Source: a virus. Taken from it: 30,354 bases of DNA. The position numbers and the translations under genes were made by a program. The stretch's first letter is position 1; every line of letters starts with the position of its first letter. Positions 1 to 30,354 of the stretch are shown here, piece after piece. The notes beneath the pieces were generated by a model. That model was not told the DNA's origin, ran no database searches, and saw only the letters and a program-made list of their open reading frames with translations. Location of the stretch: the UHGV virus genome UHGV-0236227, one strand, 5' to 3'.

Positions 1-5
1 GCACA

Positions 6-470
6 TTATTTTCTCTCCATGTGAAATCTGTGGAAATTAAGACCAAGAGCACCATAAGGCGCGGCTTCTTCAAGCCTGAATCCAAGCCAGTGCAGCCATG
101 CTTTGGCAACATGGTTTCGCTCGTCGACATAGTTTTCCAGGCGCGGATAAACTGCCAGCATCTGCTGCAATACAGGGCGGCAGTGGCGAAGAAATGTCTT
201 CTGATATTTTTCGATACGGCTGGTTCCGACCAGCCAGGGCGTACCATTGCCACCGATCATTGACGCCGGAGATACGCCAAACATGGTTACCAGTTCTCCG
301 TTCGCAAATCCTGACCAGGCCATAGTCGCAGTACGCAGACCAACACGCAGCGCATCTTCGGTAGTCATCAGTGATACCGCATACAGTTCGTCAATATCAG
401 CCTGACGAACATCCGGCAAAATCATCTGAAGATGCTCTTCGGTTGCAGGAATAATTTGAACACCGATCAT
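6..470 (-). CDS. Virion protein, T7 gp13-like by position (internal virion protein candidate)
   Basis: 154-aa ORF; start shares one base with the stop of the upstream 823-aa gene (TGATG). Occupies the slot after gp11/gp12-like genes; T7 gp13 is of similar size. No motif recognised. Confidence 0.45.
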   Translation of the reverse strand: MIGVQIIPATEEHLQMILPDVRQADIDELYAVSLMTTEDALRVGLRTATMAWSGFANGELVTMFGVSPASMIGGNGTPWLVGTSRIEKYQKTFLRHCRPVLQQMLAVYPRLENYVDERNHVAKAWLHWLGFRLEEAAPYGALGLNFHRFHMERK

Positions 471-2941
471 CAGAATCCCCCAACAGTAAGGCGAGGAATA
501 ACGGCAAGAACAGACAGCGGCAACGGATCAAGCTGACGGATTTTTACACGTCCGTTTTTGCCCCAGTTACTGTCCAGTTTCACTTCTACTTTTCCGGTAG
601 CATCATCAACAGGATCATCGTAGAACTCGAATTCACGCTGTGGATATTCGTACCATTTACCGCCGGGCGTAGTCGCCCAGATGCCGCGACTGGCATTCAC
701 AACCAGAGTAACGGAGGGGATCACCTGTTTTTTGTCCAGCAGCGTTTCCTGTCCGTTAATGTTGATATCCAGTGTTTCGAATTCAGCAGTTATTGGCAGG
801 CCGATGTGCACTACAGCCCCCGGAGATTCCAGCGTGACGGCACCTCCGGAAACCACTTTCTGTGGTTCCACGTTCGCATCAGAGAGAATGTTTACGGTCT
901 GGCCTTCAAGATGAGACAGGCCTCCAAATGTCCGGCGCGCCATCTGCCAGTTCGTGGTGGCCACATTCCTGAGGGATGGCGGGACGTTCCTGTTAGCACG
1001 AACCACTACAGCGGTATTGCTGGTTACAGAAATAATGTCGCAACGTAATTCTTTTGACACCTCATCGCCAGTATCAGGATCAGTTCCGGTATAAGGGAAC
1101 TGTAGTTGCGCGCCGACATCACTACTGGTGAAGTACGCACCACCAGAAACACTGATTGTATATTCCGCGCGGTAATCCCATTCGCCAGAACCACCAGTGA
1201 TGGTCATCGTTCTGTCAGACGTATTTCTTCCATCATAGCTAAGGCCAGAATCAACAAAGAAAGCATCTTCATCGCTGGTAAATAAACGGCTGGACAGTCG
1301 CTCGATGTATCTCACTGTTTGCCCGTTAACGGTTCGGTTAATGACGAAATACACCGCATCTTCATTGCCTTCGCTGATACTGCATGTGCTTTCATATTTT
1401 CCGGTACTGGACTGTGGTGCCCATGCAAAAACCTGTTGATCACGCAAATAGGTCATCACCAGTAATTTACCGTCATCACGAATGCAGAAGGCGCTGGAGT
1501 AAGGGACAATAGAGAAGCACCAGTCAACAATGCTGTGCTTCTGAAAAAGATGATTGGCAAGGATAGTAAGGTCGTTCCCCTGATAGCCGTCAACATCGAA
1601 TGAGTAGGCCAGATCACGGACAACACTGCCTTTCTCCTGGACGAACAGAGCAATATTCGCCACGGCAATTGGTGGGACATTGCTCGAGCCATTTGATCCC
1701 TGAGAGCTGAATGCAAATGATGATGGGGTTAACACTTTGTTCTGGTCGCCGGTGATGACGTACTCACCTCCGGAAGTCAGCGCCACCAGAGAACCAACAT
1801 CAATCAGGTGGCGGATCTCATTAACCTGACGCCCGGCATAGGTGTAGATAATTCTGTCGTCATCCTGCGTAGGATTGCTTTTGCCAAAATCCTTATAATC
1901 CCCGGTACGGCTGGCCCAGATAGTCTGAGGGAACGCAGTCGATGCGGCGAAGTAAAGACGCTGTTGATAATAAACAACAGTGCCAGGATAACCATTAACA
2001 CTGTTCCAGGCATATTTAGCCCATTTATAGCTGGCATTATCCTCGCCAACGACCTGCGAAGGGATATAGGAAATCACCTCAGCAGTTGCAGTAGTGCCAT
2101 TTACAGCAGTTATACTGGCAATGCCAAAACCACTGTGCAGATACTCCCACTCAATGCCAGTATCATCATCACCGGATCCGCCCCAGCCATCCCATGATGT
2201 GCCTTCTGTATGCGAAGGGCGCAAAGTACCTGTTTTGCCTGCTGTAACGGCGCGATAGTAGTTACTGTCTGCACGGCGAATATCGCCAATCGACGTACTC
2301 TTACTGGTTTCCCATACCGGCACAGAATCCACTGCAGGCTGTTCCAGATAGAACAATTTGCCTACCTGCTCCGCGCCAAAAATAGAGGCGCTTGCCGTTA
2401 ACGTAATTGTCCCGGTGCTGGCGCTGGCATAAACCGTCACTGACTCGTCAATATTGATATCTTCAAATGGCCCGTTCTTCGTTACCACATCAACCAGTTG
2501 CCAGTTGTCATGCGCATAGCGACGCAACTCTTTCGGCGGGTATGCCGGATGAACCAGCGTAAGCACGTCGGCGCTTTGCGTGAATTTAATTCGGAACAGA
2601 TCGGCTTCAGTATATGGCGTGGCAATTTCATAAATAACATTGCTGCTGTTCAGCACCAACGCACCATCTTTGATAACGCGCATGTACTGGTGTCCGAACT
2701 CCAGAGCATAGGTCTGAACCGTCGAGAACTGGAACGGGATCAGGCGGCATTTCCGATTTGGGTATTTGGCGGCACCGACAAAACGCGTACCAGGTCGATT
2801 CTCAACGCCGCCATACTGCCGCACGATAAAGTTATCGCACTTGCGCAATGCCACCTGGTACTTCGCCATGTCAATACGCCCGTACAACGACGGTCCAATC
2901 TCACCACCGGCAAAGCTGGGCTGGATCCAACTGATAGCCAT
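470..2941 (-). CDS. Tail tubular protein B-like (T7 gp12-like)
   Basis: 823-aa ORF coupled to both neighbours; size and position match T7 gp12 (about 794 aa). Similarity is recalled, not computed. Confidence 0.55.
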   Translation of the reverse strand: MAISWIQPSFAGGEIGPSLYGRIDMAKYQVALRKCDNFIVRQYGGVENRPGTRFVGAAKYPNRKCRLIPFQFSTVQTYALEFGHQYMRVIKDGALVLNSSNVIYEIATPYTEADLFRIKFTQSADVLTLVHPAYPPKELRRYAHDNWQLVDVVTKNGPFEDINIDESVTVYASASTGTITLTASASIFGAEQVGKLFYLEQPAVDSVPVWETSKSTSIGDIRRADSNYYRAVTAGKTGTLRPSHTEGTSWDGWGGSGDDDTGIEWEYLHSGFGIASITAVNGTTATAEVISYIPSQVVGEDNASYKWAKYAWNSVNGYPGTVVYYQQRLYFAASTAFPQTIWASRTGDYKDFGKSNPTQDDDRIIYTYAGRQVNEIRHLIDVGSLVALTSGGEYVITGDQNKVLTPSSFAFSSQGSNGSSNVPPIAVANIALFVQEKGSVVRDLAYSFDVDGYQGNDLTILANHLFQKHSIVDWCFSIVPYSSAFCIRDDGKLLVMTYLRDQQVFAWAPQSSTGKYESTCSISEGNEDAVYFVINRTVNGQTVRYIERLSSRLFTSDEDAFFVDSGLSYDGRNTSDRTMTITGGSGEWDYRAEYTISVSGGAYFTSSDVGAQLQFPYTGTDPDTGDEVSKELRCDIISVTSNTAVVVRANRNVPPSLRNVATTNWQMARRTFGGLSHLEGQTVNILSDANVEPQKVVSGGAVTLESPGAVVHIGLPITAEFETLDININGQETLLDKKQVIPSVTLVVNASRGIWATTPGGKWYEYPQREFEFYDDPVDDATGKVEVKLDSNWGKNGRVKIRQLDPLPLSVLAVIPRLTVGGF

Positions 2942-3549
2942 CAGGACAACCTCGCAATGGTAAACTCATCAACCGGTGGCTGTGGTTCCTGTGATTCATT
3001 CTGGCTATGCGAGCCAGCACTAAGAATCACGCGATTGTACATATTGAGGGCAAACGTACCGAGGTCTGCATTCCCAGTCAGCGCCATGTTAATAGCTGCC
3101 GCAAGACGCCAGGCCAACGCCTCCATAAAAATGGCATCAAACATGTTCACATCTGAAACGCGAGAGACATACTTGAGCCATGCCTGCGGCTGGTCTGTGT
3201 AGATCAACTTTCCTGTTCCGTTGGTGTCTGCACCAACTTCGTACTGAACGCGCATTGCTGCTGTTGGATTGCGTACACCAGGAAGCATAATTTCAGTAAT
3301 GCGCAGACAATCGGACGGGTACTGGTACGCATATTCCCAGTCAGGCGGTGGATTGTTCGTATCTGCAAGCGCCACGCGTTTGGTAGCAAAGTTCCAGTCA
3401 AAATCAGAAAGCACAGCATCACGGCAGGCCTCAAAGTGCAGCGAACATTCCCCTGCTTCCTTGCTGGCTTCCGTCAGGCTGTTAATGCTGCGGCTGTTGC
3501 CAATATTGGACAGCGCACGATTACAGATCTCTACTACAGAGGCCATCAC
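2941..3549 (-). CDS. Tail tubular protein A-like (T7 gp11-like)
   Basis: 202-aa ORF; N-terminal segment (ALSNIGNSRSINSLTE) resembles the T7 gp11 N-terminus as recalled; size close to gp11 (196 aa); synteny with the gp12-like gene. Confidence 0.55.
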   Translation of the reverse strand: MMASVVEICNRALSNIGNSRSINSLTEASKEAGECSLHFEACRDAVLSDFDWNFATKRVALADTNNPPPDWEYAYQYPSDCLRITEIMLPGVRNPTAAMRVQYEVGADTNGTGKLIYTDQPQAWLKYVSRVSDVNMFDAIFMEALAWRLAAAINMALTGNADLGTFALNMYNRVILSAGSHSQNESQEPQPPVDEFTIARLS

Positions 3550-3869
3550 TCCCCCCCGTTACCGTAGAGGGTTTCAGCCGCTGATTTTTCTACATCACCG
3601 GAAACAGGAGCGATTGCCATATCAGTGATCTGCAGATCGGCGCTGCGATTAACACCATCGTCAGTTTCTCTGGCAGACAGGCCTCGAATAACAGCCTTTG
3701 CAGTTATCATCACTTCTGTTCCGACGCCCTGAGGTTGCGCCTTCAGCTTATTCAATGTGTCGTTATTAAGAGTGATGCACAGCCCCCACGGGTATTCATC
3801 GCAAGTTCTGGTTTCTCCGCTCTCATCCTGGTAGCTGTCAGTGCCGGTTTTGAGGTTTACGAGTTCCAT
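3546..3869 (-). CDS. Small virion-module protein (hypothetical)
   Basis: 107 aa from ATG at 3869, preceded by an AGGAG Shine-Dalgarno at 6-nt spacing. The track ORF starts at a GTG two codons upstream (3875). Confidence 0.5.
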   Translation of the reverse strand: MELVNLKTGTDSYQDESGETRTCDEYPWGLCITLNNDTLNKLKAQPQGVGTEVMITAKAVIRGLSARETDDGVNRSADLQITDMAIAPVSGDVEKSAAETLYGNGGE

Positions 3870-3880
3870 ATACACTCCTG

Positions 3881-3901
3881 CAATAAAGGGGCCGAAGCCC
3901 C
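3881..3901 (-). terminator. Stem-loop (GGGGC-cgaa-GCCCC) followed by a U-rich tract on the minus strand; candidate attenuator inside the structural operon
   Basis: Hairpin at 3888..3901; minus-strand downstream sequence is TTTATTG. Lies between two small virion genes. Confidence 0.35.
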
Positions 3902-3919
3902 TTGTCGGATTCGCGAGGC

Positions 3920-4255
3920 TTACACGCCCAGTTCTTTACGCTTATCTGCGATCTTCTCGCGGAGCGTTTCGGCTTTAGCGTTATGGTGTGGCTTCTCGTT
4001 AAAGAGCAATTCGTACTCTTCACGGAGCTTATCCAGTTCACCATCATCTGACACATCATTGATGATTTTGGTGCTGGTTGCTGCCATTGACACCTTTCCT
4101 GCAACTTTTGCTTTTGCCTGTCTGGCTGCATCGTTAACAGGTTCCAGTGCGCTACCAGGCTCACCTTCGTATTCGATTTCTGCCCCCTCCGGCCACAGAG
4201 TGTTATGGATATGAGAGAGGCGCAGAACGAGGTATCTTGGTTTCTCACCTGACAT
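3920..4255 (-). CDS. Small virion-module protein (hypothetical; capsid decoration candidate)
   Basis: 111 aa from ATG at 4255 with AAGGTGA Shine-Dalgarno (track ORF starts at GTG 4264). Charged, coil-like composition. Function inferred only from location next to the capsid gene. Confidence 0.45.
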   Translation of the reverse strand: MSGEKPRYLVLRLSHIHNTLWPEGAEIEYEGEPGSALEPVNDAARQAKAKVAGKVSMAATSTKIINDVSDDGELDKLREEYELLFNEKPHHNAKAETLREKIADKRKELGV

Positions 4256-4265
4256 CGATATCACC

Positions 4266-4703
4266 TTAACCAGTTACTTTTGAGCGGATCGGATACGGCG
4301 TATTGGCATCAACATCAAGACTGATACCAGCAGTGAATTCGCCAGCCGTTAGTGGGCCAGTTGCGACGGAGTAGTTAACACGCAGATATCGCTGAACACC
4401 GGCAGGCACCTTTGCAGAAACAACTCGTTTACCTGCTGTCAGGGCGGTCTTTGCCAGTGCGCCACTATCATAAATAGTGGTCCATGAGCTGTTATTTTCA
4501 CTCGTCTGCAACTGGATGTTTACAGTTGCATCACCGCTTGCCGCGGCGGCTGTGTTAACCAGCGCCCAAAACTCAAGCGGGTAACCAACGCCGATATCAC
4601 GACGTTTTCCGTCAATTGGACCGAGATCGATTACGTCAGTAGAAGCCGCGGTATCAGTTACCGCCTGAGCTTCGGAGAACATCAACAGTTTGTCGGTGAT
4701 CAT
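4266..4703 (-). CDS. Virion-module protein (hypothetical)
   Basis: 145-aa ORF; GGAG Shine-Dalgarno 7 nt upstream of the ATG at 4703; directly downstream of the capsid gene. Confidence 0.55.
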   Translation of the reverse strand: MITDKLLMFSEAQAVTDTAASTDVIDLGPIDGKRRDIGVGYPLEFWALVNTAAAASGDATVNIQLQTSENNSSWTTIYDSGALAKTALTAGKRVVSAKVPAGVQRYLRVNYSVATGPLTAGEFTAGISLDVDANTPYPIRSKVTG

Positions 4704-4718
4704 CTTCTTTCTCCATTA

Positions 4719-4738
4719 GTGGGTCTGTTACGACCCAC
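4719..4738 (-). other. Stem-loop (GTGGGTC-N6-GACCCAC) between capsid gene stop and next RBS
   Basis: Perfect 7-bp inverted repeat with a 6-nt loop, seen directly; position is analogous to the post-capsid terminator of T7-like phages. Confidence 0.35.
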
Positions 4739-4754
4739 AGGTTAATAACAGGCG

Positions 4755-5747
4755 TTACACCACGCGGGCTTCTGTTTCCAGAAGCGCATCAGTTTCACGG
4801 ATTGGTACACCACGGAATGAAGTCCACCACTCGCCTTCTGTCTCTTTTACGCTGATCGCCAGAGATGTTTTCTCCAGAGATTGCAGATCAAGAGCCTGTC
4901 CTACAGTGCGGTTCATGTAGAACACCGGGCGACCCATGCCACGATTTGGAATGCGATGCAGTGCTTTAACCATCAACTTCGCAATATTTGCGGCAGAGGA
5001 AGGTTCTGAAAGATTGCTGACATCGATGTTTGCAATGCGAACAACATAACGCCAGTCACGCAGAGCAAGTCCGTTGTCCCATTTGTAATGGGTACGGTAG
5101 CCTTCGTACTTGCCGCCATTAGCATCTTCCAGTGTCACCTGGCCTTTATCTTCCATCTGAATGCCAGCCTTCTGCCCTTTCGGGAAGATGCCATGCACGG
5201 TGTTTTCGCCCCACACCACTAACCAGATTGAGGTGTTATCTGTACCCGTGCCACCAGCATCAATGATGTTCTGAGCATTACCTGCAGACAGGCTGGAATA
5301 GCGGGAGGACAGTCCCATAAACTGCTGAGGGTTAACGCTGGAATCACCATAAAACAGCGTCTGCGCCATCTGCTGATTCATCGCTTCAATAAATGCGCGG
5401 TCTTCAGACAGGCGGAATTCGGCGGTATTGCCGTTCAGATCAGCCAGTGACTTATCGACTTCAGCATAGGTTTCCAGCATGCCAACGGAATCGGTTACCT
5501 GCACTGTGGTTGATTTGCTTGGCTGTACGCCATAGTTCAGCAAACGCCAGGTAGCTGAAGGTAAACCAGAACGAATGGTGGTTCGGTGTCCGGTAGGAAG
5601 GTTCCCTTCGACAAAAGGCATATCCTGAAGGATCGGGTTAGTTTGACCGAGAAGCTCGATAATCTTATCGACTTTCCCGTTTGGATCGACGCGCTTACCC
5701 CAGTCAGCCAGCGTTAGCGCAGTTAAGCCTTTAACAGCCATTGTCAT
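4755..5747 (-). CDS. Major capsid protein
   Basis: 330-aa ORF directly after the scaffold gene in portal-scaffold-capsid order; AGAGGA Shine-Dalgarno. Start may be ATG 5747 or 5741. Confidence 0.75.
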   Translation of the reverse strand: MTMAVKGLTALTLADWGKRVDPNGKVDKIIELLGQTNPILQDMPFVEGNLPTGHRTTIRSGLPSATWRLLNYGVQPSKSTTVQVTDSVGMLETYAEVDKSLADLNGNTAEFRLSEDRAFIEAMNQQMAQTLFYGDSSVNPQQFMGLSSRYSSLSAGNAQNIIDAGGTGTDNTSIWLVVWGENTVHGIFPKGQKAGIQMEDKGQVTLEDANGGKYEGYRTHYKWDNGLALRDWRYVVRIANIDVSNLSEPSSAANIAKLMVKALHRIPNRGMGRPVFYMNRTVGQALDLQSLEKTSLAISVKETEGEWWTSFRGVPIRETDALLETEARVV

Positions 5748-5755
5748 TTCCTCTC

Positions 5756-6457
5756 TTATTTGCCATAGAGCACTTCGGCCGCACTACGCTGGCCTTCATT
5801 ACCACCGGTGACCATGCCATCTTCAGACATCGCCTTTCCGATTTTCACGAACGTTTTGACCAGATCAGGGTGATTACCCAGCCCGGTGGTGTTCAGATAT
5901 TCTTTGAGTTCAGGTGTCCCGAACTGGTCAAGCGCACGCTGTGCGGCGCTAAGGTTAGAAATCAACTTGTCGCCACCGATTTCTTTGTCAGCTTTTACAT
6001 CAGCAGCCCACTGCTCGGTTGTTTTCTGCCAGGCTTCTGCCTGGCGCTGCTGCACACCTGCCAGAATCTTCGGATAAGCATCAACCAGCTTTTGCGCTTG
6101 CTCGTTGGTCAGGTTAAGTTCTCGCGCCACCGGCTCGAACTCCTTCAGCGCTTCTGTATCCAGCTCTACGCCTTCGGCAGCCTGAAACTCGTACTTCTCA
6201 GGCGCACCCTCTGGTTTATCGCCGTCCTTTTTTTCATCCTGCTTATCGTTTTCAGGATTTTTGTCATCAGCAGGTTTATCGCCATCAGCAACAGGTTGTG
6301 GCTTATCACCTTCCTGTTGTGATGGATCACCAACTGGAGCAGGGTTATCACCTGCAGGCGCTGACGGTTCTGACGCAGCCGGAGCTGCTCCACCATCGAC
6401 TGGTTGCTCATTGCAAAGACGGCGATACAGCAAACGCTCAAATAAATTCATGATCAC
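5756..6457 (-). CDS. Capsid scaffolding protein
   Basis: 233-aa ORF with a long acidic Pro/Asp/Lys-rich low-complexity segment and helical C-terminus; sits between portal and capsid; ATGA coupling to the upstream gene. Confidence 0.7.
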   Translation of the reverse strand: MIMNLFERLLYRRLCNEQPVDGGAAPAASEPSAPAGDNPAPVGDPSQQEGDKPQPVADGDKPADDKNPENDKQDEKKDGDKPEGAPEKYEFQAAEGVELDTEALKEFEPVARELNLTNEQAQKLVDAYPKILAGVQQRQAEAWQKTTEQWAADVKADKEIGGDKLISNLSAAQRALDQFGTPELKEYLNTTGLGNHPDLVKTFVKIGKAMSEDGMVTGGNEGQRSAAEVLYGK

Positions 6458-6750
6458 TCCTGTTCACTGGCCTCTTTGGCCATCTTCAAATACTGTTCAG
6501 GGCAATGCGCCATAACGCGCTGAAACAGTTCCAGCGCCAGATTGCGTTGCCCCTCATTAAATGCCATTGCCATAGCGTCCATCGGTGAGATAGCGGAAAA
6601 CACACGGCCTTTCTCCAGCACCGACCAGACAACGCGACGCCCCTGTTCACTGCTCATGACAAAGCGAATGTCATCAATTTCACGCTGCGCCATGTCACGT
6701 TGCTTACGGGCGTTTTCTTCTTTCAGTTGTTCGTCTTCGTAATCTGTCAT
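6454..6750 (-). CDS. Hypothetical head-assembly protein
   Basis: 98-aa ORF, ATGA-coupled to the portal stop and to the scaffold start. Confidence 0.55.
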   Translation of the reverse strand: MTDYEDEQLKEENARKQRDMAQREIDDIRFVMSSEQGRRVVWSVLEKGRVFSAISPMDAMAMAFNEGQRNLALELFQRVMAHCPEQYLKMAKEASEQE

Positions 6751-8426
6751 TGTGATTGCCCACCCTGACCACTAACTGCATTCGCCATAGCTGACAAAAC
6801 ACTCGGATCCGAAGTTTTAGCTTCGCTTAGCGTCTTGGCACCCTGTGCCGCCGCCATCCCCATCGCCATCATTTGTTGCTGCTGTTGCTGCTGTGCCCGT
6901 TGCTGGCGAGCCTGCTCAACCTGTTCCTGCGGAACAATGACGGTTGGAGACACTCCGGACATATCAGCGAATGCATCGATCGCTTGATCAACGTTGAGTT
7001 TGTCGAGAGCTTCTGGTTTCGCTTGCGCAAGTTGACCAATGAAGTTAACCGTGGACGCCAGACTGGACAGGCCGATAGACTTCTGCGCCTGAGCCATGAC
7101 GGAAATGTATTCGACCTTCAGGGGCATGCCTTCCATCGCGTCAGGCGGTGGCGGCAGCATGTTTTTACGCACCATCATCGAGAAAGCGCGGTCAATGAGA
7201 GGATTAAGACATTCGTCGTTCAGACGCTCCAGAACCGGCCCCAACATCAGAAGTTTTTCTTCTTTCATTTCGATCACCGCTTCAACAGGCATCGAGCGGG
7301 TATTGATGTTCTGCAACATCATGAACAGATCGACAAAGTAGGCGCTGTTAATGATTTGACGAGTGTCCTGAATGTCTGCCACCAAATCTGCTGTACTGGG
7401 GTTAACCAGATAAGCAGGCCTGAAGCCATCCTGACCAGTAATCTGATCGATATACGTGATGTCGCCAGGAAGAAGGGAGGCGCGCTGATTCTTGAGGGAA
7501 GTCGGAGCAACCATCGGCGGATTGGTGGCTTTATCAATCAACTGCGACTTGCGCTTCTGAAGAAGCTGCAATGCCTTAACAGATCCAAGCGCCAGCATAC
7601 CCGGGCATGATGATCCATAAACATCTTCGCCGTTAACTTCCCAGCGCGGAGCCATAATTGGAAACTCATCGAATCCGGACTCACGCAACAACTTGTCGTT
7701 ATCGCCACCAACCTCGTAATAAACCGATTTGAATGGCTTGTTCTTGCTATCCAGCTTCGATGTATCGCGGTCAATGTTCGGGTAAACCGAATGCATCACT
7801 TCAATCCACTTCTCGTAGGTGCCGCTTTCCCACATGCTTTTTACGGATTCGCTGACGTTATTTAGCCCGAACTCCTGAACAAGCTGACGAACAGTCATAG
7901 AGAACTTGCGGAAACAGGTGTCCACACTGCCACGAGGTGAGTTAGCCAGGTAGTAACTGCCTATCGGGAATGGCATTGTGCGAATGATGTCCTCGTCATC
8001 CTCCAGCACCGCCATTGCACCAGTGCTGTATGTGCCGAGGCTTCCGTATAACTGCGGAAGAGACTGGTAGAGATTCGACTTATTGAACATATCGTTCATG
8101 CGGTTCTGCACCGCCTCAAGCCACAACTTAACAGGGCCATAATCCATCATTTCAGGATCTGGCGTAGCCAGGCGAAACCACGGACGCGCGGGGCTTGTGA
8201 TGCCTGACATCATGCCGCTGGCGAGAGTGCGCGCCGCCATAGTCCCGGTCGAATCAATAATGCGTGTATTGCGTCGATCGTTACGGTTGACCTCAGAAGT
8301 CAGAAAGCGGGAACCACGCGGGTTGATGTAATCACTCAACTCGCGCCAGTGCGGCTCGAACGACTGACGCTCGCTTTCAAGTTGTGCGAACTGTTTGTTC
8401 AATCGCTCTTTAGTTGTTTCCGCCAT
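6747..8426 (-). CDS. Portal (head-to-tail connector) protein, T7 gp8-like
   Basis: 559-aa ORF; GGAG Shine-Dalgarno 8 nt upstream of ATG 8426; size and position typical of podovirus portals; Gln-rich C-terminal tail. Confidence 0.85.
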   Translation of the reverse strand: MAETTKERLNKQFAQLESERQSFEPHWRELSDYINPRGSRFLTSEVNRNDRRNTRIIDSTGTMAARTLASGMMSGITSPARPWFRLATPDPEMMDYGPVKLWLEAVQNRMNDMFNKSNLYQSLPQLYGSLGTYSTGAMAVLEDDEDIIRTMPFPIGSYYLANSPRGSVDTCFRKFSMTVRQLVQEFGLNNVSESVKSMWESGTYEKWIEVMHSVYPNIDRDTSKLDSKNKPFKSVYYEVGGDNDKLLRESGFDEFPIMAPRWEVNGEDVYGSSCPGMLALGSVKALQLLQKRKSQLIDKATNPPMVAPTSLKNQRASLLPGDITYIDQITGQDGFRPAYLVNPSTADLVADIQDTRQIINSAYFVDLFMMLQNINTRSMPVEAVIEMKEEKLLMLGPVLERLNDECLNPLIDRAFSMMVRKNMLPPPPDAMEGMPLKVEYISVMAQAQKSIGLSSLASTVNFIGQLAQAKPEALDKLNVDQAIDAFADMSGVSPTVIVPQEQVEQARQQRAQQQQQQQMMAMGMAAAQGAKTLSEAKTSDPSVLSAMANAVSGQGGQSQ

Positions 8427-8440
8427 TTCAATGACTCCGG

Positions 8441-8647
8441 TTACTGACCAAGCAGCGTTTTACCGCTGGTATTAGCGGTTGATGTGTCGCCCTGAGAACC
8501 GGTAAGCAGCGTAGAACTACGACCAGCAGCAGCGCGACGGCGACGAGTTTCTTCGTCGCGGGCATCAACAACGGCGGCATCCTGCTCCTGTGGTGCTGCC
8601 TGAACTTCTGGTGTTGCAGGCACTGATGGTGAGCTACCCATGCACAT
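8441..8647 (-). CDS. Small hypothetical protein upstream of portal
   Basis: 68-aa ORF whose RBS context (GGAGTCATTGAT-ATG) is nearly identical to the portal RBS (GGAGTCATTGAA-ATG); low-complexity sequence. Confidence 0.35.
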   Translation of the reverse strand: MCMGSSPSVPATPEVQAAPQEQDAAVVDARDEETRRRRAAAGRSSTLLTGSQGDTSTANTSGKTLLGQ

Positions 8648-8715
8648 ATCAATGACTCCGTACGCAATTAAATTATTACCAATTTAACCACATATGATTT
8701 ATTTATCGTAGATAG

Positions 8716-8744
8716 TTGACATTTAACGCACTAATTATTACCTT
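8716..8744 (+). promoter_or_regulatory. Candidate promoter (TTGACA -35) overlapping a TTACC-N5-GGTAA palindrome, pointing toward the tRNA
   Basis: TTGACA at 8716..8721; the -10 element is not clean (TAATTA/TACCTT candidates). Confidence 0.35.
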
Positions 8745-8752
8745 TCAGGTAA
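8738..8752. promoter_or_regulatory. TTACC-N5-GGTAA palindrome (putative operator)
   Basis: TTACCTTTCAGGTAA; identical 15-mer recurs at 29281..29295. Confidence 0.45.
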
Positions 8753-9074
8753 GCAAAGAGTTCATTCCGGTTATTAACCTGACTGGCTTGTCGTTAAATT
8801 GAACAGGTGGGGTGAGCTTTTATTTTGAGCAGTACGGTGTATGGCACATGCGCCGATAGCGGTCTGGATACGTTTAAGGGGCACCCTCCCTTGCTCGGGC
8901 AAACGAACCAGGTAGCCGGAATGTGCAAGTCGAGCGGTTTTATTCCGCGCACGGGGATTCACCATCCCGGCGATTCGGTGTGACGCCTCGGAAGAGACGA
9001 GGGTACAACGATGAGAGCATTTATGGAGCCGCGACAAAGTGTGGTGCCTTAACAGGCTAAGTGCTCTCAGCGTT

Positions 9075-9151
9075 GTGGCATTAGCTCAGTTGGACAGAGC
9101 AACCGCCTTCTAAGCGGTTGGTCGCAGGTTCGAATCCTGCATGCCACGCCA
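9075..9151 (+). tRNA. tRNA-Arg (anticodon UCU), phage-encoded
   Basis: 77-nt cloverleaf folded by hand: 7-bp acceptor stem GTGGCAT/ATGCCAC, D-arm GCTC-AGTTGGACA-GAGC, anticodon stem ACCGC/GCGGT with loop CTTCTAA, T-arm GCAGG-TTCGAAT-CCTGC, encoded CCA end. Confidence 0.9.
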
Positions 9152-9194
9152 GAATCACGCCTAAGGACCGTGATGCCAGAAGTTCCAGGGGCTT

Positions 9195-9236
9195 GGCGGT
9201 GATGGTTTCCCTTGAAGGACTATCACCGCCCTTTTT
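9195..9236 (+). terminator. Intrinsic terminator after the tRNA
   Basis: 9-bp stem GGCGGTGAT/ATCACCGCC with an 18-nt loop, followed by CTTTTT. Confidence 0.55.
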
Positions 9237-9314
9237 ACAGCAGGACGCCATTGCGATGGCTTCATGCTGTAAACCAGTACAGCCACGGAAGGCATAACTC
9301 ATTGCTTCCAGTTC

Positions 9315-9339
9315 GCCCGGTTCGCCGGGCATTTTTTTA
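9315..9339 (+). terminator. Intrinsic terminator immediately upstream of the 118-aa ORF RBS
   Basis: GCCCGG-ttcg-CCGGGC hairpin followed by a run of 7 T. Confidence 0.55.
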
Positions 9340-9349
9340 AGGTGAGATT

Positions 9350-9706
9350 ATGAACGACCAGCAAATCGAAAAAGAAATCGCTGAGAAAGGCAAAACGGCA
9401 CCGCGAGTTACGCCCCAATATATCGAAAGCATCATTCTTGAAGAGCATTTCTTTACTGCTTATGACGGCATTCGTGCTGCCAATATGGGCGTTGGCGATT
9501 CATGGACAGCGCATAAATCTACAGACCTCCTGACTTTCTGCGTACTGGTGCTGAAGAATGGCTTCACCGTCACCGGAGAGAGCGCCTGTGCAAGCCCGGA
9601 AAACTTTGATGCAGAAATTGGTCGGAAGATTGCCCGGCAGAATGCTGTAAACAAAATCTGGATGCTTGAAGGTTACTTGCTGAAGCAGAAGTTAAGCGAG
9701 CAATAA
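9350..9706 (+). CDS. Small phage accessory protein (Gp49-like, tentative)
   Basis: 118-aa ORF with AGGTGA Shine-Dalgarno; opposite strand to flanking terminase and portal; family assignment is from recalled motifs only. Confidence 0.55.
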   Translation: MNDQQIEKEIAEKGKTAPRVTPQYIESIILEEHFFTAYDGIRAANMGVGDSWTAHKSTDLLTFCVLVLKNGFTVTGESACASPENFDAEIGRKIARQNAVNKIWMLEGYLLKQKLSEQ

Positions 9707-9710
9707 CACC

Positions 9711-9722
9711 GTGACATGTCAC
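9711..9722. repeat. Perfect 12-bp palindrome GTGACATGTCAC (copy 1), preceded by ATAACACC
   Basis: Read directly; second copy at 12165..12176 with the same ATAACACC context. Confidence 0.6.
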
Positions 9723-9726
9723 AAAC

Positions 9727-9753
9727 AGCCAGCCTATGAGCTGGCTTTGTTTT
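9727..9753 (+). terminator. Intrinsic terminator after the 118-aa ORF
   Basis: AGCCAGC-N6-GCTGGCT hairpin followed by TTGTTTT. Confidence 0.55.
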
Positions 9754-9796
9754 ATCCTCACCAGAGGATATCAACGACATTATCCCCACCAGCGGA

Positions 9797-11272
9797 TTAA
9801 GCATAGGGATCGTAATCTGTAATGGCCTTGCCTTGCTGGTTCTGCTGACCTGGAATTCGCAGACGCTTCGACACAGGGAAAGCAAACGTCAGCAATAGCG
9901 CATCGCCTTTACCCGGCGAACGCCCAAGACGCTCTTTGATATCTTCCTTCGGTTCGATAACGATTTTACCGTCCACACGAACTTTGTACTCTGCCGCCGA
10001 CAGGTCGTCTGCAGTTTCCTGGTCATCCAGCATGCCGCCCAGCCTCAGCCATGTCTTACATGAGTTGAACATCTCCCCACGCTTGTTAAGCATCTGCGGG
10101 TCAGTGGACGCACCGCCGAACGGAACAAGTTGCCATGTACGTCCCCAGCCATCACCGATTGACTTCAGACCGGTTCCGTAACCGAAGTCGATGAACACCG
10201 CGTCAGCCTGGTACTGGTCTTCAAAGTCAGCGATACGCTTCGCCATAATCAGATCGTCGGTGGTCTTGTTGCCGGTCCACAGCACCTTACTGTGCAGCCC
10301 CTGCCGCAGGTATATCACCGCGTCATCAACGCCTGAATATGCCGGGTCAACACCGATTATCACCGGAGCATGTGCAACCTGCGCAGCGGTTACCACCCGT
10401 TTCATTGCCTCGTCAGTAAGACCGGTAGGGATAAACTGCAATTCAGATGCATCAGGGAATATGCCACGCACACGGATTTTAACGAAGTCGCTATCTTCCC
10501 CGTAGTCATCAACCCATTTCTGCAACTGCTGTTTGTTGGTGCCTTCCACCGTCCTGCTGTCAATCTGCGCAGTTTTCCAGCGGTGTTTGTATTTGCGGAA
10601 ACATTCACGGAAACGCCCGGTGTTACGTGTAGGGTTTCCGAAAGCCACCCAGATAATCTCAGTGTCTTCGTCCGTTAGCGCACCCTCGGCAACTTCCCAC
10701 ACCAGATCCGCAATGTTCGACGCTTCATCAAATACCACGATGATGCGTTTACGCTCGTTGTGTAGTCCGGCGAATGCCTCAGTGTTGTGCTCAGACCAGG
10801 GGATTGCGTCAGCTCGCCACCGCTTGTCGTGCCCAGGGTCATTGCTGTACATCGCGGTAGCGGTACAGGTAAACCAGTCTTTCGTGATAGCAAGGTTTGA
10901 CCACTTGATAATTTCCGGCCAGGTCTTCGTTCGTAGCTGGTTGTCGGTGTTGGCGGTCACCACGACCTTACAATCCTCGCAAGTGGACATGCCCCAGTTG
11001 GTCAGCATTGAGATGAATGCGGATTTACCAATACCGTGACCAGAAGCACGTGCCAGCATAAGCGGCTGATATCGCGTCTCTGGATTCTGCAGGTGATCAC
11101 GTATCTCTCGGAACGCATCAGCCTGCCACTGACGTGGGCCGGTGGCATGTGCCAGTTCAGTCCCCTCTTCCCCCCATGGGAACGCATAGAGGGCATAGCC
11201 AAGCGGATCGTGAGTGAACCCTGCAATATCCTCGATTAACTGCTCTTCAGGAGATAACGCTGTATCTGTCAC
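9797..11272 (-). CDS. Terminase large subunit
   Basis: 491-aa ORF with Walker A-like ASGHGIGKS, Walker B-like IIVVFDEAS and a C-terminal acidic nuclease-like segment (VIIGVDPAYSG); ATGA coupling to the terS-like gene. Confidence 0.9.
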   Translation of the reverse strand: MTDTALSPEEQLIEDIAGFTHDPLGYALYAFPWGEEGTELAHATGPRQWQADAFREIRDHLQNPETRYQPLMLARASGHGIGKSAFISMLTNWGMSTCEDCKVVVTANTDNQLRTKTWPEIIKWSNLAITKDWFTCTATAMYSNDPGHDKRWRADAIPWSEHNTEAFAGLHNERKRIIVVFDEASNIADLVWEVAEGALTDEDTEIIWVAFGNPTRNTGRFRECFRKYKHRWKTAQIDSRTVEGTNKQQLQKWVDDYGEDSDFVKIRVRGIFPDASELQFIPTGLTDEAMKRVVTAAQVAHAPVIIGVDPAYSGVDDAVIYLRQGLHSKVLWTGNKTTDDLIMAKRIADFEDQYQADAVFIDFGYGTGLKSIGDGWGRTWQLVPFGGASTDPQMLNKRGEMFNSCKTWLRLGGMLDDQETADDLSAAEYKVRVDGKIVIEPKEDIKERLGRSPGKGDALLLTFAFPVSKRLRIPGQQNQQGKAITDYDPYA

Positions 11273-11868
11273 TGATTGCCATCCTGACGTTCTTTCAGTC
11301 TCTTCCTGGCTGCCGCTATGCGATCAGCAATTGTCACATTCACATTAACATCCAGGCGTTCTTTGAATGCGTTGACGTCGACGTGCTTACCAATCAGTTC
11401 GAGGTTCTTCACCTTGTCAGGCCATTTAATTTTTTTGAGGATGCCAACCAGCTCTTTCTCGTCTCCACGGCCTTCGAACATGTCGGCCAGTTCGAAACCT
11501 GTCAGGTACTGCCGCCAGACCTTAGGCCATTCCGAGACCGGCTTGATGCTCATATCGTCGTTGAGAATGTCAATCACGTCCATCTGGTCGATCTCCACCA
11601 GGCGCATGAGAACGTAATCAGCACTGACGCGCATTCGTTTGTTGCGCTCCTCCATCAACTCGGCAATCCGTTTTTGAATGCGTTCATCGCGCATCATGAC
11701 ACTGGCTTTAACTGCCGCTGTATTTGGGGAGAATCCTGCGTTAATCGCAGCCTGAGTCTGGTTTTCAGGCGTTTGGATGTATGACTGGCAATAAGCCTCC
11801 TGCATTGCTGTTAGTGGCTTAAATTGCGTTGATTTGCGTTTATAGGTTTTAGGTTCAGCAGGCATCAT
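11269..11868 (-). CDS. Terminase small subunit
   Basis: Directly upstream of and coupled to terL; conserved-looking core. Start uncertain: likely the internal ATG pair at 11868/11865 rather than the track start at 11946. Confidence 0.7.
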   Translation of the reverse strand: MMPAEPKTYKRKSTQFKPLTAMQEAYCQSYIQTPENQTQAAINAGFSPNTAAVKASVMMRDERIQKRIAELMEERNKRMRVSADYVLMRLVEIDQMDVIDILNDDMSIKPVSEWPKVWRQYLTGFELADMFEGRGDEKELVGILKKIKWPDKVKNLELIGKHVDVNAFKERLDVNVNVTIADRIAAARKRLKERQDGNQ

Positions 11869-11876
11869 AACCACCG

Positions 11877-11907
11877 TGGTAATAGTTACCGTTGTGGTAA
11901 TAGTACC
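11877..11907. repeat. Tandem copies of GTGGTAATAGT(T)ACC, each an inverted GGTAA...TTACC unit, just upstream of terS
   Basis: Two direct repeats 17 bp apart (11877..11890 and 11894..11907), between a terminator hairpin and the terS start codon. Confidence 0.45.
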
Positions 11908-11909
11908 AT

Positions 11910-11937
11910 GCAAAATAAAGCCGCCATAGTTGGCGGC
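11910..11937 (-). terminator. Intrinsic terminator upstream of the packaging and structural operon
   Basis: GCCGCCA-tagt-TGGCGGC hairpin followed on the minus strand by TTTATTTTG. Confidence 0.55.
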
Positions 11938-11942
11938 AGTAT

Positions 11943-12176
11943 TCAAAGTCCATCAAATTCATCGTAAAAACTCTCGTCAAGATACCCTTCCCATTTACCG
12001 CGAATGAAAATTACATCCTCGCCGCAAGGGTGCTGACTGTCGATAACTATATCCCTCCTGGCGCAACCATACTTATGCATGAGAAATTTAACCTCTTTCG
12101 GAAAATTTGCTGAGTTATCTCTCATATCTTCAAGGTCGTAGCGTATTTTTGGCATAACACCTTCGTGACATGTCAC
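11943..12176 (-). CDS. Hypothetical protein
   Basis: 77-aa ORF; start ambiguous (GTG at 12176 or ATG at 12155). Confidence 0.4.
   Translation of the reverse strand: MTCHEGVMPKIRYDLEDMRDNSANFPKEVKFLMHKYGCARRDIVIDSQHPCGEDVIFIRGKWEGYLDESFYDEFDGL
12165..12176. repeat. Perfect 12-bp palindrome GTGACATGTCAC (copy 2)
   Basis: Identical to 9711..9722, including the upstream ATAACACC. Confidence 0.6.
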
Positions 12177-12520
12177 ACTATTAATTTCGTTTCATGCCAG
12201 CCTTTAGTCACCCAGCATTGCGAGTCACCATTACACGGGCATGAATTAACGGGAACTCTCTCGCCGCACTTACCGCAAAGTTTTCTGCTGATCGATTTTA
12301 TACGCCCGCGCACACGTGCATCATCCTGGCGGATCAGCAGCGCGATGTACTCGGCCATTTCATAGGGATCGTGACCAGGGCGCCGGGCGGCGCAGTTCCG
12401 CGCCAGCATTTCCTGCTCCTGCTTATCCAGCACCAGTTCAATTTTGCGCTCACCAGCGGCGGACTGCCGAGCGCGCTGCGCGGCTTTGCGTTCTGCGGGG
12501 GATTTAGCCACGAATCGCAC
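12173..12520 (-). CDS. Cys-rich putative zinc-binding protein (candidate late-gene regulator or Lar-like protein)
   Basis: 115-aa ORF (GTG start in the track); basic N-terminus and C-terminal C-x2-C...C-x-C cluster (CGKCGERVPVNSCPCNGDSQC). Function is inferred from position upstream of terS. Confidence 0.45.
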   Translation of the reverse strand: MRFVAKSPAERKAAQRARQSAAGERKIELVLDKQEQEMLARNCAARRPGHDPYEMAEYIALLIRQDDARVRGRIKSISRKLCGKCGERVPVNSCPCNGDSQCWVTKGWHETKLIV

Positions 12521-12626
12521 TCCACGCCAGATTGATTAATGACTCCCAGGCAATATAAACCAGGATACCAGCAGCCAGGCCGAAACCAATCACCATGGCA
12601 TAAAGCAGAGCGTTGCGCTTGTTCAT
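12504..12626 (-). CDS. Small hydrophobic peptide (single predicted transmembrane helix)
   Basis: 40-aa ORF (MNKRNALLYAMVIGFGLAAGILVYIAWESLINLAWSAIRG) with a perfect AGGAGG Shine-Dalgarno 7 nt upstream; start overlaps the stop of the upstream gene (TAATG). Below the track's size cut-off. Confidence 0.4.
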   Translation of the reverse strand: MNKRNALLYAMVIGFGLAAGILVYIAWESLINLAWSAIRG

Positions 12627-13288
12627 TACTTCGCCTCCTGCGGCGGTTCCGGTAGCGGCATCCAGTGAGTTACGTCATCCAAGATATTTCCTGATAAATA
12701 CGTGAAAGCTCTATATTTTTTGTAATCAATTGGATTTACAACCCAGTTCCAATATGCGGCCACGATTTCACCTTGACTAAATGCCAGTAACATTTTGGTG
12801 TCTTCCGGCATTCGATCACTACAGCTTATCCAACCACCCGGAGTTACCGGAGAGTTGCCGCGTTCTTTAATGTGCAAGCGAGGCTCACCATCTTTTGGTT
12901 CAGGCCACTGGCGTTCCATGTTGATCTTCAATTTATTTTCCATAGCAGCGGTAATTTCAGCATCACTGATACCAGCACGGCGCTGTGCATCCCACAACAG
13001 AAACTGCATATCAGCCCACTCGCTAAGATCGTCTGGTTCGGCTGCGGCTTCCAGTGCCTCTTTTGAGAGATGTTTCAGCGGACCAATGGGGCCAACGCAG
13101 CCAAATGTGGAGTCAGACCATTTGGCATGCTCGTGGCGAATCTGTTCGCGTTCCAGTGAGGCGAGAGCGATTTTAAATGCTGTAAGCATGTGTGCTTGAT
13201 CGTTGTCGAGTCCGAATGGCATTTCATCTCGTGCTGACTCAATACTGGTAATCGTATTTTGTAGCCATTCTTTGGTAAAAGTGCTCAT
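12626..13288 (-). CDS. DUF550/DUF551-like phage protein (MazG-like pyrophosphohydrolase-type N-terminal domain, tentative)
   Basis: 220-aa ORF; recalled resemblance to DUF550 and DUF551 motifs (C-terminal THWMPLP). Confidence 0.55.
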   Translation of the reverse strand: MSTFTKEWLQNTITSIESARDEMPFGLDNDQAHMLTAFKIALASLEREQIRHEHAKWSDSTFGCVGPIGPLKHLSKEALEAAAEPDDLSEWADMQFLLWDAQRRAGISDAEITAAMENKLKINMERQWPEPKDGEPRLHIKERGNSPVTPGGWISCSDRMPEDTKMLLAFSQGEIVAAYWNWVVNPIDYKKYRAFTYLSGNILDDVTHWMPLPEPPQEAK

Positions 13289-13788
13289 CGTAAAATATCC
13301 TCTATACTGGTAAGTCCTTCATTATTTAGCCAGATCATGGCGTCATCCGGCAACTTGCTGTCTGGTTTGGCGTTTTTGAGAGAGGAACTCAGTCGCTTAA
13401 TCCACATTGTCACCTCAGTAATGCGCCTGTCTTTGCCTTCCAGCTCAACACGCAGCTTCCCTACCGTTAGCGCAATATCCTCGTTCTCCTGGTCGCGGCG
13501 TTTGATGTATTGCTGGTTTCTTTCCCGTTCATCCAGCAGTGCCAGCACGGTAGCCGGGTTAGCCTCTGCTATGAATTCAGCGTTTGCATAAGCCTGAGCA
13601 TCTGATTCAATCAGGCAGTTAACATGACATTCCGCAATCACGCCACCGGGTTCTCCTTTCCATTTTTGACAAACAAAAACTCCTGTTAAATTGCCGTGCT
13701 GGTTAACAGATGTATGCCCTACGATGTAGCTTCCTTTAGTTGCTTTCTCTGCCTTTTCACGCAGTGCCTGATAGTCAATCTTGCTCAC
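13285..13788 (-). CDS. Ead/Ea22-like protein
   Basis: 167-aa ORF containing the NPATVLALLDE motif typical of lambdoid Ead/Ea22-like proteins. Confidence 0.55.
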   Translation of the reverse strand: MSKIDYQALREKAEKATKGSYIVGHTSVNQHGNLTGVFVCQKWKGEPGGVIAECHVNCLIESDAQAYANAEFIAEANPATVLALLDERERNQQYIKRRDQENEDIALTVGKLRVELEGKDRRITEVTMWIKRLSSSLKNAKPDSKLPDDAMIWLNNEGLTSIEDILR

Positions 13789-14291
13789 TGGTTGCCTCCT
13801 TTGCGAAGCTGGTCGGCGAACAAACGTACACCAGACGCTTCACTGCGTAGAAACTTAACGGCATCATCAAAACCACCTCGTTCTGCGTCGTCTGCTCCGT
13901 TGTCGAGGTTATCTGCGTACATCTCTACCCCCTGCGCCCGTACTTCAGCCAGGAAAGCATCGGTGGCTGGGGGTTCGATATCGTTAATTTCAGGAAGAAT
14001 CTCTTCCCATGTGGCGATATCGCCATTCAAATGCCATCCGGAAATTCCACTGGAGTTATCCGCAACACTGCGAACGGCTTCAATAGTTTCGAGCATTACC
14101 GCACTCTCCGCCGCCAGCGCCGCGCATCTGGCTTCAAGTTCCGCAAACTTATCAGCTACTGACTTCGGACCGTCTTCACCGCATGCCTGCATCATGGCTG
14201 TTTCCCATGCCCGCTCATTAGCCAGAGCAGCATCACAGAGACGTCGAGATCTGTTCAGTTGCTCTTCAAGTTCTTCATAACTCGGTTTCAT
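13785..14291 (-). CDS. Hypothetical acidic protein (early-region accessory)
   Basis: 168-aa ORF, ATGA-coupled to the downstream gene. Confidence 0.5.
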   Translation of the reverse strand: MKPSYEELEEQLNRSRRLCDAALANERAWETAMMQACGEDGPKSVADKFAELEARCAALAAESAVMLETIEAVRSVADNSSGISGWHLNGDIATWEEILPEINDIEPPATDAFLAEVRAQGVEMYADNLDNGADDAERGGFDDAVKFLRSEASGVRLFADQLRKGGNQ

Positions 14292-14352
14292 CTTTACCCT
14301 CGCTTATCCACATAACTTATTGATTACATTGATAACTAAAAAGATCGTCGAT

Positions 14353-14961
14353 TCATGCCGATCTATTTTTCATCAGTGATTCATAAAACTTTTGCCACTT
14401 ATGCCGACCGAAATTAGCCTTCGAGTTACAGCTCGAACAAAGGCAAATAAGGTTCTCCTGACGACAGTCTTGCTTGTCGTAATTGATGTGATGAGTTGTT
14501 AGCCTTTTGTCTGTTCCATCACAACCTGGGTTCTGACAAGTAAAACCATCTCGCTCAATAACCCTCTTGCTCGTTTCTCGGAAATCCCACGGATACGGCA
14601 ATCTCGATAATCCACCAGACCAGTTTGGATTTCCTTCCCCCTTCATCAGAGAAGAACGCATTATGTTGGAACACTGTTTCGAGCAGCATTTATGACGCTT
14701 CTCATGACTCAAGAAAACGGAGAACGAAGATCCGCATACGCAGCATATTTTTAATACTCGCTTTAGTTCCCGATTTACCGTCTTGCCTCGCTGTGAAATT
14801 CCTACACACTGAAGTGAGCAGAACCTTGAAGATGAGTTGGCTCGCTTAACCTGATATTGCCTGCCACATACGGAACAAACCTTTTCGATTTTCCCACCCT
14901 TCCAATTCGGGTTTTTATCACCGGATACAATCAATCCCGCAGCATTGGGCTTCTCGCTCAT
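14353..14961 (-). CDS. HNH endonuclease
   Basis: 202-aa ORF with duplicated NPNW-GG...C-x-C-G modules and an HNH-type motif (HHINYDKQD...NLICLCSSCN). Confidence 0.7.
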   Translation of the reverse strand: MSEKPNAAGLIVSGDKNPNWKGGKIEKVCSVCGRQYQVKRANSSSRFCSLQCVGISQRGKTVNRELKRVLKICCVCGSSFSVFLSHEKRHKCCSKQCSNIMRSSLMKGEGNPNWSGGLSRLPYPWDFRETSKRVIERDGFTCQNPGCDGTDKRLTTHHINYDKQDCRQENLICLCSSCNSKANFGRHKWQKFYESLMKNRSA

Positions 14962-15311
14962 AGTTCCTCAACCTCCCATCCACCACCGAGCTTTTTAGGT
15001 TTTGGATAAGCAACCTGAAAGACAAACGGATAGCTGTCTGCCGCAACCTTCATCTTGACTCTCGCATCGTCAGTAAAGACTGACTTACTTCCCTTAACGT
15101 CCACCATCACCAACTGCCCGTCAGCCAACATCACGGCAAAATCTAAAGTCAGGAAGCAGTTGTCAGCTAACCGCAGCTTGATACCCTCGAATCGATACCA
15201 GGCGATTTCCCCTGCACGTTTACGCTGCTCAAGGTGCTGGCAATACGCAGATTCTGTTTTGTTCATCTGGCCTGTTTTGAGTCGACCAAGAGCCTGTATC
15301 TGTTTTCTCAT
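14958..15311 (-). CDS. DUF1064-like protein (putative nuclease/resolvase-like)
   Basis: 117-aa ORF; AGGGG Shine-Dalgarno; family assignment recalled, not computed. Confidence 0.45.
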   Translation of the reverse strand: MRKQIQALGRLKTGQMNKTESAYCQHLEQRKRAGEIAWYRFEGIKLRLADNCFLTLDFAVMLADGQLVMVDVKGSKSVFTDDARVKMKVAADSYPFVFQVAYPKPKKLGGGWEVEEL

Positions 15312-15314
15312 GAT

Positions 15315-15329
15315 TTACCCCTGAGGTAA
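15315..15329. promoter_or_regulatory. TTACC-N5-GGTAA palindrome (putative operator)
   Basis: TTACCCCTGAGGTAA; overlaps the RBS region of the downstream minus-strand gene. Confidence 0.45.
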
Positions 15330-15376
15330 TTAAAAACCACATAAGACACGAAATCAATAGATTTTAGAATATTTTA

Positions 15377-15391
15377 TTACCCAACAGGTAA
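15377..15391. promoter_or_regulatory. TTACC-N5-GGTAA palindrome (putative operator)
   Basis: TTACCCAACAGGTAA in the P-like / DUF1064-like intergenic region. Confidence 0.45.
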
Positions 15392-15428
15392 TCATCGAGA
15401 CGTAAAAAAATGCGCTATCGCGCTGGTA

Positions 15429-16211
15429 TTACTTGATAAATCCTGCCGCCTTTCCCCGCCTGTATTCCTCCATCAGCCACTGCGCCGGTGTTATTCCCCC
15501 CAGGGTGGCGGCGTTAGGCATGCACCCGAAACTTCGCCCTGGTGGATGGTAAACGTCTCTCCCTGTATCCGGAGGTGTACTCATGGGTTCTGGCTTTGCC
15601 TGTATGCTGATCACCGGATCGGGTATCTGCTGTCCGGAAGCCACCTTTTTCGCCCAATCATCGAGCAGCCTGCGCGCGTGTTTCTCAACCTCAATCTCGC
15701 TAAGCTGGCGCTGATACATTGCACGGCGGGTATCACATACGACCCAGTACATAACCGGATGTCGCCACGGGAATCTTTCGGGACCACCAGGATATAAACT
15801 TTTTTCCTTGCTGTACCGGTGAAACTCCGCCATCACATCGTCAATGGTGACGCCAAGAACCATCTTGCTGTCTTTACACCACTTGATAAATTGCCCTGGC
15901 GACGGCCAGAACGGAGATTCACTGGCGCGGGCGTGGCGCATACCAGCGTTAACCTGTTCCATTGTTGTGATCCCATTCTCCAGAAACGCAAGCATCCATT
16001 GTTTTCGAAATTCGTTTAGCTTTCCTTGCTCGCTGATAGCAGCGATGCTGCCTGGAAATGCAGCCTGTAACTGGACAAACATTTCGTTGAAAATTCTTGC
16101 AACCTGCTCCTTCTTTGCCCTTTCATCGTCAGCAGAAGCAACCGCCGTCGAGTGGTCATGCCCACCACGAAAGCGATCGTACTCATTAAGAAGTTCTGGA
16201 GTTGATTTCAT
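15429..16211 (-). CDS. Replication protein P-like (helicase loader)
   Basis: Recalled similarity to lambda P (LAFLENGITTMEQVNAGMR...PSPGQF); start taken at ATG 16211 with GAGGTG Shine-Dalgarno (track ORF begins 4 codons upstream). Confidence 0.75.
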   Translation of the reverse strand: MKSTPELLNEYDRFRGGHDHSTAVASADDERAKKEQVARIFNEMFVQLQAAFPGSIAAISEQGKLNEFRKQWMLAFLENGITTMEQVNAGMRHARASESPFWPSPGQFIKWCKDSKMVLGVTIDDVMAEFHRYSKEKSLYPGGPERFPWRHPVMYWVVCDTRRAMYQRQLSEIEVEKHARRLLDDWAKKVASGQQIPDPVISIQAKPEPMSTPPDTGRDVYHPPGRSFGCMPNAATLGGITPAQWLMEEYRRGKAAGFIK

Positions 16212-16977
16212 CCCACACCTCATCTATCCAGTCAGTGTTATGCCAGTCAAGGCTCTTTCTGACTTCACCTGATTTCTGTCTACAGAACTGGATGCGCCTT
16301 GCCAGCTTCTGCTCCCACTGTGCCTGATGGTATGCCTTACCCTCAGCCATCCAGTAAATTCTGAACTCTGCAAGTTCCTGTGCCGTTGGCAGACTGTCCA
16401 GGTAGATTCCCTGCAATGAGCTTTTCCGAAGAAAGTCATCTGATGGCTGCCATTGTTCATGCATGACAAATTTGCCTAATTGCCCTGGCCCACCAGGAGG
16501 AACAAAGTTATTCATCACGGCGTTGTTTGCGCCGGGGTCATGAGGCACAGAATCCCCGGTTTTTGTCCTGCTCTCCCTCTCTTGGTTAAATGACTGGTTA
16601 TATGACTGGTTCTGGATCCCGTTTTTGGGATCATTCAACATCCCGTTTTCGGGAACATTACCGTTTTCGGGTTCATTACACCCTTCTAGGTTGCCTTTAA
16701 TGTTCCCGTTTTTGGTTATATTAAGAGAGAAAACCCGCACTCTTTTTGTCGCTCCCTTTCTCTCTCCGGTATCTGAAATAAGCCCCATTTTCATGAGCGA
16801 TATAAGCCCGGCCTGCACGGTTTTTTTATTCAGGCAAGTGTCTTTAACGAGGCGTTCTATGCTGGGGTAGCAGAGGTTATATTCATCGGCTCTGTCAGCC
16901 ATCGAGAGCAGTATGAGCTTTAATGATGAGCTACCTGGATCTGTCTCCCAGGCCCAATCTGTTGCATGTCTGCTCAT
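16186..16977 (-). CDS. Replication initiator (O-like; N-terminal HTH, C-terminal DnaT-like region)
   Basis: 263-aa ORF with GGAG Shine-Dalgarno; N-terminal winged-helix-like segment, Asn/Gly-rich linker encoded over an iteron cluster, C-terminal region resembling DnaT; overlaps the P-like start. Confidence 0.7.
   Translation of the reverse strand: MSRHATDWAWETDPGSSSLKLILLSMADRADEYNLCYPSIERLVKDTCLNKKTVQAGLISLMKMGLISDTGERKGATKRVRVFSLNITKNGNIKGNLEGCNEPENGNVPENGMLNDPKNGIQNQSYNQSFNQERESRTKTGDSVPHDPGANNAVMNNFVPPGGPGQLGKFVMHEQWQPSDDFLRKSSLQGIYLDSLPTAQELAEFRIYWMAEGKAYHQAQWEQKLARRIQFCRQKSGEVRKSLDWHNTDWIDEVWDEINSRTS
16591..16715. repeat. Origin-like iteron cluster inside the O-like gene
   Basis: TGACTGGTT twice (16591..16611), then four copies of (T)CCCGTTTTYGGG at 16617, 16641, 16659 and 16704, followed by an AT-rich stretch. 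Confidence 0.6.
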
Positions 16978-16992
16978 GATTAATCTCCGCTA

Positions 16993-17193
16993 TCAGTTTG
17001 AGTGTTGTGGGGAGGAATTAATCATGATCTGCTTAATCTCTGCCCTGATGCGACGGTTTGATTCCATGGTGCACTCAACACAGTGTCCGTTGTAAACCCA
17101 GCGTTCACTGTCATGTCCATGCTTACATGGTTTTCCGGTGTAGTAGCGTTTAAGTCCGCGCTTTGCGGCATCAATACGTGTAATGATTTCCAT
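16993..17193 (-). CDS. Small zinc-finger protein (hypothetical; cII-position)
   Basis: 66 aa from ATG 17193 with AGGG Shine-Dalgarno; Cys/His cluster (C-x-H...C-x2-C); between the Cro-like and O-like genes. Confidence 0.4.
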   Translation of the reverse strand: MEIITRIDAAKRGLKRYYTGKPCKHGHDSERWVYNGHCVECTMESNRRIRAEIKQIMINSSPQHSN

Positions 17194-17273
17194 GGTAAGC
17201 CCTGTTATTAGTATTGGGATTACGGTTATTTTGTGCTGACACAAAAAAAAGATCAACCAGATTTGGTTATTTA

Positions 17274-17288
17274 TTACCTTTGAGGTGC
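17274..17288. promoter_or_regulatory. TTACC-N5-GGTGC imperfect palindrome (putative operator)
   Basis: TTACCTTTGAGGTGC downstream of the Cro-like gene. Confidence 0.35.
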
Positions 17289-17343
17289 GAATAGATATGA
17301 AAAGACCGCCGGGTGGCGGTCTACAGAGGGTTGTGACTGGATA

Positions 17344-17574
17344 TCATGAGTAGAAGAAGTATGCCAGTTCTGCTTTTGAGCGCAGCCATTGTCTTGTTTT
17401 ACAGGCTTTAAAAAGCCCATTCATCAATACTTTACCTGGCATTTTGCGCTTACCTGTTAAGTGAGTCTGGATATAGTGACTCGTCGTTCCGGCTTCCTGT
17501 GCGAAGGCTTCACGCTCATCCGGAGTAAGTGCAAGCCAGTGCTTTTTGAAATCGAAATGTCCGTTATCGCTCAT
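17344..17574 (-). CDS. Cro-like HTH regulator (YdaS-like)
   Basis: 76-aa ORF divergent from the repressor-like gene; HTH-like segment (FAQEAGTTSHYIQTHLTGKR). Confidence 0.6.
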   Translation of the reverse strand: MSDNGHFDFKKHWLALTPDEREAFAQEAGTTSHYIQTHLTGKRKMPGKVLMNGLFKACKTRQWLRSKAELAYFFYS

Positions 17575-17610
17575 AGCTATTGCCTGATATTTATTTCAGA
17601 TAATAAATAT

Positions 17611-17673
17611 TCACCCATAAGGTAACAAAAATCAAGGATAGTTACCTATGAGGTGCATTTACCTGTTGGGTAA
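17611..17673. promoter_or_regulatory. Tripartite operator cluster in the cro / repressor intergenic region
   Basis: Three palindromes: TCACC-N5-GGTAA (17611..17625), TTACC-N5-GGTGC (17642..17656), TTACC-N5-GGTAA (17659..17673); centre spacings 31 and 17 bp. Confidence 0.6.
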
Positions 17674-17728
17674 TATTGCTTTAAATTGAATCATCTACTG
17701 ATTCATATATGAGGCGATTTTCCAGAAA

Positions 17729-18313
17729 ATGAAAAGTATCCAGGACGTCCGCAGGCAAAATCTCAACGACTTGATCGACCGTGAATTCAATGGTGTTCAG
17801 ACGCGGATGGCAGAAAAACTTGGAACTCAGGCAAATCTGGTAAACCGCTGGGCTCTTGGCAAGAAGGTTATCGGCGACCAGGTTGCACGAAAAATTGAAG
17901 CTGCCGCCAATAAACCCCGTAACTGGCTTGATATTGATCGTTCGCTTTCTCAGGAGGGTTTTCAGCCTGTCGGCCCGAGCGATATAGGTCAGTTGGCGGC
18001 TCACAACCTGGAACGCTGGATGAGCGAAAGCCGCGACCTTTCAACACAGGGAAAACTTCACCGCGCATCCGGCGTCGCCCAGGTGACAATCAGCCGCCTG
18101 TTAAACAATGAGGTCAGCGTTTCCATTTCCACTCTGGAGAATGTTGCATCCGCATTCGGGCGTCACGGATATGAACTACTGATTCACCCGCACGACCCTG
18201 CGACTATCAACTATGACCGCTCACGCTACGCATTGTTACCCGAAACCGAGAAAGCAAAGATCGAAAGTTACATTGAATTTGTCATCAACCAGAACGAAAA
18301 AAGCAAACAATAA
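17729..18313 (+). CDS. CI-like repressor candidate with two HTH-like segments and no recognisable S24 peptidase domain
   Basis: 194-aa ORF divergent from Cro-like gene; two XRE-type HTH-like segments; no Ser-Lys peptidase motifs recognised. Confidence 0.55.
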   Translation: MKSIQDVRRQNLNDLIDREFNGVQTRMAEKLGTQANLVNRWALGKKVIGDQVARKIEAAANKPRNWLDIDRSLSQEGFQPVGPSDIGQLAAHNLERWMSESRDLSTQGKLHRASGVAQVTISRLLNNEVSVSISTLENVASAFGRHGYELLIHPHDPATINYDRSRYALLPETEKAKIESYIEFVINQNEKSKQ

Positions 18314-18370
18314 AACTATAGTTTTCAGTAAGTAAGCCGCCTCATGGCGGCTTTTTTATTGCCAGATAGA

Positions 18371-18447
18371 TTACCTTACGGGTAATTTTTTTAACTCATA
18401 TCTATTGACACTAAACCAAATAAGCATAATTATTACCTCAACGGTAA
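18371..18447 (+). promoter_or_regulatory. pL-like promoter region with two TTACC-N5-GGTAA palindromes flanking a TTGACA -35 element
   Basis: Sites at 18371..18385 and 18433..18447; TTGACA at 18405..18410; directly upstream of the recombination operon. Confidence 0.5.
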
Positions 18448-18466
18448 CAGACCGAGGTAACAAGTT

Positions 18467-18619
18467 ATGCAGTGGAAAATCATCAACGGTTGGTACTGCG
18501 TTACTGCATGCGGATTCATGAGCTGGAAGTTCCGCACCTTACAGGAAGGCATTAAGTGGGCTTTCGTCAGCAAAGAAGCTCGCGATGTAGCCAACGATAA
18601 CGAGATATGGGAGGGCTGA
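18467..18619 (+). CDS. Small hypothetical protein (50 aa)
   Basis: ATG 18467 with GAGGT Shine-Dalgarno at 9 nt; stop lies 2 nt before the next gene's ATG; below the track's size cut-off. Confidence 0.3.
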   Translation: MQWKIINGWYCVTACGFMSWKFRTLQEGIKWAFVSKEARDVANDNEIWEG

Positions 18620-18621
18620 TA

Positions 18622-18921
18622 ATGAACGTTAATCAGCAGAAAAATCTTCAAAAAATCATGCTGGCATTCGACAAGGACTACCGCCTGTCAGAACAGCTAT
18701 ATGACCGACAAGTTGAACTGATTGAGAGCATCCGACTTCATCAACTGTCCTCAACTTTCGACGTTGTAACAGGCAAAGGCGTTCGTCAGGAAGTGCTGGA
18801 GGCTGCTAAAGACAGCCCTGAGTTCGAAGAACTGATGGATTCCTACCGGCGCGAGGCAATGGCAATTATCGCCCGCTGGGATCTGGCGGATCGGATTGAT
18901 GGGCAGAGGGAAGCGGCATGA
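18622..18921 (+). CDS. Hypothetical protein upstream of the exonuclease
   Basis: 99 aa from ATG 18622 (GGGAGGG Shine-Dalgarno); stop overlaps the YqaJ start (ATGA). Confidence 0.5.
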   Translation: MNVNQQKNLQKIMLAFDKDYRLSEQLYDRQVELIESIRLHQLSSTFDVVTGKGVRQEVLEAAKDSPEFEELMDSYRREAMAIIARWDLADRIDGQREAA

Positions 18922-19817
18922 TGCAGAACGCTGGAATCATGGATAGAACAAAATACATCGGAGGAAGCGATGTTGCAGGGATTCTTGGAATTAGCCCATG
19001 GCGCACCCCGCTTGAGGTTTATCTGGATAAGGTCCAGCCACGTGTCAAACCAGTAGACCCAAGCAAGCAGAAAGTTTTCACGCGTGGCCAGCGTATGGAG
19101 CCATACGTAATAGACCTGCTTTCTGAGGAAACAGGGATGGAAATCGTTCATCGCGGAAACCGCTATATCCACCGTGATTACGATTTTATTGCAGCTGAGA
19201 TCGATGCAGAAGCAGCGTCAGGCGAGAACATTGAGATCAAAACAGTTAGTCCGTTCAAAGCCAAAGAATGGGGAGAAATCCAGACAGATGCAATTCCTGT
19301 GCATTACACGGCCCAGGCCATGCACGGGTTGATGGTTACAAACAAACAGGTATGCGTTTTCGGTGTGCTTATCGGTGGCGACGACTTCCGAATCTATCGG
19401 GTTGAGCGTGATGAAGAAACTATCCAGGCGATCTTAGAAAAAGAAATCGCTTTCTGGGACCGAGTGAAAAATCTTAACCCGCCGGAAGCTACCAGCGTAA
19501 GCGATGTATCGCTGATGTTTGAGAAAGATGCCGGGACAAGTATCGAGGCTGACGGAAAGGCACTCGCACTATTCAACGATCTACGAGACATGAAGTCACG
19601 CAGAAAATCACTGGAAGAAGAAATAGCTATATCAGAAGAGAAGCTGAAGATGTACATGCAAGAGCACTCAGTCCTGACCCTGGACGGAAAGCCGCTCTGC
19701 ACATGGAAATCTCAGATCAGCAACAGATTCGACCAGAAGCTATTCCAGTCAGTACACCCTGAGTTATTCGAAAAATTCAAAACAACAACGACACAACGCG
19801 TCTTCAGAATGAAGTAA
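18918..19817 (+). CDS. YqaJ-like viral recombinase exonuclease
   Basis: 299-aa ORF; N-terminal YIGGSDVAGILGISPWRTPLEVY motif typical of the YqaJ/lambda-exonuclease fold; upstream of RecT. Confidence 0.85.
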   Translation: MMQNAGIMDRTKYIGGSDVAGILGISPWRTPLEVYLDKVQPRVKPVDPSKQKVFTRGQRMEPYVIDLLSEETGMEIVHRGNRYIHRDYDFIAAEIDAEAASGENIEIKTVSPFKAKEWGEIQTDAIPVHYTAQAMHGLMVTNKQVCVFGVLIGGDDFRIYRVERDEETIQAILEKEIAFWDRVKNLNPPEATSVSDVSLMFEKDAGTSIEADGKALALFNDLRDMKSRRKSLEEEIAISEEKLKMYMQEHSVLTLDGKPLCTWKSQISNRFDQKLFQSVHPELFEKFKTTTTQRVFRMK

Positions 19818-19826
19818 GGAGAAAAA

Positions 19827-20849
19827 ATGTCTATCAATGCACTTAAGGCAGCGGCTACCGGTAACCAAGTTGCACATCATAATGAGAAACCAACAACTCT
19901 GGCCGGACTTCTGGCAGACCCAAAAATTAAAGCTCAGATGGCTTTGGCACTTCCAAAGCACATGACAGCAGACCGTCTGGCGCGCATAGCAACCACAGAG
20001 ATCAGAAAGGTTCCAAAACTTGCATCATGCGACCAAGCCAGCTTCCTGGGGGCAATTATGCAATGTGCCCAATTGGGTCTTGAACCAGGCGGAGCTCTTG
20101 GACACGCTTACCTGATACCGTTCGACAAACGCCAGAAAGTAAATGGAAGATGGGAAACCGTATCTACAGAAGCACAGCTGATTATCGGCTATCGCGGAAT
20201 GATTGACCTTGCCCGCCGCTCTGGGCAGATCCTGAGTATCTCGGCTCGTACCGTACATACAAACGACAAATTCAGCTACTCATACGGCCTGGAAGAAACG
20301 CTCGAGCATTTACCTTGCGAAACAGGTGACCGCGGAGAATTAACGCACGTTTACGCCGTTGCACGACTGAAAGATGGCGGAGTCCAATTTGAAGTTATGA
20401 GCCGGGCAGACGTTGAGAAAGTTCGTGCACTGAGCAAAGCCGGTAGCAGTGGCCCATGGGTTGATCACTTCGATGAGATGGCTAAAAAAACAGTAATTCG
20501 CCGACTGTTCAAATATCTTCCTGTTTCTATTGAAATGCAGAAGGCTGTTGTTATGGATGAGCGCGCTGAAGCTGGACTTAGCCAAGATAACGCAGCTGTT
20601 ATCACTGGTGAATATTCCGTAGTTGACGATGAGCGTCAACACCTGTCGCCAATTTCAGATTCAGAACGAGAAGAAGCTCGAGAATATATCATCGCGATAC
20701 TTAATAGCCTGGATCCATCTGCTGAAGATGCAAAAACGATGTTCAAGCGCGCTGAAAATGAAATTAACACCATGGCTGAAAAGCTCGGTGATGAATATCA
20801 CCAAAAATTCATGATGACGCTTAACGATATGCGTCCAGAATTCGAGTAA
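19827..20849 (+). CDS. recT: RecT-family single-strand annealing protein
   Basis: 340-aa ORF with AAGGAG Shine-Dalgarno; RecT-like core (GYRGMIDLARRSGQI); paired with the YqaJ exonuclease. Confidence 0.85.
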   Translation: MSINALKAAATGNQVAHHNEKPTTLAGLLADPKIKAQMALALPKHMTADRLARIATTEIRKVPKLASCDQASFLGAIMQCAQLGLEPGGALGHAYLIPFDKRQKVNGRWETVSTEAQLIIGYRGMIDLARRSGQILSISARTVHTNDKFSYSYGLEETLEHLPCETGDRGELTHVYAVARLKDGGVQFEVMSRADVEKVRALSKAGSSGPWVDHFDEMAKKTVIRRLFKYLPVSIEMQKAVVMDERAEAGLSQDNAAVITGEYSVVDDERQHLSPISDSEREEAREYIIAILNSLDPSAEDAKTMFKRAENEINTMAEKLGDEYHQKFMMTLNDMRPEFE

Positions 20850-20898
20850 CCACCACCGCGGCGCCACGTGCGCCGCACTGCAACCAAGAGAGGTATTC

Positions 20899-21147
20899 AT
20901 GAAAGGTGCATTAGGTAAGAAAGAACTCCTGGCGGTGGTGCCACTGTCATGGAGCACTATCGACCGTATGGAGCGCGCAGGGGAATTTCCTAAACGCTGG
21001 TATATCACCGATAAACGCTGCGCATGGAACCGTGATGAAGTTGAGCGTTGGCTTGATGAACGTCAGGCAGCAAGCCCGGCAGAGTTCCAGGGTAAAAAGC
21101 CTCCTGTTCAGCAACGTGTATATCGTCCCGTGAGCAACGCTGCATGA
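20899..21147 (+). CDS. AlpA-family HTH protein (excisionase / transcriptional regulator candidate)
   Basis: 82-aa ORF with AlpA-like segment (LSWSTIDRMERAGEFPKRWYITDKRCAWNRDEVERW). Confidence 0.6.
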   Translation: MKGALGKKELLAVVPLSWSTIDRMERAGEFPKRWYITDKRCAWNRDEVERWLDERQAASPAEFQGKKPPVQQRVYRPVSNAA

Positions 21148-21256
21148 GTGCGCTGCTAAGGCACTGGAGCAAATGGTCAGGATGGTACTTATTCCTGGCC
21201 TCTGTTTCAGCATGGCTTTATCTGCTGGCATTAATTTTCAGAGAGGGTTGGATTAA

Positions 21257-21556
21257 GTGAGAAAGTTAAGCCGACTTGAAAAATATCACATGAATAAGGT
21301 TTCAATGCGCAGTCCGTCAAAGATTGTCGCCGTTACTCCTGCGGCGATAGAGATCGAAAAACGCGCGATTGAAAGAGAGAAAAAAGGGCAATTCCGCATT
21401 GCCGCTCACCTTTGGCTTCAGTGTATGGATGTTGCTTCTGGTGATGTTGAACGTGCAAGGATCGCGGTTCGCAGGGACCAATGTATCACAAAAGGTAACG
21501 GCCTTCGCCGTGGCGACTATAGCGGCATAGGATGTTGTGGGGTGGTTTATGACTAA
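21257..21556 (+). CDS. Small regulatory protein (ANR-family-like, tentative)
   Basis: Up to 99 aa; start uncertain (GTG 21257 or ATG 21305); helical segment AAHLWLQCMDVA recalled as ANR-like. Confidence 0.35.
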   Translation: MRKLSRLEKYHMNKVSMRSPSKIVAVTPAAIEIEKRAIEREKKGQFRIAAHLWLQCMDVASGDVERARIAVRRDQCITKGNGLRRGDYSGIGCCGVVYD

Positions 21557-22199
21557 GAAATACACACTAATCTATGCAGATCCACCCTGGGTATACCGGG
21601 ACAAAGCCGCAGATGGTAATCGCGGTGCCGGTTTTAAATATCCGGTTATGAGTGTGCTGGATATCTGCCGCCTTCCTGTGTGGGATTTGGCCGATGAAAA
21701 CTGTCTGTTGGCCATGTGGTGGGTGCCAACACAACCACTCGAAGCACTAAAAGTTGTTGAAGCCTGGGGATTCCGTCTGATGACGATGAAGGGCTTCACG
21801 TGGATAAAATGTGGTAGTCGACAACCAGATAAACTGGTTATGGGTATGGGACACATGACTCGCGCCAATAGTGAAGATTGCCTGTTTGCGGTAAAGGGAA
21901 AACTACCTACGCGCATTAATGCAGGGATCGTTCAGTCATTTACCGCACCGCGGCTTGAGCATTCAAGAAAGCCAGATATCGTTCGTGAAAAACTTGTGCA
22001 ATTATTAGGCGATGTTTCTCGCATTGAACTGTTCGCCCGCCAGACGTCTCATGGCTTTGATGTTTGGGGTAATCAGTGCGAAGACCCGGCAGTGCAACTA
22101 CACCCTGGATACGCGTTGGATATTGGCGTATTAACAAATGCATTCAGCAATGCTCCGCTGTCACCAACAGACATCCAGGGGCGGGAGCGTGCTGCATGA
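21549..22199 (+). CDS. MT-A70-family DNA N6-adenine methyltransferase
   Basis: 216 aa from ATG 21549; catalytic DPPW motif in LIYADPPWVY. Confidence 0.8.
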   Translation: MTKKYTLIYADPPWVYRDKAADGNRGAGFKYPVMSVLDICRLPVWDLADENCLLAMWWVPTQPLEALKVVEAWGFRLMTMKGFTWIKCGSRQPDKLVMGMGHMTRANSEDCLFAVKGKLPTRINAGIVQSFTAPRLEHSRKPDIVREKLVQLLGDVSRIELFARQTSHGFDVWGNQCEDPAVQLHPGYALDIGVLTNAFSNAPLSPTDIQGRERAA

Positions 22200-22390
22200 A
22201 CAGGGCATCACCAGCAGATTTAAGAAAATGCCTTGAAACTGCAAACATGCTTGCACACAGCGGGATCAGGTTTGTTCCAATTCCCGCTGTCACTGATGCT
22301 GAATTTGCAACACTGTCAGCAATATTCGAAAACAAAATTGAATCACTGGCAGCAGAAGCAGAGATGGAAGAAAATCAGCAGAACTATTAA
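22196..22390 (+). CDS. Small hypothetical protein translationally coupled to the methyltransferase
   Basis: 64 aa; ATG overlaps the methyltransferase stop (ATGA). Confidence 0.4.
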   Translation: MNRASPADLRKCLETANMLAHSGIRFVPIPAVTDAEFATLSAIFENKIESLAAEAEMEENQQNY

Positions 22391-22393
22391 ACG

Positions 22394-23644
22394 TTATTCC
22401 CCCGCCATCCACTTCTCAAACTTCGACGGGGAGAACGGAATCAGATCCGTATGCTCCCCGTCAATCCATGAATCAATCATATCGGCCCACTGCTGCAACA
22501 TGTAGGCGCGCTGTCTGGCGTATTCCGCTTTGTTATATACGGCGCGCACACCTTTCTGCTCATGTGCCAGAGCCTTTTCAATCCAGTCTGAAGGATAACC
22601 AGCCTCATGCAACAACGTACTGGCTGTACGGCGCATATCATGTACAGTGAAGTCCTGAATATGCTCACCATCTTCATTTATTATTTTCACCGTTCTGTCG
22701 ATCAGAGAGTTCAGCGCGGCATTAGATAATGGCTTCCGGAAATTGTAACGACCAGGAACCAGATATTCACTTCCACCAGCGCACATCTGCAACCCGACCA
22801 ATATATCCTGTGCCTGTTTAGGCAGGTAAATAACGTGCGCCCGGCTTCCCTTCATGCGGTCTGGAGGAATTGTCCATGTCCATTTTTTAAAATCTATTTC
22901 ATCCCACGTTGCATTGGTGAATTCGCCCTTACGAACCATAGTGATAAGCACCAGTTTTAAAGCCATTTTCATAGTGCCCATAGCACCAATGGCATCCAGC
23001 GTGCGGAAGAACAGGCCAATTTCTTCTGGTGTCAGTGTTCGCTCTCGTGGTTTAAATATGGCGATAGACGAAGGTTTAATGTCAGCCGCAGGATTAAACA
23101 AACCATGACCACGGTCATTGGCGTGACGGTATACGCTACTGATGATCTCCCTGGCCTGCACTGCTGTTGCCCGGCCACCGCGTTCGACAATCCGGTCACA
23201 CAAATCACGAACCATCGATGTGGTAATTTCAGCCATCATTTTATTGCCAAGAACCGGAAGTATGTCACGGTCGATCACCGCCTGTTTCATTGCGCGGGTA
23301 CTGTCAGCCAGGATGACGTGTTTCATATAACTGTCGGTATGTACCGCAAACGTCTCGGCACCACGAATCTTTTTGATACCGTCACGTTTAGCCGCAGCCG
23401 GTGACTGGCCTGCTTTAAGCAGCTTCTTTGCAGCAATCAGTTCTTCTCGCGCTTCTGCCAGGCTGATACCGTCACGCCCATACTGCCCGATTACCAGTGT
23501 TTCGCGGCGACCGTTGATACGGTAGTCATAGCGAAACGAGACCGTGCCTGACGTAAGCACAGCTACATACAGCCCGTCACGATCGGAGACCTTGTACAGT
23601 TTGTCCTGCGGCTTGAGGTTTTTTAATTTTGTATCGGTAAGCAC
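22394..23644 (-). CDS. int: Tyrosine integrase (P4-like, Arm-type N-terminal domain)
   Basis: 416-aa ORF (GTG start); N-terminal LTDTKLKNLKP...YKVSDRDGLY motif; C-terminal catalytic region (HDMRRTASTLLHEAGYP). Confidence 0.9.
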   Translation of the reverse strand: MLTDTKLKNLKPQDKLYKVSDRDGLYVAVLTSGTVSFRYDYRINGRRETLVIGQYGRDGISLAEAREELIAAKKLLKAGQSPAAAKRDGIKKIRGAETFAVHTDSYMKHVILADSTRAMKQAVIDRDILPVLGNKMMAEITTSMVRDLCDRIVERGGRATAVQAREIISSVYRHANDRGHGLFNPAADIKPSSIAIFKPRERTLTPEEIGLFFRTLDAIGAMGTMKMALKLVLITMVRKGEFTNATWDEIDFKKWTWTIPPDRMKGSRAHVIYLPKQAQDILVGLQMCAGGSEYLVPGRYNFRKPLSNAALNSLIDRTVKIINEDGEHIQDFTVHDMRRTASTLLHEAGYPSDWIEKALAHEQKGVRAVYNKAEYARQRAYMLQQWADMIDSWIDGEHTDLIPFSPSKFEKWMAGE

Positions 23645-23686
23645 AATTCACCCGTATAGAAACCATTTTCATGACGGTATGAGAGT

Positions 23687-23701
23687 ATACCTTTAAGGTA
23701 A
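23687..23701. promoter_or_regulatory. ATACC-N5-GGTAA palindrome (putative operator) upstream of int
   Basis: ATACCTTTAAGGTAA, 43 bp upstream of the integrase start. Confidence 0.4.
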
Positions 23702-23754
23702 TACCGTCACCTGTACCGACGAAAAATATGGTGTATAGTGAATAGAAATGAATA

Positions 23755-23788
23755 CATAAAAACAAAAACCCTCTGTAAAAACAGAGGG
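23755..23788 (-). terminator. Intrinsic terminator after the lysis cassette
   Basis: CCCTCTGT-aaaa-ACAGAGGG hairpin with a U-rich tract downstream on the minus strand. Confidence 0.55.
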
Positions 23789-23938
23789 TTAAATTAGTAT
23801 CTGAATAGGAATGAGTTGCTATGAGTTAGCTGTTAATCATTCCCACTCAATTATTTACGATAACCATAACCAATTGAGTGATAACATTTTTCCAAATCTC
23901 AATTTTTCCCGTACCGTTTTATATACCGTCACCGGAAA

Positions 23939-24436
23939 TCAGTGCCACGATTTTTGCTTCTTCAGTGAATCGTATTGCTGCTCGCAGAATTCCCCTGCGA
24001 TACGATACTTTTCAGCCTCAGCTGCTGTTGCGTTGTAAACTCGGTTGCTTTCTTCAAGCATGTCGGCGAGCACACCGATGACCTTGCTGGCTGGCGTGCC
24101 AGGGGGGAAAGATCCGGTATAGTGTTCGGCGAGCCGCCTGGTTTTGTCAAGCTCGGCGCGCATGCTGTCAGCAGCGGAATTAGCATACTCAGCATCAGCA
24201 CGCGCCGCATCGATACGGGATTGTGCTTCACGTTCAATTTGTGTTTTCTCCTGCTCACGCTGTGACCTTAACTTATCATCAGCCTGTTTCTGATCTTCCT
24301 TCGCCTGAGCATACCCGGCATCGTACTGGCGACTGCCGTGTATATTCCAGGCAACCACTCCTGATATGACCAGAACAGCAAGCACTGCCACGATAAGCAA
24401 CTGTTTCCAGTATGCTTTTACGAATGCCCAGATCAT
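23939..24436 (-). CDS. Rz-like i-spanin
   Basis: 165-aa ORF with N-terminal transmembrane segment and charged coiled-coil-like periplasmic part; ATGA-coupled to the endolysin. Confidence 0.7.
23962..24210 (-). CDS. Rz1-like o-spanin (lipoprotein) embedded in the Rz frame
   Basis: From internal ATG 24210; lipobox-like LLTAC followed by a Pro-rich segment; entirely inside Rz in another frame. Confidence 0.55.
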   Translation of the reverse strand: MRRVLMLSMLIPLLTACAPSLTKPGGSPNTIPDLSPLARQPARSSVCSPTCLKKATEFTTQQQLRLKSIVSQGNSASSNTIH

Positions 24437-25062
24437 ACCGCCAGCACCTTACTGGCAGTGATGTACCGCGCTCGCCGGTCGTCGATGCCGTTCCGGCCAC
24501 CATTGATAATCAGAGTTACACGTGCAATATCGCCGGTATACTTCATGCATCCTTTGCTGGCGAAGAACCACGCCGCGCTACGAGCCGCATATTCGTCCTG
24601 CGCCAGCAGTTCAGGGCTCTCCAGCAGGTCAACCTTCAGACCGTTTCCGCAATCACGATAGTTATTCAAACCGGTAATCTGGATAAGTCCGCGCCCTCGG
24701 TAATTCCAGCCATCACCAGGGGCATTGTTCCCCATGCGTTTGCTGTATACCAGATTTGCGATCGCGCGCTGGCGCTCAAGTGGCAATGGTGGTTCACCAG
24801 CACGGCGCCCCAGTGCATTAGCCTGCCCCTGAGTGAGACGCCCAGCCCGAACGAAGTTAGCCAGTCCGCTGACACTGTAGTTGAAATTCTCCTGCAACCT
24901 GGTGAAGCCCCCAGACTCATGCCCGACTTGAGCAATAAACATTGCCTGATCTTCTGCTTTGCTGATACCAAACTCTTTCATCGCAGAAGTTATATGCGAG
25001 AACCAGCGTGCGGCCAGTGCCTCGCTGATACCAGCAGCTCGCTGGAATTGTTTAATCTCCAT
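24433..25062 (-). CDS. Endolysin, glycoside hydrolase family 19 (chitinase-like) type
   Basis: 209 aa from ATG 25062 (GAGG Shine-Dalgarno); GH19-like motifs ([24 protein letters not shown]); track ORF extends 55 codons further upstream. Confidence 0.75.
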
Positions 25063-25360
25063 GTTTAGACCTCGATACTTTAAAAATTTGAACGACGTTA
25101 CCGCGCGTTTTAATAACCGCAGCCAGCATGACAGCGTTGATAATGACCTCAGATAAATCCACAGCCATTGGCGTACGTAACCAGATTGCATAGGCGACTC
25201 GAACAGGAATACTGGCCGCAGCAACAATCAGGAAATAAGCAAGCCATCCTCCCCACCTTCGATGTTGAGAGCCGTTACGCCGGAATGTGACAACGCGAAT
25301 TGCTATGCCAGTGCAAATAACTGCATTGGTGATAAGCAAAAAAAACTCATGCGTTACCAT
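25052..25360 (-). CDS. Holin-like membrane protein (second holin or antiholin candidate)
   Basis: 102-aa hydrophobic ORF between the holin and the endolysin, overlapping both. Confidence 0.5.
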
Positions 25361-25751
25361 CGTCTTTTCTCCCCGGAATTAACTCGCGTGGATTATCGGA
25401 ACGGTGATAGAGCCATATACCAATACGCACAGCGACAATTGCTGACACGAATGCGCCTGCAGAGAAAACAATCCCTTTTTCAAAAGAGTCCTGCGTGATG
25501 GTAGGGATCAGGCTGGCTATGCCGATAAGAATTGATGCTGCTGGTTTGTAAAAGAGAAGGCCGCAAAGAAAGCTGAGCATCGACAGGAGCACCCGGCGAC
25601 GGATGGGGTACTCTACTGCAGAGGTAACAAAAATTACCGCCCCAGCCAAAGCCCCTAAAGCAACCTCCGGAGGGGCACCTGCAATAACCGCAGCAAGAGA
25701 ACTAAAACTAAGCAACTGATTTAATTGCTCACTTGTTACTTGAGCAGACAT
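25347..25751 (-). CDS. Holin
   Basis: 134-aa ORF with several hydrophobic segments; first gene of the lysis cassette. Confidence 0.6.
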   Translation of the reverse strand: MSAQVTSEQLNQLLSFSSLAAVIAGAPPEVALGALAGAVIFVTSAVEYPIRRRVLLSMLSFLCGLLFYKPAASILIGIASLIPTITQDSFEKGIVFSAGAFVSAIVAVRIGIWLYHRSDNPRELIPGRKDDGNA

Positions 25752-25925
25752 ACTTTCTCCTGTTTACTATCTATAAGCCAGTCAATTATTGATGACTAAA
25801 CCCGCATAGTAAACCATATATGAATCATTATTGTTCCATATCATATATCTCAATAAAAGTACTAATGATTTTACAGAACGAGCCAGCAGAGTGGGGGCAG
25901 TTGTACAGGAACCATAGACTTAATT

Positions 25926-25954
25926 TTGTATTTAATAATGCTATGGTGTAATAA
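25926..25954 (+). promoter_or_regulatory. Candidate sigma70-like promoter (TTGTAT-17-TAATAA) in an AT-rich spacer
   Basis: Hexamers read directly; a plus-strand terminator lies about 100 bp downstream. Confidence 0.3.
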
Positions 25955-26032
25955 ACCTGAACATGTATTTAAAATACGTACTGATTCATGATAGAATTCA
26001 AAGATAACTTTTCACAAACTCCGTTTTTGATA

Positions 26033-26058
26033 CCCGCAAAATATTGCGGGCTTTTTTT
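26033..26058 (+). terminator. Intrinsic terminator (CCCGCAA-aata-TTGCGGG plus 7 T) at the 3' end of the tailspike gene
   Basis: Canonical only in the plus orientation; the T-run overlaps the tailspike stop codon. Confidence 0.5.
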
Positions 26059-29000
26059 AACGTTCTTCCAGAGACTGAATCCGCTCTTTTATCTTATCCA
26101 TTTCTCTGCGCTGCCATGCTGCCTCGATATAGAATAAGAGATCAGGCCTGACCCCCCATCTAGATCCTGCTGGCGTTATTTCAACGCGCTCAATGATGTC
26201 TTCCATTACCATCACTGGATTATCATCCTCATCAACAATGATGCTCCCGTCATTATCAGTCAGCGGCATTTCCCTTTGGCCAGTAATGACGTCATCATAT
26301 ACTGCGGGATAATCGTCATAGCAAAGAAAGGCATAGCGGCATGTTGTGCTTTCTTCTTCCATGAGTCCGTGAGAAATAAGAACATCACGAAGTTGCTGCG
26401 CGATTACACCATGATGTATCCTCGCCCCTTCTTCCCCCTTTATAGCGACAGCGTTCAGCCATTTATAAGCGATATACCTGACGTCACCCCAGGCATCCAG
26501 CAATGCTTCGTCAGGAGAGACCGGCTCTGTCTTTAATGTTCCGTCACTGGTAACCACAGGATTGGAGCCAAGATAAACTGTCGAGAACCTGTTTCCCGGA
26601 CCACCAAGAGCATTTACATTATCAAGATAAGGTTTAACATCTCCGTTCTCAAAAAGATGTTCGAGTGCGTTATATACCGCGCGACGTGGAGTACTGCTTC
26701 CGGAACCATGCAACGTTATCATTGCACCATCTGCTGAAGACGTTGTTTCACCGCCGCTAACGATTAATCTCTGAGCGGTAACATCATCAGACGGTACTTT
26801 CTTCGCAATAATGGCGTAATTACCCTCAAGTTTGACTTCCGCGCGAACTTGTCCTGATGTACCTGCATGGACAGTCAGTGACTGGACGGCAACATCATCT
26901 GTGAAATCAACGGGTACAGGAACCGTCCTCACGCCTGACGTCGACATAAAAGTAGGAAGCGTTCTGTTAGGAGTGGCTCCGTAGACAAAATCCCTTGAAA
27001 CAAATTCTTCCTGTTTGATTTTCACCCTGAAACAATATAAATCAGCCGGGTGACCATCGTGAACATAAGGATATTTTCTGTTGTTATCCCCTATGCTCCA
27101 TGGGTTTAGAAAGTCTTCCCCACCGAAAATGTAGTACAGCCAGTTGTCTTTGATACAAACTGAACCAACACCAACCGCAGAGTTAACTATTCCGCCCTGA
27201 TAAATCTGATCAGTAACATTAACCCACTCTACATTATCCAGACTCCACTCATTGACGTTAACTCTGGTCATAAATGTTCTTGGATAATTTCCTGCATAAC
27301 GGTTATCAGGTTCTCCTCCTTCCCACTCACCAAATGCGCGCTCACTGCCAAAAATAATCAGCTCATCGCCAACTTTGGCAAAAGGAAGGTTTGAGTGATG
27401 AACATTATTTGGGAAGCGAAGAGAATTCCATGATGTACCTAAATCAGAGCTTCTGTGCAATGAACTACCGGGTTGAGTACTTAATGTCCCCCTGGTCGTC
27501 AGATACAGAATGCCATCATAATATTTTACACATGGCTCAGATGCATTCGCCTCATATTCTGCAGGTATGCGTCTGCGAACAAAGCTACCAGGAGAACCGA
27601 AAGCATCAGAGAAATAGAGTATCCCAAGCTCGCGTGGACCAATATCACCATTATGGTAGCCAACAGCAAAACTGTTATCGCTAATCGTCGCAAAACTGTG
27701 AATCTCAGTAACAGGAGTGCTTCCGTCAACAAAAGAAGGAATAGTTCCAAGACTGGTTTTTCTCCATGGTGACGAGTGAAATGATGTACCAAAACTCCAG
27801 TATCTACCCTCGTTATTCTGATCCACATCCTGGGTATTTTGCGTCGTAACTGTAAAAGTATTTTTATCAATAACAGTAGTCACCGTCATATTCCCGGTAA
27901 CACCTGTAACACCAGAGTTTGAGAAGTTGACAAAATCACCAGCAAATAATCCGTGATCAGTAATGCGAATATAAGCGACTTGCTGATTTGCTGCTTTCGT
28001 TATACCACCATAAGCGCGAAGGCTGCGACTCATTGGGCGATCCCACAACTCTGCAACCTGCAGTTTATTTCCGCTCACGGTCCGCGTCTCAATTACAGCA
28101 AAAAGGCGATTTCTGACAACCCCCATACTCATGCAGTGATAGTTAACTGTGGGATAGTTTTCATGTAAATCTGTAAGCCATTCCGGCGTTGTCCAGGTCT
28201 TCCCGTCATCTCCTGAGCGAACCCATGCAACATGGAGGTTATTTACACCATGGCGGTCTCCAGCCATAAAAGGCGCATAGATGACATTGTCATATACAAA
28301 CGTTTTATCCTGCGTCCAGGCGTTGTACCACGGTGTATCTGTAATTTTAAATAACTCTCCCTGGATAAAATCTTCAGAAGCATAAAAAAGAGGCTGGCCC
28401 GGTATTCTCTCAAATAAAAAACGAGCATTTTTAAATCGACTGACATCCGGAAGAGTTGATACTTTAAAAGTAAGCCCTAATCCGTCAATTTTATAACCTG
28501 GAGATGAGGCTTCAAGGCACGCGCTTATTGCAGTGGAATCGTCATTTATACCATCACCAACAGCTCCAAAATCTTTGGGGCTAATAGCATCACGCATTTT
28601 ATCCTGGAACGTTCGGTACACAGCCCCAGAACCATACTGAATAAACCAACCAAAACCACCAACAACCCCGGCGATTGCAGCATCGACATAATTACGCATT
28701 GAGCGATTATTTACAGCGTCCTGCTCAAATGATGGATCTGCAAGGTTAGAAATTTTGTTTTGCTTTGCATCGTAATATTTTGCAAGCAAAGATGGTTTCA
28801 TCAATGCACGTCTGAACCACCCAAAACATTGCTGGATCAGCATCGTCAGGTAGTCAAAGGCATCTTCATGCACTTCTGGGAAAAATTTTCCCTGATTGCG
28901 AAGGTCTGTCTCCTGCACTACATCAAGCACACGATCTATCGTAATTCGCCATCCAGTAGCAAGCGGAGACGGAAGAACCACAGAACCGCCACTATAAGTG

Positions 29001-29176
29001 CCCGCCCCAGTTACCGTATAACCGGTATCCAGAACCAATTCTGTTACGTTTCCGTTCAGGTCAGACACCTGAACAACCAGGTCTGATTTTCTGAAAATTC
29101 GAAAAGTATACGGAAACGATGTCGTAACGCCGTTACCTGTGTATTCGTTGTGGTCAACTTCGGTTGAGACCGTCAT
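26057..29176 (-). CDS. Tailspike / tail fibre with T7 gp17-like N-terminus, Asp-box beta-propeller-like centre and C-terminal intramolecular chaperone domain (endosialidase-like)
   Basis: 1039-aa ORF with GGAG Shine-Dalgarno; N-terminal particle-binding-like region; two Asp-box motifs (SGDDGKTW, SSDLGTSW); DFGAVGDG-type motif; C-terminal chaperone-like tail. Confidence 0.8.
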   Translation of the reverse strand: MTVSTEVDHNEYTGNGVTTSFPYTFRIFRKSDLVVQVSDLNGNVTELVLDTGYTVTGAGTYSGGSVVLPSPLATGWRITIDRVLDVVQETDLRNQGKFFPEVHEDAFDYLTMLIQQCFGWFRRALMKPSLLAKYYDAKQNKISNLADPSFEQDAVNNRSMRNYVDAAIAGVVGGFGWFIQYGSGAVYRTFQDKMRDAISPKDFGAVGDGINDDSTAISACLEASSPGYKIDGLGLTFKVSTLPDVSRFKNARFLFERIPGQPLFYASEDFIQGELFKITDTPWYNAWTQDKTFVYDNVIYAPFMAGDRHGVNNLHVAWVRSGDDGKTWTTPEWLTDLHENYPTVNYHCMSMGVVRNRLFAVIETRTVSGNKLQVAELWDRPMSRSLRAYGGITKAANQQVAYIRITDHGLFAGDFVNFSNSGVTGVTGNMTVTTVIDKNTFTVTTQNTQDVDQNNEGRYWSFGTSFHSSPWRKTSLGTIPSFVDGSTPVTEIHSFATISDNSFAVGYHNGDIGPRELGILYFSDAFGSPGSFVRRRIPAEYEANASEPCVKYYDGILYLTTRGTLSTQPGSSLHRSSDLGTSWNSLRFPNNVHHSNLPFAKVGDELIIFGSERAFGEWEGGEPDNRYAGNYPRTFMTRVNVNEWSLDNVEWVNVTDQIYQGGIVNSAVGVGSVCIKDNWLYYIFGGEDFLNPWSIGDNNRKYPYVHDGHPADLYCFRVKIKQEEFVSRDFVYGATPNRTLPTFMSTSGVRTVPVPVDFTDDVAVQSLTVHAGTSGQVRAEVKLEGNYAIIAKKVPSDDVTAQRLIVSGGETTSSADGAMITLHGSGSSTPRRAVYNALEHLFENGDVKPYLDNVNALGGPGNRFSTVYLGSNPVVTSDGTLKTEPVSPDEALLDAWGDVRYIAYKWLNAVAIKGEEGARIHHGVIAQQLRDVLISHGLMEEESTTCRYAFLCYDDYPAVYDDVITGQREMPLTDNDGSIIVDEDDNPVMVMEDIIERVEITPAGSRWGVRPDLLFYIEAAWQRREMDKIKERIQSLEER

Positions 29177-29280
29177 GTTAAATCTCCAGATAGTCGCAGC
29201 ACCCGTTGCGCCGCATATCTGGTTATTCTATTACCTGAAAAACCACATATGGATAGAAAGACTGTAAATATGAATAGATA

Positions 29281-29295
29281 TTACCTTTCAGGTAA
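29281..29295. promoter_or_regulatory. TTACC-N5-GGTAA palindrome (putative operator) in the divergent tailspike / small-ORF region
   Basis: TTACCTTTCAGGTAA, identical to the site at 8738..8752. Confidence 0.45.
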
Positions 29296-29332
29296 TTTGC
29301 AAAACGTGCTGGATAGCAAACAAATTATTTGC

Positions 29333-29352
29333 TACTGTATAAATATACAGTT
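29333..29352. promoter_or_regulatory. LexA (SOS) box
   Basis: TACTGTATAAATATACAGTT, i.e. CTGT-N8-ACAG with AT-rich spacer; 21 bp upstream of the small-ORF ATG. Confidence 0.6.
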
Positions 29353-29372
29353 ATTGCATGGAGAAGATTAAG

Positions 29373-29630
29373 ATGCAGCAGTATCACTATCCACTGGAAG
29401 ACGGATTTACCGAAAGGATTCACACGCCGGGAGGCGTCAGGTCACTGGTGGAGGGATCGCACTTGATGAAATTACTCCGGGATCTCGATAAGGATGGATT
29501 TAATGTCGATGGCCCACTTGCCGAACTGACTGCACTGATTAACTACGTCACCAGCTCACAGATGTCTATGCAGGATCTGCAAACACATCTCGACTATTGT
29601 GCCGAACAATTACGAAAGCAAACCAGATAA
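29373..29630 (+). CDS. LexA-controlled small protein (Tum-like antirepressor candidate)
   Basis: 85 aa from ATG 29373 with GGAG Shine-Dalgarno at 9 nt (track start 29358 lies inside the promoter region); LexA box immediately upstream. Confidence 0.5.
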   Translation: MQQYHYPLEDGFTERIHTPGGVRSLVEGSHLMKLLRDLDKDGFNVDGPLAELTALINYVTSSQMSMQDLQTHLDYCAEQLRKQTR

Positions 29631-29661
29631 GGTTTGCAATTACCAAGTGGAGTGTTTATTA

Positions 29662-29676
29662 TTACCTTTGCGGTAA
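29662..29676. promoter_or_regulatory. TTACC-N5-GGTAA palindrome (putative operator)
   Basis: TTACCTTTGCGGTAA, 32 bp after the small-ORF stop. Confidence 0.45.
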
Positions 29677-29711
29677 ATTTACATCGAACTCCTCTTGTGC
29701 CATAGTAATCG

Positions 29712-29789
29712 GGCACTGGCAAAATCCAGTGCCGGGATTGGCGTCCCGGGTTACTAAGTGGCGCATACCACGCCAGACGTGGTTTTTTT
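29712..29789 (+). terminator. Structured RNA region: two GC hairpins, then an intrinsic terminator (29768..29789)
   Basis: GGCACTGG-N6-CCAGTGCC (29712..29733), CCGGGA-N6-TCCCGG (29732..29749), CCACG-N5-CGTGG plus 7 T (29768..29789). Confidence 0.5.
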
Positions 29790-29945
29790 ATGCGTTAAGC
29801 ACAGCTATATCCGAATTATGGTGGGCTGGGCAGGGGTCCGAAAGGACGCCGGTACCACTTAGGCCGGTACGCCAACCTTGTCCAGTTCACCACCAGTAAT
29901 TGGCGTTGCGGTGGTGATTAAAATCACTAAGTGGAGATAACCACC

Positions 29946-30354
29946 ATGGCTAATGCTCAAACTGCCATCTTCAAATTTGAATCTGTTAACCCTATCCGTT
30001 CCATCATTATCGATGGCCAACCATGGTTTGTAGCCCAAGACGTTTGTAGTGCGCTGCGTATCCAAAACGTCACCCAAGCACTTGAAAAACTGGATGATGA
30101 TGAAAGGTCTATGTTCAACATAGGGCATGAACATCGTGCAATTTTTGACAGCCGAGTAAAAGAGATCAACATTATCTCCGAGTCAGGCCTCTACACACTG
30201 ATCCTCCGCTGCCGCGACGCAGTGACACCAGGCACTATCCCCTACCGCTTTCGTAAATGGGTTACAGGTGAGGTTCTTCCTCAGATCCGCCGCACCGGAA
30301 GTTACATTAAAAACTCGCTCCCGCAGGAAGAACGCATAAAGATGGTTGCCGACC
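29946..30354 (+). CDS. Bro-N / AntA-family antirepressor (partial, runs off the window end)
   Basis: ATG 29946 with GGAG Shine-Dalgarno; at least 136 codons without a stop; Bro-N-like core (IIIDGQPWFVAQDVCSAL). Absent from the ORF track because no stop is reached. Confidence 0.75.
   Translation, partial: MANAQTAIFKFESVNPIRSIIIDGQPWFVAQDVCSALRIQNVTQALEKLDDDERSMFNIGHEHRAIFDSRVKEINIISESGLYTLILRCRDAVTPGTIPYRFRKWVTGEVLPQIRRTGSYIKNSLPQEERIKMVAD

Follow-up and report, generated by a model that had tools for sequence, protein, structure and literature searches.

A possible two-part control region in the AT-rich spacer between the tailspike gene and the lysis cassette of a K1-specific, epsilon15-like phage

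The AT-rich spacer that separates the endosialidase tailspike gene from the lysis cassette in a K1-capsule-specific, epsilon15-like phage is without a credible gene, and is read here tentatively as a two-part control region in which a lysis leader on the minus strand is combined with a short antisense RNA on the plus strand. The confidence placed in this combined reading stops somewhat short of even, and its two parts differ in strength. A minus-strand sequence motif and the leader hairpin that follows it constitute the best-supported element of the spacer. The certain part is ordinary, consisting of a junction that contains a terminator together with a conserved leader, the latter already present in the epsilon15 annotation as a prediction. 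The new part would be a small antisense RNA specific to the K1 lineage, which is plausible from the arrangement of promoter and terminator sequences in the spacer, possibly together with an operon-start motif that is used across the genus.

The window, that is the whole stretch of 30,354 nucleotides that was analyzed (UHGV virus genome UHGV-0236227), belongs to a temperate podovirus of the epsilon15/phiV10 type (genus Uetakevirus) and shares ~99% identity with vB_EcoP_ZX5 as well as with prophages of K1/ST95 E. coli. In the phage search, Escherichia phage vB_EcoP_ZX5 matched at 99% identity across positions 25600–26200. The minus strand carries, in order, the endosialidase tailspike gene, the spacer, the gene for a 134-aa holin-like protein, and the holin, endolysin and DUF2514 spanin-like genes, followed by attP and the integrase gene (Table 1). 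The C-terminus of the tailspike is an S74 chaperone domain. The paper on ZX5 describes four predicted promoters and the spacer goes unmentioned there; no occurrence of the hairpin sequence of the spacer was found in the literature searched. The LF82 'Gally' transcriptome was set aside as it concerns a P22-like phage.

Table 1. Positions of features in the spacer and elsewhere in the window.
Feature	Position	Strand	Basis or remark
AT-rich non-coding spacer, variable slot between tailspike gene and lysis cassette	25752..26056	none	GC, ORF and homology data
Endosialidase (K1 capsule depolymerase) tailspike, 1039 aa	29176..26057	minus	Pfam End_beta_propel, End_tail_spike, Peptidase_S74
Putative holin/membrane protein, 134 aa, first gene of lysis cassette	25347..25751	minus	Pfam Phage_holin_8, phrog_198 'holin'
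Shine-Dalgarno sequence AGGAG of holin-like gene	25757..25761	minus	Read off sequence
Lysis-cassette leader stem-loop	25762..25814	minus	Covariation, 25 sequences
Uetakevirus motif TCATATATGGTT (consensus YCATATRTGGTT)	25812..25823	minus	38 distinct upstream regions
Candidate sigma70-like promoter TTGAGA-18-AATGAT for lysis cassette	25824..25853	minus	Consensus and PWM scans
Mechanical ORF, 43 aa	25820-25951	plus	Rejected as gene
Mechanical ORF, 49 aa	25988-26137	plus	Rejected as gene
Promoter TTGTAT-17-TAATAA of first-pass annotation	25926..25954	plus	Chance-level match
Best sigma70-like promoter TTAAAA-17-TGaTAGAAT	25969..25997	plus	Consensus and PWM scans
Predicted RNA, ~52–55 nt	26004..26058	plus	Predicted from promoter and terminator
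Intrinsic terminator: 7-bp stem, AATA loop, C, T7	26033..26058	plus only	Sequence and folding
Strict terminator	9727	plus	After plus-strand ORF 9350-9706
Strict terminator	11937	minus	After late-regulator gene
Strict terminator	18335	plus	After repressor gene 17729-18313
Strict terminator	23788	minus	After lysis cassette
Motif copy	8697	minus	Upstream of head genes
Motif copy	15346	minus	Upstream of DUF1064/resolvase-like gene
Sister motif copy CCATATGTGGTT	29241..29252	minus	65 nt upstream of tailspike ATG
Operator ATTACC-N5-GGTAAT beside tailspike motif copy	29280-96		
Rfam matches P1/P7 C4 and isrK	29713-29897		Window-wide Rfam gathering-score scan

The spacer extends for 305 bp from the start of the holin-like gene to the tailspike stop codon. 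Its GC content is 32.2% compared with 48.7% for the whole window and 47–49% for the flanking genes, which bears out the description in an earlier first-pass annotation of an AT-rich interval between the lysis and tailspike genes. The same annotation stated that the interval has no open reading frame of more than 30 codons. Taken literally this is false as two plus-strand frames of 43 and 49 aa can be delineated mechanically, but neither was retained as a gene. Both lack a Shine-Dalgarno sequence. The natural variant G25822A destroys the ATG of the shorter frame, and the longer frame passes through the plus-strand terminator into sequence that is antisense to the tailspike gene.

The spacer is carried at ≥98.4% identity by 72 of 5426 complete E. 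coli genomes, including VR50, F11, APEC O18, and APEC O1, in which the locus is 2741235–2741541 of NC_008563. These copies are invariably chromosomal and invariably adjoin a gene annotated as an endosialidase. Similarly, the segment 25777–26085 occurs only alongside the K1 endosialidase gene, with at least 98% identity. Searches of phages in near and distant modes, of complete E. coli genomes and of IMG/VR found no homologue of the spacer outside this lineage of ≥98% identity, and neither a homologous spacer nor a donor was found beside related endosialidase genes, which comprised the CUS-3-like group and a group at 58% identity. A pattern that combined the spacer body with the hairpin produced no matches in GTDB species genomes; the generic hairpin pattern retrieved 58 unrelated terminators from distant phyla in the same genomes and was uninformative. 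Comparison with these four collections (phages, E. coli, IMG/VR, and GTDB) also uncovered no gene remnant within the spacer.

The position between the tailspike and lysis genes is the lysogenic-conversion, or moron, slot of the genus. In relatives it holds from zero to two unrelated genes on either strand: an Acyl_transf_3 acyltransferase gene in TL-2011b, a gene for a 99-aa protein in phiv142-3, genes for 99-aa and 47-aa proteins in EC.W1-9, and conversion genes 21 and 22 in epsilon15, which lie on the strand opposite to the late genes. The slot of the K1 lineage contains AT-rich DNA and a plus-strand promoter-terminator pair, with no gene. The spacer therefore resembles a moron in that the slot is differently filled among relatives, the composition is deviant, and a promoter and terminator of its own are predicted, but it does not carry the prophage-expressed gene of a moron as a credible reading frame is lacking. 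As no protein-coding gene is located there, the spacer is at most a non-coding moron.

Conservation of the minus strand was assessed in 80 IMG/VR loci by aligning the 130 nt that precede the holin-like gene; these comprised 38 distinct sequences. The motif TCATATATGGTT precedes the ATG of this gene by 61 nt, and in the form (Y)CATA(W)ATGGTTTAY is kept in 38 of 38 lysis-cassette upstream regions; sequences farther upstream are unrelated. The outer stem of the leader hairpin is formed by GUUUACUAU and AUAGUAAAC, and its 3′ arm adjoins the Shine-Dalgarno sequence. Among 25 sequences, 91.6% of cells were paired compared with 33–54% when the pairing partner was slid by one to three columns. Moreover, seven pairs showed double (compensatory) changes and none of 500 shuffles reached the covariation score. 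The K1 spacer thus displays the arrangement of a Uetakevirus lysis leader, in which a stem-loop follows YCATATRTGGTT and extends as far as the Shine-Dalgarno sequence of the gp23 homologue. The homologous stretch of epsilon15 (24755–24817) is annotated as 'RNaseIII, mRNA processing' (RefSeq NC_004775), and the leader hairpin is therefore an already predicted feature of the type phage.

The first-pass annotation anticipated that the interval also would harbor the minus-strand promoter for lysis. A conserved control region is indeed located at 25823..25762, but no consistent sigma70 −10 and −35 elements near the motif could be aligned across lineages. In the K1 lineage, the hexamers TTGAGA (25853..48) and AATGAT (25829..24) are separated by 18 nt and belong to the score class 8.8–9.7 (rank 23–43), and the start predicted from them falls within the motif. 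In an unrelated lineage, a TTGACA/TTGACG hexamer is found at an equal distance from the motif. The tailspike gene of epsilon15 is followed by a sense terminator and by the opposite-strand genes 21 and 22, so that the lysis genes of this phage need a start within 160 nt that hold only the motif and the hairpin. We infer that the motif marks either a transcript start, which probably depends on a phage factor, or a processing point.

The window contains four copies of the motif within one mismatch, compared with 0.5 expected. All are intergenic, all are on the minus strand, and all four are situated 24–65 nt upstream of gene clusters. Orthologous copies are present in epsilon15 and ZX5, and most relatives have one before their tailspike genes. 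Palindromes of the form ATTACC-N5-GGTAAT, the equivalents of which are labeled as repressor sites in the epsilon15 record, number 12 in the window compared with 0.8 expected and flank three of the four motif copies; the lysis copy has no such palindrome beside it. The idea that the palindromic core of the motif co-evolves with a phage regulator was rejected, as the lysis copy in loci L067, L070, and L078 is CCACATGTGG but the tailspike copy is CCATATRTGG. Inspection by eye also led to rejection of sigma54, IHF, CRP, and PhoP readings of the motif, for which either the spacing or the half-sites are a misfit.

On the plus strand, the canonical terminator that had been reported to overlap the tailspike stop codon proved to be real and to have the direction claimed for it. 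The stem CCCGCAA/TTGCGGG (26033–39/26044–50; ΔG −10.1 kcal/mol) consists of seven perfect pairs, five of which are G-C, and is closed by a 4-nt loop. The stem is followed by C and a run of T7 (26052–58), which is T8–T9 in other isolates and which shares 2 nt with the TAA stop codon of the tailspike gene (26057–59). When strict criteria were applied (a perfect 7-bp stem, ≥5 GC, and ≥7 T in 9), the window contained five terminators compared with 0.02 expected from 300 dinucleotide shuffles. Each of the remaining four closes a unit of the strand on which it lies; no annotated plus-strand unit ends at 26058. Read on the minus strand, the hairpin has A7 in front and UAUCAAAAAC behind. The terminator is thus unidirectional, and as the minus strand is without a U-tract the hairpin cannot be the normal terminator of the tailspike gene, which speaks against the proposition, offered as the refuting alternative in the first-pass annotation, that it acts only in this capacity. 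A terminator scan found no minus-strand terminator within the spacer; the next is beyond the lysis cassette (23790..23767). An antisense terminator was rejected as a general feature of the slot, as the hairpins of other Uetakevirus lineages, where present, are sense or bidirectional, and accordingly there is no general need for one at this position.

The promoter that had been paired with this terminator, TTGTAT-17-TAATAA, is present as a string, but as a sigma70-like promoter it is no better than chance. Each hexamer agrees with the consensus at three of six positions (6/12 in total), and the −10 element lacks the final T (−7). Sites equal to it number 51 in the spacer alone (plus strand) and 5685 across the window. 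In the PWM scan it ranked 2787th, and it was unlisted by the consensus scan. The best plus-strand promoter is sited ~40 nt downstream and consists of the −35 element TTAAAA (25969–74), a 17-nt spacer, and the −10 element TAGAAT (25992–97) preceded by TG at 25989–90. It matches the consensus at 9/12 positions, possesses an extended −10 element (TGn), and ranks third among ~303,000 configurations in the window by PWM scan. The predicted start is ~26004, i.e., 29 nt before the terminator hairpin. In shuffles of the spacer the observed count of 9/12 promoter sites was matched 22% of the time, and in one strain the −35 element is altered by A25971C. The PWM also recovered promoters on ATTACC-N5-GGTAAT operators (8716+, 18405+, 17628−, and 29634+) and predicted a start at 29713, precisely where the Rfam isrK match has its 5′ end, so that some predictive value can be attributed to the matrix. 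AT-rich DNA readily yields promoter-like sites, and several of the top PWM matches are intragenic.

The credible promoter leads to a predicted RNA of ~54 nt instead of the ~95-nt species that had been proposed. This RNA would comprise a weakly structured or unstructured 5′ part, the U-rich stretch UUUUUGAUA, the terminator hairpin and a U7 tail, and so would possess the components of an Hfq-type 3′ module (U-rich stretch, hairpin, and tail of at least six U). The segment 26004–26058 folds at −12.7 kcal/mol (z = −4.07). The full length of this RNA would be complementary to the tailspike-lysis intercistronic RNA. The RNA would overlap the tailspike reading frame by 2 nt, in the stop codon only, and thus the earlier description of an RNA antisense to the tailspike 3′ end does not fit. 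Rfam detected no family in the spacer at the gathering score in a scan of the whole window, and nothing relevant was returned for 25600–26250 at E up to 10, where the best match was Arrc14 at 24 bits compared with 99 needed, which is noise. A trans target was not found within the window: the best duplex (−21.8 kcal/mol) corresponds to the shuffle mean (−21.35 kcal/mol).

Among 19 distinct variants, the spacer has 5.25 variable sites per 100 nt compared with 2.2–2.5 in flanking coding DNA, and selective constraint on the spacer or the putative RNA was not detectable from the polymorphism of these variants. Two of 29 nt in the body of the predicted RNA are variable, including a common A/C polymorphism at 26016, which gives no indication of a conserved seed. 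As the spacer is confined to one young lineage (≥98% identity), covariation and conservation are unable to support the plus-strand RNA. Conservation analysis, which the first-pass annotation had named as a check, thus produced no signal of constraint for this RNA but revealed a minus-strand lysis leader that is conserved across Uetakeviruses. The terminator stem is invariant in 19 of 19 variants, whereas the AATA loop is flipped to TATT in some and the T-run varies from 7 to 9 nt; A26032G adds an eighth G-C pair to the stem in some variants. The invariance of the stem is weak evidence because inversion of the loop automatically preserves stems.

In the preferred reading, the spacer would form the junction at which the conserved lysis cassette adjoins a K1 endosialidase tailspike module obtained by horizontal transfer, and would carry two back-to-back control units. 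The motif and leader hairpin may provide a start and/or processing site that furnishes the lysis mRNA with a stabilizing 5′ leader. Late transcription from the operator-controlled tailspike promoter may read through into the lysis genes, which is possible because the hairpin past the tailspike stop codon has no U-tract on the minus strand. The extended −10 promoter would fire away from the lysis genes and the terminator would stop the transcript 29 nt later. If active, the ~54-nt RNA most likely would operate in a manner similar to OOP of phage lambda, through duplex formation or polymerase collision with read-through transcripts, and the outcome would be a damped coupling of lysis-gene expression to tailspike transcription. 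The firing of either promoter, the existence of the RNA, and its regulatory effect are what we infer. Equally plausibly, the terminator may merely contain transcription that arises within the AT-rich foreign DNA.

Alternative explanations account for parts of the same evidence. The plus-strand terminator may function without a dedicated RNA gene as a backstop or insulator that blocks antisense transcription from entering the tailspike gene head-on. Such transcription would pass over the lysis cassette and come from the host flank when the phage is integrated, or from the early-left operon, across int/attP, when it is circular. In keeping with this possibility, no strong plus-strand terminator is found from the end of the early-left operon (~22390) to 26033, the host genes yfgG-yfgI of APEC O1 point into the lysis end of the prophage, and the window's strict terminators lie at the ends of same-strand units. 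However, related lineages do without an antisense terminator here, and the top-ranked promoter 29 nt upstream on the same strand is left unexplained; an insulator alone is considered unlikely. Nor does it seem probable that the spacer and hairpin are simply non-functional passenger DNA which arrived with the endosialidase module and persists in a young lineage, although the constant linkage of the spacer to the K1 tailspike gene with ≥98% identity everywhere, a polymorphism that exceeds that of the flanking genes, and an AT-rich composition typical of acquired DNA all agree with a relic. One possibility is that it comprises the remains of an opposite-strand conversion cassette like genes 21 and 22 that fill the epsilon15 slot. 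The failure to find a gene remnant or spacer homologue in the four collections searched argues against a relic. The stem that stays intact in 19/19 variants while the loop, flank, and T-run vary, and that is lengthened by A26032G, also speaks against it, albeit weakly in view of the effect of loop inversion.

Two further explanations are less favored by the sequence around the hairpin and the promoter. The hairpin may act in the late minus-strand mRNA as a 3′ stability element or weak tailspike terminator, with the orientation of the T-run being incidental. It begins 6 nt past the tailspike stop codon and sense hairpins are located at the equivalent place in other lineages, but the A-run before the stem and UAUCAAAAAC after it are the signature of the opposite polarity, and such a role is very unlikely. 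The original model of a ~95-nt RNA antisense to the tailspike 3′ end is less likely still: the string on which it was built exists, its distance to the terminator was computed correctly, and the fold of a 99-nt RNA that starts at 25960 is more stable than those of shuffles (z = −2.8), but the weak and commonplace match detailed above is separated from the terminator by a far better promoter, and the tailspike reading frame is overlapped at the stop codon alone. A more expansive version of the preferred reading, in which the K1 spacer would be a non-coding moron with a ~54-nt Hfq-type sRNA and YCATATRTGGTT would be an undescribed promoter or regulator site of Uetakeviruses, is regarded as distinctly unlikely. 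In this version the sRNA would be produced constitutively from prophages of K1/ST95 extraintestinal pathogenic E. coli. It could serve as an OOP-like brake that uncouples lysis from tailspike read-through, or could act in trans on host mRNAs. The YCATATRTGGTT site would be used at 4–5 operon starts, usually between repressor operators.

If the RNA of the two-part reading is real, it would be a lineage-specific regulatory RNA in prophages that are common in K1 E. coli from neonatal meningitis and in avian and urinary E. coli, and would offer a simple model for how a conserved lysis cassette becomes wired to a tailspike module of recent acquisition. Without such an RNA, the spacer amounts to an ordinary recombination junction in which a terminator has been left over. 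The motif and hairpin of the minus strand provide a handle on the start or processing of tailspike, head, and lysis transcripts in epsilon15-like phages which, as far as was checked, so far appear in database annotation as predictions only.

Known systems resemble the spacer to different extents. The bona fide P1/P7 C4 and isrK matches in the immI/ant region denote small regulatory RNAs of the same phage that are 3.7 kb from the spacer, but their sequence and structure are unrelated to it and they precede the anti-repressor gene instead of adjoining the lysis genes. DicF is a 53-nt, Hfq-dependent sRNA of prophage origin. The predicted RNA shares the approximate size (~54 nt), the prophage origin, and a 3′ region with a U-rich stretch, GC hairpin, and U-tail, but no family match, no sign of a conserved seed, and no target in the window were found for it.

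Morons of lambdoid phages, a concept due to Hendrix and Juhala, and genes 21 and 22 of epsilon15 are compositionally deviant inserts in a slot that varies among syntenic relatives, as is the spacer. A moron is flanked by its own promoter and terminator, which are predicted in the spacer, and the epsilon15 cassette is oriented opposite to the late genes, as is the promoter-terminator pair of the spacer. However, the terminator at the tailspike end is sense-oriented in epsilon15 and antisense in the spacer. The lysis leader corresponds to the predicted RNase III site upstream of epsilon15 gp23 in its homologous position, motif, stem-loop, and placement before the first lysis gene, and the pairing covaries. 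The epsilon15 label is a predicted one, and the K1 copy differs in its unrelated loop sequence and in the lack of a nearby palindrome of the repressor-operator type.

OOP RNA of phage lambda is a 77-nt cis-antisense RNA that overlaps ~55 nt of the 3′ end of the cII coding region. In contrast to this substantial coding overlap, the predicted spacer RNA would cover the intercistronic stretch and the tailspike stop codon, and OOP has no sequence or Rfam similarity to the spacer. Nevertheless, the likeness to OOP lies in a short RNA with its own constitutive-type promoter and intrinsic terminator, here by prediction, that is directed against a phage operon and that would be fully complementary to the convergent transcript.

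The 17-bp palindrome ATTACC-N5-GGTAAT, the operator sequence of the phage, is present in 12 copies in the window compared to 0.8 expected. Copies border the repressor gene and also precede each of the head, tailspike, resolvase-like and anti-repressor (ant) units. The equivalent palindromes in epsilon15 are annotated as repressor-binding sites. Epsilon15 also possesses an unannotated operator-like palindrome, TTACC-ATATG-GGTAA (24706-24722), which is located ~30 nt upstream of the YCATATRTGGTT motif of its lysis cassette. There is no counterpart upstream of the lysis-cassette motif in the K1 lineage, the phages and prophages that share this endosialidase tailspike and the adjoining spacer.

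Operators, RNA matches and other features in the window
Feature	Position	Strand	Context
ATTACC-N5-GGTAAT	8737, 15314, 15376, 17658, 18370, 18432, 23686, 29280, 29661 and others
Operator ATTACC-N5-GGTAAA	29661-77		With isrK and C4 matches, ahead of anti-repressor gene
isrK	29713-29789	+	Rfam, 67.7 bits, above gathering score
C4 antisense RNA	29814-29897	+	Rfam, 66 bits, above gathering score
Further YCATATRTGGTT copies	8686-8697, 15335-15346, 29241-29252	- (all)	Upstream of gene clusters
TTGACA promoter overlapping operator	8716-8753		Ahead of tRNA-Arg
tRNA-Arg (anticodon UCU)	9075-9151	+	Plus-strand island between terminase and head genes
Strict terminator	9727-9746		After tRNA-Arg
Strict terminator	11920-11937	-	After phrog_536 gene
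phrog_536 'transcriptional regulator' (115 aa)	12173-12520	-	Final gene ahead of terminase genes
Strong terminator (10-bp stem, T-rich tail)	23767-23790	-	attP region, between spanin-like gene and int

In addition to the copy upstream of the lysis cassette, YCATATRTGGTT recurs at three sites, and the one ahead of the tailspike gene is likewise accompanied by a hairpin (CCAGATA...TATCTGG) that extends to the Shine-Dalgarno sequence. The YCATATRTGGTT sites might be targets of the phrog_536 protein, a candidate for the role of late regulator.

The plus-strand terminator at the tailspike end of the spacer varies among isolates. Comparison of the window with loci L009, L015, L178 and L179 shows that its loop (26040-26043) reads either AATA or the mirror-image TATT, a difference equivalent to inverting the segment that joins the two arms of the stem. 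The stem gains an eighth G-C pair in some isolates (position 26032), and the T-run ranges from 7 to 9 residues in length. The endosialidase gene itself is inactivated in some hosts by IS3 insertion or frameshift, as in E. coli 23CRST038 (L161) and CUVET20-PYO2 (L164); the spacer and lysis genes are still intact at both loci.

In the circular form of the phage, the terminator in the attP region keeps the lysis transcript apart from int, and epsilon15 has a terminator and RNase III sites annotated at the same place. The isrK and C4 antisense RNA matches are both positioned upstream of the anti-repressor gene and are accompanied there by an operator, which suggests that a P1/P7-type immI module of antisense RNA and anti-repressor is embedded within an epsilon15-like phage. 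Given that operators lie on either side of the repressor gene and in front of other units, and that their epsilon15 equivalents are annotated as sites of repressor binding, the repressor may act at many scattered operators, an arrangement that is known from P1.

Follow-up and report, generated by a model that had tools for sequence, protein, structure and literature searches.

The window, a stretch of 30,354 nucleotides (UHGV virus genome UHGV-0236227), is the unintegrated genome of a Uetakevirus, a temperate podovirus like epsilon15 and phiV10. It carries a complete and co-linear Uetakevirus gene set in the unintegrated arrangement, with the published attP core intact 191 bp upstream of int. 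Nucleotide identity to phiv142-3, ZX5 and phiV10 is ~97% over much of its length. The window is a mosaic relative to ZX5: ~23% of the first 25 kb, mostly early genes, has no megablast match there. A single intact ATG-to-stop ORF of 1039 aa encodes the tailspike (Table 1). The earlier note had listed this ORF without giving its strand; the ORF is real and lies on the minus strand. It is preceded by a Shine-Dalgarno sequence and followed by a hairpin which, flanked by an A/T run, is terminator-like.

Table 1. The tailspike gene, its parts and its flanking signals, in window coordinates
Feature	Position	Strand	Basis or remark
Tailspike gene, 1039 aa + stop	26057..29176	minus	Product = RefSeq WP_001561035.1; 2 aa off vB_EcoP_ZX5 ORF7
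Shine-Dalgarno, GGAG	29184..29187	minus	8 nt upstream of tailspike ATG; read from sequence
Predicted Uetakevirus-type particle-binding anchor, aa 1-193	28598..29176	minus	Homology to phiv142-3, epsilon15 gp20, Dpo31
Joint segment with DFGAVGDG (aa 202-209), aa 194-233	28478..28597	minus	Nucleotide comparison
Endosialidase cassette, gene nt 699-3091	26086..28478	minus	99.4% nt-identical to CUS-3 siaK1
End_N_terminal, aa 205-271	28364..28564	minus	Pfam PF12218, 109.6 bits
Catalytic six-bladed beta-propeller (End_beta_propel), aa 272-721	27014..28363	minus	Pfam PF12217, 775 bits
Asp-box 1, SGDDGKTW, aa 321-328	28193..28216	minus	Motif match
Beta-barrel (End_beta_barrel) inserted in propeller, aa 383-465	27782..28030	minus	Pfam PF12195, 154.4 bits
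Asp-box 2, SSDLGTSW, aa 576-583	27428..27451	minus	Motif match
Stalk domain, aa 722-876	26549..27013	minus	Pfam PF12219 End_tail_spike, 260.4 bits
Predicted self-cleavage site, SDGTLK, aa 877-882	26531..26548	minus	Alignment to K1F endoNF
C-terminal intramolecular chaperone domain, aa 878-1039	26060..26545	minus	Pfam Peptidase_S74; PDB 3gw6
G+C-rich palindromic hairpin CCCGCAAAATATTGCGGG	26033..26050	none	7 nt beyond tailspike stop codon

What kind of tailspike does this gene encode? All four Pfam endosialidase domains, together with Peptidase_S74, score above their curated cut-offs in the protein; NCBIfam returned no family match for it. The endoNF structures of phage K1F (PDB 1v0e and 3gvl) match aa 205-876 at 1047 bits, the 1v0e match being co-linear, and the phi92 endosialidase (PDB 4hiz) matches the protein at 907 bits. 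By sequence, the product is an endosialidase (endo-N-acetylneuraminidase, GH58) tailspike with predicted activity. A K1-type endosialidase architecture had been proposed in the earlier note, and the Pfam domains and the 62% identity to endoNF bear this out. The same identity, extending over 844 aa of a crystallised endosialidase, rules out the note's alternative that the central fold could be that of a different depolymerase. Both motifs claimed for the central region are present, the DFGAVGDG motif and the two Asp-boxes. The pattern S-x-D-x-G-x-x-W matches the protein exactly twice, each time in alignment with an Asp-box of K1F endoNF, and at least two Asp-box-like matches arose in 27 of 20,000 shuffles of the protein.

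Alignment to endoNF also locates the active site. His309, Glu547, Arg562 and Arg613, all in the propeller, correspond to K1F His350, Glu581, Arg596 and Arg647. The His350 and Arg647 positions are those changed to Ala in PDB 3gvk (His) and 3gvj (Arg), and we take Glu581, Arg596 and Arg647 to be catalytic residues of endoNF. At the other end of the protein, the proposed auto-cleaving chaperone-like domain was recovered by Pfam (Peptidase_S74, PF13884, 41.4 bits; cut-off 22) and by the chaperone-domain structure PDB 3gw6 (317.7 bits, aa 757-1038). A conserved Ser/Lys pair precedes and enters this domain: Ser877 and Lys882 align with K1F Ser911 and Lys916, presumably the self-cleavage pair of endoNF. 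Cleavage is predicted, and the computed products would be a mature spike of ~97.0 kDa and a released domain of 18.6 kDa.

The N-terminus had been described as T7 gp17-like. We have dropped this as a family assignment, but a remote structural relationship may exist. In a Pfam search run at a permissive E-value, Phage_T7_tail (PF03906) reached 15.3 bits, below its gathering score of 25.2, and covered aa 135-161 at profile positions 123-149 only, and BLASTP against T7 gp17 returned a 22-aa motif only (E=0.043). The positive controls pass, T7 at 250.7 bits and the N-terminus of K1F endoNF at 62.8 bits. Homology points instead to an epsilon15 gp20-type anchor, as found in temperate podoviruses of the genus Uetakevirus. 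Amino acid identity is 71.5% to epsilon15 gp20 (aa 1-165) and 68.1% to phiV10 (aa 1-165/166), rising over aa 1-196 to ~97% (191/196 aa) for phiv142-3 and 99% for EC.W1-9. At the nucleotide level, the anchor and 300 nt of upstream flank are 97.7% identical to phiv142-3. In PMC10408124, residues 1-205 of the phiV10 spike serve as the anchor of the genus. The nearest solved homologue of the anchor consists of domains D1/D2 of Dpo31, of which D1 was located at the virion base in a cryo-EM map in the Dpo31 paper; the anchor probably shares this fold, as judged from the homology. AlphaFold2 prediction of aa 1-204 from the single sequence, without alignment, gave a mean pLDDT of 37, too poor a model for comparing the fold with that of T7 gp17.

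The tailspike gene is a chimera. Its anchor is specific to the genus, and the endosialidase cassette is nearly identical to that of phage CUS-3. Over aa 234-1026, a span of 793 residues, CUS-3 SiaK1 differs at only 6 positions. The joint segment between anchor and cassette (aa 194-233) has no nucleotide match to either parent type, phiv142-3 or CUS-3.

How did one cassette come to sit on two unrelated phages? We compared 13 sequences of the 2393-bp module and found only two fixed sites between the two chassis types, with several polymorphisms common to both. Single copies can be patchworks of the two types: in the Lederbergvirus copy of CE10 the 3' end is of Uetakevirus type, and in that of APEC O18 the middle is. 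Of 5426 complete E. coli genomes, roughly 45-65 have both a CUS-3-type Lederbergvirus at argW and a Uetakevirus at guaA on the same chromosome. We lean slightly towards the view that the cassette (aa 234-1026) has been exchanged repeatedly, and perhaps is being exchanged currently, between the Uetakevirus at guaA and the unrelated CUS-3-type Lederbergvirus at argW in K1 E. coli. Three SNPs common to the two copies in CE10 had suggested within-genome gene conversion; isolate AF10 shows that these SNPs are not private, and the CE10 evidence is reduced to polymorphisms common to both chassis types. If the exchange is real, a capsule-degrading spike, homogenised by recombination between prophages, would be present once or twice in more than half of neuS-positive genomes. 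A 2.4-kb cassette of >99% identity on two temperate chassis that are often co-resident offers a convenient natural case for the exchange of receptor-binding modules between prophages.

The endosialidase module is prophage-borne in 181 of the 5426 complete E. coli genomes, and the exact gene type of the window occurs in 72; neuS is found in 329. The earlier note had expected a host with a polysialic acid capsule, and several observations agree. The host of vB_EcoP_ZX5 was typed O87:H52:K1 (PMC9782041). Only one complete genome, that of strain 20Y000092, carries the gene at 100% identity. This strain has a full kps/neu cluster that includes neuS, and its NeuS (WP_000575410.1) is also that of K1 strain IHE3034. 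Many carriers are named K1 strains, among them CE10, APEC O1:K1:H7 isolates and IHE3034 itself. The K1 status of the 72 carrier genomes was judged from samples: 5 of the 30 carriers listed fall within a sample of 60 of the 329 neuS-positive genomes, against an expected overlap of ~5.5 if all carriers were K1 and ~0.3 if carriage had no link to K1. The spike reliably marks its host as K1-capsulated E. coli, that is, neonatal-meningitis, ExPEC and APEC lineages.

We are highly confident that the gene belongs to a temperate Uetakevirus infecting K1-capsulated E. coli and encodes its sole tailspike, which both binds and destroys the receptor. For the protein of the window, we infer trimerisation, self-cleavage and enzymatic activity as follows. 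Three chains would assemble, and aa 878-1039, as their intramolecular chaperone, would nucleate the folding of the stalk into a trimer. The chaperone domain would then be cut off after Ser877 by means of the Ser877/Lys882 pair. The N-terminal ~190 residues, probably a beta-sandwich and a coiled coil, would attach the trimer to the Uetakevirus tail. The propeller, with its inserted beta-barrel, and the stalk would bind alpha-2,8-polysialic acid and cleave it internally, and this cleavage would let the virion tunnel through the K1 capsule and reach the outer membrane. Endosialidases are used as polysialic acid reagents and have been tried as anti-capsule therapeutics in animal models.

Could the fold be kept and the function changed? 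A catalytically dead spike would serve as a polysialic acid-binding adhesin, and a re-targeted one would cleave another polymer, for example the alternating alpha-2,8/2,9 K92 polymer. Related material exists for the latter: the related endosialidase of phage phi92, whose host is recorded as E. coli K92, is 59.9% identical, and among the 329 neuS-positive genomes about 15 carry a divergent neuS of roughly 87% identity, possibly K92-type. Yet every active-site residue checked is conserved in the window protein, the assayed CUS-3 enzyme is only 6 of 793 residues away, and ZX5, whose spike differs by 2 aa, plaques on a K1 host; the NeuS that the 100%-match lysogen 20Y000092 shares with IHE3034 also speaks for K1. 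We regard a dead or re-targeted enzyme as very unlikely. It is more improbable still that the gene belongs to a decaying prophage remnant and not to a working phage. Spike genes do decay elsewhere, since the CUS-3-type spike of CE10 is annotated as frameshifted and IS elements lie within the spike gene in H90, H105 and H118; here the ORF is intact with its Shine-Dalgarno sequence, the gene set and attP are complete in an unintegrated arrangement, and ZX5 is viable and lysogenising with a spike 2 aa different.

Least probable of all, to the point of near-impossibility, is a pectate-lyase-like beta-helix depolymerase in the central region. The cue for it is the DFGAxGDG motif, which the pectate-lyase-like family PF12708 matches weakly, over aa 201-221 only and at 17.8 bits where the cut-off is 27, and the sister phage phiv142-3 does have a pectate-lyase-like domain behind the same anchor. 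However, the motif is also common to the endosialidase N-terminal extension, which End_N_terminal detects here at 109.6 bits, and all sequence downstream is endosialidase (775, 154 and 260 bits for propeller, barrel and stalk) and 62% identical to the endoNF crystal sequence. Pfam, PDB and the endoNF alignment together refute a pectate-lyase-like reading of DFGAVGDG, and the K1-directed endosialidase tailspike of a working temperate phage is the reading we retain.

How does this spike compare with those already described? Within the genus, the spikes of epsilon15 (gp20), phiV10, phiv142-3 and PAS61 have the same N-terminal anchor and the same gene position as the window. Their receptor-binding parts, in contrast, are O-antigen-specific beta-helix enzymes (endorhamnosidase or pectate-lyase-like) and not endosialidases, and the S74 chaperone domain of the window spike is missing from them. 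K1F endoNF (gp17; 1V0E, 3GVJ/K/L, 3GW6), to which the identity given above extends over aa 196-1039, has the same domain order, Asp-boxes, active-site residues and Ser/Lys cleavage pair; a 7-aa insertion in the window protein (FVDGSTP, aa 482-488) distinguishes the two. The K1F protein also begins with a genuine T7 gp17 domain (the PF03906 match cited above) and contains Tail_spike_N, both missing from the window protein, and K1F (Kayfunavirus) is lytic whereas the window phage is temperate.

The temperate carrier had been considered worthy of remark in the earlier note, and in this the published record disagrees. An assayed endosialidase tailspike has been on record for CUS-3 since 2006; a near-identical protein on a Uetakevirus chassis was published in 2022, and prophage-borne copies of the module lie in the 181 genomes counted above. 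CUS-3 (CP000711, ABQ88383.1) is, like the window, a temperate podovirus of K1 E. coli whose spike has the same catalytic, stalk and chaperone modules, and SiaK1 is annotated in GenBank with endo-alpha-sialidase activity on the evidence of a direct assay. Since the cassette differs from this assayed enzyme by only the 6 aa noted, temperate podoviruses with an endosialidase were already known. The two spikes part at their ends: SiaK1, of 981 aa, begins with a P22 gp9-type head-binding domain where the window spike has the Uetakevirus anchor, and the last ~13 aa differ. CUS-3, a P22-like Lederbergvirus, integrates at argW and not at guaA, and has a phase-variable neuO O-acetyltransferase gene just downstream of its spike, a place where the window has none.

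The closest system is vB_EcoP_ZX5, a plaque-forming and lysogenising temperate Uetakevirus isolated on a K1 host (PMC9782041). Its ORF7 product (QTH80017.1; MW722083) has 1039 aa, as in the window, and differs by S368R and A388V only; nucleotide identity of the tailspike gene including flanks is 99.6-99.7%. In both phages the spike has the holin/endolysin genes on one side and, on the other, a small divergent ORF next to the antirepressor gene; attP and integrase are the same. The ZX5 paper (2022) already named three parts in the protein, a "T7-like tail fibre" N-terminus, an endosialidase and an endosialidase chaperone (PMC9782041). The tailspike of the window is thus already known, being published for vB_EcoP_ZX5, named in RefSeq and present in prophages of many K1 strains, and between the ZX5 spike and that of the window there is no difference in kind.

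What does the tailspike gene, a single ORF of 1039 codons on the minus strand with its start codon (ATG) at 29176 and its stop codon at 26057, encode? Four endosialidase-specific Pfam domains follow one another in order, each far above its curated cut-off. [quoted passage not shown] Together with Peptidase_S74, the last of these bears out the chaperone-like C-terminus proposed earlier. The alignment with full-length K1F gp17 spans 844 residues at 62% identity and contains a single 7-aa insertion. Because identity to the crystal-structure sequence is so high, the fold is settled without modelling: it is a sialidase propeller, and not the other fold that the earlier note had allowed for. On sequence grounds, the functional reading of the tailspike as an endosialidase is correct. 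In the alignment, K1F His350, Glu581, Arg596, Arg647, Ser911 and Lys916, which we take to have functional roles in endoNF, are conserved as His309, Glu547, Arg562, Arg613, Ser877 and Lys882; the deposited mutants 3gvk and 3gvj carry alanine at two of these K1F positions. Both predicted Asp-boxes and the DFGAVGDG motif were located, the former being the sole matches to the Asp-box pattern in the tailspike; at least two Asp-box-like matches arose in 27 of 20,000 shuffles of the protein.

Features of the tailspike gene and the surrounding genome (window positions unless marked aa or gene nt)
Feature	Position	Strand	Remark
GGAG	8 nt upstream of tailspike ATG	-	sequence
G+C-rich hairpin	7 nt past tailspike stop		sequence
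Anchor vs epsilon15 gp20	aa 1-165		71.5% identity
Anchor vs phiV10	aa 1-166		68% identity
Anchor vs EC.W1-9	aa 1-196		99% identity
Anchor vs phiv142-3	aa 1-196		about 97% identity (191/196 aa)
Anchor part with 300 nt upstream	gene nt 1 to about 578 (aa 1-193)		97.7% identical to phiv142-3
Joint, with DFGAVGDG	28478-28597; gene nt about 579-698 (aa 194-233)	-	no nt match to phiv142-3 or CUS-3 parent type
Endosialidase module	gene nt 699-3091 (aa 234-1026)		99.4% identical to CUS-3 siaK1; 6 aa differences
Gene end	final 40 or so nt (about 13 aa)		diverged from CUS-3 again
DFGAVGDG	aa 202		motif search
Asp-box 1, SGDDGKTW	aa 321		motif search
Asp-box 2, SSDLGTSW	aa 576		motif search
End_N_terminal	aa 205-271		Pfam 109.6 bits
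End_beta_propel	aa 272-721		Pfam 775 bits
End_beta_barrel (inserted)	aa 383-465		Pfam 154.4 bits
End_tail_spike	aa 722-876		Pfam 260.4 bits
Peptidase_S74 ('chaperone of endosialidase')	aa 877-937		Pfam 41.4 bits
dATP/dGTP pyrophosphohydrolase fused to DUF551	12626-13288	-	early region
Ead/Ea22-like protein	13285-13788	-	early region
DnaT-domain replication protein	16186-16977	-	early region
YqaJ-type exonuclease and RecT	18918-20849	+	early region
int	22394-23644	-	integrase
attP core ATTGAGTGGGAATGATT	23835-23851	-	intact, as published; 191 bp upstream of integrase start, lysis genes on other side

The tailspike is already known: it differs by two residues (99.7% nucleotide identity) from the published ORF7 of Escherichia phage vB_EcoP_ZX5, a Uetakevirus. 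In 2022 ORF7 was described as having three parts, a T7-like tail fibre at the N-terminus, an endosialidase in the middle and an endosialidase chaperone at the C-terminus, in a temperate phage of an O87:H52:K1 host that integrates at guaA (PMC9782041). The gene is 100% identical to one in E. coli 20Y000092 (WP_001561035.1), named in RefSeq 'endosialidase catalytic beta-propeller domain-containing protein'. The temperate P22-like phage CUS-3 (Lederbergvirus) of K1 strain RS218 has an endosialidase tailspike whose direct-assay annotation is cited to a 2006 paper, and reviews treat it as the standard example of how spike modules are exchanged. Of 5426 complete E. coli genomes, the catalytic module (coverage of at least 80%) occurs in 181, the full-length window-type spike gene in 72 and the CUS-3-type junction in 154. 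From these counts and the published cases, temperate podoviruses with an endosialidase are common in K1 strains, and not the unusual find they had been taken for.

Is the host, as had been predicted, encapsulated in polysialic acid? The ZX5 host is K1, and 20Y000092 carries a complete kps/neu cluster at pheV, with a NeuS that shares its protein accession with K1 strain IHE3034. The polysialyltransferase gene neuS occurs in 329 of the 5426 complete genomes. Five of the 30 listed carriers (BCE049, EC69, CUVET18-565, E23 and F11) turned up among 60 of these genomes sampled at even spacing; about 5.5 would be expected if all carriers were K1, and about 0.3 if K1 and carriage were unrelated. All three observations uphold the prediction. 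The neuS allele is at least 95% identical to that of IHE3034 in 314 genomes; about 15, the environmental strain SMS-3-5 among them, have alleles at 80-95% identity, possibly encoding a K92-type polysialyltransferase.

For the N-terminus, the earlier reading is not supported as a family assignment. It had been called T7 gp17-like, and the ZX5 paper likewise labels that of ORF7 a T7-like tail fibre (PMC9782041). With a gathering score of 25.2, Pfam Phage_T7_tail reaches 15.3 bits, over aa 135-161 only (controls: T7 gp17, 250.7 bits; K1F endosialidase N-terminus, 62.8 bits), and the BLASTP comparison with T7 gp17 yields a single match of 22 residues (E=0.043); any structural link to T7 gp17 would be a remote one. 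The N-terminus instead matches the anchor in the spikes of epsilon15-like temperate podoviruses, with weaker relatives in Pseudomonas phages AF and Ab31, Bordetella phage BPP-1 and Pelagibacter podophages. Among solved structures its one homologue is Dpo31, from a marine podovirus (116 bits, aa 1-180); the Dpo31 paper describes a beta-sandwich D1 with a coiled coil after it and reports that a cryo-EM map was used to place D1 at the virion base. AlphaFold, run on the single sequence of aa 1-204, gave a model too poor to use (pLDDT 37). The phiv142-3 spike has the same anchor but continues into a pectate-lyase-like domain. The joint between anchor and endosialidase module seems, from its nucleotide sequence, to be of third origin. 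DFGAVGDG, common to endosialidase and pectate-lyase-like spikes, lies at this swap point.

The 2393-bp cassette (window 26086-28478, minus strand; loci L003, L009-L015, L020 and L021) has >99% identity between prophages of the Uetakevirus and CUS-3 types. Across 13 copies from both chassis types, variation is confined to 31 columns, and just two sites, close to the module 5' end, are fixed by chassis. Both chassis share variants at columns 406, 622, 691 and 1121, and the CUS-3-type copies of CE10 and APEC O18 have, respectively, a 3' end and a middle of Uetakevirus type. Because fixed sites are few, polymorphisms are common to both chassis and copies are patchworks, the alignment suggests repeated recombination between two prophage gene pools. 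SNPs that had appeared private to the two CE10 copies proved not to be so once isolate AF10 was added to the comparison. The module occupies at least two places in 26 of the 30 best-matching carriers, and from counts in complete E. coli genomes we estimate that roughly 45-65 genomes have both spike types. Some chromosomal copies are inactivated: the CE10 CUS-3-type gene (L012:445-3391) carries a frameshift annotation and has one extra nucleotide at module column 1367, and in three genomes (matches H90, H105 and H118) the spike gene contains IS903B or IS3 elements.

The first 25 kb of the window are about 97% identical to the Uetakeviruses phiv142-3, ZX5, PAS61 and phiV10 over 47-77% of their length, in the ZX5 gene order reversed. 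The attP lies intact between the integrase and lysis genes, and the window therefore represents an unintegrated phage arrangement (circular or permuted) and not a prophage junction; related prophages sit in the guaA/yfgI region. The early region (11964-20845) is mosaic relative to ZX5, about 7 kb lacking a megablast match. A phage-borne tRNA-Arg (anticodon TCT; 9075-9151, plus strand) between the portal and terminase genes is also annotated in the 20Y000092 prophage. Downstream of the spike there is no capsule- or O-antigen-modifying gene, only a 305-bp non-coding gap (25752-26056) and then a holin gene. In this the window differs from two known systems: CUS-3, with phase-variable neuO directly downstream of its spike, and epsilon15, with serotype-conversion genes in that position.

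What the first reader, a model, noticed from the sequence alone, without database searches (positions are those of the whole stretch)
29281..30354. SOS-controlled antirepressor module: LexA box, small ORF and Bro-N antirepressor
A near-consensus LexA box (TACTGTATAAATATACAGTT) sits directly upstream of an 85-aa ORF with a good RBS, followed by a structured non-coding region and a Bro-N antirepressor gene. An operator-like palindrome lies 38 bp upstream of the LexA box and another follows the small ORF. This suggests dual control by LexA and the phage repressor, and fits a repressor that cannot self-cleave. The small protein has no motif I recognise.
Basis: partly seen in the sequence, partly recalled or inferred. 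Interest (0 to 1): 0.7.

Follow-up and report, generated by a model that had tools for sequence, protein, structure and literature searches.

The report
SOS-controlled phage antirepressor plus antisense-RNA-controlled second antirepressor
This is the induction switch of an epsilon15/phiV10-type E. coli prophage: a small antirepressor gene shut off by the host LexA protein, already worked out in the close relative SPC32H, sits next to a second antirepressor held in check by a P1-type antisense RNA, so it is mostly ordinary.

Summary
The LexA box (29333-29352) is the only strong one in the window (27.8 bits; next best 11.4) and is conserved in eight Uetakeviruses from four host genera.

The 85-aa ORF matches the Ant chain of PDB 5D50 (Salmonella phage SPC32H) at E 4e-47. 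The window's 194-aa HTH-only repressor (17729-18313) matches the Rep chain of the same entry. SPC32H and its variant SPC32N differ by one base in the homologous LexA box. This part is a known system.

The "structured non-coding region" is two Rfam RNAs, an IsrK-like leader with terminator and a C4 antisense RNA. The C4 loops pair with two target pairs, and one target covers the Shine-Dalgarno of the Bro-N gene. Loops and targets co-vary in three specificity classes.

The two palindromes belong to a 12-copy ATTACC-N5-GGTAAT operator family (0.8 expected). The second overlaps a separate promoter for the RNA/Bro-N unit.

The full-length Bro-N protein of relatives ends in a domain homologous to the small Ant (42% identity), so the phage carries two antirepressors with the same type of domain.

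Verdict: new member of known kinds. The tandem coupling is uncharacterised. Interest is low to moderate.

The parts
29280..29296 (.). Operator O1, perfect ATTACC-N5-GGTAAT palindrome (candidate Rep binding site) between the tailspike gene and ant
   Evidence: It is one of 12 copies in the window against 0.8 expected. The half-sites are conserved and the spacer varies in 8 relatives. The same position is annotated 'protein_bind repressor' in epsilon15.
29310..29338 (+). Putative ant promoter: TGGATA (29310-29315), 17 nt spacer, TACTGT (29333-29338, the left arm of the LexA box)
   Evidence: This is inference only. Both hexamers and the spacing are kept in 7 of 8 relatives. The consensus scan did not report it.
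29333..29352 (.). LexA (SOS) box TACTGTATAAATATACAGTT
   Evidence: Searches show it is unique and strong. It is conserved in 8 phages. SPC32N differs from SPC32H by ACAG to AAAG in the homologous box.
29373..29630 (+). ant: 85-aa small antirepressor (SPC32H Ant homolog), RBS GGAGAAG at 29360-29366
   Evidence: It matches PDB 5D50 chain E 'Anti-repressor protein' at E 4e-47 over residues 2-84. tblastn identity to SPC32H is 88%. It hits PHROG 450 at 9e-48 and is 100% identical to the ZX5 ORF.
29634..29662 (+). Promoter-like site P2 (TTGCAA, 17 nt, TATTAT) for the RNA/Bro-N unit
   Evidence: The promoter scan reports 9/12 matches. The site is conserved in HEMP4, phiV10, ZX5 and Tyrion.
29661..29677 (.). 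Operator O2 (ATTACCTTTGCGGTAAA), overlapping the -10 and start region of P2
   Evidence: One search finds the site. The half-sites are conserved and the 5-nt spacer varies among 5 phages.
29700..29789 (+). IsrK-like leader (c4-a1b1 element). It has two hairpins, the upstream target copies UUGGCGU (29738-29744) and CUAAGUGG (29754-29761), and an intrinsic terminator (stem 29767-29783 plus a T-run)
Evidence: Rfam isrK scores 67.7 bits (gathering 50). Rfam c4-a1b1 scores 44.1 bits (gathering 46.7).
29814..29897 (+). C4-type antisense RNA. Its exposed segments are CCACUUAG (29855-29862) and ACGCCAA (29869-29875)
   Evidence: Rfam C4 scores 66 bits (gathering 45). The same family is found in HEMP4, phiV10, ZX5 and Tyrion. 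Pair counts give 91.7% paired against 37-49% for slid controls.
29900..29934 (+). Downstream target copies: UUGGCGU (29900-29906) and CUAAGUGG (29927-29934). The second overlaps the Shine-Dalgarno GGAG of the Bro-N gene
   Evidence: Exact complementarity to the C4 loops is shown. Three-way covariation in 3 specificity classes is shown.
29946..30354 (+). 5' part (136 codons) of the Bro-N antirepressor gene, cut by the window end. Full-length relatives (231-236 aa) end in an Ant-like domain
   Evidence: Pfam Bro-N hits at 3.7e-20. The HEMP4 full-length ORF is L003:4769-5476. Its C-terminal ~80 aa are 42% identical to the small Ant, E 9e-16. The ZX5 ORF4 overexpression phenotype is in PMC9782041.
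17729..18313 (+). rep: 194-aa prophage repressor, the presumed target of both antirepressors
   Evidence: It matches PDB 5D50 chain A 'Repressor' at E 3.5e-42. Pfam finds HTH families only and no Peptidase_S24. It is 99% identical to the ZX5 ORF21 repressor. Operators flank it at 17658, 18370 and 18432.

Best explanation
The region is the secondary immunity and induction locus of an epsilon15/phiV10-type (Uetakevirus) E. coli prophage. It consists of two juxtaposed modules.

**Module 1 (29310-29630).** Host LexA binds a near-consensus SOS box that overlaps the ant promoter and keeps the 85-aa Ant silent. DNA damage removes LexA and Ant is made. Ant binds the non-cleavable repressor Rep (17729-18313), breaks up its DNA-binding tetramer, and the prophage is induced. 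This mechanism is shown for SPC32H and is inferred here from homology.

**Module 2 (29634 to beyond the window end).** This is a P1 immI-like anti-immunity unit.
- A promoter overlapped by Rep operator O2 drives an IsrK-like leader that ends in a terminator.
- Read-through gives a C4 antisense RNA and then the mRNA of a Bro-N protein. In full-length relatives the C-terminal domain of that protein is a paralog of Ant.
- Two exposed C4 segments pair with two sites in the Bro-N 5' UTR, one covering the Shine-Dalgarno sequence, and so block translation.
- The same two sites occur in the leader, which can compete for C4.

The pairing and its covariation are shown by sequence. Translational repression, RNA processing and Rep binding by the Bro-N protein are inferred.

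**Possible link.** No terminator separates ant from the leader. SOS transcripts probably carry the leader as their 3' end, which may tie the two modules together. This step is inference.
For: **LexA box**
- It is unique and very strong and is conserved across phages of E. coli, Salmonella, Enterobacter and Klebsiella.
- Within the 5.2-kb locus compared, SPC32H and SPC32N differ at two bases. One changes ACAG to AAAG in the homologous box.
- That matches the published account that this mutation makes Ant constitutive. The account is Kim & Ryu 2013, cited in PMC7380047. The abstract is from my memory, because the paper is not held.

**Ant and Rep**
- Both match the two chains of PDB 5D50.
- Rep has no S24 domain.
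- Held papers describe Ant as a tetramer that binds two Rep dimers and breaks the Rep tetramer (PMC9638917; PMC9986798).
- The window's Rep is 99% identical to the ZX5 repressor and its Ant is 100% identical to the ZX5 ORF.
- ZX5 is mitomycin C inducible. Its repressor blocks lytic growth, and its Bro-N ORF4 lowers lysogen counts about 1000-fold when overexpressed (PMC9782041).

**RNA unit**
- Rfam isrK and C4 score above their gathering thresholds here and in 4 relatives.
- The C4 loops are exactly complementary to both target pairs.
- Loops and both target pairs change together in three classes, and the cognate duplex is always the most stable.

**Operators**
- There are 12 copies against 0.8 expected.
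- The same motif is annotated as repressor sites in epsilon15.

**Ant-like domain**
- The Bro-N C-terminus is homologous to Ant.
- Among 50,697 phage records the domain occurs only in the records that also hold the small Ant.
Against: - Nothing was measured on this sequence. LexA binding, Ant-Rep binding and C4 action are all inferred from homologs.
- Rep is only about 50% identical to SPC32H Rep, judged by eye from the alignment, so the interface could differ.
- The ant promoter hexamers are weak and were not found by the consensus scan.
- The Bro-N gene is truncated in the window, so its Ant-like domain is seen only in relatives that are 98% identical over the shared part.
- Rfam c4-a1b1 scores just below its gathering threshold (44.1 against 46.7).
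- There is no icd- or orf45-like coupling ORF between C4 and the Bro-N gene, unlike P1 and Gifsy-1.
- The ZX5 overexpression data are crude and do not show Rep binding.
Confidence: 0.85

Rival explanations
1. LexA box, small ORF, structured spacer and Bro-N gene form a single SOS-regulated operon. The Bro-N protein is the main SOS antirepressor, and the small ORF is an accessory or leader peptide.
For: All elements are on the same strand, and no terminator lies between the ant stop codon and 29767. The Bro-N ORF4 of ZX5 has an anti-lysogeny phenotype when overexpressed.
Against: The small ORF is itself the structurally characterised antirepressor. SPC32H and epsilon15 have the LexA box and small ant alone, with a terminator directly after. 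The Bro-N unit has its own promoter-like site and operator, a terminator, and an antisense RNA that targets its RBS. The phiV10 Bro-N gene is frameshifted in the Ant-like domain.
Confidence: 0.1
2. This is a coupled two-stage switch. The SOS-induced ant mRNA runs to the IsrK terminator, so its 3' end carries the upstream target copies. These titrate C4 RNA and release translation of the Bro-N/Ant-like protein. Rep inactivation also opens P2. Together this makes a feed-forward loop that commits the prophage to induction.
For: No terminator lies between ant and the leader. The leader copies pair with the C4 loops more stably than the downstream copies do (-36.0 against -27.7 kcal/mol). In Gifsy-1, short IsrK RNA supplied in trans activates translation of the downstream antirepressor AnrP (PMC4825925). 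O2 overlaps P2.
Against: It is entirely inferential, with no expression data. The Salmonella relatives induce with the small Ant alone. In P1 the main documented role of c4 is to maintain immunity against superinfection (my own knowledge).
Confidence: 0.3
3. The Ant-like C-terminal domain of the Bro-N protein is only an oligomerisation module. The Bro-N protein then acts on another target, such as a co-resident prophage repressor or a host function, rather than on Rep.
For: Ant is a tetramer (PMC9638917), so a homologous domain could simply drive assembly. Bro-N proteins are a heterogeneous family. The N-terminal Bro-N part is mosaic among relatives.
Against: The domain is found only in phages that also carry the small Ant, that is, the Uetakevirus type. 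Identity to Ant is 42% across almost the whole Ant length. ZX5 ORF4 overexpression lowers lysogeny of ZX5 itself.
Confidence: 0.15

Closest known systems
SPC32H (SPN1S-type Uetakevirus) LexA-Ant-Rep antirepression system (Kim & Ryu 2013 J Virol; Kim et al. 2016 PNAS; PDB 5D50, 5D4Z)
   Same: It has the same gene, with an 86-aa Ant 88% identical. The position next to the tailspike gene is the same. The LexA box is at the same distance from the start codon. It has a homologous non-cleavable Rep and the same operator motif family.
   Different: Rep is only about 50% identical, judged by eye from the alignment. SPC32H has a terminator directly after ant and no IsrK/C4/Bro-N unit.
P1/P7 immI operon (c4 antisense RNA, icd, ant1/2)
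   Same: The C4 RNA is of the same Rfam family. Its two exposed segments pair with an upstream and a downstream pair of targets. The downstream target covers an RBS in front of an antirepressor gene, and a repressor operator sits at the promoter. Loop and target variation sets the specificity classes, as in P1 versus P7 (the P1/P7 facts are from my own knowledge).
   Different: There is no icd-like ORF, so the target RBS belongs to the antirepressor itself. An intrinsic terminator lies between the leader and C4. The antirepressor is a Bro-N/Ant-like fusion. From my own knowledge it is not a P1 Ant homolog, and this was not tested here. The operator is for an unrelated repressor.
Gifsy-1 isrK-orf45(STnc1160)-anrP locus (Hershko-Shalev et al. 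2016, PMC4825925)
   Same: There is an IsrK-family leader RNA with a terminator, read-through into a structured RNA, and then an antirepressor gene.
   Different: There is no orf45 for translational coupling. Here the unit lies directly downstream of a LexA-controlled gene. No AntQ-type target is evident.
LexA-controlled antirepressors Tum (coliphage 186), GfoA/GftA (Gifsy phages) and AntC (N15)
   Same: The logic is the same: LexA represses a small antirepressor that inactivates a non-cleavable repressor (PMC7380047; PMC3121763 is listed).
   Different: There is no sequence relationship. Pfam and PHROG give no Tum or DinI-type hit for the 85-aa protein.
P22 immI (mnt-arc-ant with sar antisense RNA)
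   Same: It is a secondary immunity region next to the tailspike gene of a short-tailed temperate phage, with an antirepressor under antisense-RNA control (my own knowledge).
   Different: The regulators differ (Mnt and Arc), the RNA differs (sar), there is no LexA box, and the P22 repressor is cleavable.

Membership tests
SPC32H-type LexA/Ant/Rep antirepression system | Small (~86 aa) Ant protein homologous to SPC32H Ant | tested here: met
   PDB 5D50_E at E 4e-47 over residues 2-84 of 85. tblastn gives 88% identity to SPC32H ant.
SPC32H-type LexA/Ant/Rep antirepression system | LexA box at the ant promoter | tested here: met
   The 20-mer is 2 mismatches from the consensus, scores 27.8 bits and is unique in the window. 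It aligns with the SPC32H box, whose C-to-A change distinguishes SPC32N. The overlap with the promoter is inferred.
SPC32H-type LexA/Ant/Rep antirepression system | Cognate Rep homolog without a RecA-dependent autocleavage domain | tested here: met
   PDB 5D50_A at E 3.5e-42 over residues 1-190. Pfam finds HTH_3 and HTH_26 only and no Peptidase_S24.
SPC32H-type LexA/Ant/Rep antirepression system | Physical LexA binding, and Ant-Rep binding with release of Rep from its operator | not testable with these tools
   This needs EMSA or footprinting and pull-down experiments.
P1/P7-type C4 antisense RNA immunity (Rfam RF01695, clan CL00128) | RNA that matches the C4 covariance model above its gathering score | tested here: met
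   66 bits against a gathering score of 45, with full-length model match 1-87. Relatives score 66-77.7 bits.
P1/P7-type C4 antisense RNA immunity (Rfam RF01695, clan CL00128) | Two exposed segments complementary to a downstream target pair that covers an RBS, and to an upstream pair | tested here: met
   CCACUUAG and ACGCCAA pair with 29927-29934 and 29900-29906 downstream, and with 29754-29761 and 29738-29744 upstream. Covariation appears in 3 classes.
P1/P7-type C4 antisense RNA immunity (Rfam RF01695, clan CL00128) | icd-type ORF between c4 and ant, translationally coupled to ant | tested here: not met
   No ORF ends next to ATG 29946, and the targeted SD belongs to the Bro-N gene itself.
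P1/P7-type C4 antisense RNA immunity (Rfam RF01695, clan CL00128) | C4 is processed from the operon transcript and represses translation and transcription of ant | not testable with these tools
   This needs Northern blots, RACE and reporter fusions.
IsrK sRNA (Rfam RF01394) | Match above the gathering score, including the Rho-independent terminator | tested here: met
   67.7 bits against a gathering score of 50, model 1-77. The terminator stem is 29767-29783 followed by T7.
IsrK sRNA (Rfam RF01394) | Downstream orf45-type ORF whose translation is activated by short IsrK and coupled to the antirepressor | tested here: not met
   There is no such ORF in the window. ZX5 annotates a 37-aa 'ash family protein' over its C4 gene, which is probably a miscall.
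Bro-N domain proteins (Pfam PF02498) | Bro-N domain above the Pfam gathering score | tested here: met
   72.8 bits against 25.6, residues 17-112.
Tum/DinI-type LexA-controlled antirepressors | Sequence homology to Tum or DinI | tested here: not met
   Pfam gives only a sub-threshold DUF724 hit, and PHROG gives 450, 15539 and 1760. The relationship is by analogy only.

The most novel reading that the evidence does not exclude
The two antirepressor modules may form one coupled circuit. The SOS-induced ant mRNA would carry, as its 3' end, the IsrK-like decoy that sponges the C4 antisense RNA. That would release translation of a second, Bro-N-fused paralog of Ant aimed at the same repressor. One repressor would then be attacked through two paralogous domains under three control layers (LexA, Rep operator, antisense RNA), and the C4 loop classes would add an RNA-based immunity specificity on top of the protein-based one.
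Probability: 0.25. Interest if true: 0.55.

Novelty: new member of a known kind. Interest (0 to 1): 0.3.

Why it matters
**Annotation gap.** This prophage type matches part of the locus in 535 of 5426 complete E. coli genomes, and 96 genomes carry at least 80% of it. Carriers include K1 and extraintestinal strains such as CE10 and a cerebrospinal fluid isolate. The small gene is annotated only as 'hypothetical protein', and the two RNAs do not appear among the features annotated under the matches. The one experimental paper on a near-identical phage, ZX5, names the Bro-N protein as the antirepressor. It never mentions the LexA box, the small Ant or the C4 RNA.

**What correct assignment gives.** It predicts how DNA-damaging antibiotics induce these prophages. 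It also offers a compact natural system for studying how an SOS input and an antisense-RNA immunity input converge on one repressor.

**Scale of the advance.** There is no new principle. Each module is already known from SPC32H, P1 and Gifsy-1.

Tried and rejected
- **Key papers not held.** Kim & Ryu 2013 (DOI and PMC3807360), Kim et al. 2016 PNAS and Kropinski et al. 2007 (PMC2698709) could not be read. Their content is taken from citing papers, from GenBank annotation and from my memory of the abstracts, marked as such.
- **Pfam on the small protein.** It gave only a sub-threshold DUF724 hit, rejected as chance.
- **Rfam snoZ30a hit inside the Bro-N gene.** E 0.66 and 17.5 bits against a gathering score of 80. 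Rejected.
- **Core motif CTGT-N8-ACAG.** On its own it is not enriched, with 10 matches at 1 or fewer mismatches against 10.7 expected. Only the full 20-mer is informative.
- **Promoter scan.** The sigma-70 consensus scan found no promoter for ant or for the tailspike gene. The hexamers I propose for ant rest on conservation only.
- **A possible third C4 target.** AAGUGG at 29645-29650 was considered and dropped, because it does not co-vary with the C4 loop in phiV10.
- **Database homolog search.** The search with the small Ant returned only near-identical standalone proteins, because of the word index. It did not recover the Bro-N fusions.
- One search failed on a term that was too short.
Full report
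**Context.** The window is most of an epsilon15/phiV10-type (genus Uetakevirus) temperate phage genome.
- The region 29177-30354 is 98.2% identical to Escherichia phage HEMP4 and 92-94% identical, over 80% of its length, to vB_EcoP_ZX5 and phiV10.
- The gene to the left (26057-29176, minus strand) is a 1039-aa K1-type endosialidase tailspike.
- Some part of the locus matches 535 of 5426 complete E. coli genomes, and 96 genomes carry at least 80% of it. PGAP annotates it as 'hypothetical protein' plus 'BRO-N domain-containing protein'.

**Observation check.**
- The LexA box TACTGTATAAATATACAGTT lies at 29333-29352.
- The core CTGT-N8-ACAG is not rare by itself. The 20-mer is the only match to the consensus at 3 or fewer mismatches, with none in 100 shuffles.
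- On a weight matrix built from 25 E. coli SOS boxes that I recalled from memory, it scores 27.8 bits. That is above every training site. The next best site in the window scores 11.4, and the best score in 200 shuffles was 17.9.
- The 85-aa ORF is 29373-29630, with GGAGAAG 6 nt upstream.
- The two palindromes are at 29280-29296 and 29661-29677.
- The Bro-N gene starts at 29946 and runs off the window end.

**The small ORF and the repressor.** The 85-aa protein has no Pfam family. It matches chain E of PDB entry 5D50, 'Anti-repressor protein', at E 4e-47 over almost its full length.
- GenBank calls the homologous gene of Salmonella phages SPC32H and SPC32N 'ant' (88% identity).
- The 194-aa ORF at 17729-18313 matches chain A of the same entry, 'Repressor', at E 3.5e-42. 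It has only helix-turn-helix Pfam domains and no S24 peptidase domain.
- Held papers describe SPC32H Ant as a tetramer that binds two Rep dimers and breaks the DNA-binding Rep tetramer (PMC9638917; PMC9986798). They place this system among LexA-controlled antirepressors (PMC7380047).
- From memory of the abstract, Kim & Ryu 2013 reported that SPC32H and SPC32N differ by two nucleotides, and that one of them, in the LexA site, makes Ant constitutive. The paper is not held.
- I verified the sequence side directly. Within the 5.2-kb locus compared, the two records differ at two positions, and one changes ACAG to AAAG in the box homologous to 29333-29352.
- The box, the ant start and a conserved TGGATA-17 nt-TACTGT arrangement are kept in eight phages of E. 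coli, Salmonella, Enterobacter and Klebsiella, while the flanks diverge. I propose these hexamers as the ant promoter. This is inference, because the consensus scan did not find them.

**The palindromes.** ATTACC-N5-GGTAAT occurs 12 times in the window at 2 or fewer mismatches, against 0.8 expected.
- The copies at 1 or fewer mismatches lie in gaps between long ORFs, or at the extreme 5' end of the terminase small-subunit ORF.
- The epsilon15 GenBank record annotates seven 'repressor' binding sites. All seven have this motif, and one sits upstream of the ant homolog gp19.
- ZX5 has ten copies at 1 or fewer mismatches, against 0.07 expected.
- O1 (29280-29296) lies about 14 bp upstream of the proposed -35, so direct repression of ant by Rep is not evident.
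- O2 (29661-29677) overlaps the -10 of a separate promoter-like site, TTGCAA-17-TATTAT at 29634-29662. In five phages the O2 half-sites are conserved and the spacer varies.

**The structured spacer.** Rfam finds two RNAs on the plus strand.
- IsrK covers 29713-29789 (67.7 bits, gathering 50). It overlaps the c4-a1b1 element at 29700-29752 (44.1 bits, gathering 46.7).
- C4 antisense RNA covers 29814-29897 (66 bits, gathering 45).
- The IsrK match ends in an intrinsic terminator (stem 29767-29783).
- The same pair of RNAs is found in HEMP4, phiV10, ZX5 and Tyrion. It is absent from SPC32H, epsilon15 and BUCT711, where ant is followed by a terminator or by unrelated genes.
- The predicted C4 fold exposes CCACUUAG (29855-29862) and ACGCCAA (29869-29875).
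- Their exact complements occur twice. UUGGCGU and CUAAGUGG lie in the leader (29738-29744, 29754-29761) and again downstream (29900-29906, 29927-29934). The last copy overlaps the GGAG Shine-Dalgarno of the Bro-N gene.
- Across the five phages the loops and both target pairs change together in three classes. Site II is CUAAGUGG in the window and HEMP4, CUAAAAGG in phiV10 and ZX5, and CUACAAAGG in Tyrion. Site I changes from UUGGCGU to UUGGUCU in Tyrion.
- The cognate C4/UTR duplex is the most stable in every row.
- On the alignment, 91.7% of the cells of the proposed helices pair, against 37-49% when partners are slid. The sample is only five sequences.
- This is the architecture of the P1/P7 immI c4 system (my own knowledge of Citron & Schuster's work) and of the Gifsy-1 isrK locus (PMC4825925). 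There is no icd- or orf45-like ORF.

**The Bro-N gene.** The window holds only its first 136 codons.
- In HEMP4 the ORF is 236 aa.
- Its last ~80 residues are 42% identical to the small Ant (E 9e-16). ZX5 and Tyrion show the same, while the phiV10 copy is frameshifted there.
- Among 50,697 phage records, the Ant-like domain, free or fused, occurs only in the same 34-35 records. All typed ones are Uetakevirus, and about 20 carry both forms.
- This argues that the fused domain also targets Rep, but the point is inferred.
- In ZX5 (Rep 99% identical, small Ant 100% identical), overexpression of the Bro-N ORF4 lowered lysogen counts about 1000-fold. Repressor overexpression abolished free phage, and mitomycin C raised the titre from 1e7 to 1e9. 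That paper mentions neither LexA, nor the small ORF, nor the RNAs.

**Mechanism.**
- Known from homologs: LexA holds ant off. The SOS response releases Ant, which disassembles Rep.
- Shown by sequence, with function inferred: a Rep-operated promoter drives an attenuated leader, the C4 RNA and the Bro-N/Ant-like gene, and C4 occludes that gene's RBS.
- Inferred only: no terminator lies between ant and the leader. SOS transcripts therefore probably end with the leader, which pairs with C4 more stably than the downstream target does (-36.0 against -27.7 kcal/mol). The leader could then act as a decoy, as short IsrK activates anrP in Gifsy-1. I put this coupling at about 0.25-0.3.

**Verdict.** It also missed that the small ORF is the known antirepressor and that the spacer is a known antisense-RNA system. 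Each module is a member of a described family. What is uncharacterised is the tandem arrangement and the paralogous Ant domain on the Bro-N protein.

Noticed in passing
window 8737, 11867, 11885, 15314, 15376, 17658, 18370, 18432, 23686, 25392 (each 17 bp): Candidate Rep operators (ATTACC-N5-GGTAAT) are scattered over the whole genome in front of several operons, as P1 C1 operators are. Two pairs share a 62-bp centre-to-centre spacing (15314/15376 and 18370/18432), and one pair is 18 bp apart (11867/11885). The 62-bp spacing also occurs in epsilon15 and ZX5. It would fit a tetrameric repressor bridging two sites.
   Followed up: partly
window 29225-29253: A block (ATTCTATTACC..AACC..ATATG.AT) is invariant in 8 phages upstream of the tailspike gene, while the surrounding sequence diverges. 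On the minus strand it reads GGTAATAGAAT, which is an operator half-site fused to a good -10 (TAGAAT). It may be the tailspike promoter. No explanation was tested.
   Followed up: no
window 26057-29176 (minus strand): The tailspike is a K1-type endosialidase with a C-terminal S74 chaperone domain, on a Uetakevirus backbone. HEMP4 shares the first ~180 residues but then has an unrelated receptor-binding part, which is a clear tailspike module swap. Near-identical prophages occur in O7:K1 and cerebrospinal fluid isolates.
   Followed up: partly
L002 3650-3763 (ZX5 record 1779-1892): ZX5 annotates a 37-aa 'ash family protein' CDS lying almost entirely within its C4 antisense RNA gene (Rfam C4 at L002 3636-3721). 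This is probably an RNA gene miscalled as protein. The window has no corresponding ORF.
   Followed up: partly
L001 4766-5445 (phiV10 p23 and p22): The phiV10 Bro-N gene is frameshifted inside the Ant-like C-terminal domain and is annotated as two ORFs. The reference phage of this group may therefore lack a functional second antirepressor.
   Followed up: partly
window 29908-29948: A hairpin (GUGGUG 29911-29916 with CACCAU 29942-29947) encloses the C4 target and the Shine-Dalgarno in its loop and pairs the first two bases of the AUG. The same GGUGGUGA and CCACCAU words can also pair with the two strands of the basal C4 stem. That suggests alternative structures like those described for Gifsy-1 isrK.
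   Followed up: partly

Follow-up and report, generated by a model that had tools for sequence, protein, structure and literature searches.

A very probable P1/P7-type immI RNA module, with an IsrK-like leader and a C4 RNA, upstream of the antirepressor gene of an epsilon15/phiV10-like phage

What is the highly structured DNA that separates a small ORF from the antirepressor gene ant in this phage, and how might it act on ant? The initial annotation had placed such a region, of about 250 nt, at 29690-29945 of the window (i.e., the whole stretch of 30,354 nt analyzed here), and had read it as an attenuator, a riboregulatory leader, or a small RNA. We conclude, with high confidence, that 29690-29945 represents a P1/P7-type immI RNA module, in which an IsrK-like leader is combined with a C4 RNA that would keep ant silent. 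The interval is a member of an already known system, and not a new riboregulator; it is real, functional-looking, and ordinary.

The source phage is an epsilon15/phiV10-like temperate podophage (Uetakevirus) with 98% identity to Escherichia phage HEMP4; phages phiV10, ZX5, and TL-2011b are ~92-94% identical to the window across the c4 locus. The coordinates of the relevant features are collected in Table 1. The ant product matches Pfam Bro-N (72.8 bits) and the PHROG family "anti-repressor Ant" (E = 2e-48), and the gene of phage ZX5 that lies at this position favors lytic growth when overexpressed (PMC9782041). The C-terminal half of the 90-aa ORF product is weakly similar to the C-terminus of another "anti-repressor" family, PHROG 1760 (E = 4e-7).

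An Rfam scan, one of the checks that the initial annotation had proposed, was conducted on the whole 30-kb window at curated thresholds and returned three matches, namely, a tRNA elsewhere in the window, isrK, and C4. The isrK family (RF01394) matched 29713-29789 with 67.7 bits against a gathering score (GA) of 50 (E = 1.2e-12 for the 30-kb window), and C4 (RF01695) matched 29814-29897 over its full length (model positions 1-87) with 66 bits against a GA of 45 (E = 6.5e-11). In a sensitive scan, the c4-a1b1 family (RF03163) was detected at 29700-52, overlapping the first two isrK hairpins, with 44.1 bits, i.e., just below its GA of 46.7. Consistently, the predicted minimum free energy (MFE) of the RNA spanning 29700-29960 (261 nt) was -109.4 kcal/mol, relative to -83.5 ± 5.3 kcal/mol for 200 dinucleotide shuffles (z = -4.9), none of which (0/200) was as low, so the description of the region as highly structured holds. 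A tRNA or tmRNA reading of the RNA region was rejected, as ARAGORN finds only one such gene in the window, a tRNA-Arg (anticodon TCT; 9075-9151, + strand) carried by the phage.

Table 1. Features of the ant upstream region and its surroundings (positions in the window)
Feature	Position	Strand	Basis or remark
ATTACC-N5-GGTAA(T) sites, 16-17 bp each	8737, 11867, 11885, 15314, 15376, 17658, 18370, 18432, 23687, 29280, 29661		
Tail-fibre gene	26057-29176	-	Divergently oriented
LexA-box-like palindrome TACTGTATAAATATACAGTT (CTGT-N8-ACAG)	29333-29352		Just 5' of Shine-Dalgarno of 90-aa ORF
90-aa ORF, function unassigned	29358-29630	+	Precedes RNA region; PHROG 450, E = 3e-48
Putative promoter of leader/C4/ant transcript	29678-29706	+	-35 TTTACA 29678-83, -10 CATAGT 29701-06
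IsrK-type leader RNA	29713-29789	+	a1/b1 motif and terminator
Leader hairpin 1	29713-32	+	GC-rich
Leader hairpin 2	29733-48	+	GC-rich
a1 UUGGCGU	29738-29744	+	Loop of hairpin 2; complements C4 a'; position as P1 a1
b1 CUAAGUGG	29754-29761	+	Perfect 8-nt complement of C4 b' loop; position as P1 b1
Terminator-bracketing helix UGGCGCAU/AUGCGUUA	29759-66 with 29790-97	+	MFE fold of window
Intrinsic terminator	Stem-loop 29767-83, seven T 29783-89	+	Terminator scan
C4 antisense RNA gene	29814-29897	+	Rfam RF01695
C4 acceptor-like stem, 17 bp	29819-35/29876-92	+	MFE fold
C4 GAAA hairpin	29836-47	+	MFE fold
C4 hairpin 2, b' loop	29848-68	+	MFE fold
b' CCACUUAG	29855-29862	+	In 9-nt loop of C4 hairpin 2
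a' ACGCCAA	29869-29875	+	7-nt single-stranded C4 junction
a2 UUGGCGU	29900-29906	+	5 nt past C4 3' end; complements a'; position as P1 a2
ant 5'UTR target hairpin	GGUGGU 29910-15 with ACCACC 29940-45	+	MFE; encloses b2 and Shine-Dalgarno
b2 CUAAGUGG	29928-29935	+	8-nt complement of b'; overlapped Shine-Dalgarno is 8 nt 5' of ATG
Antirepressor gene ant, 5' part	29946-30354	+	Bro-N domain; extends past window end

According to a consensus scan alone, the putative promoter has a 17-nt spacer, a TG before the -10 element, and a predicted start at ~29713. Its -10 element ends 6 nt before leader hairpin 1, as does that of the P1 promoter P1c4 (i.e., P51b), and is kept in phiV10, ZX5, and Tyrion. The two GC-rich hairpins recognized in the initial annotation correspond to the a1/b1 (IsrK) leader, and hairpin 1 displays compensatory changes at 6/6 pairs among 51 aligned sequences. 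In the same 51 sequences, 98% of a1:a' pairs are standard and 5 of the 7 pairs have changed on both sides, relative to 22-51% standard pairs in slid controls. Likewise, when b1 was compared with b' across 26 b types, cognate combinations matched with a mean of 6.96 versus 4.42 for non-cognate ones. The intrinsic terminator with seven U residues is also present; from the small ORF to ant, the + strand has no other terminator-like site. RNAalifold did not call this terminator from the 51-sequence alignment, because indels misalign it, and both the terminator and the bracketing helix were then checked sequence by sequence. The bracketing helix can form only in read-through RNA, in which it loops out the U-tract and overlaps the 3' end of b1. 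It was present in all related leaders that have a U-tract (48/48), with 33 different arm combinations, and has a counterpart in P1 (UGCGGACA/UGUCCGUA); it lies outside the Rfam isrK model.

Downstream of the leader, the C4 RNA adopts a three-way fold that was predicted independently in 14 homologues. Its tRNA-like acceptor stem is followed by A-CC(A) (29888-95), i.e., the RNA carries a 3' CC(A) tail, and the mature C4 is predicted to span ~29820-29894, if its ends correspond to those in the P1 annotation. Several elements that had initially been listed separately turn out to be parts of this fold. The GNRA-like hairpin is the C4 GAAA hairpin, and the duplicated element, GCCGGTAC at 29848-55 and 29863-70, is simply the two arms of the b' hairpin stem, the two copies pairing as one hairpin because CCGG is self-complementary. 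The inverted repeat CACCACC (29888-94)/GGTGGTG (29910-16) exists as described; its first half forms the 3' side of the acceptor-like stem of C4, to which GGTGGTG is also complementary, and the 17-bp C4 stem should outcompete pairing of GGUGGUG with the C4 3' strand. The b' loop behaves as a hypervariable specificity determinant, with 26 loop sequences among 82 unique loci, 11 of which carry the CCACUUAG version of this phage.

The targets of C4 lie between its 3' end and the ant ATG, which is at 29946 and not 29947. The b2 element overlaps the ant Shine-Dalgarno sequence (GGAG, 29934-37), in the same geometry as P1 b2 over the Shine-Dalgarno sequence of icd. We found no icd-like ORF in the window, where C4 and the ant ATG are separated by just 48 nt, so C4 would target ant directly. 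The alternative pairing proposed for the bases directly before the ant ATG (GGUGGU:ACCACC) does form in the MFE fold of the 5'UTR, and it recurs with other partners in relatives: an analogous target stem was observed in 17/35 unique relatives, with 3' partners such as ACCACU, AUCACU, AUCGCC, GCCAUC, and others (e.g., AGUGGU/ACCACU in phiV10 and GGUGAU/AUCACU in Tyrion). As this sample was chosen by GGTGGTGA, covariation is visible on one side only. In the relatives that lack such a stem, b2 itself is the partner of GGUGGUG. Taken one by one, the 7-8 nt duplexes of the window locus are only modestly better than shuffled targets (p ~0.02-0.08); because these single-locus duplex energies are marginal, the case for C4 rests on position and co-variation.

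We therefore draw on related loci for both. Fourteen loci derived from BLAST were fetched, covering Uetakevirus, Stx phages, APSE-2, Salmonella phages, and P1. C4 was found in all of them (14/14) and isrK scored above threshold in 12/14, ~20-25 nt upstream of C4; in P1, isrK reached 35 bits, below its threshold, and c4-a1b1 passed its own. Most of these loci have an annotated gene of the antirepressor type downstream. Viral contigs were also scanned with the pattern GTTCACCACC...GGTGGTGA, and the loci added in this way brought the total to 82 unique copies. This contig sample is uninformative on the conservation of GTTCACCACC and GGTGGTGA, for which the BLAST-derived loci alone count; GGTGGTG is present in 11 of these 14.

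Covariance analysis across relatives had likewise been proposed as a check. Across the 51 aligned sequences, 97.7% of cells in the leader hairpins and C4 helices are paired, as compared with 36-48% when the 3' partner is slid by 1-3 columns; 20 of their 35 pairs have changed on both sides, and none of 500 shuffles (0/500) reached the observed scores. The 82 unique loci comprise 26 b types and 13 a types, which change together in leader, C4, and mRNA. The cognate b2 lies 31-38 nt past C4 in most loci and matches b' over 7-10 nt (median, 8), a median value that only 1.7% of non-cognate pairs reach; non-cognate a and b combinations average 4.4-4.8 nt. A cognate a2 of 7-8 nt is found 4-10 nt past C4 in 13/13 a types, and a1 and b1 behave like a2 and b2 across types. 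The a and b elements also recombine independently: three loci (L023, L095, and L123) share b' CCACUUAG with the window and have a different a' (AGACCAA), which is matched by their own a1 and a2. These results demonstrate family membership, the structures, and the complementarity together with its co-variation. Co-variation of this three-way kind is the hallmark of the c4 system and underlies P1/P7 heteroimmunity.

Two of the fetched loci carry additional elements. In the Stx2a phage Stx2_499 (L014, 1-1163 and 1202-1289), an inserted IS629 has eliminated the leader with a1 and b1 and spared C4, a2/b2, and the gene downstream; it is a natural leader-less variant. In phage Nil2 (L006), an element that interrupts ant contains a match to sRNA-Xcc1 (RF02221; 2325-2408, + strand, 79 bits), an RNA that has been reported beside c4/isrK in some APSE phages too.

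From these parts, the following mechanism can be proposed. Transcription from the promoter at ~29678-29706 would start at ~29713. Part of the transcripts would end at the terminator (29767-89), yielding a ~77-nt IsrK-like RNA that carries a1 and b1, and others would continue through the C4 gene into ant. C4 would fold into its tRNA-like three-way form and be cut from the transcript, as suggested by experiments on P1/P7 and Gifsy-1, and the mature RNA would be stable, with b' displayed by a hairpin loop and a' by a single-stranded junction. Pairing of a' with a2 and of b' with b2 would then block the ribosome at the ant Shine-Dalgarno sequence, so that no antirepressor is made and lysogeny is kept. 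The a1 and b1 copies of the leader would compete for C4, and with more transcription into the locus the targets would outnumber C4, allowing Ant to be made. Processed C4 most likely blocks ant translation, with the leader copies as competing targets, although this decoy role is one that we infer ourselves. C4 processing, translational repression of ant, and any coupling to Rho-dependent termination would all follow by analogy with the P1/P7 and Gifsy-1 experiments. In P1, according to Schuster-laboratory papers, RNase P is said to make the 5' cut of C4, and Rho-dependent polarity reportedly has a role in the c4 system. The c4 mechanism, which was worked out by Citron & Schuster 1990, has been summarized recently (PMC12197685, citing that work). 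Accordingly worded, the part of the initial reading that proposed a riboregulatory leader or small RNA controlling the ant ribosome-binding site stands, with C4 and isrK as the RNAs involved, and a classical translation- or metabolite-sensing attenuator is unsupported.

The role of the terminated leader can be addressed through Gifsy-1, for which genetic data exist (PMC4825925). There, short IsrK provided in trans raises anrP translation 139-fold; the IsrK mutants G28A and G31A are inactive, the mutations C159U and C162U derepress, and the compensatory mutants G28A/C162U and G31A/C159U were constructed (PMC4825925). Counted from the predicted start, the mutated positions correspond to G29740 and G29743 in a1 and to C29873 and C29870 in a'. 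Since the mutants fall on a1 and a', the "helix b-I" of Gifsy-1 is the a1:a' pairing, and for the same reason we favor reading the terminated leader as a decoy for C4. In addition, the start codon of the Gifsy-1 "orf45" is the conserved AUG in the 5' strand of C4, and STnc1160 is most likely a C4 homologue. The decoy role does not explain one observation, namely, that basal translation of anrP rose when a1 was mutated in cis (PMC4825925).

The Gifsy-1 study itself reads the locus as a structural switch with coupling via "orf45" and not as C4 repression (PMC4825925). Applied to this phage, pairing of the leader with the C4 region would hold the read-through RNA in an inactive fold, the short leader RNA would open this fold in trans, and translation of the small "orf45", from the AUG of AAUUAUGGUGGG, would be coupled to that of ant. 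The genetics are solid (PMC4825925), the leader of this phage matches isrK as strongly as noted above (67.7 bits), and the orf45 AUG, which lies at transcript position 107, falls on 29818-20 in the window, 106 nt from the predicted start. However, the "orf45" frame here comprises 14 codons and stops at a UAG in the b' loop (29860-62); because this is 83 nt before the ant ATG, coupling of "orf45" to ant is impossible in the window. Across loci, the frame measures 8, 14, 15, 33, 35, 51, or 64 codons, or is fused in frame with ant, and it is not conserved as a coding sequence because its length varies so; its products match no Pfam family. The truncation to 14 codons in this phage also speaks against coupling as the conserved mechanism, and we regard Gifsy-1-type activation as an improbable account of this locus. 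It is conceivable, though we hold it only tentatively and rather doubt it, that the IsrK and c4 literatures describe one three-RNA switch, in which the terminated leader, through its target mimics a1 and b1, would be a dedicated sponge for C4, the conserved read-through helix would mask b1 in the long transcript, and read-in from an upstream promoter region under both SOS (LexA-box) and repressor control would tip the sponge:C4:mRNA ratio so that the antirepressor fires.

Two further readings dispense with C4 altogether. The locus might comprise only passive elements, namely, a terminator of the 90-aa ORF and, behind it, a structured 5'UTR, without any RNA that acts in trans, or it might encode a small "Ash family" or hypothetical protein. 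The public records lean this way, with just a "terminator" and a similarity feature over the region in phiV10 and an "ash family protein" CDS over C4 in ZX5, but neither a terminator nor a coding frame can explain why elements of 7-10 nt co-vary three ways and keep fixed positions, and the candidate ORFs show neither conservation nor a Pfam match. The coding readings that were tried and rejected comprise a 34-aa ORF (29758-29862), a 100-aa ORF (29597-29899), and the 35-aa ORF of phiV10, none of which belongs to a Pfam family or has a conserved frame. We thus consider this group of explanations very improbable. The initial annotation had also pointed to the antisense control of ant in P22. Its functional side is borne out, as sar and C4 would both control ant at the ribosome-binding site; an actual sar-like RNA, transcribed from the opposite strand across that site, is extremely improbable. 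A weak terminator-like site does occur on the - strand (29945-29930), yet no promoter-like site was found on that strand within 29150-30354, no sar or other - strand Rfam match was obtained at E<=1, and the + strand RNAs account for all conserved structure and co-variation.

The C4 module is best compared with the P1/P7 c4 system, for which we took the anatomy of P1 from the annotation of its GenBank record. That annotation gives the order P2c4 (P51a), P1c4 (P51b), a1, b1, a 77-nt c4 RNA, a2, and b2, with a1 TTGACAG, b1 GTTAGTGC, a2 TTGACAG directly after c4, and b2 GTTAGTGA over the icd Shine-Dalgarno sequence. The window matches P1/P7 in the order of its parts (promoter, a1 loop, b1, terminator-like hairpin, C4, a2, b2), in the C4 fold, and in the regulated gene, an antirepressor in both. 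The a2-b2 spacing is 22 nt in P1 and 21 nt in the window, and b' and a' are 6 nt apart in both. In P1/P7, C4 shares both promoter and orientation with its target, on which it acts through two short loop-target contacts; in the window, where this promoter is predicted, all parts of the module are on the + strand and the promoter-like site is equivalent in position to P51b. The systems differ in several respects: (i) the a/b elements of P1 are UUGACAG/GUUAGUG, whereas those of the window are UUGGCGU/CUAAGUGG; (ii) P1 acts via icd, whereas in the window b2 covers the ant Shine-Dalgarno sequence itself, and, with no icd-like ORF, the translational coupling step is not needed; (iii) P1 is a plasmid-prophage myovirus, whereas the host of this module is a 39-kb integrating podophage (Uetakevirus); and (iv) upstream control in P1 is exerted by the C1 operator Op51, whereas the window has the ATTACC-N5-GGTAA palindrome and a LexA-like box.

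Other systems share parts of this arrangement. The Gifsy-1 IsrK/orf45 (STnc1160)/anrP locus likewise has a two-hairpin leader, a Rho-independent terminator with partial read-through, and a stable RNA processed from the read-through transcript (PMC4825925), with a Bro-N-type antirepressor downstream, as in the window. It differs in its "orf45" frame, which is cut to 14 codons here, and in the published model, in which a short RNA activates through coupling, unlike that of P1; in addition, the window shows no AntQ context. The combination of c4, isrK, and Bro-N was reported earlier for APSE phages of Hamiltonella (bioRxiv 10.1101/2020.03.17.996009), in which both Rfam families adjoin a Bro-N gene, as in the window, and a'/b' match the region upstream of that gene; these phages belong to another lineage and their specificity differs (a' AGGUCAA, b' CCUUGUUAG). 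P22 sar, also a small RNA, prevents synthesis of the antirepressor by acting at the ribosome-binding site of ant, but the likeness is functional only, as sar is an opposite-strand transcript fully complementary to its target and has no sequence or structural homology to the window region. The CI RNA of P4, compared here by its description, is a small RNA processed from the leader of the operon that it controls, with complementary targets (seqA/seqC) both upstream and downstream, as for C4 (PMC4825925); unlike C4, it acts by premature transcription termination of replication genes. In the databases and literature, the two RNA families of the module are kept apart: Rfam lists no clan for isrK, i.e., it is not placed in the C4 clan, and recent reviews treat isrK and C4 RNAs as unrelated (PMC12197685). 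The c4-a1b1 family appears as a table entry in PMC2864571.

Transcription into the module may be subject to control from upstream. The ATTACC-N5-GGTAA(T) palindrome occurs at 11 sites in the window (21 strand-matches) versus 0.26 expected, and looks like an operator family for a phage repressor. Its copy at 29661-76 directly adjoins the -35 element of the leader promoter and overlaps the -10 element of a second promoter-like site at 29634-62; the layout at 29634-29706 thereby resembles that of P1, in which the operator-controlled P51a lies upstream of the constitutive P51b. The LexA-like box, with three matches in the window versus 0.41 expected, retains its CTGT/ACAG arms in phiV10, ZX5, and Tyrion, and its spacer varies. 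The 90-aa ORF behind this box might be a small SOS-inducible regulator. Since the terminator scan found no + strand terminator between the 90-aa ORF and the c4 leader, SOS-driven read-in is possible, and the terminator-bracketing helix, the LexA-like box, and the palindromes together suggest, as sequence features, that transcription under repressor and SOS control may run into the RNA switch.

The main value of these findings lies in annotation, as they account for the "intergenic" structure 5' of ant in epsilon15/phiV10-like phages. Public records of this phage group leave the C4 and isrK RNAs unannotated, and the ZX5 paper makes no mention of them (PMC9782041). Instead, CDSs have been annotated over C4 (L002 3147-3260, L004 831-1973, L011 873-1895, L005 1232-1399, and L006 1263-1436), namely, an "ash family protein" in ZX5, hypothetical proteins in Stx phages, and over-long "antirepressor" genes, the latter with starts placed upstream of C4 because the frame of the C4 AUG is open into ant. 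These CDSs are probably mis-annotations, and such spurious calls can now be flagged. Of modest biological value, both the naturally shortened "orf45" and the co-variation in three places are relevant to the relation between the Gifsy-1 IsrK and P1 c4 models. Finally, b' differs between the window (CCACUUAG) and phiV10 (CCUUUUAG), and we predict that the phages of this group would fall into immI specificity classes set by a' and b'.
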